A stretch of DNA of 32,000 nucleotides from Pirellula staleyi DSM 6068 (GTDB lineage: Bacteria > Planctomycetota > Planctomycetia > Pirellulales > Pirellulaceae): contig CP001848.1 in NCBI GenBank assembly GCA_000025185.1, positions 210,001-242,000 of the forward strand. Direction: 5' to 3'. Positions 1 through 32,000 of this stretch are shown one piece after another. Each line of letters starts with the position of its first letter. Position 1 is the stretch's first letter. The notes beneath the pieces are model-generated. The model made no database searches, was not told the origin of the DNA, and saw only the letters and a program-made list of their open reading frames with translations. The position numbers and the translations under genes are program-made.

Positions 1-1
1 A

Positions 2-157
2 CTCCCCGATCATCCGTGGTTCCTCTCGGTGCAGTTCCACCCCGAGTTCAAATCGAAGCCGACCAAAGCGCATCCGCTGTTTGCGGCGTTTGTCGAAGCA
101 GCGATCGAACGCAAATCGTCGCGCGGCGAGCGCCAAGCGGTGGAAGCTTCGTCGTAG
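2..157 (+). CDS. pyrG: CTP synthase, C-terminal fragment (glutamine amidotransferase domain); 5' end lies outside the window
   Basis: Frame 2 reads [51 protein letters not shown], with TAG at 155-157. HPWF..VQFHPEF.S.P...HPLF is the conserved C-terminal block of PyrG. The ORF is absent from the ORF track because it is open at the window edge. Confidence 0.85.
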
Positions 158-220
158 TTTTTCGCTACCCTCAGCGACTCACTTAAGTCCCGACCTCTAC
201 TAGCCAGTAACTCTCCCGCT

Positions 221-508
221 ATGTCGAGCTCACCACCGAAAATTGATCCTAAGCAAATTCCACCTGCTTCGCTGTCGTTTTTGATTTCGACCCTTGCCGC
301 GCAGGCGATGACAGCGATGGGACAAGCGCCCGATCCTCGGACTGGCACGAAGGAAGTTCAGCCGGAACTCGCGCGGCACTTCATCGACAGCATCGCCGTG
401 CTGCAAGAGAAGACCAAAGGAAACGCCACCACCGACGAAGCTCAGCTCATCGAAGCCGCTTTGCATCAGCTGCGAATCTTCTACGTCGAAGCGACGAAGA
501 AGAAATAG
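221..508 (+). CDS. DUF1844 family small protein
   Basis: 95 aa. The string LSFLISTLAAQAMTAMGQAPDPRTG...ELARHFIDSIAVLQEKTKGNATTDEAQLIEAALHQLRIFYV matches the DUF1844 pattern as I remember it (F..L...LA..AL..LG..PDP.TG...dLe.Ak..ID.L..L..KTKGNL...E...L...L..LR..Y). Confidence 0.8.
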   Translation: MSSSPPKIDPKQIPPASLSFLISTLAAQAMTAMGQAPDPRTGTKEVQPELARHFIDSIAVLQEKTKGNATTDEAQLIEAALHQLRIFYVEATKKK

Positions 509-550
509 CCAGCAGATTGTGTCACCACACCAGCGAGAAATGATTGCTCG

Positions 551-3031
551 CTAGAGCCGCGGCGCTGCTCCTGCAGCAGGCATCGCCGGGCTGGCGCTCT
601 CTTCGTCCTGCTGAATTTTGTAGCCCATCCGCCGGGCAGCATTCGTGGTGGCATTCGGCAGAATTATCTCGAGCCAATTGAGCAGCAGCGGCAGCACGAT
701 CAGATTTCCGACGAGGCCGCCGATCATCGCCAGGCTCACTAGCGCTCCGAAGTAGATCGTCGGGACAAACTCGCTGAAGAGCAGCACACCAAAGCCAGCA
801 ATCAGCGCGATCGTGCTAAAGAGCGCTGCGAGTCCCACACTCTCCTGGACTTCATCGCGGCAAGCATCGGGATGTTTTCCGCGACCACGGGCTTCGAGAT
901 AGAGCAGCAAATAGTGAATCGAACTGTCGACCGACAGACCCATCGAGACAGCTGCGATCATAGCCGCCCCCATGTTCAATTTAAGGCCGAACCAGCCGAG
1001 CATTCCCATCAAGACAAAAATCGGGAACGCATTGGGGACGAGCGCCACGAGTGTCAAGCTGAGACTTCGCACTGTCACGAGCAGCATCACAGCAATTCCG
1101 ATACTCGCCGCGCCAAAGGTGACCCATTGATCGCGAAGCATGCTCTCGATGAGTCGCGTGAGCAGCACGTACGACCCAGCTGCAGCAGCGGCTGGATCTT
1201 CCTTGGTTTGAGGAAATGCTTCGAGCGCCAATCGCTGCACTTCGCCGATGAGCCACGCCTTGCGATTGGCTGGCTGACGTTCGAGTGATCGAAGCATGAT
1301 ACGGAGCGAACCACGTCCAATGGGCGAACCATCTTCGTCGGTATGCTGATGCCTTAGCGACTGCATGAACGACGGCATCGCTGCTGTCATCCCTTGCAAA
1401 CGCAACTCGGGATCGCGTGGCAGCGAGGCCAAATTTTGATCGGCATCGGCGGCATCGAGTGCATCCACGAGGCTGATCACCTTGGTGAGCGCCGCCGGTT
1501 CATCGGGTGTGGAATCGGGATAACGCAGCGCGCGAAGACGATCTTCGAGCGTGCGAACGCGGTCGAGGTAGTCCTTCGTCAGACGCGGCGGCGCGCCGAG
1601 TACAAGATCCCAAACACCAGCGCCGCCGAGACGTGTTTCGACAAAGGCATACCACTGCACCAGGCGACTTCCACTGCGGAAATTCCGGGTGAAATCGGTC
1701 TCCACCGACAGCCGCGAACTGCCGATCGATAAGATCACCGTCAGCACCAGCAGCACCGGTCCAAACCAGCGCGAGCGATCCACGGCCCACGTAGCACTGT
1801 CGCGCAGAAAGTTACGGACTGCGAGTTCAGAGGGACCAGGGCGATGCTCGCGCGGAACGGCTGCGAACGTAGCCATCAGCGGCGCGAGCAGGTAGACGGC
1901 AGGAATCACCAGCAGCGAACCGATCACCATCATCGTGCCGAAGTCTTGAACCGGTCCAACTTCGGCTAGCCACAGCGAACCAAAGCCCACAGCATCGGTG
2001 GCGCAGGCGCCAAGAATCGGCAGCCAAAGTGCAGAGAGCGTGGCTGCAAGTGTCGCTTTGGGAGAGAGCCCTTGCGAATCGAGTTCTCGGTAGCGGACCA
2101 CTAAGTGGACCACTGTGGCCACACCGACGACGGTGATGATCGCCGCCAGCATCGAGCTGACCATCGTGAGCTGAAGTCCCGAGTAGACCAGCACTGCCTG
2201 GGTCGATAGTAGCGCCCACTGCACCACAGCGATCGGGGTCACGAGCCAGCGGAGGCTCCGAAAACAGATAAGGATGACGATTCCCAGAAGCACCGTCGAC
2301 CAGAAACCGAGTCGTCGACCATCTTGCTCGAGGAGCGAAAAACCTTCGACCACCATCACCGGTTCGCCGGCGAGAACACCCGGTTCGAGATCATCGGGAA
2401 GCGACTGCACCAGTTCTGTCAGATCGGAAATGGCCTGCGCGCGAAGATCAGAACCTCCGTCAGATTCGGGACGAAGCATGCATGCTACAGCAGCGGTCTT
2501 GCGGTCGCTTCCATGGGTGTAGCCTTCAAACAGCTTGAGATATTCCTTCGCCAGCGCGCTCTTGGGATTCAAAATCGCGGGGCCATCGAAATCAGTATCG
2601 TCGTCTTGATCTTTGTCCTGATTGCGGCCACTCGAAAACCGCTGAAAAGAATCGAAAAGCGAGCCAGTATTTTGCAGCGACTTAATCAGTCGGCTGATCT
2701 CGGCGAGACTCAGAACCTCGCGAACGCCTTCGATACGGGCCGCGCGACCACTGATCTCGGCCAGACGTTTGATCCCCTCGCCATCTTCGTCGAACAGATC
2801 CTCGTCGGAGTAAACCAGCAGCACGACATCGCTGCTGCCAAAGTCGGCCTTCAGTCGTTCGTAGGCCAGACGATCGGGGTCGTCGGGCGAGAACATCTGC
2901 TCGAGGCTGCGATCGAACGACAACTGCTGCGACGGACCGTAGGTGAACAGGAGCGCCAACAGCGCGAGGCCAAAGAGCCCCCAGCGATAGTTGGCAGCAA
3001 ACTTTCCGATCCACTCACTTAACGTCGACAT
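551..3031 (-). CDS. RND-superfamily exporter, MMPL/COG1033 type (12-TM, two large soluble loops)
   Basis: 826 aa. An N-terminal TM helix is followed by a roughly 200-aa soluble region, a 5-6 TM hydrophobic block (aa ~230-400), a second soluble region, and a second hydrophobic block (aa ~640-800). This is the duplicated architecture typical of MMPL/HpnN-like exporters. Substrate cannot be inferred from the sequence. Confidence 0.8.
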   Translation of the reverse strand: MSTLSEWIGKFAANYRWGLFGLALLALLFTYGPSQQLSFDRSLEQMFSPDDPDRLAYERLKADFGSSDVVLLVYSDEDLFDEDGEGIKRLAEISGRAARIEGVREVLSLAEISRLIKSLQNTGSLFDSFQRFSSGRNQDKDQDDDTDFDGPAILNPKSALAKEYLKLFEGYTHGSDRKTAAVACMLRPESDGGSDLRAQAISDLTELVQSLPDDLEPGVLAGEPVMVVEGFSLLEQDGRRLGFWSTVLLGIVILICFRSLRWLVTPIAVVQWALLSTQAVLVYSGLQLTMVSSMLAAIITVVGVATVVHLVVRYRELDSQGLSPKATLAATLSALWLPILGACATDAVGFGSLWLAEVGPVQDFGTMMVIGSLLVIPAVYLLAPLMATFAAVPREHRPGPSELAVRNFLRDSATWAVDRSRWFGPVLLVLTVILSIGSSRLSVETDFTRNFRSGSRLVQWYAFVETRLGGAGVWDLVLGAPPRLTKDYLDRVRTLEDRLRALRYPDSTPDEPAALTKVISLVDALDAADADQNLASLPRDPELRLQGMTAAMPSFMQSLRHQHTDEDGSPIGRGSLRIMLRSLERQPANRKAWLIGEVQRLALEAFPQTKEDPAAAAAGSYVLLTRLIESMLRDQWVTFGAASIGIAVMLLVTVRSLSLTLVALVPNAFPIFVLMGMLGWFGLKLNMGAAMIAAVSMGLSVDSSIHYLLLYLEARGRGKHPDACRDEVQESVGLAALFSTIALIAGFGVLLFSEFVPTIYFGALVSLAMIGGLVGNLIVLPLLLNWLEIILPNATTNAARRMGYKIQQDEESASPAMPAAGAAPRL

Positions 3032-3105
3032 ACACGCTTACTCAAACTTTCTGCTGGCCATGCTCGCGGCCATCGGGGCTTTACGAGCATGGCTCGCACC
3101 ACACG

Positions 3106-4446
3106 TCACAATAGCTCGCTGGCCAGATCGGCCAAAGCCGAACGCTCCCCTTTTTCGAGGGTGATGTGAGCGAAAATCGGTTGTCCCACCATGCGATGGA
3201 TCAGGTACGACAGGCCGTTAGAGAGGGCATCGAGGTACGGCTGATCGATCTGCCGAATATCACCCGTCAGGACGATCTTGGTCCCTTCACCAGCGCGCGT
3301 GATGATCGTTTTCACCTCATGCGGCGTGAGATTTTGTGCTTCGTCGATGATAAAGAAAATGCGCTGCAAGCTACGGCCACGGATGTAGGCCAGCGGTGTG
3401 ATCTGCAGCTTTTCGCTCTCGCGCATTTCGTTGATCCGCTGCGCGGCGGCATCGTTATCGTTGAACTGATGACGAATCACCGTCAGGTTGTCGTAGAGGG
3501 GCTGCATGTAGGGATCGAGTTTGGCGTCGATATCGCCCGGCAAGAATCCGAGATCGCGATTGCCCAGCGGCACCACCGGCCTGGCAAGCAGAATCTGCCG
3601 ATAGCGCTGACGACTTTCGAGTGCTGCGGCGAGCGCCAGCAGCGTTTTGCCCGTCCCTGCGGTCCCCGCGAGGGTGACGAGTTTAATGTCGTCGTTGGTG
3701 AGCGCTTTGAGCGCGAACGATTGCTCGGCATTGCGGGGCGAGATGCCGTAGTTCGTCGACTTTTCGACACGTACGAAGCACTTTTCCGCAGCCCGATAGG
3801 TCGCCAAAACCGATTTGCTGCCACTGCGCAAAATAAAGTTTTCGTTGGCAATCGGACTAGGAATGCAGCTGGCCAGTTCCTGCGGAACAAAGCCCCCTTC
3901 GGCATAAAATCGGCTGATCAGATCGGGGGGAGCATCTTCGATCACGCGTTTGCCGGTGTAGAGCTTGTCGAAGCTCTCGATCTTGTCGGTTGTGTAATCC
4001 TCGGCAGGAAGGCCCAGCGATTTGGCCTTCATGCGGAGGTTTGTATCTTTGGTAATCAGAATCACCGACCGATTGGGCTGCTGTTTTTGCAGCATCAAGG
4101 CAGTGTTCAGGATGCGATGGTCGGGGCAATCCTGAAAGAACGATTCTTTGAGGCGGCGATCGAGTTCACCACCAAGAACCACATGCATAGCCCCCATATT
4201 GGGGCCTAGCGAGGCACCTTCAGCCGACAGGGCTTCGCTGGTGACCGCATCGACTTTGCGAAGAAATTCACGGGCCTGGAAGTTGATGTCTTCGTTGCCT
4301 CGTTTGAACTTGTCGAGCTCCTCGAGCACCGTGATGGGTATCGCGATGTCGTGTTCTTCGAAGTTATTAATGCATCCGCTGTCGTGAAGAATGACGTTCG
4401 TGTCGAGGACGAACAGCTTGTTGCCAACTTCGCTCGAGATCATCAC
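3106..4446 (-). CDS. PIN-domain / PhoH-like ATPase fusion (PhoH2 / YlaK type)
   Basis: 446 aa. N-terminal PIN signature [11 protein letters not shown]...ITVLEELD...LITKDTNLR; Walker A GTAGTGKT; Walker B FIIDEAQN; PhoH block [10 protein letters not shown]. Confidence 0.9.
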
Positions 4447-4523
4447 GCGCTCCGTGCAGGTGTGAGATAACTCCTAGTCGCGTGCAGTCTGAGGTATTCG
4501 GCGAAAATCTGCAACATGGGGTT

Positions 4524-4551
4524 GCTAGCAAGTTAGTGACGTCTTGCTAGC
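4524..4551. promoter_or_regulatory. Perfect 9-bp inverted repeat (GCTAGCAAG-N10-CTTGCTAGC) in the divergent phoH2 / GT9 intergenic region; candidate operator
   Basis: Read directly: gctagcaag (4524-4532), ttagtgacgt, cttgctagc (4543-4551). It lies between two divergently transcribed genes. The function is a guess. Confidence 0.25.
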
Positions 4552-4640
4552 GCTGCGCTGCCTGCTCACGAACTGATCTTCTCTTGGGGAATTTGGCAAA
4601 TCTCGATACGATCCCGTGCCGAAGGTCTTACTGACAGGAG

Positions 4641-5729
4641 TTGGTTAAGTTGTCCGACAAAGCTTCCCCACTTGATGATAGCAAGCTCGACATGCCCTCT
4701 TTGCGAGTGCTGATCACACGACTTTCCGCCATCGGCGACTGCGTTTTGACGTTGCCACTGGCCTGCGCCATTCGCGATGCGATTCCTGGTGCGCAAATCA
4801 TCTGGGCCGCCGAACCGGCCGGTTGTCAGCTGCTGGAAGGACACTCGGCGATCGATCATTTGGTGAAGGTGCCGAAAAACTTCTTCAAGTCTCCTTCGGC
4901 CTTGTGGAAACTCCGCCGCACGCTGCACGATCTTGCTCCGCAGCTGGCCATCGATCCGCAAGGGCTCACCAAGAGTTCGCTCTTGGGCTGGCTGAGTGGA
5001 GCACAGCAGCGCATCGGCGCTGCCGCACCTTGGGGCCGCGAGCTCAGCACCTATTTCAATAACTTTCGCGTTCGCTGCGAGAAACGGCACATCGTCGACC
5101 GGACGCTCGAATTGCTCCTCCCGCTGGGAGTGAAGAAGACCGAAGTTCGGTTCGATCTGCCACGCTATCACGCTGCCGAAGCGAGCATGGCGAACTTCCT
5201 GTCGCGCGATGAACTCTATCGCGGCTATGCCGTGCTGAATGTCGGCGCGGGCTGGCAAAGCAAGCTGTGGCCAGCCGATCGCTATGCCTCGGTCGCGCGG
5301 CATCTGCTCGACGCCTGGAACTTGCCGAGTCTCGTCACTTGGTCAGGGGCCGAAGAGAAGCAGGCGGCGGAGCAAGTGGTGCAGCTGGCTCAAGGGGCCG
5401 CCATCATGGCTCCCGACACTTCGCTCACCGAACTCGCCACGCTGCTGCGTCCCGCCACCGTGCTCGTGGGGAGCGATACTGGCCCGATGCATTTGGCAGC
5501 TGCCCTGGGCGTACGTGTGGTGGCACTGCACGGCAGCACACGACGCGAAGAATCGGGACCTTACGGACCGGCCAACGTCGCGATTCAGGCCTACTTTCAA
5601 TCAGGCACCAGCCGCGAGCGCCGCAGCGCTCAAAACGACGCCATGCGAGCGATCGAAGCGAGCGAAGTGCAGCATGCTTGCGACATGATTTTGTCGACCC
5701 TGCGGGCGCGCCCAGCCGCGGTGGCTTAA
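4641..5729 (+). CDS. Glycosyltransferase family 9 (ADP-heptose:LPS heptosyltransferase-like)
   Basis: LRVLITRLSAIGDCVLTLPLACAIRDAIPGAQIIWAAEP is the typical GT9 N-terminus. The C-terminal LVGSDTGPMHLAAALGVRVVALHG is the GT9 nucleotide-sugar-binding block. The track ORF starts at TTG 4641; ATG 4692 (MPSLRVLI...) is the more likely start. Confidence 0.85.
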   Translation: MVKLSDKASPLDDSKLDMPSLRVLITRLSAIGDCVLTLPLACAIRDAIPGAQIIWAAEPAGCQLLEGHSAIDHLVKVPKNFFKSPSALWKLRRTLHDLAPQLAIDPQGLTKSSLLGWLSGAQQRIGAAAPWGRELSTYFNNFRVRCEKRHIVDRTLELLLPLGVKKTEVRFDLPRYHAAEASMANFLSRDELYRGYAVLNVGAGWQSKLWPADRYASVARHLLDAWNLPSLVTWSGAEEKQAAEQVVQLAQGAAIMAPDTSLTELATLLRPATVLVGSDTGPMHLAAALGVRVVALHGSTRREESGPYGPANVAIQAYFQSGTSRERRSAQNDAMRAIEASEVQHACDMILSTLRARPAAVA

Positions 5730-5754
5730 GGATCTTGCTTCACCGAGCGAGCGT

Positions 5755-7680
5755 CTAACGCTGGCTCAGTTCATGCACGAAGTCGACCACGGCAATGGCG
5801 TTGTCGACTGGCGTTTGCTGCAGCACACCATGCCCGAGGTTGAAGATGTGACCGGCCCGACCGGCTGCTTCATCGAGCACTAATTTCACGCGCCGCTTCA
5901 GTTCATCGCGCGGGCCGAGCAGTGTGATCGGATCGAGATTCCCTTGCACGCTCCGATCGTAGCCCACCGTCTTCCAAGCGTCGGCGAGACTCACACGCCA
6001 ATCGACGCCAATCACACGTCCACCCGCTTCGGCCAGGAGTGGCAGTAGCGCCGGATTGCCCGTCGCAAAATTGATGACCGGCACGCCCGGCGTGATGCCA
6101 TCGATGATCGACGCGACGTGCGGCAACACATAACGACGATAGTCGTAAGGCCCCAGACAGCCGACCCACGAATCGAACAGCTGCACCACTTGCGCGCCTG
6201 AAGCGATCTGGGCATTCAAGTAGCGAGTGATCGAGCGCGATAGTTTTTGCATCAGCGCTGTCCAGGCTCCTTCGTCGCTATACATCAGCGATTTCGTCGT
6301 CAGATAGTTGCGGCTGCTCCCCCCTTCAATCGCATAGCTGGCGAGTGTGAAAGGGGAACCGGCAAAGCCGATGAGCGGCATATCTTCAGGAAGATCAGCG
6401 CGGGTTTGACGTACGGTTTCAAAGACAAAATCGAGCGAGCCGAGCTCTTCGAGTTCTTTCACGCGGTCGACATCGGCGGCTGTCTTGAGCGGGTTATGAA
6501 TCACCGGCCCCTCTCCTTTGGCGAACTCGAGATCGAGTCCCATCGGTTCGAGAATCGGCAACAGATCGGAGAAGATGATGGCGGCATCGACCCCCAGTCG
6601 CTTGACGGCTGTGCACATGATCTCGCTGCAGAGCGAGGGATTTTTGCACAGGTCGAGGAACGTCACTTGGCCGCGCACCGCGCGATACTCTTCCATGTAG
6701 CGGCCCGCTTGACGCATCAGCCACACCGGCGTGACGTCGGTCGGTTCGCCGCGACAAGCTTTGAGAAACGGGCTGTCGTACCAAGGTGCGTTTTGATCGA
6801 GTGCGTCGGTCATAGGTCCAGAGAGTGTCGACGCGATGCGCCGTTTTCGTGTGAGTACTTGAGAGGATCGTGCAGCGGCCGCGACAACGAGCGGCCCCAT
6901 TTTGGGATGTTCGGGTTCGATATCGACGGGCAAATCTTGCTCGCGCAACATTTCACTGGTGGTTGGTCCGACCGAGGCCACTACCATTTGGCGCAGCGCA
7001 TCGCGCACATCTTGCAGCAAGCCGAGTTGCTCAGCCATGCGGAGCATGTTCACCACTTGATGTGCCGAAGTAAACATCACCACATCGCGCTCGAGCGCCG
7101 CGATGGCGCGAATGTTGGCTTCGAGCTCCGTGGTATCTTCGGGAAAGTCCCACTGATACACGCGCACTTGCAGCACCTGCGCGCCGCGAGCTTCGAGCCC
7201 CGCCACCAGGCTATGGTTGGTGATGCCATACTCTTGTAGGCCGACGTTCAGGTTGGCAATCGGCACTTGCGCGTCGATGGTGGCCAGCAGATCGCGCCAG
7301 GTGTTCGGTTCAGGAACTTTTACCGTGGGGGTGAGTCCCACTTCGCGCATCGCAGCGACCGGCTTGGGGCCGCGACAGATGGTGGTGATGTCGGAGAGCG
7401 CGTGCAAAAATCGTTCGCGGTCGACATGCTTTTCCACCTGCGCGAGCAGATGTCGAAAACCGACGCCGGTCAAAAAAATCATGGCGTCGATGCCGCCGGT
7501 GATCAGTTTTTGAGCAAACTCCACCGCCGCCGGATTGGTGGCGATGGGAACTTCGCGCATGCTCGGACTCACGAACGGCTGGCCCCCCAACTTTTCGATC
7601 AGGCGGGCCATTTCCGCGCGGTTACGACTTTCGAGCGAAGCGACTCGCAGGCCTTCAAAATTTGCAGTTTCGGTGCTCAT
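5755..7680 (-). CDS. hemE: Fused uroporphyrinogen-III synthase (HemD-like, aa 1-~285) and uroporphyrinogen decarboxylase (HemE, aa ~290-641)
   Basis: The C-terminal half carries the HemE signature PFLKACRGEPTDVTPVWLMRQAGRYMEEYRA and ends with the typical FNLGHGV block. The N-terminal half has the two-lobed HEM4-like pattern (LRVASLESRN...IDAMIFLTGVG...VVMFTSAHQV...VASVGPTT). There is no stop codon between the halves. An internal in-frame ATG sits at 6811-6813 (aa 290). Confidence 0.88.
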   Translation of the reverse strand: MSTETANFEGLRVASLESRNRAEMARLIEKLGGQPFVSPSMREVPIATNPAAVEFAQKLITGGIDAMIFLTGVGFRHLLAQVEKHVDRERFLHALSDITTICRGPKPVAAMREVGLTPTVKVPEPNTWRDLLATIDAQVPIANLNVGLQEYGITNHSLVAGLEARGAQVLQVRVYQWDFPEDTTELEANIRAIAALERDVVMFTSAHQVVNMLRMAEQLGLLQDVRDALRQMVVASVGPTTSEMLREQDLPVDIEPEHPKMGPLVVAAAARSSQVLTRKRRIASTLSGPMTDALDQNAPWYDSPFLKACRGEPTDVTPVWLMRQAGRYMEEYRAVRGQVTFLDLCKNPSLCSEIMCTAVKRLGVDAAIIFSDLLPILEPMGLDLEFAKGEGPVIHNPLKTAADVDRVKELEELGSLDFVFETVRQTRADLPEDMPLIGFAGSPFTLASYAIEGGSSRNYLTTKSLMYSDEGAWTALMQKLSRSITRYLNAQIASGAQVVQLFDSWVGCLGPYDYRRYVLPHVASIIDGITPGVPVINFATGNPALLPLLAEAGGRVIGVDWRVSLADAWKTVGYDRSVQGNLDPITLLGPRDELKRRVKLVLDEAAGRAGHIFNLGHGVLQQTPVDNAIAVVDFVHELSQR

Positions 7681-7792
7681 CTAGGCCATGCTACTTGCCG
7701 CCCAGCCGTTCGGATAGCGGCCACCACGCCGGCAGGCCGCTTCGAGCTGCAGGAGGCTCCTTTCACCCCCGTTTTTGAGCTCCTACAACCAG

Positions 7793-8860
7793 TTAGGCAG
7801 CGTTGTCGGCCTTGTCTTTTTTCAGAATCGTGGCCAGTTCGCTCAGCAGACGTTTCCCTTGAGCCGAGCTCAGGAATTTTTCTGCTGTCGTTTCCAGCGC
7901 TGCAATGTTCACCGCATCGGCTTTATCCATATCGTCGTAGGCCGAATCGAGAATCGCCTGGAAACGGAAGTAACGATCTTTCTCGATCAGCTGCGAGGCG
8001 ATGTAGTCCACCGCGTCGGCGGCTCCGTCGAACAGCACGTCGACAATCGGCTTGGCCCACTCGACGGTCCCCCATTCGGTAGCTTCTTCGGCTGTGATCA
8101 CACGTGTGCTCTCCCCTGTACCGAAGCTCGCCACAATCAGGTCCCCCAGGCCGTTGGTCTTCGCATTCGCATCGCAGTTGAATCGTGCCGCCTCTGCGAT
8201 CGCACAAGCCGTAGGGTTGTTCGCCACCACACCACCATCAACAAGCGGGCGCTGCTTATGTACACCATCCACTCCCACGATCATCACATGACAAGGGAAA
8301 TACGTCGGCGCAGCACTCGAAGCCAGGCAGATATCGACCAGACGAAGCTTTGTATGTTCCGGTTTATGATTCTTAAACACGAGCGCCGCACGCGCCGCAA
8401 CGTCGTAGGCCGTTACTAGCGTAGGCTTGACGTGCAGATCACCAAACTCCATGTCGGCGAAAACTGCTTCGAGCTCGGCGCGGAGTCCATCAGGCTGATA
8501 CTTCGGCGCGCTCGCGCCGTCTTGAGGTAACCGGACCAAACGATCCCACAGCCGCGATGCCCGGCTCGGAAACACATTCATCCCACGTTCTTTGTAGAGC
8601 GAAACGATTTCTGCGGGCTTCTTTCCGGCGGAAATCGCGCAGGCCAAAATCGCGCCGGTGCTGGTCCCCGCGATGAGATCGAAGTAATCGCGCAGCGGAC
8701 CACCAAGCTTGTCCTCGAGTGCTTGAAGCCAGATGGCGGTCATGAGTCCACGAATGCCACCACCATCGAGCGAGAGTACACGGCGAATCGGATGCTTGGG
8801 GGACGGAGTTGTTTTGGCCATGGTGCAGGTCCTGACAGAAAACTTGGTAAGAATCCTCAT
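7793..8860 (-). CDS. Patatin-like phospholipase
   Basis: Oxyanion loop LSLDGGGIRG, nucleophile elbow GTSTGA (GxSxG), and catalytic Asp motif VDGGVVANNP. ATG 8821 (MAKTTPSP...) is an alternative, probably better, start than ATG 8860. Confidence 0.9.
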   Translation of the reverse strand: MRILTKFSVRTCTMAKTTPSPKHPIRRVLSLDGGGIRGLMTAIWLQALEDKLGGPLRDYFDLIAGTSTGAILACAISAGKKPAEIVSLYKERGMNVFPSRASRLWDRLVRLPQDGASAPKYQPDGLRAELEAVFADMEFGDLHVKPTLVTAYDVAARAALVFKNHKPEHTKLRLVDICLASSAAPTYFPCHVMIVGVDGVHKQRPLVDGGVVANNPTACAIAEAARFNCDANAKTNGLGDLIVASFGTGESTRVITAEEATEWGTVEWAKPIVDVLFDGAADAVDYIASQLIEKDRYFRFQAILDSAYDDMDKADAVNIAALETTAEKFLSSAQGKRLLSELATILKKDKADNAA

Positions 8861-9294
8861 TCACGAGTGCTTAACATCCCTTATTGAGGGAGATACGCGG
8901 TGCCAATTATGGCCGACTGTACAGCAGTTCGCGAAACAGTTTCTGGAAATTTCCTGCTCGTTTTTGGAAAGAAATCGGAAACAAAGAGGCTCGGTTTTAC
9001 GCCCAGCAACGATGTGCCACTCGGCTGACCTGGACCGGTGAGGGAAATCTTCGGGAATGTCGCGATCGTACAGCCACAGCAGCGTCTGGGCTGGGTGATG
9101 GCCCCCAACGAAGTCGAACTTTTGGTTGCAGCAAGCCGTAAGAAAATCGCACAATAAGGTTTTGATGCGACTGCGAATCCACCCTTTTCCACAGCGCCTT
9201 GAACCAACCCGTTTCCTTGGTTTCCCTCTTCGCTCGACCCTCGACTTGGCGACGCTCTGCGAGCAGCGCTAGTGGCGCGTGCGAGGTGGGTGAC

Positions 9295-9792
9295 ATGCAC
9301 CAGCAGACGGGGCTTGAAGCGTCGGCTTTGGCTTTCCTTTTCCTTCGAGAACCCGAGTCCTTCCTAAACCAGGGAAACTTCGCCGTGAACCACGTCACCC
9401 ACTTTTGCCCACCTCAGGCGCTCGACTGTCTGTTTTGTCGCGAGGCCGGGGCATCCGGCGCGAAGTCCTTGCTCGCGGAAAAAACCACGCGAGATAGTGG
9501 CGCGCGAGCCCCTGGCCTTGCGTGCCCATCGTGCGGCCTTACGCAGGACGAGATCGAATCGATCACCGCGCGCTTTCGGGCCTGCGCCAGCGAAGTGCTC
9601 GAGACCGAAATCCCCAAGCTATCGATGCACACCACGCTCAATGAGCTCGGCGCCGATTCGCTCGCCACCATCGAACTACTGGTGAGAATCGAACAGCAGT
9701 TTGGTGTGACGATCAACGAGCGCACGGCTGAAGACTTCGCCACCGTGGGAGATGTGGTGGCGTTCCTCGCGCGGCAGTCGCGGCGACGATAA
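9295..9792 (+). CDS. Acyl carrier protein domain with an N-terminal Cys-rich (CxxC...CxxC) extension
   Basis: The C-terminal 75 aa align by eye with ACP: IESITARFRACASEVL...LNELGADSLATIELLVRIEQQFGVTINERTAEDFATVGDVVAFL, compared with E. coli AcpP ...[22 protein letters not shown]...IPDEEAEKITTVQAAIDYI. The phosphopantetheine Ser lies in GADSL. The upstream segment reads HFCPPQALDCLFC-x29-CPSC. The start is uncertain: track start 9199, ATG 9295, or an in-frame GTG near 9385. Confidence 0.7.
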   Translation: MHQQTGLEASALAFLFLREPESFLNQGNFAVNHVTHFCPPQALDCLFCREAGASGAKSLLAEKTTRDSGARAPGLACPSCGLTQDEIESITARFRACASEVLETEIPKLSMHTTLNELGADSLATIELLVRIEQQFGVTINERTAEDFATVGDVVAFLARQSRRR

Positions 9793-9915
9793 GCAGGCGG
9801 CACGAGATTTCAGCCTGTCGGGCAATTCGCTACTCGTCCCCAGGTGTTCCCGCGTGGTACGATGAAGACTTATCCCTCCGTGCGATTCTTCTCGCCTTTG
9901 AGCTGAGTTTTCGAC

Positions 9916-11073
9916 ATGACCACCGCGACTACCCCCATCGATCAACTGTCGGCTGAATTCGCGCAAGGAGGCCCCACGGCGACACTCGCGAAGGCGGCGG
10001 AAATCCTGAAACAGCAGCGTAAATATCACGAGCTGTTTGAAGTTCTTAAGATGCAATTGCGGCATCGGCTCTCCCTTCCAATCACCGGTGGCGAAGTGGC
10101 CGACGATCTCAGCGAAGCAACGCGCAATGCGCTCGAGGAAGGACTCGTCGACGCTTGTCGTCAGGTCGGAACGCTACTGCTCGAGCAAGGAAGTGTCCGC
10201 GAAGGCTGGATGTACCTGCGACCTGTCGGGGACAAAAAATTAGCCCAGTCGCTGCTCGAAAAAATTGAAGCCGACGAAGAGAACAGCGAAGACCTGATTG
10301 AAGTTTGCCTGCACGAGGGGATCGATCTTGGTCGTGGATTCGAGCTTGTACTCGACAGCTACGGCACTTGCTCGGCGATCACCACCTACGATCAGTCGGT
10401 GGCACGACGTCCAGCAGAAGAACAAGTTCCGGCCGCTCGCAAGTTGCTCGAGCGTGTGCACCGCGATTTGGTGGCGAGTGTGAAAACCGACATCGCCCGC
10501 CAAGAGGGTGCTCAGCCGAAAGAGTCGACACTCGCCGGACTGCTCGCCGATCGCGACTGGCTGATGCAGGAAGGGACTTATCACCTCGACACGACGCACC
10601 TGGCCTCAACGGTGCGAATCGCGCGGGTCTTTAACGACCGGGCCGATGTAGAGAAAGCACTCGACCTAACGGCTTACGGTTTGCGACTGGCCGAGCAATT
10701 TCAATATCAAGGGGACGAGCCTTTCCCTGCGACCTATCCCCATCACAAGCTGTTCTTTAGCGCGCTCTTGGGCCGTGATATCGACGCCGCTTTGCAACAT
10801 TTTCGCGAGAAAGCGGAACTGCTCGACGTGCAGTACAACGGCACGGTGGCAATTGATGTTTATGTCGATCTGCTGCGTCGCCTCGGGCGACCTGGCGAAG
10901 CGCTTCGAGAGGCGATTCGGATGAGCCCCGCTGCTGGTCAGCCGGCAGGGCTTTCTCTCTCGCTGCTGCAACTCGCCAGCGAGGCGGGGGACTTCGAAAG
11001 CCTGATGCACTACTGCCGCGAGCGGGGCGATCTGCTCGGCTACACTGCCGCCCTCGTCCGCAGCGCGAAATAG
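9916..11073 (+). CDS. Hypothetical protein, probably all-alpha / TPR-like
   Basis: 385-aa ORF with an ATG start, genome-typical GC3-rich codons and no low complexity. I recognise no family motif. Confidence 0.7.
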   Translation: MTTATTPIDQLSAEFAQGGPTATLAKAAEILKQQRKYHELFEVLKMQLRHRLSLPITGGEVADDLSEATRNALEEGLVDACRQVGTLLLEQGSVREGWMYLRPVGDKKLAQSLLEKIEADEENSEDLIEVCLHEGIDLGRGFELVLDSYGTCSAITTYDQSVARRPAEEQVPAARKLLERVHRDLVASVKTDIARQEGAQPKESTLAGLLADRDWLMQEGTYHLDTTHLASTVRIARVFNDRADVEKALDLTAYGLRLAEQFQYQGDEPFPATYPHHKLFFSALLGRDIDAALQHFREKAELLDVQYNGTVAIDVYVDLLRRLGRPGEALREAIRMSPAAGQPAGLSLSLLQLASEAGDFESLMHYCRERGDLLGYTAALVRSAK

Positions 11074-11075
11074 CG

Positions 11076-11109
11076 GCGGGAGCTAGAGGCTAGAGGCTAG
11101 AGGCGGGAG
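11076..11109. repeat. Heptamer tandem repeat GCGGGAG-(CTAGAGG)x3-CGGGAG that fills the short intergenic gap
   Basis: Read directly: gcgggag ctagagg ctagagg ctagagg cgggaga. The last unit (GGGAGA) sits 6 nt upstream of ATG 11117 and can also serve as its Shine-Dalgarno sequence. Confidence 0.8.
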
Positions 11110-11116
11110 AAATGCC

Positions 11117-11680
11117 ATGTGGCCGTGGCTGACTGTCGACCAGCGAATCTTGCGAACCGCCAAGCAGTTTGCCAAAGAGGATCGGCGTCTTAGGCCATTT
11201 TCGCTCGCATCGACGCTAGAGAACTACAAAAAGCTATTCGGCGAGCATGTTGACGATTGCGCTGGGCATCTGGGGTGGCTCAATTGCGACGGTCCAACAC
11301 TCGAAAAATTGATCGACAGGAGTTTTCCAGCTTCTCAGCCCTTCTATGGAATTGAGATCGAGCGTCGTCGGGGTACGGAAATCTGGGCATTTGTGAACGA
11401 TGATGGCCCAGGAGGTTGTTATAAGTTTGACCCTCAGGGTCATCTCTCGAACGACTTCGTAAAAACCTGGCTGGATCTCAAAGAGCAGACCGGTTCGATT
11501 TCCGACGACATGCTAACTCCTCAAAAATTTGTCCTATCAGAGGATTGCGAGTTTACCCAATACGTCGATCGTCACGGCCATGCGCATCCCCTCGAATCTG
11601 CTCGCAAAGAACGCAAATGGGGCAACAATCCCTTTGCGTTGTTTCACATCGAGCTCCCCCGCAGGTGTTTTTCCCGCTGA
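11117..11680 (+). CDS. Hypothetical protein in a lower-GC segment
   Basis: 187-aa ORF with ATG preceded by GGGAGA. Composition is visibly more AT-rich than the neighbours. No motif recognised. Confidence 0.55.
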   Translation: MWPWLTVDQRILRTAKQFAKEDRRLRPFSLASTLENYKKLFGEHVDDCAGHLGWLNCDGPTLEKLIDRSFPASQPFYGIEIERRRGTEIWAFVNDDGPGGCYKFDPQGHLSNDFVKTWLDLKEQTGSISDDMLTPQKFVLSEDCEFTQYVDRHGHAHPLESARKERKWGNNPFALFHIELPRRCFSR

Positions 11681-11867
11681 CGATCTAGTCGCAATTGCAG
11701 GTAAACGCCCCGACCTGAGCGACGACGAGCAGATAAAGAATTTGAAGTTCAATAGCTGGTGGCCAAGCGGACTGATTGCCACATCGCAAGTGGATGAGAT
11801 GATCGCGATCACACGCCGAATGTTTGGCAAACTCGAAGTGATCAAGCGTTCGATAGTTGCGGAGTGA
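11667..11867 (+). CDS. Possible +1-frame continuation of the preceding ORF (frameshift/pseudogene) or a small overlapping ORF
   Basis: After the TGA at 11678-11680, the +1 frame stays open for 62 more protein-like codons (DDLVAIAGKRPDLSDDEQIKNLKFNSWWPSGLIATSQVDEMIAITRRMFGKLEVIKRSIVAE). The frames overlap at a C5 run (11656-11660) and a T5 run (11668-11672). An in-frame GTG at 11667 is a possible independent start. Confidence 0.3.
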   Translation, partial: VFPADDLVAIAGKRPDLSDDEQIKNLKFNSWWPSGLIATSQVDEMIAITRRMFGKLEVIKRSIVAE

Positions 11868-12040
11868 GAATCGCAAAGTTTCTTCGTTTTCAGTGGACGT
11901 CGTCATTCGAATTGTACGGTTGATTTTTGACCGGCAGCGAGAGTTTCCGATGCCAAAGGCACGTACTCCACGCTAGTCCCTAATCTCTAGAACCTAGCCC
12001 CTTCGCTGTTTCTTCTCGCCTCTCGCCTAGCCCCAAGAAA

Positions 12041-12078
12041 TGACAAAACCGCCTGCTCGAAGTGAATCGAGCAGGCGG
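12041..12078 (-). terminator. Rho-independent terminator of the Cys-rich lipoprotein gene
   Basis: Perfect 12-bp stem ccgcctgctcga (12049-12060) / tcgagcaggcgg (12067-12078) with the 6-nt loop agtgaa. On the minus strand the hairpin is followed by TTTTGTCATTT. It lies 36 nt downstream of the stop codon at 12114. Confidence 0.65.
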
Positions 12079-12113
12079 TCTGTTGTCGTCGTAATCTCTA
12101 AACCAACTCTAGC

Positions 12114-13082
12114 TTAGCGAACCAAGCTGGTGCTGGCGTGAACGACCCGACGCTGAGTCGGAATGAAAGCCGAAGGATCAACCACTGGGGCTGGTGGCAT
12201 TGGAGCCACATCGCCACCGTGGATGGCCGTTGGGGCAGTCTGCATTGGGACAGGTGCATCGCAGCCACAAGCTGGGGCAGCAGCAGCACAGGTCGGAGCA
12301 GCAGCACCGCAGCTAGGAGCGGCAGCACCGCAACCAGGAGCAGCAGCCGAGCAGCTGTTGCAGCTATTGCAACCCGACTTGCAACCACCGAACAAGCAAC
12401 CACCCTTGCACTTCTTCTGGCAGCAGAAGATGCGGTCGAGGAGGCAAGGCTTGCAGCAGCTGTTGCAAGACGATCCGCAAGGCGAACCGCAGCTAGGAGC
12501 AGCAGCACAGCTTGGGCCGGCAGCGGCACAAGTTGGAGCAGCAGCGCCACAGCTTGGAGCAGCAGCTCCGCACGATGGGGCAGCAGCACCGCAGCTGGTC
12601 GAGCATGGGTCGCAAGCTGGCTTGCAGCACTTGTGGCGACCGAAGAGAGCTGGCTTGCAGCACTTCGAACCACAGGCCGAACCACAAGGCGAGCCGCAGC
12701 TAGGAGCAGCAGCACAGGTTGGGCCAGCAGCAGCACACGTTGGTGCAGCAGCGGCACAAGTTGGAGCAGCGGCTGCACAGGTAGGAGCAGCAGCGGCACA
12801 GGTTGGGGCAGCGGCTGCACACGTAGGAGCAGCAGCGCCACAGGATGGGGCGGCAGCACCGCAGCTTGGAGCTGCAGCTGCACAGCTGTCGCAACCGCCA
12901 CAGGCGGGTTTGCAGCAGCGGGTTTTCTTGCACTTTGGTTTGCAGCAGCTGGTTTCGCAGCAGCTGGTTTCGCAGCCGCAGCCGCTAGCACCAAGCATAC
13001 GATCCAGGAGTTCGAAACCAAAGCTCTGGCTACAGGCCGCAAGGCCAAGAACCAACGATCCAACAAAAATGTTCCACTTCAT
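12114..13082 (-). CDS. Secreted Cys-rich repeat protein, predicted lipoprotein (about 53 Cys; C-x6-C heptads plus CCKP-type motifs)
   Basis: ATG at 13082 is preceded by AGGAGA 8 nt upstream. The N-terminus MKWNIFVGSLVLGLAAC has a K-containing n-region, a hydrophobic core and an LAAC lipobox. The terminator lies just after the stop. The non-repetitive N- and C-termini are in the same frame as the repeats. The track ORF (to 13112) adds 10 unlikely residues. Other frames are also open here, so the frame choice rests on these start/stop signals. Confidence 0.65.
   Translation of the reverse strand: MKWNIFVGSLVLGLAACSQSFGFELLDRMLGASGCGCETSCCETSCCKPKCKKTRCCKPACGGCDSCAAAAPSCGAAAPSCGAAAPTCAAAAPTCAAAAPTCAAAAPTCAAAAPTCAAAGPTCAAAPSCGSPCGSACGSKCCKPALFGRHKCCKPACDPCSTSCGAAAPSCGAAAPSCGAAAPTCAAAGPSCAAAPSCGSPCGSSCNSCCKPCLLDRIFCCQKKCKGGCLFGGCKSGCNSCNSCSAAAPGCGAAAPSCGAAAPTCAAAAPACGCDAPVPMQTAPTAIHGGDVAPMPPAPVVDPSAFIPTQRRVVHASTSLVR
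12267..12884 (-). repeat. Three arrays of 21-bp (heptad-coding) tandem repeats inside the Cys-rich gene: 12696-12884 (8 heptads), 12492-12593 (4), 12267-12353 (4)
   Basis: The peptide units CAAAAPT/CGAAAPS/CAAAGPT are repeated. The DNA units differ mainly at wobble positions (plus strand examples: acaggttgggccagcagcagc, acacgttggtgcagcagcggc, acaagttggagcagcggctgc, acaggtaggagcagcagcggc). Arrays 1 and 2 sit in a larger duplicated module, CCKPAC...heptads...CAAAPSCGSPCGS.C..(K/C)CCKP. Confidence 0.85.
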
Positions 13083-14187
13083 CGAGCGACGTCTCCTAAA
13101 CGATGGAACCATCGAACTGGCGCATTACCCGGTCCGGCCGGATTGCGTGTCTCGTGTCGAACGCGGCGCCAAGATTGGCTTCGCGGTCGGCACAAGCACG
13201 CATGGACTCGGTCACTCCCATCCAATGGGTAGCGACTCGATTTGCGGGGTTTCGCTTGTGAGGTTTGACCCTTCGAGGGTTTTGTCGGGCACCAAAGCCG
13301 GGCGAGTCGTCCCTTGACTCACTAGTGGTGAAAGCCGGTGATCTGGATGCCTTAGAAACCACCGTCTGCAACCGTTAAGCTGCAGTCGGTTGTTCTGCGA
13401 CAATAGCGGTATCGTCGGGCGAAAGCGGATCGCTTGAACGTTCGCAAACAATTTTCCCCAATGAGTTTACGGCGACGATCACAGAGAGATTGCCGCCTCT
13501 GGAAGATAGTCAAACCTTGCCGTTTATAGGGCCACCGGAGGCCCCAAAACCGACCGCAAACTCACCGTCCAGCGTCAAGGTTTACCTAGGCCCAACACCC
13601 CTAATTGGGGTCATCCGGCGAGCCTTTCGCGCCAAAATCTTTTGCCGCCGGGCCACTCGGAGCAGCGAGGGCCGATGCCAGTTTTTCGAGCTAGCAGCCG
13701 CACAGATTTCCCCTACGGAATAACAGGCGCGAGGCGTGCTCTATGGCGCGCGAATTTCCCCACGTATCAGCGCTGCTCGATCTCCGCCGCGAGATTGTCA
13801 CGGGCTTGTGAGTTGCCCAAGTCCCGCCTGATCCCGACCCAGCTCGCGAATCAGCAGCCAGGGGGCGCTTCCCCGCCAAGTTGCCCGAAAATGAACATTT
13901 TTCCGCCCCTGGGCCCCAATACTCGAGGATGTCGAGCGAACGGAGAATAAGCTGAGATAGAACCTTTCAGGAGGCTCCCCCGTCTTTACTAAAAACCACG
14001 GCCCTTTTCAGCTGATTTCTCTTGCCTCGCGACCTCTTGCGCGCGAGAACTTCCGCTGCTAATCCGCTGGGCTCGCACTGACATCCTCCCCGGCAACGCT
14101 CGAAATCGATGGTTCCGTACCCCTGCCTAAAGGCTGACGACGACTTGCTGCTTCCCACTTGATGGCCGACAAGACCCGGTGACAGGT

Positions 14188-17100
14188 ATGCCAATCCCCT
14201 TTCAATGTCCTCAATGTGGTGGCTCGTTCGCAGCCCCCGATGCGCTCGCTGGCAAAAAAGCCCGCTGCCAACGCTGTTCGTCAGTCGTCACCGTGCCGGC
14301 TCAAGCTCCTCCGCCGGTGATGCCACCCAAGCCGAGCGACGATCCTTTCAAGGCGCTCGGCCCTGTTGCCGATCCCCTAGCGCCGCTGGCTCCCGTGGTT
14401 CAAATGCCAGCCAAACCGGCCCCGATGGCGGCCCCCGATCCGCTCCTAAGTCCTTACAATCCAGCCTCTTACCCCGCGTCGCTCGCCAGCGGAAGTGGCT
14501 ACCAGCTCCCTCCTCCCACCACGACGTCGTCAGGAAACTCGGCTGGCATGACGGTCGCCATCGTCGGCGGCGTGCTGCTGCTACTGGTTGTCGGCGGCGC
14601 GGGAGCGATGTGGGCCTTTGGCGGCAGATCAGCACCGCCGGGTCCAAGTGGACTTGCGGGAGGGGGCCCCTCGGGCGGTCCTCCTTCCAATTTCAGCAAC
14701 AACGGCGCACTGTTCCTGCCCGACAACAACGTGGTGGCCAGCAATTCGGGTTCGCCGCCGAGTTCGAACCCCTCGTTTCCTGGACGACCAGGGATGCCGG
14801 GCCCCAGTTTTCCTGCCCCAGGAATACCTGGGCCTAGTTTTTCCGGACCCGGCTTTCCCGGCCCTGGTGCACCTCCAGGTCTAACGCCAACTTCGCCCGG
14901 TTCTTCCACGACACCACCGGCAACACCCAGCTGGTCGGGTGGACTGGCCGAGAATCCTGCGGCGATTCCGACGACACCCAGTGCTCCTGCGCCGACGCTG
15001 CCGACCACCCCCACAGCAGCGCCGGGTGATGTTCCGAACCTCCCTTCAACCGAACCGGTTTCGACAACCAATCCCCCGGCGGAAAATGCGACTCCAGAGT
15101 CGCCACTGGCGATGCAGTGGCAAGCGGAAGCCGATCCGATGCCGCAGCCCGTGGAGTACAAGAAGGGAAAGATCGAAATCACCCTCCCCTCGCAGGTCGA
15201 AATCATTCTGCCGGTGAGTACCAGCCATTTTGTGATGGCAGGTGCCTCGGAAGGGTTGAAAGAACTCCGTCAGGTGTTTGATCTCCGAACCGGTAAAGCG
15301 ATTGGGCAGCCGATCGCTCAGCGTGTCGAGAAGATCGGCGATACGGAGGTCCTTTCACCCGATGGTCGCTACATGGCGCTCGTGCAGGAACAGCGGAGCG
15401 AGAGTATTCGGGTCGGTGTCTACTCCTTTGCCACTGGCGCGATTGCGCGGGAATTCAAGCTCGAAGGGGCCGATGTCACCGGGCCGCTCCGTTTTGGAGC
15501 ATCGCACCATCTCGTGATCCTGTATCGCACCAAGGATCGCGAGCAGCAGGTGCTGGCCCACTACAACATTCAAACGGGGGAGAAGGTTTCCGAGGTTAAG
15601 TTCGACGATAACTTTCGCTCGGAAATGCGGATCATGCCCGAGTCGCTCACCATCAGCCCCGGCGGACGTTTTGCCGCAGTTCTGATGGGAGAAGCGATTG
15701 GGGTGATCGACCTCACGAGCGGCAAGCCAGCTGGCGCTTTGCAGCTGTCGAAAAAGCCTTCCCGCAGCGATGGAATGTCGTTCTCGCCCGACGGCACCAA
15801 ACTCGCCGCCATGATCTCGACCACAGGTTCGCACCAGCTATACGTCTTCGATTTCCAGTCGGGCAAAACGTTGCTCGATCACGATTACGGAGAGCGTCTC
15901 AGTTCGTTTTCCTACAAAGGTCCCGAACTCGACTGGGTCCCCGATGGAAGTGGCCTGGTGTATCAAGGGCACCTGCTTCTGGAGCCGACGACCGGTGGCG
16001 AAGTGTGGGAATTTCCTCACACCGACAACTCGCCCCGACGGATGGTGCGCCCTGGCGAAATCTTGGTGCTGCTCCGAAATCGAGGCACTAAGGTGCTGGG
16101 AACTGCCGACCTGCCCGAGAAGGATATCGCGGCCGCAGTGCGCTCGATTCGCGAAGGTGGCAACGCCATCGATTCGATTTTGCCTCCGCTTTCGACTCCG
16201 GACCTGTTTGCCGCGCGGCAAATGACCCTGCCCGATGGTTTTGTTCAGTGGACACCCACGGTCGATCCCGGCGATCGTCCCCTAACGGGTGCCGACCGCG
16301 ATGTGCTGATTGCTGCTCCCGGTGAAACGCTGCGACGTGCGATTTTTGCATCCCCGAGCTCGAAGAAGGTGGTGATCCAAAAAGAGATCACCCCGCGCGG
16401 GTCGGTGGGACGCCGCGCTGAACGCAAAGCGGTGATCGAACGCTACGATGTCGCCACTGGATCGAAAGGAAACACGCTCGATGTCCCCACGGTCTATCAG
16501 CTAGCCGACGTTAGTCCGAGCGGCAACTTGGCTCTTCTCGCATTCGCGCAGAAGTCGCGCGATTACGATCGACTCGACGTCCTCCAGATCAGCCCCAAAA
16601 AGCACCTGACTGGTTGGCGTCCTTACGCCAACGAAGTGAAAGACGAAAGCAAACCGTACACGCCACCCTCTAGGCTGCATCGTGGTCGCTGGTTTAGTGC
16701 TGATGCGGTGAAGACGGTCGCCTGGTCGAAATTTATCGACGACGAGCATCTGCTGACCGTCAATCCGGCTGGCAAGCTGATCTGCTGGAAACTCCCCGAA
16801 TGCAAGGCACTCTACGTGTTTGCCGATTTCGGAGAGCCACTCGCGATCTCCCCTGCCGGCAAGTATTTTGCTGGTGCGCATCACGGTCAGTTCCGGGTCT
16901 TCGAATCGCACACCGGCAACTGTGTGGGTGATCTCGAAGCACCGGCCATTGGCACCGAGCCTCTTCGTGCTGCATTCCGGGCCGATGGCAAAGAACTTAC
17001 CTCGGTGGTGAGTGGCGGCGCCGACACCATGCTGGTCCGCTGGGATCTCGAGACCGGCAAACGGACGCATGAGTTTCCGGTCCCCTCGCTGGCACTTGCA

Positions 17101-18018
17101 AGTGGCGCTTTTCAGTTCGACTTCTCGACCTATCAGCAGGCTGCATCGCTGGAGTATCGCGGCGACAATCATCTGATGATCGATGGGGTCTACATGGTCG
17201 ACCTCAACAAAAGAGCAGTCACTTGGCAGTATCAATTGGTCGGCGGCATGCTCGCCCAGCGCAGTCCGAGCGTCGGGAACTGGTTCATCTCGTCCAAGAG
17301 TGGCATTAACTACAACGAACCGTTGTTCCTCGCTAAGCAAGATGCGCCGAGTGCTGCCGTCGAATCGCGCACCGCCGCAGTCTCGATCGAACGTCAGTTG
17401 GTGGTCTATCCCGGCATGAGTGTGCGGGTGATGGTCGACCTGAATGCCACCGGCATGAGCCAGTATCAGAAGGATGTCGAGCGGAACATCGTCGAAGGCC
17501 TGACGCAGCGTGGACTGCGTGTCGATCCCAATGCCGAGATGCTGTTTACGTTTGTCACCGGACAGCGTTCGACCGGAAACACCATCGGCTTTTACAAGAA
17601 TACGAGCCCCTTTGGGATGGGTTTTCCCGGAAGCATGTTTGGTGAACCTCGCGGCGAGATGACCGGCTCGACGGAGCAGATGCAGATGATGTATCGCATT
17701 GCGTTCTCGGATCGGAGCGGACGAGTGCTGTGGCATCTCGATCAAGCTTCCACCATGCGCGAAAGCGGGAAAATTAACCCCGACAACGCGGCCGCCACGC
17801 TGCAAGCCGAAATGGTGAATCATTTCGACGCCATGATTCGTGGCAGCGGCGGCGCGATGCGGAGTGTGCCGCGCTATGTGTTTCGCGACTTCCACGAGTG
17901 TGTTGCAGGGCAATCGCGGCTGAAATTGGGGGGGGAAATCATCGAACCGGTGATGAAACCAGCGCCACCTCAGGGACAGCCTGCGGCACCCAATCCAACG
18001 ATTCAGCCCGGCACCTAG
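14188..18018 (+). CDS. Large single-pass membrane protein: N-terminal MJ0042-type zinc ribbon, Pro-rich linker, TM helix, P/S/T-rich stalk, WD40/TolB-like beta-propeller repeats
   Basis: N-terminus MPIPFQCPQCGGSFAAPDALAGKKARCQRCSSVVTVP (CxxC-x17-CxxC). TM helix GMTVAIVGGVLLLLVVGGAGAMWAF. Recurrent propeller-blade strings: LSPDGRYMAL, ISPGGRFAAV, FSPDGTKLAA, WVPDGSGLVY, VSPSGNLALL, ISPAGKYFAG, FRADGKELTS. The track start GTG 14179 is possible; ATG 14188 is preferred. Confidence 0.85.
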   Translation: MPIPFQCPQCGGSFAAPDALAGKKARCQRCSSVVTVPAQAPPPVMPPKPSDDPFKALGPVADPLAPLAPVVQMPAKPAPMAAPDPLLSPYNPASYPASLASGSGYQLPPPTTTSSGNSAGMTVAIVGGVLLLLVVGGAGAMWAFGGRSAPPGPSGLAGGGPSGGPPSNFSNNGALFLPDNNVVASNSGSPPSSNPSFPGRPGMPGPSFPAPGIPGPSFSGPGFPGPGAPPGLTPTSPGSSTTPPATPSWSGGLAENPAAIPTTPSAPAPTLPTTPTAAPGDVPNLPSTEPVSTTNPPAENATPESPLAMQWQAEADPMPQPVEYKKGKIEITLPSQVEIILPVSTSHFVMAGASEGLKELRQVFDLRTGKAIGQPIAQRVEKIGDTEVLSPDGRYMALVQEQRSESIRVGVYSFATGAIAREFKLEGADVTGPLRFGASHHLVILYRTKDREQQVLAHYNIQTGEKVSEVKFDDNFRSEMRIMPESLTISPGGRFAAVLMGEAIGVIDLTSGKPAGALQLSKKPSRSDGMSFSPDGTKLAAMISTTGSHQLYVFDFQSGKTLLDHDYGERLSSFSYKGPELDWVPDGSGLVYQGHLLLEPTTGGEVWEFPHTDNSPRRMVRPGEILVLLRNRGTKVLGTADLPEKDIAAAVRSIREGGNAIDSILPPLSTPDLFAARQMTLPDGFVQWTPTVDPGDRPLTGADRDVLIAAPGETLRRAIFASPSSKKVVIQKEITPRGSVGRRAERKAVIERYDVATGSKGNTLDVPTVYQLADVSPSGNLALLAFAQKSRDYDRLDVLQISPKKHLTGWRPYANEVKDESKPYTPPSRLHRGRWFSADAVKTVAWSKFIDDEHLLTVNPAGKLICWKLPECKALYVFADFGEPLAISPAGKYFAGAHHGQFRVFESHTGNCVGDLEAPAIGTEPLRAAFRADGKELTSVVSGGADTMLVRWDLETGKRTHEFPVPSLALASGAFQFDFSTYQQAASLEYRGDNHLMIDGVYMVDLNKRAVTWQYQLVGGMLAQRSPSVGNWFISSKSGINYNEPLFLAKQDAPSAAVESRTAAVSIERQLVVYPGMSVRVMVDLNATGMSQYQKDVERNIVEGLTQRGLRVDPNAEMLFTFVTGQRSTGNTIGFYKNTSPFGMGFPGSMFGEPRGEMTGSTEQMQMMYRIAFSDRSGRVLWHLDQASTMRESGKINPDNAAATLQAEMVNHFDAMIRGSGGAMRSVPRYVFRDFHECVAGQSRLKLGGEIIEPVMKPAPPQGQPAAPNPTIQPGT

Positions 18019-18291
18019 AACCGTGCTGCCGACAACGGCGCGGAGCAGCTGTAAGCTAGACAATCCTCTGTTTTCGTCGCGACAGATGAAAACCGGTGCT
18101 GCCCGAACTATGTTGATAGCTTGTGCTGATATGCGGTAAGCCCAGGATCGCACGCACCCCCAGCGCATCTCACTTTTTCGTAGCGGCTGTTTCGTCAAGT
18201 TCCGTCAGAATTTCAAACGCCACGCGCGCTACTCGTCCGTGCGAAACGCACTAGTTTCCAGCCTTCAAGACCCACCTCCGGAAGCCACCGC

Positions 18292-21009
18292 ATGACGATC
18301 GAAATGGCTTGCCCGCACTGTCAAAACGTACTGAAGTTTCGCGACGAACTGGCGGGGCGCAAGGGGAAGTGCCCCAAGTGCACCGGGGTGATCGAAGTGC
18401 CGCAAGTCGCCGCCGCAGCCCCAGCTGCTGCAGTTCCGGCCTCGAAACCCGCACCTAAGCCAGCAACTGCCAAACCGGCGGGACCTGCAACTAGCGCCAC
18501 CAAACCGGCGGCGGCGAAACCAGCCGCTGCGGCCAATCCGACAGCAGCGCCGGTTCGGCCGGCCCATCCAGTTCGTCCACCGCAAGCCAAACCACTGACA
18601 GCCGCCCCTTCGGCCGCTTCTCCCGCTGCGCGTGGACCAATTGCCTTCGACGCCCCCGATTCCCCCTTCATTCTCGAGCCAGCAGCTGCCACCACAGCGC
18701 CGCAGCCTCAGGTAGCACCGTCCCCCGCAGTCGGACCAACGGTCGCCGGAGTCTCGGTCGCCTCCACTGCCTTCAGCCCGACCAATGCCCCCACTCGCTC
18801 GCCACAGGTTGGGGCTGCAGCGCCGCTGATGGGCGAATCGCTGCGACAACAAGTGATGGGAGGCTTTCTCGGCCCGATTCAACCAGTCCCTGTTTCGTTT
18901 TCCTATCGACTCGGCATTATCCTGTCGGCGATGGTGATGCTGCTGATGCCGATCGTCTATTTTTCGATGATCGGCGTTGTCGCACTCGCCATGTGGTGGC
19001 ACCTCACCAACAACATGGGAATTCTCGGCGCCTCGCGCGGACGCGGCGGCGTGTTCCTGTTCATCATCTACTTGATGCCGGTTGTCGTAGGTGCCGCGCT
19101 CATCTTTTTCATGATCAAACCACTCTTCTCGCGCTCGAGTGGTCGCAACGTCATCCGTTCACTTTCCCCGCAAAGCGATCCGCTGCTGTTCGAGTTTGTT
19201 CATCGTGTCTGCGCGATCGTCGGAGCCCCTGCCCCTCGTCGTATCGATGTCGACTGCGACATCAACGCATCGGCCGGTTTTCGCAATGGCATTTTCAGTT
19301 TAATGGGAAGCGACCTGGTTCTCACCATTGGCTTGCCACTGGCGGGCGGCCTTTCGCTCGAGCAGTTTGCCGGCGTTTTGGCCCACGAATTCGGCCATTT
19401 TGCGCAAGGCACTGGGATGCGCATCACCTACATCACACGCTCAATCAACCACTGGTTTCTGTTCGTGGTCTATCAGCGCGATCGGTGGGACGACATGCTC
19501 GTCGATGCTTCGCAGTCGTACGACATACGCATCTCGTGGGTCTTCTACCTCGCGCGATTTGTGATCTGGATTGTCCGGATGGTGCTGCTGGTGCTGATGA
19601 AAATCGGCCATGCCGCCACCGGCTACATGCTGCAGCAGATGGAATACGACGCCGATCGCTACGAAGCTCGCGTCGGTGGCAGTCACACGTTTGAAGCAAC
19701 TTCGCGACAGATTCAAGTGCTGGGTCTCGCTCATCGTGGCGCACAGGCCGATCTCGAATTCTTCTTCAAGGAAGGTCGACTCGCTGACAACTTGCCGCGA
19801 CTCATCCTGGCGAATGTGCGACAGCTTCCGGCCGAAGCGTTGGAGTTCATCAACGACAACATCAAGAACGGCAAGACCGAACTGTTCGACACGCATCCTT
19901 GCGACCGCGATCGCATTACCAGCGCGTGGCAAGAACAGGCACCGGGCGTTTATCGCGGTTCGCTCCCTGCTTCGGTGCTCTTTACCGACTACGACACCCT
20001 CGCGCGAATCGTGACGTGGGATTACTACTTCGACATTTTTGGCGACAAGCTGAAGCGCGAGCAGTTGCATCCGGTCGAACAGATGGTCGAGCGTAGCGAT
20101 CGCGAAATGGCGGTGAGCAAGTCACTCGATCACTTCTATCTCGATGCGTTTTCGCCGCTGCGTCCTCTCCTGTTGCCCGCCTACACCATCACACCGACCA
20201 CCGATGGCGACGGGACGAAGCGTCAGCTGATTCAAGCGCGCAACGAGCAGATGTCGGCCTGCCTCACCTACCGCCAAGCGCTTAAGCATTTCAAAACGAT
20301 CGACAAAAATCTCGTCGAAGCAGCGCGCGCGATGGTGATCTACCAGGCTTCGGCGGTTCCCGATCCGCAGCAGTTCGAGCACTACTTTAATAGCTCGCGG
20401 GAAGCGTACGAGTTTCAGTATCGTCAGCAGCAAGAGCTAGTGACTTGCTGTGGACTGATGCAACGTTTCGAGACCGCGATTGGCTGGCGCGTGTACAGTG
20501 CCCTCGTGCTGCTGGCGAACACCAAAGTGCAAGCCCGCATTGAAGGGGCAGCGGAGAAGTTTCAGCAGCTCTCGAAACTGCTCCCTGTCGTTACGGTGTT
20601 CGCCGCGCGGCATCAGGCGGTGCTTGATGTGCGTAACAGTTTGTCGCAGATCAACACCTTCATGGGACACTACGAAGCGAATCAGCAGAACGGTGCGTTT
20701 TTCTCGAAAGCCAACGAACTGCTAAGCGCGCTCTCTTTGAAACTCATCACGCTGGCCGATTTGCTCGACAAGGTCGACTATCCGTTCGATCATGCCGAGG
20801 GGAAAATCTCGCTCCGCAAATTTTTGCTCCCCGAGAATCCCGACCCGCAAAATGTGGGGCAAACCGCCGACTGCGCCGACAAGTTGCTCGACAACTTGAT
20901 CTCGGTCTACGTGCGCTGCGTCGGCAGACTCTGTGTCGGTGCGCTCGAAGTCGAGAAAGCGTTGGGACTAGAGCCGCTGGTTTCACCTCCGGTGGAAAAA
21001 GAAAAATAG
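18292..21009 (+). CDS. M48-family zinc metalloprotease with N-terminal MJ0042-type zinc ribbon, Ala/Pro-rich linker, TM helices and a long C-terminal helical domain
   Basis: N-terminus MTIEMACPHCQNVLKFRDELAGRKGKCPKCTGVIEVP. HExxH in FAGVLAHEFGHFAQG. The third-ligand region MEYDADRYEA matches the E..AD motif of M48. Several hydrophobic helices flank the catalytic domain. Confidence 0.88.
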   Translation: MTIEMACPHCQNVLKFRDELAGRKGKCPKCTGVIEVPQVAAAAPAAAVPASKPAPKPATAKPAGPATSATKPAAAKPAAAANPTAAPVRPAHPVRPPQAKPLTAAPSAASPAARGPIAFDAPDSPFILEPAAATTAPQPQVAPSPAVGPTVAGVSVASTAFSPTNAPTRSPQVGAAAPLMGESLRQQVMGGFLGPIQPVPVSFSYRLGIILSAMVMLLMPIVYFSMIGVVALAMWWHLTNNMGILGASRGRGGVFLFIIYLMPVVVGAALIFFMIKPLFSRSSGRNVIRSLSPQSDPLLFEFVHRVCAIVGAPAPRRIDVDCDINASAGFRNGIFSLMGSDLVLTIGLPLAGGLSLEQFAGVLAHEFGHFAQGTGMRITYITRSINHWFLFVVYQRDRWDDMLVDASQSYDIRISWVFYLARFVIWIVRMVLLVLMKIGHAATGYMLQQMEYDADRYEARVGGSHTFEATSRQIQVLGLAHRGAQADLEFFFKEGRLADNLPRLILANVRQLPAEALEFINDNIKNGKTELFDTHPCDRDRITSAWQEQAPGVYRGSLPASVLFTDYDTLARIVTWDYYFDIFGDKLKREQLHPVEQMVERSDREMAVSKSLDHFYLDAFSPLRPLLLPAYTITPTTDGDGTKRQLIQARNEQMSACLTYRQALKHFKTIDKNLVEAARAMVIYQASAVPDPQQFEHYFNSSREAYEFQYRQQQELVTCCGLMQRFETAIGWRVYSALVLLANTKVQARIEGAAEKFQQLSKLLPVVTVFAARHQAVLDVRNSLSQINTFMGHYEANQQNGAFFSKANELLSALSLKLITLADLLDKVDYPFDHAEGKISLRKFLLPENPDPQNVGQTADCADKLLDNLISVYVRCVGRLCVGALEVEKALGLEPLVSPPVEKEK

Positions 21010-21075
21010 TGACTCGCTCTGCAGCATCGATCTGGGGCGTTGCGGCGGCACGTGTCGTGATCGATAACAGGCTCT

Positions 21076-22887
21076 ATGCCCACCCGCGACGAACTGACGA
21101 CAACCTACCAGCAGCTGCGCGATGAACTTCTCGCCGAGCGCACAGCGCAAGGCTATTGGGAGGGAGAACTCGCCACATCGGCCGTTTCCACAGCGACGGC
21201 TGTTTCGGCCCTTTCGCTTGCCACCCGCGCGGCGATCGATAGCGGCACGTTCGTCGCGGAAATTCCGGCCTGGACGTCGCTCGCCACACGCGGCGCTGAA
21301 TGGCTCGCCGAGCATCAAAATCCTGATGGCGGTTTTGGCGATACCGACCGAAGTTACTCGAACATCGCGACGACGTATCTGGTCACCGCTGCGCTGTCGC
21401 TCGCTCCTGGCCAGCAGCCGTTTCGCGCAGTGATCGATCGCGCCGATAGCTACATTGCCCAGCATGGAGAACTCGCCGGGCTACGTCGTCGCTATGGGAC
21501 CGACAAGACCTTTGTCGTGCCGATCATGACGAACCTGGCGCTTGCCGGTCGCGCTAGTTTTCGCGAGATCCCGGCTCTTCCGTTCGAACTGGCGTGCGTG
21601 CCGCAGTCGTGGTATCGGCTGATGAAGATGCCGGTGGTGAGCTATGCCATTCCAGCTTTGGTGGCGATCGGGCAAGCTCACTATTTTCTGGCTCCTCCGT
21701 GGAATCCGATCACGCGCATCGTCCGCTCGATGAGCATCGAGCGCAGCTTGCGTGTGCTGCTGTCGATGCAGCCTGAGAGTGGCGGCTATCTGGAAGCGAC
21801 ACCGCTCACCAGTTTTGTGGTGATGAGTCTGGCGGCGACCGGTCGGTTGTCGCATCCGGTCACGCAATCGGGTTTGCGATTCATCAAGGACTCGGTTCGA
21901 CCCGATGGAAGTTGGCCGATCGATACGAACCTGGCGACCTGGAACACAACGCTCGCCACGCTCGCACTGGCCGCGCGAGGTGATGAGCGCGACCTCGCGA
22001 GCATCGTATCGCCCGAGTTGGTGCGCTGGATTTTGTCGTGTCAGCATTTGGTGCGACACCCGTTTACAGGGGCCGAGCCAGGTGGCTTTGGCTGGACCAA
22101 TCTGAGCGGCGCAGTCCCCGATGCCGACGATACGCCCGGCGCTCTGTTGGCGCTTGCTGCTGTTCGCGATCTACCGTCGCTCGCCACTCTCGCCAGCGAG
22201 ATCGATCGGTCGGCTGAACTCGCGGTGCGCTGGCTTTTGAAACTGCAGAATCGCGATGGAGGCTGGCCCACGTTTTGCAAAGGGTGGGGACAGCTGCCGT
22301 TTGATCGAAGTGGCAACGACTTGACCGCCCATGCCATTCGCGCGCTTGAAGCGTGGAAAGATCGTCTCGCCGCGGCGGGAAAAATCTCGGCCAGCGACCT
22401 TCGCACCATCGACACCTCCCTGGCGCGTGGCTGGCGCTATCTCGAGCAGCATCAGTCGGCCGACGGCTCGTTTTTGCCCCTGTGGTTTGGGAATCAGGAC
22501 CGTGCGGATGAGGACAATCCGGTCTACGGCACCGCCAAAGTGCTGGCAGCTTGCCGTGATACCAATCGGTGGAAGTGTCCATTGGCCCGGCGGGCGACAG
22601 CGTGGATGCTGACCCAGCAAAACGCCGATGGGAGCTTCGGAAGCAGCCTCGAGGAGACATCACTCGCGGCCGAAGTGCTTCACCAGGAAGCACTTGAGTC
22701 AACAGCAGCAGCCCAGGGGCTGGAGCGCGCCCTCGCTTGGATGGTTGCGCAAGTAGCGTCGGGCAAACATCGCCGGGCCGAGCCAATTGGTTTCTACTTC
22801 GCGAAGTTGTGGTATTATGAGAGGCTCTATCCTGTGACGTTTTCGCTCAGCACGGTGGGGCGCGTGTTACGCACACTCGCTCCGTGA
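21076..22887 (+). CDS. Squalene-hopene cyclase family class II terpene cyclase (short, 603 aa)
   Basis: DxDD motif in PGGFGWTNLSGAVPDADDTPGALLAL (DADD at 22120-22131), compared with PGGFAFQFDNVYYPDVDDTAVVVWAL in A. acidocaldarius SHC. QW-type repeats: QNPDGGFG, LQNRDGGWPTF, QSADGSFLPLWFGN, QQNADGSFG. The C-terminal PIGFYFAKLWYYERLYPVTFSLSTVGR resembles the SHC C-terminus. Confidence 0.88.
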   Translation: MPTRDELTTTYQQLRDELLAERTAQGYWEGELATSAVSTATAVSALSLATRAAIDSGTFVAEIPAWTSLATRGAEWLAEHQNPDGGFGDTDRSYSNIATTYLVTAALSLAPGQQPFRAVIDRADSYIAQHGELAGLRRRYGTDKTFVVPIMTNLALAGRASFREIPALPFELACVPQSWYRLMKMPVVSYAIPALVAIGQAHYFLAPPWNPITRIVRSMSIERSLRVLLSMQPESGGYLEATPLTSFVVMSLAATGRLSHPVTQSGLRFIKDSVRPDGSWPIDTNLATWNTTLATLALAARGDERDLASIVSPELVRWILSCQHLVRHPFTGAEPGGFGWTNLSGAVPDADDTPGALLALAAVRDLPSLATLASEIDRSAELAVRWLLKLQNRDGGWPTFCKGWGQLPFDRSGNDLTAHAIRALEAWKDRLAAAGKISASDLRTIDTSLARGWRYLEQHQSADGSFLPLWFGNQDRADEDNPVYGTAKVLAACRDTNRWKCPLARRATAWMLTQQNADGSFGSSLEETSLAAEVLHQEALESTAAAQGLERALAWMVAQVASGKHRRAEPIGFYFAKLWYYERLYPVTFSLSTVGRVLRTLAP

Positions 22888-23050
22888 CCACCTTAAGCGA
22901 GAGGCCGAGTGACAGCGTAGAGCCCTGCCGCAGCAGGCTCGTGGTCATCGCTGCTAGCTTGTGCCAGTTCGTGGTCCGTTGACGACTCCAGCTTGAGTAA
23001 CCCCCGCCCGACTGCAACCTGCCCCCTCCGCGTATCGTGAGGATGACCTT

Positions 23051-25072
23051 TTGGACGACGCCTCCACTTCTGCGATCAACGAGCGAAGCTCGCCCGATGA
23101 TATTGCGACGGGAATTGTCGCGCACTCATCTCGCCCGCATGCTGCGCACGACGAAGCCACCGAGAGCAATCATGCGAGCGACGGCGTGAAAGTGCGCGGC
23201 CACTTGGCAGCCGAAGGTGAAATGCCGGACGATCTGGCCCTGCTCTCGCAGCGGAAAAGCAAACGGCGTCAAACCTCGCACTTGAAACTCGTCCCTGAAA
23301 CCAAAACCTTGCGCGAAGATCTGCGTGCTCGCGCGGCAGCTGCGACAGCGGTGCTCGATAAGACGCGTCCTCTCTCGAAAGATGAGATGGAAGCACTCGC
23401 GCGGCGCGTCTTGGCCGAGGCTGGCCAAGGGGAAGGTTTTGTCGGATGGATGATGGTGGTGCTCGCCACCGAATTTTGGCGAGATCAAGTCGCATCGATT
23501 CCACCGAGTCGCCGACTGTTCCTTTTGCCACACTGCTTGAAGCATGCCGAAGGATGCCCGGCCGACTACGACGAGTTCGGTCTCGAGTGCAAAAAGTGCG
23601 GCGCTTGCAGCATCGCCGATTTCCGCGGACTGGCCGACGAGATGGGCTACAAAGTCCTCGTCGCCGAAGGTTCGCCGATCGTGCTCAAAATCATCGTCAG
23701 CGGCTATGTCGACGCGATTGTCGGTGTGGCATGCCTCAACGTGCTCGAAAAAGCGATCGATAAGATTCTGCTCGCTGGCATTCCTTGCATGGCAGTGCCG
23801 CTCCTCTCGAGCGACTGCCGCAACACCTCGGTCGACGACGACTGGGTGATGGAGATGATCAAGGCCGAGCCTCGCCCCGACGCGCAGCAGACACGTTCGT
23901 ACGTACACTTGCTCCGCGCGGCATCGTCTCTCTTCAAGCCAGAAGAACTCGAGCGACTTTCGCCACGCGTGCGTGGTGGCAAACGGCTGTCGGAGCTTGG
24001 CGAAGGGGAACAGCTCGATCCGCTCGCAGCCACCGAATCGATCGCCTACGACTTCCTGGCCAAAGGTGGCAAGTATTCGCGACCGTTCATCACCATGGCA
24101 GTGCACGACGCGCTCACAGGTGGTCACGGCACCCTCCCCAAAATGCCGGCCGGTGGGGGTGAAGTGCAGCTGGATATTCCCGACACAGTGAAGCGTGCCG
24201 CACTCTCGATCGAGACGTTCCACAAAGCATCGCTGGTGCACGACGACATTGAAGATGACGACGCTTTTCGCTACGGCGAAGAGACGGTGCATCGTCGTTT
24301 TGGAACACCCACGGCGATCAACGTTGGCGACTATCTGATTGGGATGGGTTATCGGCTCGTCAGCAAACAGTCGCGAGCGATGGGGCCCGATACAGCAGCC
24401 GACATTCTCGACATCCTGGCCGATGCCCACATTCGCTTATCCGAAGGACAAGGGGCCGAACTGCTGTGGCGCGATGCGCGCGACAAACGTCTCTCGCCGC
24501 TCGATGCCTTGAAGATCTACGCCCTGAAGACAAGTCCTGCGTTCGAAGCAGCACTCCTGAGTGGCGCGCGACTGGCAGGCGACGTGACCCAGTATCTCGA
24601 ACCGCTGCGGCAGTTCGCACGTAACCTTGGGGTTGCGTTTCAGATTCTGAACGATCTCGGCGACTGGCAAGGCGATAGTCATAACAAGATGTCGGCTGGC
24701 GGCGACACCCTGGCAGGACGTCCGACGGTCCTGTGGGCCTTGGCGCTAGAGTCGCTGGCTCCTGAGAAGCAGAGCGAACTGCTGCAGCTCGTTACCGAGC
24801 ATGCCGATAGTCAAATGCATCCGCAGGCCCGGCTCGCGCGGGTTCGACAGCTGTATCAAGAGGCGGGTGTGTTTGAAAAGGCTTCGCGGCTGATTGAAAA
24901 ACATCAGCAGCGCGCGGAATCGATCGCCGACAAGATTGAGCCTGAAGAACTCCGGCGCCTCATGTACTACCTGATCGATTCGGTGCTCGAAGCGCCACGC
25001 ACAGCAGAGCCTGCGATTGTTCCGCTGACACTTGCCACCGCGAGTAGTCAGGTGGAGGGACCGCGAGCCTAG
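23051..25072 (+). CDS. Fusion protein: DUF116-like Cys-rich domain (aa ~150-262) plus trans-polyprenyl diphosphate synthase domain (aa ~325-640)
   Basis: DUF116-like block: LFLLPHCLKHAEGCPADYDEFGLECKKCGACSIADFRGLADEMGYKVLVAEGSPIVLKII..GYVDAIVGVACLNVLEKA. Synthase block: FHKASLVHDDIEDDDAFRYGEETVHRRFG (first DDxxD at 24242-24262), KTSPAFEAAL, and GVAFQILNDLGDW (second motif reads NDLGD at 24650-24664). The start is uncertain: TTG 23051, with several in-frame ATGs downstream. Confidence 0.82.
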   Translation: MDDASTSAINERSSPDDIATGIVAHSSRPHAAHDEATESNHASDGVKVRGHLAAEGEMPDDLALLSQRKSKRRQTSHLKLVPETKTLREDLRARAAAATAVLDKTRPLSKDEMEALARRVLAEAGQGEGFVGWMMVVLATEFWRDQVASIPPSRRLFLLPHCLKHAEGCPADYDEFGLECKKCGACSIADFRGLADEMGYKVLVAEGSPIVLKIIVSGYVDAIVGVACLNVLEKAIDKILLAGIPCMAVPLLSSDCRNTSVDDDWVMEMIKAEPRPDAQQTRSYVHLLRAASSLFKPEELERLSPRVRGGKRLSELGEGEQLDPLAATESIAYDFLAKGGKYSRPFITMAVHDALTGGHGTLPKMPAGGGEVQLDIPDTVKRAALSIETFHKASLVHDDIEDDDAFRYGEETVHRRFGTPTAINVGDYLIGMGYRLVSKQSRAMGPDTAADILDILADAHIRLSEGQGAELLWRDARDKRLSPLDALKIYALKTSPAFEAALLSGARLAGDVTQYLEPLRQFARNLGVAFQILNDLGDWQGDSHNKMSAGGDTLAGRPTVLWALALESLAPEKQSELLQLVTEHADSQMHPQARLARVRQLYQEAGVFEKASRLIEKHQQRAESIADKIEPEELRRLMYYLIDSVLEAPRTAEPAIVPLTLATASSQVEGPRA

Positions 25073-25170
25073 CAATCGCACGCTTGTTTCGACTCGCGCG
25101 GGGCACGAGCATTGGGGAGCTCGGCCGTGTGCGGGATGTCCGACCTTCCTCTAGCCGGCCGACATCTGCC

Positions 25171-25725
25171 ATGCCATCACCAAGTCCCACGCCCGGTCCC
25201 ATTCCCGACCTCAACGAGCTTGTGGCGCTCTTTTATCACGAGCCCCAGGAGCTCGGCGTTTTCGAGCAAGTCGACGAGCAAGAGGTGCCAGAGCCTTTTC
25301 ATCAGCTCCTCGCGCATCATGCTCACATGACCGTCACCGTCGAGGCGTTTCACAAGACGCCAGTCGACGTACAGGTTCTCTCGACGCGCCGCGAAGGGAT
25401 GATGTATGCCCGCAAGATTTTGCTCACCCGTCAAACCGACGGTGCCGTCGTTCAATTTGGGCTCGTGCAGCTGAACTTCAACTACCTGGCCCCCGAAGTG
25501 CGCGACGAAATTGCCCTCGAGCAAACACCGCTCGGTCGCGTCCTGATCCGCCGCAACGTGCTACGCGAAGTGCAGCTGGTCGGCCTGTTCCGCATCGAAC
25601 CAGGGCCCGACTTGCAGCGTCATTTGGGAACGCGCGAAGGAGAAGTGGTCTACGGCCGAACAGCGCTGATCTACTGCGATGGCCAGCCCGCCGTCGAACT
25701 TCTCGAAATCGTCACTCCCTCGTAA
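25171..25725 (+). CDS. Chorismate-lyase / DUF98-like (UbiC fold) protein; function tentative
   Basis: Coding is likely: GC3-rich, and starting about 100 nt after the previous stop. Similarity by eye to the UbiC/DUF98 layout: LLAHHAHMTVTVEAF..VDVQVL, REGMMYARKILLT...GAVVQFGLVQL, TPLGRVL, YGRTALIYCDGQPAVELLEIVTP. ATG 25171 is preferred over the track TTG 25084. Confidence 0.55.
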   Translation: MPSPSPTPGPIPDLNELVALFYHEPQELGVFEQVDEQEVPEPFHQLLAHHAHMTVTVEAFHKTPVDVQVLSTRREGMMYARKILLTRQTDGAVVQFGLVQLNFNYLAPEVRDEIALEQTPLGRVLIRRNVLREVQLVGLFRIEPGPDLQRHLGTREGEVVYGRTALIYCDGQPAVELLEIVTPS

Positions 25726-26083
25726 TTCATCGTTGCACGAGGGTTTGCACCACCATTTTGCGTTAGCAGCTGAGCAAGCATCTCTTCATAACTTGCTTAG
25801 CTATTCTCTCATAACTCTTGCGCACTTACCGAAGAGTTACCACCGACTTCGTGCAGAGTTTTGCACGATTTCTTAAGCACTTATCCAGCTACGCTGAGTT
25901 CGCGCGGACCAGACCTCTGGCGCAGCGAAATTCTTCGCGCGGTTTTCTCGGAAAAATGTGGACACACGTTTTTCCCTCGCTAAAATCCGCCAGCACACCT
26001 ACCTGAAGATCCTCTAGGCGACTTCCCCTCTCCTCCCCCTCCTTTCGACGTTTCGAGCCTCTAGCTTTTGGCCCCACCTGCCG

Positions 26084-27346
26084 ATGCTTTTCGATTGTCT
26101 CATCCTCGGCGCAGGTCCTGCGGGACTCGCACTCGCCGCGCGTCTTAGCGCCACCGGGGCTCGCGTGCTTGTGGTTGATCGCGATTCAGCGGATCGCGGC
26201 GCGCGAAACATCCATCTCTCGCCCCTCGCATCGCAGCCCGTCTTGCCGACCGTCTGGAAGCAGCTCGAAGCACTCGGACTTGCGGCGGAACTTCGCCCGC
26301 AGGTCGCGCTCGGAGCACCAGCTGGTGTGCAGATCGTCACTTGCAGCGGCCAAACCGTCGCACAAGTGGCGTGTGTCGATCAGCAGCACTTTGACGACGA
26401 TCACGCGCTGCCGCCGCTTGCTTGGGTTTCGCGTCAGTCGCTCGAGCAAGCGCTCACTAAACTGGCTATCGCGCGCGGCACTACGATTCTTCGTAGCACC
26501 TCGGTCCTCGATTTGTCCCTCGATCCCAGCAGTTCTCCCCGCGTGCTGCTGGCAGAAGATCACGCCGAACCACGCTGGCTCGAAGTTCCACTCGTCGTCG
26601 ATGCCAGTGGTCAGCAAGCGATTGTGGGGCACCATCTGCGGCTGATCGATCCGGCCGGTGGTGGCAGTCACTCCGCATTAGTGGGGCTGTATGAAAACGC
26701 CTCGCTCGCCTCCTCGGCCACGTCGTTTCGCACGCTGTTTTTGCCCCAGCATTTACGCTCCCGCTTATGGCTTGCACCACAGCCGGGGGGAATGGCAACG
26801 GTCGGTATCGTGGGTCCGCGTGCCACGCTGCTGCGGGACCGCAGTAGTTTTGCCGAGCTACTGGAAGACGAACTCGTCGAGTGTCCGGCGCTTGCCCATT
26901 GTTTGCTCAGCGCCAAAATGGTGGGGCCACTTTCGGTGGTTCGCGCGACAGGGCACAAGCTGCTGCGTGGCGGTGGTGAAGGCTGGCTCGCTGTCGGTGA
27001 TGCTTTTGAAACGCTCGATCCGCTCCCCGGATGGGGCGTAGTGACGGCGCTCGAGTCGGCTGCCTACGCCGCTCCGGCGATCCTCGAAGCGATTGCCAGC
27101 AGAACGTCGTCGGCCGAACTACTCACGCGCTGGCAACGTGCATTTCAAGCGCAGCTGGCGCCACGCAAGCTACTGCTACTCGCCTTGGCCTCCCCCGGGT
27201 TTGGGGTCGCCGACTTCCTGCGGCAATTTCCCGAGCACGAGCCGATTTTGGCCCAATTGCTGGTTGCCGGGGCTGTTCCGGCCGATAGCAGCTTCGAAGA
27301 GGACCTCGCCGCCCAGCTCGTGCAACTGCGGCCAACCGCAGGTTGA
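26084..27346 (+). CDS. FAD-dependent oxidoreductase, geranylgeranyl-reductase / flavin monooxygenase-like
   Basis: N-terminal dinucleotide fold FDCLILGAGPAGLALAARLSATGARVLVVDRD. Also LVVDASGQQAIVG (DASG block) and WLAVGDAFETLDPLPGWGV (GD motif). Confidence 0.82.
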   Translation: MLFDCLILGAGPAGLALAARLSATGARVLVVDRDSADRGARNIHLSPLASQPVLPTVWKQLEALGLAAELRPQVALGAPAGVQIVTCSGQTVAQVACVDQQHFDDDHALPPLAWVSRQSLEQALTKLAIARGTTILRSTSVLDLSLDPSSSPRVLLAEDHAEPRWLEVPLVVDASGQQAIVGHHLRLIDPAGGGSHSALVGLYENASLASSATSFRTLFLPQHLRSRLWLAPQPGGMATVGIVGPRATLLRDRSSFAELLEDELVECPALAHCLLSAKMVGPLSVVRATGHKLLRGGGEGWLAVGDAFETLDPLPGWGVVTALESAAYAAPAILEAIASRTSSAELLTRWQRAFQAQLAPRKLLLLALASPGFGVADFLRQFPEHEPILAQLLVAGAVPADSSFEEDLAAQLVQLRPTAG

Positions 27347-27598
27347 TACTCCTCAACAGGGGAGATCGTGCACCCTATTCAGCAGACAGCGGGCATCGGC
27401 AATTTTGTGCAGGTGCGAGTTTTCAGCTCGCGTGCGAATCACCCGCGCTCCGACGAAAGTTGGAGGTGGAGCATAATGCTCGTGAATTACGATTTCGCAA
27501 GACTATACTGACGACTCTCACAGCTACGGTGAATCCATCGTAGAGTTCAAACTTCGGGGGCGTTCGTCTTCGAAGTTGTTGTCGAAGGTAGCCGCCGT

Positions 27599-29818
27599 AT
27601 GGTTAGCCAACTCTTCACACTCAAGTCGCTGCTTTGTTTTGTCGTAACCTTTGCGTGCCTCGAAGGTGGCGCCGAGCTCGGCCAACTACTCTCGTTCCCG
27701 CCGCGCGACTTTGCCACTTGCTGGCCCCCCAGCGGAATCATCGTCGGCCTCTTGGCATTTGCTCCGCGCCGCTGCTGGCCGGCGATGCTCATCGGGGCCG
27801 TGGCTGGCAATTTGTTTCACAACTGGCGCATGAACATCGGTTTCGAAACCAATGTGGTCTTCACCTGCGCCAACTTCCTCGAGGTCTCTCTGGGTGGGTA
27901 TCTGCTGCAGCGACTTTTCGGTCAACCGTTCCTGCTCAACTCGATCTCGCGCGTCCTGACGTTGGTCCTTTTGGTGGGTCTGGGTTGTACCACGTTAAGC
28001 GCCTTTCTCGGCGCGACGATGGTCAACCAGTCGGGCACCATGACGGAGTATTGGCGAGAATGGTTTTTGTGGTGGGCCGCCGATGTGGTGGGTGTGGTTC
28101 TGTTTGTGCCGATCACCCTCGCAGTCCTCGAACTGCCGCAGAACATTCACCGGTTTGATATCAAAAAAGCGTTGGAAGCCTCCGTACTTTTTGGACTCCT
28201 CACGCTCATCTCGGTCGTCGTTTTCTTTTACGCCGATCCGAACGATAGCCCGCTCCGGTTTCCGTTTTACACCTTTCCCCTGCTCGCTTGGGCTGGCCTC
28301 TCGTTTGGTCGCAGTGGCGGAGCCTTAGCCACCATCATCGTCGGCGTCTGCGGCACTTGGGCCACAACGCGAGGGCTCAGTGTGTTCGCCAGCCATCACG
28401 CGCCGGTGACCAGCCAGGTGCTGGTGCTGCAAGCGTTTCTGATTGTCACGATGCTCACTTCGCTGCTCTTCTCGGTGATGTTCGAGTCGCTAACTACCGC
28501 ACGAAACGAACTACAGTCAACCAACAACCTGCTCTCCGCCATCATGGAAGGGACCAGCGATGGGGCATTCGTGAAAGATGCCTCGGGACGCTATCTGCTG
28601 CTCAACTCCGCCGGTGCTCGAAACTTTGGCCGGCCGATGGAAGAAGTGATCGGCAAGACCGACCACGAACTCTTGCCTCGTGAAATGGCCGACTTCGTTC
28701 GCAACCGCGACCTGAAAATTCTTACGAGCGGCGTTGTCACCACCACGGAAGATACCGTCTCGTTCGGTGAACAGCCACGCACGTTTTTAACGACGAAAGG
28801 TCCGTATCGCGATGCCCGTGGGAATGTGATTGGACTGGCAGGAATTTCGGCCGATATCACGTCGCTGAAAGAAGCCGAAGAAAAACTGCGCCGCGCGAAC
28901 GAAACACTCGAAACACGCGTCACCGAGCGGACCATGGAACTCACCACTGCGAACCTGCAGCTGATGAAGGAGATGACCGAACGATCGCGTGTGGAACTGC
29001 GACTCCGCGAGCAGCAGGCCGAACTGGCCCACGTAGCCCGCGTGGCTGCGCTCGGTGAAATGGCGGCGGGACTTGCCCACGAACTCAATCAGCCACTGCA
29101 TGCAATCAGCAACTACGCGCGGGGAGTTGTGCGGCGCATCGATTCCGCCCGCTCCACTCCCGCCGACCTACGCGAGGCACTCGCGGAAATCGTTGCCGAA
29201 TCCGATCGCGCGGCTGCCATCATCCGCCGCGTCAGCAGCTTTGTCAGCAAGCGTCCTTATGCTCGCCATCCCCTACTGATCGACGACTTGATTCGCAACG
29301 TCTCGACTCTGATGACCGCCGAAGCCAACCGGCGTCATTCACGACTCGAGCTCACACTCGGCGCCAGCAGCAGCTGGGTTCTCGGCGATGCCGTACAGCT
29401 CGAACAGGTGCTGGTGAACCTTGTTCGCAACGGTCTCGAGGCGATGGAAACAACCCCCGAACCAGCGCGGCTGTTGCAGATCGAATCGTCCCTCGTCGGC
29501 GACAAAGTGATGGTGGAAGTGCGCGACCAAGGTTGCGGCGTTCCGGATGGGCTCGAAACCAAACTCTACGATGCGTTTTTCACCACCAAGTCGCACGGGC
29601 TCGGGATGGGACTCGCCATCAGCCGCTCGATTGTTGAAGCGCACGAAGGGGAACTTTCTTCGAGCCCACGTTTGCCACGCGGCACCACCTTTCGCTTTCT
29701 GATTCCCGTCCACGACGAAAACCAAGCAGCCGAAAACGACTCGGATCTGTCAGACGATTCATCGAGCGTTGCACCTCCAGCGACACCCAACACCACAATT
29801 GTCAGCACCACCAACTAA
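27599..29818 (+). CDS. Sensor histidine kinase: MASE1-like membrane domain, PAS, HisKA, HATPase_c
   Basis: The membrane block with CWPPSGIIVGLLAF...AGNL resembles MASE1. PAS: LSAIMEGTSDGAFVKDASGRYLLLNSAG. A coiled coil follows, then H-box AAGLAHELNQPL, N-box LVNLVRNGLEAM, and G-boxes DQGCGVP and GLGMGLAISRSIVEAHEGEL. Confidence 0.9.
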   Translation: MVSQLFTLKSLLCFVVTFACLEGGAELGQLLSFPPRDFATCWPPSGIIVGLLAFAPRRCWPAMLIGAVAGNLFHNWRMNIGFETNVVFTCANFLEVSLGGYLLQRLFGQPFLLNSISRVLTLVLLVGLGCTTLSAFLGATMVNQSGTMTEYWREWFLWWAADVVGVVLFVPITLAVLELPQNIHRFDIKKALEASVLFGLLTLISVVVFFYADPNDSPLRFPFYTFPLLAWAGLSFGRSGGALATIIVGVCGTWATTRGLSVFASHHAPVTSQVLVLQAFLIVTMLTSLLFSVMFESLTTARNELQSTNNLLSAIMEGTSDGAFVKDASGRYLLLNSAGARNFGRPMEEVIGKTDHELLPREMADFVRNRDLKILTSGVVTTTEDTVSFGEQPRTFLTTKGPYRDARGNVIGLAGISADITSLKEAEEKLRRANETLETRVTERTMELTTANLQLMKEMTERSRVELRLREQQAELAHVARVAALGEMAAGLAHELNQPLHAISNYARGVVRRIDSARSTPADLREALAEIVAESDRAAAIIRRVSSFVSKRPYARHPLLIDDLIRNVSTLMTAEANRRHSRLELTLGASSSWVLGDAVQLEQVLVNLVRNGLEAMETTPEPARLLQIESSLVGDKVMVEVRDQGCGVPDGLETKLYDAFFTTKSHGLGMGLAISRSIVEAHEGELSSSPRLPRGTTFRFLIPVHDENQAAENDSDLSDDSSSVAPPATPNTTIVSTTN

Positions 29819-29878
29819 TCTCCGTTCCGCTTGCAGTTCGCTTTTCCACCCTCTCACTCTTCTCTGCGAACACGTCCG

Positions 29879-30520
29879 ATGTCGCTCGACACTTCACTCC
29901 CGCCTGCCCCCTCGATCGCTCCCATCGTCTTTCTCGTCGATGATGATCCCGGCGCGCTCCGATCGCTCCGTTTTCTGATTGAGTCCGATGGACTCGAAGC
30001 GGAAAGTTTTGGCTCGGCTGCTGCGTTTCTCGATTTCTATCAACCGACGATGCTCGGCTGTTTGGTGGTCGATGTGCGGATGCCAGAGATGACCGGGCTC
30101 GATCTGCAGCAGGAACTGGCCGAGCGTGGTTCGACGCTGCCGATCATCGTGATGTCGGGGCATGCTGATGTCGCCAGTTGCACGCGCGCGTTTCGGAGTG
30201 GCGCTATCGACTTCTTTGAGAAACCAGTCAACGACAACCAGATCCTCGAGCGTGTGCGGCACGGGATCGAGCGACACCGACAAGCGCTGCTGGCGATGTC
30301 GTCCCCCCGCCAAGGTGCGTTGCAACTCGAACTGCTTACCGCCCGCGAACGCGAAGTCATGGACCTGCTGGTACGCGGCAAAAGCCTCAAGCAGATCGCG
30401 CTCGATCTCGGCATCAGCATTCAAACCTCGGCCAAGCATCGCAGCCGACTGCTCGAAAAACTCAAAGTCCCCAGCGACATGGAACTCCTCCGCAGGGTGC
30501 TCGAAGAACAGCGTCGTTAA
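29879..30520 (+). CDS. Response regulator, FixJ/NarL (LuxR-type HTH) family
   Basis: Receiver domain: IVFLVDDDPG...LVVDVRMPEMTGLDL...PIIVMSGHADV...GAIDFFEKP. HTH: LTAREREVMDLLVRGKSLKQIALDLGISIQTSAKHRSRLLEKL. ATG 29879 is preferred over the track TTG 29831. Confidence 0.9.
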   Translation: MSLDTSLPPAPSIAPIVFLVDDDPGALRSLRFLIESDGLEAESFGSAAAFLDFYQPTMLGCLVVDVRMPEMTGLDLQQELAERGSTLPIIVMSGHADVASCTRAFRSGAIDFFEKPVNDNQILERVRHGIERHRQALLAMSSPRQGALQLELLTAREREVMDLLVRGKSLKQIALDLGISIQTSAKHRSRLLEKLKVPSDMELLRRVLEEQRR

Positions 30521-30853
30521 AAAAATATTGCGTTTTTTTGGGCGAAAGTTAGCGACTCGCGAAAACGTGCAAAAGTACCGCCTCACCCTCGCTTGGCCAT
30601 GTGCTACCCACCAGCTGATGAGCTGTTCCCTGCCTCGGAAGATGTAGCTCAAGCGATAATCGCGAACCTCAAAGTGCATGCAATCGCAGGCTTTGCTGAG
30701 GCAATTTAAAAAGACACCGCTCTCAGGGGCGCGTATGCGACAATCTCGCATACATGGTGCGGTCGACCGCTGCCGATCTCTACTTGCGTAGCAAAGAAGT
30801 CGGTCAAAGCGGCCAGTCCGCTTCTGTACTGCCTGCAACGGCTTTGCTATTTG

Positions 30854-30940
30854 GTGCATCACCTTGTCCTGCTCGACAGGGCTTGAATCAGACTGCCCTG
30901 ATTCCTGCTTAAGTCAAGTCGCCAGGTGATGCACTTTTTT
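30854..30940 (+). terminator. Structured RNA element closed by an 11-bp stem and a T6 tract (intrinsic terminator, attenuator or sRNA 3' end)
   Basis: gtgcatcacct (30854-30864) pairs perfectly with aggtgatgcac (30924-30934) and is followed by tttttt (30935-30940). The enclosed 59 nt hold two mutually exclusive hairpins: cagggc/gccctg (30877-82 / 30895-900) and gaatcag/ctgattc (30885-91 / 30898-904). The element lies 98 nt upstream of the gluQ-like ATG. Confidence 0.45.
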
Positions 30941-31037
30941 CGTTTCTTGACCACTCCGATGGGTCAGTGACTAGTCAACCCGATCACTGTCCGATCGCTA
31001 CTCCCCGCTGAGGCTGCAGCTTGCTACGTTCAGAACT

Positions 31038-32000
31038 ATGACCGTCAGCAACTCATCCTTCAGCAGCAATTGGGCTCCGGCGCGAAAGGTCGTGGGACGA
31101 CTTGCTCCCTCCCCGACCGGCGCCCAGCATGTCGGCAACGCTCGCACCTACCTCCTGGCGTGGCTGCATGCTCGGCTGCAGGGTGGACGCGTTGTGCTGC
31201 GCATGGAAGACATCGATTCCCCTCGCGTAAAGCCCGGCGCTGCTGAGGAAGCGATTGTCGACCTGAAGTGGCTCGGACTCGACTGGGACGAGGGTCCCGA
31301 CGTCGGTGGCCCTCACGCTCCCTACGTTCAAACCGATCGGCTGTCGCTCTACCGCCAGCATCTCGAGCTACTGATCGAGCGGCAGCTCATCTACCCCTGC
31401 ACTTGCACCCGCAAGGATGTCGAAACAGCCGCCAGTGCCCCGCATCTCGACGGCGAACCACCTCCCTATGCCGGAACCTGCCGCTTTCGCTCTCCTCAAG
31501 ATGCCTCGGCGCTCGATACGGACAAATTCGTCTGGCGTCTGCACACGAGCGATCAGCCGCGTACGATCATCGACCTGGTTCGCGGGCCTTGCTCGATGAA
31601 CGTCGCCCGCGATTTGGGAGATTTCGTGATAGCCAAAGGAACTGGAGTTCCTGCCTACCAACTGGCAGTGGTGGCCGACGATCATGCCATGGGAATCACC
31701 GAGGTGCTGCGTGGCGACGATCTGCTCCCCAGCGCCTTTCGGCAACTCGAGCTGTATGAGCATTTTGGTTATCAGGCGCCGCAGTTTGCACACCTACCAC
31801 TTGTCGTAGGTCCCGATGGCCGTCGACTCGCAAAACGCCATGGAGATACACGCCTCTCTTGGCTCCGCTCGCAAGGGATGAAAGCCGAAACGCTGATCGG
31901 CTGGATAGCTTACCATTCTAAGCTTTTAGACGAGCTGCGACCGATCACCGCGAGCCAACTCTTAGGAGACTTGCGGCCCACGATGCTCGAGCAAATCCCT
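31038..32000 (+). CDS. gluQ: Glutamyl-Q tRNA(Asp) synthetase-like (truncated GluRS paralog); 3' end lies outside the window
   Basis: My own translation from ATG 31038 is open to the window end (321 codons): ...VVGRLAPSPTGAQHVGNARTYLLAWLHARLQGGRVVLRMEDIDSPR...LIYPCTCTRKD...VPAYQLAVVADDHAMGITEVLRGDDLL...GRRLAKRHG. It has a HIGH-like HVGN motif, the CTCTR block typical of GluQRS, and a KMSKS-like RLAKR. It is missing from the ORF track because it has no stop in the window. Confidence 0.82.
   Translation, partial: MTVSNSSFSSNWAPARKVVGRLAPSPTGAQHVGNARTYLLAWLHARLQGGRVVLRMEDIDSPRVKPGAAEEAIVDLKWLGLDWDEGPDVGGPHAPYVQTDRLSLYRQHLELLIERQLIYPCTCTRKDVETAASAPHLDGEPPPYAGTCRFRSPQDASALDTDKFVWRLHTSDQPRTIIDLVRGPCSMNVARDLGDFVIAKGTGVPAYQLAVVADDHAMGITEVLRGDDLLPSAFRQLELYEHFGYQAPQFAHLPLVVGPDGRRLAKRHGDTRLSWLRSQGMKAETLIGWIAYHSKLLDELRPITASQLLGDLRPTMLEQIP

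Follow-up and report, generated by a model that had tools for sequence, protein, structure and literature searches.

The window analysed here, a stretch of 32,000 nucleotides from Pirellula staleyi DSM 6068, encodes on the minus strand, at positions 12114..13082, a protein of 322 amino acids that begins with MKWNIFVGSLVLGLAAC (translation of window positions 12114-13082, minus strand) and whose stop codon occupies 12114-12116 (ORF list and translation). Fifty-four of its residues are cysteines (16.8%), or 53 when Cys17 of the signal peptide is left aside, in agreement with the approximately 53 cysteines and 16% of the initial annotation, and it also contains 75 alanines and 35 prolines and no tyrosine. 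The other credible proteins of the window contain 0.5-3.5% cysteine, and the neighbouring genes encode a 1279-aa beta-propeller protein and an M48 peptidase homologue or belong to a hopanoid group. Translation starts at the ATG at 13082, as initially annotated; a longer ORF from the ATG at 13112 was rejected, as it runs through the conserved Shine-Dalgarno site AGGAG at 13093-13097. This site and its conserved spacer, AGGAGACGTCGCTCG, lie directly 5' of the ATG (13083..13097, minus strand), and the pattern [AG]GGAGA..TGGCTC..ATG is kept in 68 of 68 distinct loci. Since a 1-nt indel separates clades in this region, its conservation is that of non-coding sequence. An intrinsic terminator is located 33 nt past the stop codon (12046..12081, minus strand), with a 15-bp stem including 9 G-C pairs and a U-rich tail.

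Four overlapping ORFs of 322-384 aa occupy the locus 12114-13082 (ORF list), and 65 loci contain an antisense ORF of 100 aa or more, both in keeping with the alternative that the true product is an antisense one (GAAAAQV/GAAAPQL, plus-strand ORF 12163-13317), or that there is none, the cysteine frame being a by-product of GC-rich repeats. The repeats within the window do not separate these frames: codon-position entropy in the repeat units is 1.4, 2.4 and 8.1 in the cysteine frame, and synonymous/non-synonymous repeat differences amount to 340/247 in the cysteine frame versus 318/262 in the antisense frame, the third codon positions being shared. The within-window codon-position test was thus discarded as proof of frame, as a check of all six frames cannot separate an antisense frame with the same third positions, and the choice of frame rests instead on a stop-codon census in homologues. 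Antisense and shifted frames are interrupted by stops in 58-73 of 73 distinct homologous coding sequences; only four of the 73 leave the GAAAAQV frame open throughout, and 15 and two do so for the other antisense frames. Moreover, the cysteine frame always begins at the conserved ATG with its Shine-Dalgarno site and extends into the conserved tail, the terminator lies on the minus strand, and the plus-strand ORF would have to cross the leader, in which indels between clades shift the frame. We give the antisense reading practically no credence. The cysteine-rich ORF is a real gene, because the Shine-Dalgarno site, the ATG, the strong terminator, the conserved termini and the stops in rival frames all point the same way; two homology searches returned 308 and 416 homologues, and both ends of the protein are kept across hundreds of them. 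The initial choice of strand and frame is thus upheld, and the cysteine frame, whose loss in orthologues had been named as grounds for abandoning the prediction, is kept in them.

Upstream of the Shine-Dalgarno site, positions 13098..13385 (minus strand) form a structured 5' leader with a fold z-score of -4.36, none of 100 shuffles folding as well. Within it lies a conserved bulged hairpin (13290-13340, minus strand) with a GAGTC-AAGGGAC-GACTC core at 13302-13322, whose inner helix is 95.9% paired across 21 clade-A loci, with compensatory changes in four of seven pairs and G-U pairs on the sense strand only. The 5' leaders of this gene are conserved structured RNAs, and those of sister clades carry a pseudoknot-capable element with invariant ACGAAGUCG and CGACUUCGU arms. 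Rfam scans of the leaders gave nothing credible, and these RNAs are candidates for new cis-regulatory elements. The codon usage of the gene also departs from that of the adjoining genes, with alanine GCT at 65% versus 16%, proline CCA at 60% versus 14% and glycine GGT at 56% versus 23%, and it is strongly atypical, with the bias in the same direction, in 75 of 75 loci tested. Genes such as those for EF-Tu, GroEL and RpoB, which would serve as a reference for this bias, do not occur within the fetched loci. Judged from the Shine-Dalgarno site, the codon usage and the structured leader, the gene is probably highly expressed, but the codon bias could instead stem from constraints on the repeats or on mRNA structure.

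At the N-terminus, residues 1-20 (MKWNIFVGSLVLGLAACSQS; 13023..13082, minus strand, as for all further parts of the protein) read as a Sec-type signal peptide: MK forms the n-region, a hydrophobic core of 14 residues follows, and the residues at -3 and -1 before F21 are small. It leads into a motif, SFGFELLDRMLG (residues 20-31; 12990..13025), whose columns S20, G22, L25, L26, R28, M29 and L30 are invariant in the alignment of homologues. The cysteine-rich part opens with cap 1, a CC-rich block (GCGCETSCCETSCCKPKCKKTRCCKPACGGCDS, residues 35-66; 12885..12980, from the translation), the start of which, G-C-G-C-[ED]-x-x-C-C-E, is kept family-wide, C37 and C42 being invariant in the alignment. 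Where the initial annotation had described three modules with 16 heptads, four to eight in each, we count 16 C-x6-C heptads of the form C[AGS]AA[AG]P[STAG] in three arrays (8+4+4), and Tandem Repeats Finder independently agrees, with a period of 21 nt throughout. Array 1 (residues 67-128; 12699..12884) comprises eight C[AG]AA[AG]P[ST] heptads at residues 67-122 and a closing six-residue CAAAPS unit (8.6 copies at 12705-12885 in Tandem Repeats Finder). Array 2 (residues 164-197; 12492..12593) comprises four heptads at residues 164-191, closed by the same six-residue unit (4.3 copies at 12498-12587), and array 3 (residues 244-271; 12270..12353, by pattern count) four heptads (4.0 copies at 12265-12347). 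The repeats contain no Lys or Arg. Arrays 1 and 2 are separated by linker 1 (CCKPALFGRHKCCKP, residues 141-156; 12615..12662), a degenerate LLDRIF-like element with LFGRHK at residue 146 that the alignment places opposite RKPLFNFNRCCKPK and RRPLMELVGK, the linkers of homologues, and arrays 2 and 3 by the conserved internal helix CLLDRIFCC (residues 213-221; 12420..12446), with LLDRIF at residue 214, in which L214, L215 and F219 are nearly invariant. The CC-rich caps quoted initially are present verbatim (GCGCETSCCETSCCKPKCKKTRCCKPACGGC, KCCKPACDPC and FCCQKKCKGGC), and CCKP occurs four times; the module ending CGSPCGSxC is found in modules 1 and 2, but module 3 ends in CGCDAP. Cysteine makes up 20% of the middle region, within the 10-25% taken to define the family, and CC, CxC and CxxC account for 13%, 4% and 13% of the cysteine gaps of the protein.

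The C-terminal tail (GGDVAPMPPAPVVDPSAFIPTQRRVVHASTSLVR, residues 289-322; 12117..12218), initially described as a Pro-rich non-repeat, turns out to be conserved more strongly than any other part of the protein, with the pattern PMPPAPVVDPSA...RRVV...R-COOH (the stretch is also given as PMPPAPVVDPSAF...R-COOH) and the invariant columns P296, P297, A298, P299, D302, P303, A305 and R311 in the alignment of homologues. The window protein carries both terminal signatures, the signal peptide with [SP][FY]G..LL[DS]RML at residues 1-31 and P[PA]AP..DP.A ... R[RN]V ... with a terminal Arg at residues 294-322. The first of these patterns follows the signal peptide in 80 of 120 proteins of the first search, the other hits being fragments. 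When the window and all loci were scanned in six frames, the C-terminal motif was found in the cysteine-rich gene alone, once per locus, and the N-terminal motif likewise only there. The C-terminal 49 aa used alone as a query, with a portable sorting signal in mind, returned 18 short gene fragments only.

The protein belongs to an undescribed Pirellulaceae family, present in 454 species genomes, the named genera of which are all Pirellulaceae; no R. baltica orthologue is among the matches listed. Cultured carriers include Rubripirellula lacrimiformis (K227x_06970), Novipirellula artificiosorum (Poly41_12050), Rosistilla oblonga (CA51_05110) and Anatilimnocola sp. NA78. All members, the named orthologues of cultured strains among them, are annotated as 'hypothetical', and the UniRef label 'Stigma-specific protein' on one homologue was set aside as an automatic mislabel of a cysteine-rich sequence. 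The 461 cluster representatives at 50% identity are 88-332 aa long, with zero fusions, and each assembly contributed one locus among the 80 loci fetched. The initial statement that no characterised family has this sequence stands, as Pfam and NCBIfam scans of the window protein gave no match (Pfam at E<=1) and a PDB profile search returned only noise at E>0.1.

The architecture of the family is fixed: a signal peptide, FGF(E/D)LLDRMLG, hypervariable cysteine-rich arrays split by LLDRIF-like helices (family median of three such elements), and the tail ending in Arg; the N-terminal motif, the internal helices and the conservation of the tail had all escaped the initial annotation. Members have two or three low-complexity arrays with about 20% cysteine, the remainder being Gly/Ala/Ser/Pro, and the cysteine fraction of whole members is 0.10-0.24. 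Repeat units differ wholly between clades, and the middle region carries a net charge of anywhere between -41 and +19. The CAAAAPT heptad, present in the window as initially reported, does not define the family: it is a local variant of the family-wide unit P[AST]CGC[ED], and C-x6-C runs are confined to the window subclade. Conservation is thus limited to the two ends, the short helices and the density of cysteines, and there is free drift in the sequence and number of the repeats and in net charge. The protein is an extreme case of selection that keeps only cysteine density and two short linear motifs, with repeats that turn over completely between genera.

The initial annotation had called the product a lipoprotein, and the window protein does carry a lipobox, LAAC, at residues 14-17 (Cys17 codon at 13032-13034), fitting [LVI][ASTVI][GAS]C. 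Across the family this does not hold: a canonical lipobox is found in seven of 74 members, those of the window subclade only; the position is Cys in 61 members and Ser or Thr in 13, and most remaining members carry L/I/M/V at -1, which the lipobox rule bars. A classical signal peptide is present in every full-length member, and a signal-peptidase-I-like [small]-x-S|[FY]G site in all members. These data bear on a variant of the reading favoured below, in which an Lpp-like lipoprotein tether would be acylated at Cys17 in the window subclade, would bind a peptidoglycan or outer-membrane partner through its Arg-ended tail and would use the repeats as an adjustable spacer. The L-A-A-C lipobox of the window protein and its closest relatives would suit such a tether, as would a C-terminal Arg in 71 of 74 members, after hydrophobic residues ([YFL]-V-R), and two invariant ends around a middle of varying length (members of 207-379 aa). 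However, the rarity of the lipobox, with the Cys itself missing in 13 members, means that lipid anchoring cannot be the conserved mechanism of the family, and Arg, unlike the Lys of Lpp, is to our knowledge not a substrate for L,D-transpeptidase attachment. We consider this variant improbable.

The gene neighbourhood varies among clades. The propeller and M48 genes of the window recur together in locus L072 only, and M48 also in L011. In clades B and C, genes for a cupin, a degenerate receiver and two PQQ beta-propellers are linked in 60, 55 and 46 of 82 loci; the window subclade lacks these genes, and their annotations are uninformative as to function. Among the loci compared, Dsb genes and other envelope genes show no consistent linkage, which counts against the envelope reading favoured below. 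Nor does any gene for a thioredoxin-fold or reductase partner, which speaks against a periplasmic redox buffer, a sacrificial thiol-disulfide reservoir whose cysteines would cycle so as to take up oxidants or hold a store of oxidising equivalents. Such a role would account for export and for high cysteine density as the sole conserved property of the middle region, but it leaves the strict conservation of two docking-type terminal motifs unexplained, and we know of no precedent for a redox-buffer protein of this kind; it seems to us quite improbable. The initial annotation had also raised a repeat substrate for thiol modification. In such a substrate, or in a RiPP-like precursor, the N-terminal motif would be the leader for modifying enzymes and the repeats would be the cores. 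The repeated cysteine cores, and an N-terminal motif conserved far beyond what a plain signal peptide needs, would agree with this, but the motif sits behind a Sec signal peptide, conservation is just as strong in the C-terminal tail, and among the loci compared no gene for a modifying enzyme, a protease or a transporter is a conserved neighbour. This is, in our judgement, a very improbable function.

AlphaFold2 with a 30-sequence alignment gave a mean pLDDT of 48.8 and four short helices only, among them residues 22-29 (N-terminal motif) and 214-223 (CLLDRIFCC), and the protein is predicted to be largely disordered. The reading that we tentatively favour, for all that it falls short of an even chance, is that the protein functions as a disulfide-cross-linked envelope matrix or tether. 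The chain would be exported unfolded through Sec; in the window subclade it may then receive a lipid anchor at Cys17, and in other clades it would be cut by signal peptidase I. It would be made in large amounts, as the strong, conserved Shine-Dalgarno site, the atypical codon usage and the structured leader suggest. The periplasm is oxidising, and there the approximately 50 thiols would form disulfides between repeats and between molecules. The product would be an envelope matrix or tether that is flexible and held together by covalent cross-links, and the conserved N- and C-terminal motifs would dock it to fixed envelope partners. Cysteine counts of the mature proteins are odd in 43 members and even in 31. 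This mixed parity speaks against a fixed fold with disulfides inside each molecule and would allow for links between molecules.

The main competitor, which we hold to be less probable than the envelope matrix and in itself doubtful, is a metallothionein-like sponge for soft metals, in which the disordered chain would bind Cu(I), Zn, Cd or similar ions by clustered thiolates, aided by Glu/Asp or His, for metal buffering or storage in the large planctomycete periplasm. Family-wide cysteine spacing resembles that of metallothioneins (CxC 18%, CC 10% and C-x3-C 25% of gaps, within the unit P[AST]CGC[ED]); the residue after Cys is most often Gly, Glu or Asp, aromatic residues make up about 1% of the middle region, and His reaches 4-7% in some members, for example P0004, P0023 and P0106. 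The C-G-C-[ED] unit, the CC pairs, the scarce aromatics and the His enrichment of some members, hallmarks of metallothioneins in the first three cases, are at the same time arguments against the matrix. A conserved, structured and possibly switch-like leader in sister clades would suit ligand-responsive control, and genes for SCO1/SenC and DUF420 lie nearby in one five-locus subclade. On the other side, this SCO1 link is limited to five of 82 loci, and genes for metal resistance or for regulators are not consistent neighbours in the loci compared. The chain would have to pass as an unfolded apo protein through Sec-type export into an oxidising compartment, the charge of the presumed binding region swings from -41 to +19, and no metallothionein model matches the window protein or 30 relatives. 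In the window member most CxC units, which form only 4% of its gaps, have been lost, and 16 units have one Cys per seven residues. Covalent cross-linking fits better than a tuned metal site, because only cysteine density is kept while charge and repeats vary. In the known periplasmic binders of Cu/Ag, SilE, PcoE and CusF among them, the ligands are Met/His and not Cys, and Csp1, the one known Cys-lined store, is a folded Tat substrate. Were the metal-binding role nevertheless the true one, this would be the first Sec-exported metallothionein-like metal sponge.

Pirellulaceae are abundant on marine and freshwater particles and in biofilms, and their envelope is poorly understood; in early work, the wall was reportedly SDS-resistant and protein-dominated. 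YTV proteins are the sole cysteine-rich wall components proposed so far. The present gene, conserved, apparently present once per genome and probably highly expressed, codes for an exported protein of about 50 cysteines with invariant docking-type ends and thereby provides a concrete candidate for a cross-linked envelope matrix or tether. A wider proposal, that this family, instead of or alongside the YTV proteins, is the abundant cystine- and Pro-rich component of the classical proteinaceous, disulfide-stabilised Pirellula-type envelope, and that its synthesis is controlled by a hitherto unknown class of structured, possibly ligand-sensing leader RNAs, is rather unlikely.

Several known systems invite comparison. 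Braun's lipoprotein Lpp, an envelope tether with spacer function, is a small, abundant, exported coiled coil with an N-terminal anchor and a C-terminal Lys, and SilE and PcoE are disordered periplasmic chains with repeated Met/His ligand motifs; both would be functional analogies to the present family only, with no homology. Metallothioneins and other thiolate stores (bacterial SmtA/BmtA and MymT, and Csp1 of methanotrophs) share with it a high cysteine content, CxC, CC and CxxC spacings, few aromatics and richness in Gly/Ala/Ser/Lys. They differ in size, metallothioneins being cytosolic proteins below about 10 kDa and the family members 200-380 aa long, and in the Sec signal peptide and conserved terminal motifs of the latter; in addition, no metallothionein model of Pfam or NCBIfam is matched, and the window member is dominated by isolated cysteines at 7-residue spacing.

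The initial annotation had stressed a likeness to the high-sulfur keratin-associated proteins of mammals (Keratin_B2, PF01500; Keratin_B2_2, PF13885), which also have low-complexity cysteine-rich repeats and CC-x-P motifs and presumably form matrices through intermolecular disulfides. The window protein, however, matches neither model, and the family is bacterial and Sec-exported and has conserved non-repeat termini. In a Pfam scan of 30 relatives, two members with CCEPxCCEP repeats reached the keratin models (best E=1.7e-8), these compositional matches being the only ones, and the resemblance is compositional convergence.

Planctomycete walls are reported to be dominated by protein and to contain cysteine-rich proteins. 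The named ones are the YTV-domain proteins of Planctomycetia, rich in Cys and Pro, which wall preparations from R. baltica, Gemmata and Tuwongella have yielded (PMC12673574, PMC8567305). That the published cysteine-rich wall proteins are these, and not the LLDRMLG / PPAPVVDPSA family, counts against the matrix reading, as do literature searches for experimental data, which turned up YTV proteins only. Both families come from the same phylum, and the YTV proteins are the current candidates for the proteinaceous wall, but neither the window protein nor 30 relatives have a YTV Pfam match, the window protein contains no Tyr, the named members of its family are all Pirellulaceae, and the architecture is different.

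In its proposed function the protein would resemble, with homology to neither, the keratin-associated matrix proteins and the cysteine-rich outer-membrane complex of the Chlamydiae, which also belong to the PVC superphylum. Chlamydial OmcA, a small lipoprotein with a lipobox, and OmcB are envelope proteins with a signal peptide and about 15% Cys, for which a stiffening disulfide network has been proposed. Neither the window protein nor 30 relatives match a chlamydial outer membrane protein model of Pfam at E<=1, and, unlike the non-repetitive OmcA of about 9 kDa, the family has LLDRMLG and PPAPVVDPSA termini and long low-complexity repeats. By analogy, however, the two systems would share a signal peptide, a high cysteine content and a proposed role in cross-linking the envelope, and the window protein, like OmcA, carries a lipobox.

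On the minus strand, an ORF in the window runs from an ATG at 13082 to a stop codon at 12114-12116, and its translation yields a protein of 322 aa with 54 Cys (16.8%), 75 Ala, 35 Pro, 32 Gly, 31 Ser and no Tyr, where Cys makes up 0.5-3.5% of 13 other credible window proteins. Three arrays contain 8, 4 and 4 copies of the unit C[AGS]AA[AG]P[STAG], 16 in all, and the same arrays were detected by Tandem Repeats Finder with a 21-nt periodicity. The Cys-rich modular repeat protein proposed for 12114-13082 in the initial annotation is thus confirmed, and the CC-rich caps quoted there were found verbatim; CGSPCGSxC, described as the ending of every module, is found at the end of modules 1 and 2 but is missing from that of module 3.

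At the gene site, both strands carry overlapping ORFs, four in all and 322-384 aa long. The three extra ones, within window 12098-13317, comprise one other sense frame and two on the opposite strand; 65 loci contain an antisense ORF of 100 aa or more. Such frames arise as by-products of the repeats, which are rich in GCN/TGC/CCN, and might be annotated as genes by mistake. Within the window, the 16 DNA repeat units vary for the most part where the Cys frame (the frame giving the Cys-rich protein) has its third codon positions. When all six frames were scored over these units, synonymous/non-synonymous differences amounted to 340/247 in the Cys frame vs 318/262 in the antisense GAAAAQV frame, which shares those third positions and scores almost equally; the window repeats alone do not decide the frame. 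Among 73 distinct homologous CDS, stops are missing from the GAAAAQV frame in only 4, from the remaining antisense frames in 15 and 2, and never from the shifted sense frames; the Cys frame spans the conserved start to the conserved C-terminus in every homologue. The GAAAAQV reading, named earlier as the alternative that would overturn the proposal, is consequently rejected as the true product. The Shine-Dalgarno site and its spacer, [AG]GGAGA..TGGCTC..ATG, are conserved in 68/68 distinct loci, and a 1-nt indel separates clades there, so that this block is non-coding; it accounts for a spurious upstream extension from ATG 13112. A terminator with a 15-bp stem follows the stop codon on the minus strand. 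The homologues establish the gene and the Cys frame as real.

A protein search returned 308 matches, the best at 59% identity, and a second search seeded with a distant member returned 416; relatives turned up in 454 species when one genome per species was scanned. The named genera checked (Anatilimnocola, Aureliella, Rosistilla and Laterigemmans) all belong to the Pirellulaceae, and Rubripirellula, Novipirellula and Aporhodopirellula are also among the carriers. With clustering at 50% identity, an exhaustive HMM search yielded 461 representatives; their lengths are 88-332 aa, every match begins at residue 1, and none carries a fused domain. The 80 fetched loci come from as many different assemblies, and each contains a single copy of each of the two signature motifs. 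All members are named 'hypothetical' or 'uncharacterized' at source, and searches of Pfam, NCBIfam and PDB sequences gave no match to the window protein, in line with the earlier remark that no characterised family with the CAAAAPT heptad was known. We conclude that the family is undescribed, has a distinctive architecture and belongs to a known general class, that of exported Cys-rich envelope proteins.

A conserved signal peptide is directly followed by the conserved motif [SP][FY]G(F)(E/D)LLDRMLG, and the Cys-rich part opens with a conserved G-C-G-C-[ED]-x-x-C-C-E. One or two internal LLDRIF-like elements are also conserved (in the window, LFGRHK at residue 146 and LLDRIF at 214), as is the tail, (G)GD.APMPPAPVVDPSA[FY].P..RRV[VI][HQ]A[ST]..[YLF]VR, whose last residue is Arg in 71/74 members. 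Between these features lies hypervariable low-complexity sequence; this middle region contains 20.5% Cys, 15% Gly, 15% Ala, 9% Ser, 8% Pro and about 1% aromatics. AlphaFold2 with an alignment predicted disorder (mean pLDDT 48.8), with helices in the signal peptide and short ones at residues 22-29, 214-223 and 303-306. Repeat units are diverse (PACGCE, CCEPK, GKGDSC and KAASPYQAPSCT among others). C-x6-C runs are restricted to the window subclade, reaching 8 in the window, 3-6 in its closest relatives and at most 2 elsewhere, and the most frequent family-wide unit is P[AST]CGC[ED]; the window heptad CAAAAP[ST] is thus a local derivative of that unit, its second Cys and acidic residue having been replaced by Ala.

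The description as a lipoprotein holds in part: the window has a textbook L-A-A-C lipobox, but the same canonical form is found in only 7/74 members, all close relatives. The lipobox Cys is absent in 13 of the 74, most others have L/I/M/V at -1, and all members carry small residues at -3 and -1 before [FY]G, as in a signal-peptidase-I-type site. Lipidation may be a feature of the window subclade but is not the mechanism of the family. A lipid-anchored tether is an improbable variant.

Codon usage departs strongly from that of the neighbouring genes, which served as reference at each locus: Ala is encoded by GCT in 65% of cases vs 16%, Pro by CCA in 60% vs 14%, Gly by GGT in 56% vs 23% and Lys by AAG in 80% vs 47%. 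GCG and CCG are almost missing from the window gene, its GC3 is 0.52 vs about 0.67 in other window genes, and the GCT excess recurs in 75/75 loci. The atypical codons and the invariant Shine-Dalgarno site suggest selection for efficient translation and are compatible with high expression; the codon bias could stem from high expression, mRNA structure or repeat stability. The spacer consensus, [AG]GGAGA(C/T)(G/T)TGGCTC, is present at window 13083-13097 and in 68 distinct loci, conserved at nucleotide level across genera. Pairing of GGAG with CTCC could occlude the Shine-Dalgarno site; in two loci (L052, L059) the intervening bases are altered and GGAGA/TCTCC complementarity is retained.

The 303 nt before the ATG (window 13083-13385, minus strand) form a structure far more stable than that of shuffled sequences (z = -4.36). 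In 21 related loci, a bulged hairpin (13290-13340) is conserved with compensatory changes, and its G-U pairs are valid on the sense strand only; a CCGGCCGGACCGG / CGATGGTTCCATCG block lies immediately ahead of the Shine-Dalgarno site. This leader has no match in Rfam. In clades B and C, two groups of the compared loci, the leader contains an element of roughly 130 nt at about -210 to -80 nt from the ATG (loci L001, L013, L018-L035 and others; for example L033:7796-7923 and L001:10135-10264), with 36 predicted pairs, 14 of them showing compensatory changes. It includes two invariant, mutually complementary stretches, GAACGAAGUC and GGCGACUUCGUCC (also given as ACGAAGUCG / CGACUUCGU); since the second is located in a hairpin loop, alternative pairing is possible, and the RNA could form a pseudoknot or switch. 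Covariance-model matches fall only on the sense strand and only just upstream of the family gene; 34 clade-C loci reach 41-126 bits, clade B and Aureliella 16-28 bits, and the window and its subclade have none. Rfam again gave no match.

The window gene is monocistronic and converges on an unannotated gene. Its divergent neighbour (14179-18018, plus strand) encodes 1279 aa, with a zinc ribbon at the N-terminus, a long low-complexity stretch rich in Pro, beta-propeller signals of the WD40/PD40 kind and a weak match to DUF4136, and is followed by a 905-aa M48-peptidase homologue (18292-21009, plus strand); only one other locus (L072) keeps these two genes in synteny with the family gene. Divergently upstream in clades B/C stand a small cupin (60/82 loci), a degenerate receiver domain (55/82) and two PQQ-type propellers (46/82), all absent from the window subclade and with annotation uninformative as to function. 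Cupin and receiver lie, for example, at L001:9286-9747 and 4093-4488 and at L002:8761-9129 and 8159-8533. The cupin shares the leader-containing intergenic region with the family gene, and the single-domain receiver is still linked where the flanking propellers are lost (Aureliella, L038). Unrelated window genes encode a PIN-PhoH protein (3106-4446, minus), a fused HemD-HemE (uroporphyrinogen-III synthase and decarboxylase; 5755-7680, minus), and a squalene-hopene-cyclase-like protein followed by a DUF116-polyprenyl synthase fusion (21076-25072, plus). Across 82 loci, no consistent linkage was seen to Dsb, metal-resistance or modification genes.

The export signal, the predicted disorder, the conserved termini, a Cys density maintained while all else drifts, and signals that fit high expression provide the ground from which we tentatively favour a cross-linked envelope protein. 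Sec export would deliver the chain to the oxidising periplasm, where roughly 50 thiols could form disulfides between repeats and between molecules; the outcome would be a matrix or tether, flexible and cross-linked, whose ends are presumably fixed by the two short linear motifs. A metal sponge, which we consider less likely, would draw on the family-wide CGC[ED] unit, the CC pairs, the near absence of aromatic residues and the His-rich members. However, net charge of the middle region swings from -41 to +19 among members, the window member lacks most CxC units, Cys parity in the mature chain is random (odd in 43 members, even in 31), export follows the Sec route, and periplasmic metal binders generally use Met/His rather than Cys. 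For these reasons cross-linking is preferred over a tuned metal site. The probability left over by these two readings and the lipid-anchored variant is shared by a redox buffer, a modification substrate and a wrong-frame artefact.

According to reviews, planctomycete walls have been described as protein-dominated, and the Cys-rich wall proteins so far identified bear YTV motifs (PMC12673574, PMC8567305). The present family differs from these in having no Pfam match and, in the window protein, no Tyr, and a YTV identity is rejected on both counts. The likeness to keratin-associated proteins pointed out initially holds for composition but not for homology, as Pfam keratin models are matched by only 2/30 relatives, through composition. 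In its proposed way of working, the family would come closest to the chlamydial Cys-rich envelope complex and to keratin-associated matrix proteins, as analogues without homology.

Follow-up and report, generated by a model that had tools for sequence, protein, structure and literature searches.

A conserved planctomycete operon encoding an SHC-like cyclase, a DUF116::polyprenyl synthase fusion and a protein of predicted chorismate-lyase fold in Pirellula staleyi

The window analyzed here is a stretch of 32,000 nucleotides of Pirellula staleyi DSM 6068, in which the initial annotation had described four co-directional genes as an atypical terpenoid cluster. An ORF check of the window recovered all four on the + strand with the same coordinates: a cyclase ORF (21076–22887, 603 aa), a fusion of DUF116 and a polyprenyl synthase (PPS) domain (23051–25072, 673 aa), a third gene (25084–25725) and a gene for a flavoprotein of the FAD-dependent halogenase/GGR superfamily (26084–27346, 420 aa). 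The third ORF is open from 25084, but the N-termini of its homologues make a start at 25168 more likely (25168–25725, about 185 aa). The 66-bp spacing between the preceding M48 gene and the cyclase was borne out, with no terminator-like site in a consensus scan, whereas the M48, RND and kinase/regulator genes mentioned alongside the cluster showed no synteny to the cyclase module and are unlinked to it. The gap between the third gene and the FAD gene is 358 bp long and holds, on the + strand, a terminator-like hairpin 3′ of the third gene (25849–25868, 8-bp stem, T-rich tail) and a sigma-70-like promoter match about 100 bp 5′ of the FAD gene (25959–25986, 10 of 12 consensus positions). The hairpin is weak evidence by itself, and agrees with a synteny break after the third gene. 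The promoter match is the sole one in 20800–27700, a number equal to the shuffle expectation, and as a promoter of the FAD gene it is only suggestive. Among those ORFs of the window that were scanned with Pfam and NCBIfam, neither squalene-synthesis genes (hpnCDE, sqs) nor hpnH or hpnG turned up, in agreement with the initial reading.

The 603-aa protein had been proposed to be a class II cyclase bearing DADD and QW repeats. Both Pfam models, SQHop_cyclase_C and SQHop_cyclase_N, matched it above their gathering thresholds (96.4 and 59.9 bits, respectively; thresholds about 26), DADD was located at residues 349–352, and five Q..(D/S)G(G/S)(F/W/Y) repeats were found. Like Alicyclobacillus acidocaldarius SHC, it combines a beta-gamma toroid with a DxDD acid, His and Tyr partners and QW-type repeats; D349-A-D351-D352-T353, H419 and Y484 align to D374–D377, H451 and Y495 of SHC. 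Unlike ordinary SHC, however, it scored only a fifth of the cutoff of the NCBIfam equivalog hopene_cyclase (TIGR01507; 82.9 versus 431 bits, covering only residues 288–526), and A. acidocaldarius SHC, its best PDB match with PGGxxW...PDxDDT aligned gapless, was reached only at E = 1e-11. The position of SHC Trp489 is an invariant Gln in the orthologues. D349, D351, D352, T353, H419 and W340 are invariant in 81 orthologues and Y484 is kept in 80 of them at a mean pairwise identity of only 0.54, indicating selection on catalysis, and the enzyme is probably competent. Judged by its sequence, the protein is an SHC-like class II (beta-gamma) terpenoid cyclase divergent from ordinary SHC; all relatives found were from Planctomycetota.

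A planctomycete ‘SHC-like’ clade has been named by Santana-Molina et al. 2020 (PMC7306690) and in The Evolutionary History and Modern Diversity of Triterpenoid Cyclases, 2025 (PMC12414744). These papers remarked on its non-squalene context, called its function or substrate unknown and placed it apart from SHC, and the 2025 tree sets it as sister to epoxy-polyprenyl cyclases, outside SHC/OSC. The window cyclase resembles this clade in its planctomycete origin, kept catalytic residues, length (550–700 aa) and non-squalene context, and nothing in it contradicts membership, the clade papers giving no substrate; it almost certainly belongs there, following the placement in PMC12414744. The initial annotation did not recognise the protein as a member of an orphan clade already in the literature. 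It had named nesting inside bona fide SHCs as a finding that would speak against its reading; the published phylogeny, with its separate planctomycete clade, and the low NCBIfam score point the other way. The partner genes are not described in the main texts of PMC7306690 and PMC12414744, and what was worked out here is the set surrounding the orphan cyclase, namely the DUF116 fusion, the chorismate-lyase fold and the radical SAM/Fer4/toroid genes.

The second gene encodes a DUF116::polyprenyl synthase fusion, as had been suggested, with both Pfam models above gathering (DUF116, PF01976, 135 bits; polyprenyl_synt, PF00348, 147 bits). A Cys-rich DUF116 domain with CxxCxxC (about aa 121–270) precedes a trans-polyprenyl diphosphate synthase domain (about aa 331–650), in which the GGKxxRP, FARM, GQ, KT and SARM regions are all kept, so that the domain looks functional. 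The FARM, D398-D-I-E-D402, is invariant in the orthologues and carries no insertion, and Ala393 and Ser394 are invariant at −5 and −4 before it; small residues at these two chain-length positions by themselves suggest a product that is probably of medium or long chain length. In PDB and NCBIfam, the closest relatives are a mixture of short- and long-chain synthases. The SARM reads N534-D-L-G-D in place of the expected DDxxD, and N534 is invariant in 66 Planctomycetia orthologues. Of 77 fusion proteins, 38 have N at this position and 36 have D, and since both forms share the radical SAM–PPS–toroid–cyclase context they look interchangeable; Asn is probably tolerated there. Seven Cys residues of DUF116 (C162, C169, C180-x2-C183-x2-C186, C228 and C256) are kept in at least 75 of the 77 sequences, and the DUF116 core is the most conserved segment (mean pairwise identity 0.89 versus 0.54 for the cyclase). 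Since the model of DUF116 reached only a mediocre pLDDT of 71 and had no significant structural match, it is the Cys pattern that points to an Fe-S cluster, which the domain probably holds.

No Pfam or NCBIfam model matched the third protein even at E 0.01, and a PDB profile search reached 2NWI only at E 0.11. Its AF2 model (pLDDT 93) was matched best in Foldseek by 2NWI, the A. fulgidus member of Pfam DUF98 (E 4e-8, TM up to 0.78), and also by Escherichia coli chorismate lyase UbiC (1JD3/1G81, 6e-5 to 8e-5), and at the level of the model these hits confirmed the proposed chorismate-lyase/DUF98 fold. Arg82, Glu177 and Glu180 vary little or not at all among the homologues, and hhalign with UbiC paired the invariant R82 and E180 with the ligand-site Arg76 and Glu155, which appear to be kept by this weak alignment (probability 5%, E 0.0075). 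The protein shares the fold of UbiC and DUF98 proteins, but unlike them it has diverged beyond the reach of the Pfam and NCBIfam models, and it is described here as a putative lyase. Rv2949c and Sll1797 are chorismate pyruvate-lyases of the DUF98 family, and the fold is also common to non-catalytic GntR effector (UTRA) domains.

Regarding the FAD protein, Pfam FAD_binding_3 matched with 39 bits, and the NCBIfam models QhpG and GG-red-SF (TIGR02032) scored below their cutoffs (91.8 versus 240 and 69.9 versus 158.8, respectively). The nearest solved structures are flavin-dependent halogenases (1.9e-14), with GGR 3oz2 at 3e-8. The description as a GGR-like flavoprotein therefore stands for the superfamily and fails for the family, the protein being closer to halogenases than to geranylgeranyl reductases. 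The QhpG-type monooxygenase model scored higher than GG-red-SF, and no evidence was found for the suggested double-bond reductase. The halogenase hallmarks are missing too: by inspection, the WxWxIP position reads RLWLAP and the GES-equivalent segment has no catalytic Lys. Homologues in locus L023 do carry WFWFIP. Only 6 of 80 loci have a homologue of the FAD gene next to the module, with an identity of about 28%. Because of this rare adjacency, together with the hairpin and promoter-like site in the intergenic gap, the FAD gene is probably a separate transcription unit, loosely associated and not core.

The first three genes form a real conserved planctomycete operon. Of 76 evaluable loci spanning Pirellulales, Gemmatales and Planctomycetales, 71 have the fusion directly 3′ of the cyclase, which bears out the initial picture of a cyclase beside its own polyprenyl diphosphate synthase, and the DUF98-like gene is third in 53 of 62. 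Adjacency is far above chance for these genes but not for the FAD gene, so that the neighbours are syntenic as far as the third gene and the four-gene cluster of the initial annotation shrinks to three. The fusion again adjoins a cyclase in distant Planctomycetota (L083, L086, L087 and L088), where the colinear set consists of a ferredoxin, a radical SAM protein, DUF116::PPS, a prenyltransferase-like toroid of about 300 aa that has lost the acid motif, and the cyclase. Radical SAM and Fer4 genes adjoin the fusion in five of eight distant contexts, and a radical SAM gene lies at most 10 kb away in 19 of 80 loci. These recurring partners (radical SAM, ferredoxin-like, small toroid, GT4 and ABC/FtsX) lie outside the window and had been missed; radical SAM, Fer4 and toroid genes of the window genome itself, if it has any, did not come to light. 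Deeper-branching versions of the module lack the DUF98-like gene, which is therefore not essential to the core chemistry. In two further lineages the fusion has shikimate-pathway genes at its flanks. No squalene-synthesis (hpnCDE/sqs) or hopanoid tailoring genes (hpnH, hpnG) were found in the recurrent neighbour clusters identified at the 80 related loci.

We consider it somewhat better than an even bet that the three genes are the Pirellulaceae form of a Planctomycetota-wide SHC-like cyclase module that cyclises a head-to-tail polyprenoid; the operon probably makes a cyclic isoprenoid lipid. The locus is best read as providing its cyclase with a head-to-tail polyprenyl substrate other than squalene, in line with the suggestion that the chain is cyclised directly and with the inference from gene context by Santana-Molina et al. 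2020 (PMC7306690). In this pathway, the synthase domain would extend an allylic diphosphate with IPP to an all-trans head-to-tail polyprenyl diphosphate, probably medium or long, and the cyclase would fold either this chain or one of its derivatives to give a polycyclic product, the central Asp of D-x-D-D-T, polarised by His419 and Tyr484, protonating a terminal double bond. The chorismate-lyase-fold protein may supply or bind a benzoate-type unit, most simply 4-hydroxybenzoate from chorismate, which may become a polar head group. Attachment would need a prenyltransferase, and as no UbiA-type enzyme was found in the window or among the recurrent neighbours, this step has no enzyme at the locus. 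DUF116, with its probable Fe-S cluster, and the radical SAM and ferredoxin-like proteins of other lineages could carry out redox or radical tailoring. The FAD gene, probably transcribed separately, would be an optional neighbouring accessory. The order of these steps is likewise a proposal.

Known systems offer analogies to parts of this scheme. Unlike SHC loci, where squalene-synthesis and hpn genes are found, the present locus pairs its cyclase with a head-to-tail synthase, as does the Bacillus sesquarterpene route (HepS/HepT, YtpB and SqhC), in which a dedicated long-chain synthase makes the head-to-tail C35 polyprenoid that an SHC homologue cyclises. That route occurs only in Bacillota. 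In the published tree SqhC branches beside SHC and not within the planctomycete clade, and none of the ORFs of the window that were scanned with Pfam and NCBIfam matched a YtpB-like (DUF2600) tetraprenyl-beta-curcumene synthase. The sister clade in the 2025 tree holds the epoxy-polyprenyl cyclases Lon15 (longestin, C40) and AtoE (atolypene, C25) (PMC12414744). These enzymes act on all-head-to-tail polyprenyl chains that a synthase encoded in the same cluster provides, but the chains must be epoxidised by a dedicated epoxidase, whereas the present cyclases have an invariant DxDD of the strong-acid type and the flavoprotein does not accompany the cluster in a conserved way. Longestin carries a chorismate-derived aromatic acid. 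In the cyanobacterial merosterolic acid pathway, the class II cyclase MstE folds the prenyl chain of a prenylated hydroxybenzoate, so that aromatic acid, prenyl synthase and cyclase come together in one pathway. MstE is a single-domain protein of about 350 aa with a DxD motif, as opposed to 603 aa and DxDD here, and its pathway includes a UbiA-type prenyltransferase, which the module lacks in the window and among its recurrent neighbours. With radical SAM, GT4 and an exporter, the extended module of other lineages is similar in logic to the way side chains are elaborated and products exported in the hopanoid pathway, whose genes are HpnCDE, HpnH, HpnG, HpnI and HpnN.

The conservation of the fusion (72–77% identity among its top matches, besides the DUF116 core) is so high that it could reflect a housekeeping role instead, in which the fusion is the main medium/long-chain synthase for the menaquinone side chain, the third protein acts in aromatic or quinone head-group metabolism, and the cyclase modifies the quinone tail or is only co-regulated. 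The fusion is found without a cyclase in some genomes (L085, L089 and L090), haem-biosynthesis genes (HemD-HemE, NirJ/AhbD-like radical SAM) recur near the module, and pairing of PPS with chorismate lyase is classic for benzoquinone pathways (ubiC/ubiA/ispB, Synechocystis Sll1797). Planctomycetes, however, are reported to use menaquinone, whose head group is not derived from 4-hydroxybenzoate; MenA, UbiA, UbiD and UbiE are absent from the conserved neighbours; and the tight cyclase–PPS order, repeated in distant lineages, argues for a shared pathway, which leaves quinone supply unlikely. The Asn of the SARM raises another idea, that the PPS is a non-head-to-tail coupler with the Fe-S DUF116 as reductase, giving an alternative route to a squalene-like symmetric substrate. 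Chrysanthemyl diphosphate synthase, too, has Asn in place of Asp at the start of its second Asp-rich motif, and here a redox domain is fused to a synthase in which N534 is invariant across Planctomycetia. Lineages with SHC but no known squalene route have also been remarked on (Santana-Molina et al., PMC7306690). The near-equal use of N and D in one gene context, the retention of all IPP-binding regions and the presence of HpnCDE in planctomycetes (PMC7306690) nevertheless make such coupling very improbable.

It is about equally hard to credit that the cyclase homologue is a lipid- or glycan-binding or structural toroid with leftover motifs. Many planctomycete proteins named ‘prenyltransferase/squalene oxidase repeat’ have no assigned role, and the small toroid partner has indeed lost its acid, but D-x-D-D-T, His419 and Trp340 never vary in this divergent family and Tyr484 hardly does, which speaks against it. 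An ordinary hopanoid cyclase with coincidental neighbours is close to refuted: some sources label homologues ‘squalene--hopene cyclase’, and DxDD and QW-like repeats are present, yet the score against the curated model, the separate published clade, the Gln at the Trp489 position and the phylum-wide synteny all contradict it.

Cyclisation of a head-to-tail polyprenoid thus remains our preferred reading. Planctomycete lipid surveys have reported hopanoids, sterols and MK-6 and are not known to include a cyclic polyprenoid. A wider and more tentative possibility is that the whole phylum Planctomycetota produces a class of polycyclic membrane lipids of head-to-tail polyprenoid origin, so far undetected, by a five-gene module (ferredoxin-like protein, radical SAM protein, Fe-S DUF116::PPS, acid-less small toroid and SHC-like cyclase) with lineage-specific capping, by a chorismate-derived aromatic unit in Pirellulales and by glycosylation and ABC/FtsX export in other lineages. 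If true, these lipids would form a family akin to the hopanoids, made with a radical chemistry of their own, and orphan terpane biomarkers would have a candidate source in them.

The four co-directional reading frames described in the initial annotation were all present where it had placed them. The first (ORF 1, 21076–22887, + strand) encodes a 603-aa protein that passed both Pfam squalene-hopene cyclase (SHC) domain models and carries a DADD motif at residues 349–352 and five QW-like repeats, in agreement with its description as a short SHC-family cyclase. Its score against the NCBI hopene-cyclase equivalog was 82.9 bits (cutoff 431), and the closest solved structure, A. acidocaldarius SHC, was matched with an E value of only 1e-11, the PGGxxW...PDxDDT segment being gapless in the alignment. 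Among 81 orthologues, D349, D351, D352, T353, H419 (SHC H451) and W340 (SHC F365) were invariant and Y484 (SHC Y495) was kept in 80, while the position of SHC W489 was occupied by an invariant Gln. The view that this is not an ordinary SHC was thus upheld. Since the catalytic residues are invariant and W489 is replaced by Gln, the cyclase looks, as judged from its sequence, like an active proton-initiated enzyme with a pocket unlike that of SHC. Its relatives number in the thousands, every named one belonging to Planctomycetota; with each species represented by a single genome, at least 593 species had a relative, and Anatilimnocola was the nearest cultured genus by cyclase (~59% identity).

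Planctomycete "SHC-like" proteins are defined by Santana-Molina et al. [quoted passage not shown] According to a 2025 paper (PMC12414744), the substrate of the SHC-like/unknown clade has yet to be discovered, its characterisation being put among the priorities, and our literature search found no characterisation of a clade member. Since these papers had already described the clade and its unusual context, the central idea of the initial annotation, a non-squalene cyclase, is not new.

Synteny was evaluated in the best 80 loci from the at least 593 species, covering Pirellulales, Gemmatales and Planctomycetales. A fusion of DUF116 to a polyprenyl diphosphate synthase (DUF116::PPS; ORF 2, 23051–25072, + strand) came directly after the cyclase in 71 of these 80 loci (71 of 76 evaluable, as four of the nine exceptions were contig ends), and the third gene came next in 53 of 62 evaluable loci. 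Cyclases lacking the fusion as neighbour were ordinary orthologues and formed no paralogous subclade. Conservation across the three orders thus bore out the first three genes of the proposed four-gene cluster but not the fourth, the FAD gene (ORF 4, 26084–27346, + strand), whose homologues (~28% identity) followed the trio in only 6 of the best 80 loci, all Pirellulaceae-type. The 358-bp gap before the FAD gene contains the best terminator-like hairpin (25849–25868) and the region's only promoter-like site. From these counts and this gap, therefore, the unit is a three-gene operon, and ORF 4 is an occasional neighbour. The FAD protein was under every curated family cutoff (QhpG: 91.8, cutoff 240; GG-red-SF: 69.9, cutoff 158.8), and on the latter score its designation as a GGR-like flavoprotein is borne out no further than the superfamily. 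Flavoproteins located after the trio in six other loci (L023, 14383–15639; L004, L009, L013, L015 and L035) bear a halogenase-type WFWFIP motif; this flavoprotein scored 221 bits against CmlS-type halogenase and 158.1 against GG-red-SF (cutoff 158.8), and the FAD protein of the window is much more divergent and lacks WFWFIP.

On the upstream side, the M48 gene ends 66 bp before the cyclase, and a scan of this gap found no terminator-like site, as noted at the outset. Among the best 80 loci, M48 homologues were near the cyclase in 2, RND/MMPL in 0 and the MASE1-PAS kinase/FixJ pair in at most 2, and all three were rejected as cluster members on these counts. The FAD gene, the flanking regulators and the exporter are outside the operon. 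The reported lack of hopanoid genes also held among the window ORFs scanned with Pfam and NCBIfam, and the window, its intergenic gaps included, gave no Rfam match to a riboswitch or other RNA. The cyclase operon at this locus is real and conserved, is not of the hopanoid kind and belongs to a recognised orphan clade.

The window also encodes a HemD-HemE fusion (uroporphyrinogen-III synthase and decarboxylase; 5755–7680, − strand) and an unannotated 385-aa protein (9916–11073, + strand). Most of the 9–10 Pirellulaceae loci carrying a homologue of either had both upstream of the cyclase, indicating that local synteny of the cyclase with haem genes is conserved. A patatin-like phospholipase (7793–8860, − strand) scored 211 bits with the NCBI model for CBASS cGAMP-activated phospholipase (CapV; cutoff 200) and 244 bits with PADLOC phospholipase effector models; no CD-NTase was found among the scanned ORFs adjoining it, which makes the protein a possible CBASS effector of an orphan or degenerate kind. 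A 446-aa PIN-domain::PhoH-like ATPase fusion (3106–4446, − strand) adjoins the MMPL/RND gene (551–3031), and a 197-aa ORF (9199–9792, + strand) consists of a long unannotated N-terminal extension and 75 C-terminal residues that are acyl-carrier-protein-like, below curated cutoffs.

The fusion of a polyprenyl synthase to DUF116 in the 673-aa ORF 2 product was confirmed by Pfam. All canonical regions of the synthase are kept (GGKxxRP, the first Asp-rich motif (FARM) DDIED without insertion, GQ, KT and the second Asp-rich motif (SARM)). By the chain-length rules for trans-prenyltransferases, small residues at positions −5/−4 of FARM give medium or long products, so the invariant small residues Ala393 and Ser394 at these positions point to a putative medium or long chain, read from these two residues; the nearest PDB and NCBIfam relatives have mixed chain lengths. 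The first residue of SARM, N534, was invariant in 66 Planctomycetia orthologues. Of 77 fusion proteins compared, distant ones included, 38 have N and 36 have D at this position, with the same gene context, so that irregular coupling of the chrysanthemyl-diphosphate-synthase type was dropped as the main reading and Asn is read as probably tolerated rather than as a sign of such coupling.

Conservation within the system was highest in the DUF116 core (23504–23836, + strand; fusion residues 152–262), with a mean pairwise identity of 0.89, against 0.65 for the synthase domain, 0.54 for the cyclase and 0.52 for the third protein, all calculated over one set of 53 genomes. This near-invariance across orders denotes that an uncharacterised domain is under strong constraint. 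Seven cysteines, including C180-x2-C183-x2-C186, were kept in at least 75 of 77 sequences, and from this ferredoxin-like pattern an Fe-S cluster can reasonably be inferred. The predicted structure (pLDDT 71, Cys loop below 50) has a flavodoxin-like alpha/beta core, and a PDB search with it gave nothing significant (best E 0.06, among flavodoxin-like/B12-binding-like domains); for these reasons the fold was not assigned. A domain search of 1.84 billion representatives matched only 966 proteins. Most of the best full-length matches measured 500–690 aa and carried the domain close to the N-terminus, consistent with the architecture of the fusion, and the named ones were Planctomycetota and Phycisphaerae. 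Nothing relevant on DUF116 was found in the literature beyond one Bipolaricaulota cluster, in which it is listed near IspH, SHC, HpnH and polyprenyl synthase.

The third gene (ORF 3, + strand) is open from 25084, and comparison of homologues suggested a start at 25168. Its product had no Pfam or NCBIfam match even at E 0.01 and only non-significant matches in a PDB profile search; with sequence models having failed, its fold was resolved by structure prediction alone. The AlphaFold model from 30 homologues (pLDDT 93) had its best PDB match in 2NWI, a DUF98 protein from A. fulgidus (E 4e-8, TM up to 0.78); GntR effector (UTRA) domains and E. coli chorismate lyase (6e-5) were also among the best matches. 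The chorismate-lyase fold given in the initial annotation is thus right, the catalysis of the protein being putative. The invariant R82 and E180 pair with R76 and E155 of UbiC in a weak profile alignment, a lead only.

Eight contexts of distant fusions were also compared. Locus L083 (5867–15664) carries co-directional genes for Fer4, radical SAM, DUF116::PPS, a ~300-aa Prenyltrans toroid, an SHC-like cyclase, a PQQ propeller, GT4 and ABC/FtsX, and L084 is its second copy; L086 (1–6858) has the first five of these genes. Radical SAM, cyclase, fusion and toroid occur together in L087 (5743–12651) and L088 (6618–12829), Fer4, aminotransferase, AroD-AroE, radical SAM, fusion and toroid in L082 of Phycisphaerae (2731–10490), and the fusion alone in L085, L089 and L090. 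Families homologous to the module genes are also dispersed around the cyclase across the 80 loci (radical SAM in 19, toroid in 12, ABC in 9 and GT4 in 6, all within 10 kb), and none of these four was found in the window. This distribution suggests a larger ancestral module, just two genes of which are retained in the window. The radical SAM protein is SPASM/NirJ/AhbD-like without an equivalog. As DxDD and the Zn-binding Cys typical of protein prenyltransferases are both missing from the small toroid, it was discounted both as a second cyclase that donates a proton and as a prenyltransferase of the zinc type. Beside the fusion, L082 has an AroD-AroE fusion and a class III aminotransferase (3667–6454), and L089 an Aminotran_4 (PabC/IlvE-type) gene and a shikimate-kinase-domain fusion (3953–4897 and 6631–7752); in these lineages, which lack the DUF98-like gene, such neighbours, related to the shikimate pathway, could be an echo of a chorismate link or coincidence.

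With little better than even confidence, we lean toward an operon for making and cyclising a polyprenoid that would be of the head-to-tail type and not squalene. Cyclisation by the DxDD enzyme would start at a terminal double bond, the ancestral pathway would have included an Fe-S/radical SAM step, and in Pirellulales a chorismate-derived benzoate unit may be the head group. Against this stand the lack of a prenyltransferase for an aromatic head and of a known product, and a chain length taken from two residues. The fusion could instead be a housekeeping synthase, which we consider unlikely. The other alternatives score lower still: irregular coupling is very improbable with N and D alternating as they do, and we give as little credence to a non-catalytic toroid, the catalytic residues being invariant. 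An ordinary SHC with coincidental neighbours, given its score far under the equivalog cutoff, is the least credible of all. A link to thallusin/ebo meroterpenoids was rejected: that Planctomycetota pathway relies on ebo genes, no cyclase of this type being named for it, and has a much narrower distribution than the operon described here.

The analysis adds synteny counts, a fold for the third protein, the recognition of DUF116 as hyper-conserved and Fe-S-like, and the wider radical SAM/ferredoxin/toroid module. DUF116, otherwise uncharacterised, gains a first functional context in isoprenoid metabolism, with probable Fe-S chemistry. The locus and its relatives provide a concrete minimal gene set (cyclase, DUF116::PPS, chorismate-lyase-fold protein, radical SAM, ferredoxin-like protein and small toroid), and the acknowledged open question of the clade is now directly testable. 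In light of PMC12414744 and PMC7306690, the substrate of the SHC-like clade, if identified, would constrain the evolution of alkene- versus epoxide-initiated cyclisation and might give orphan polycyclic terpane fossils a bacterial source.
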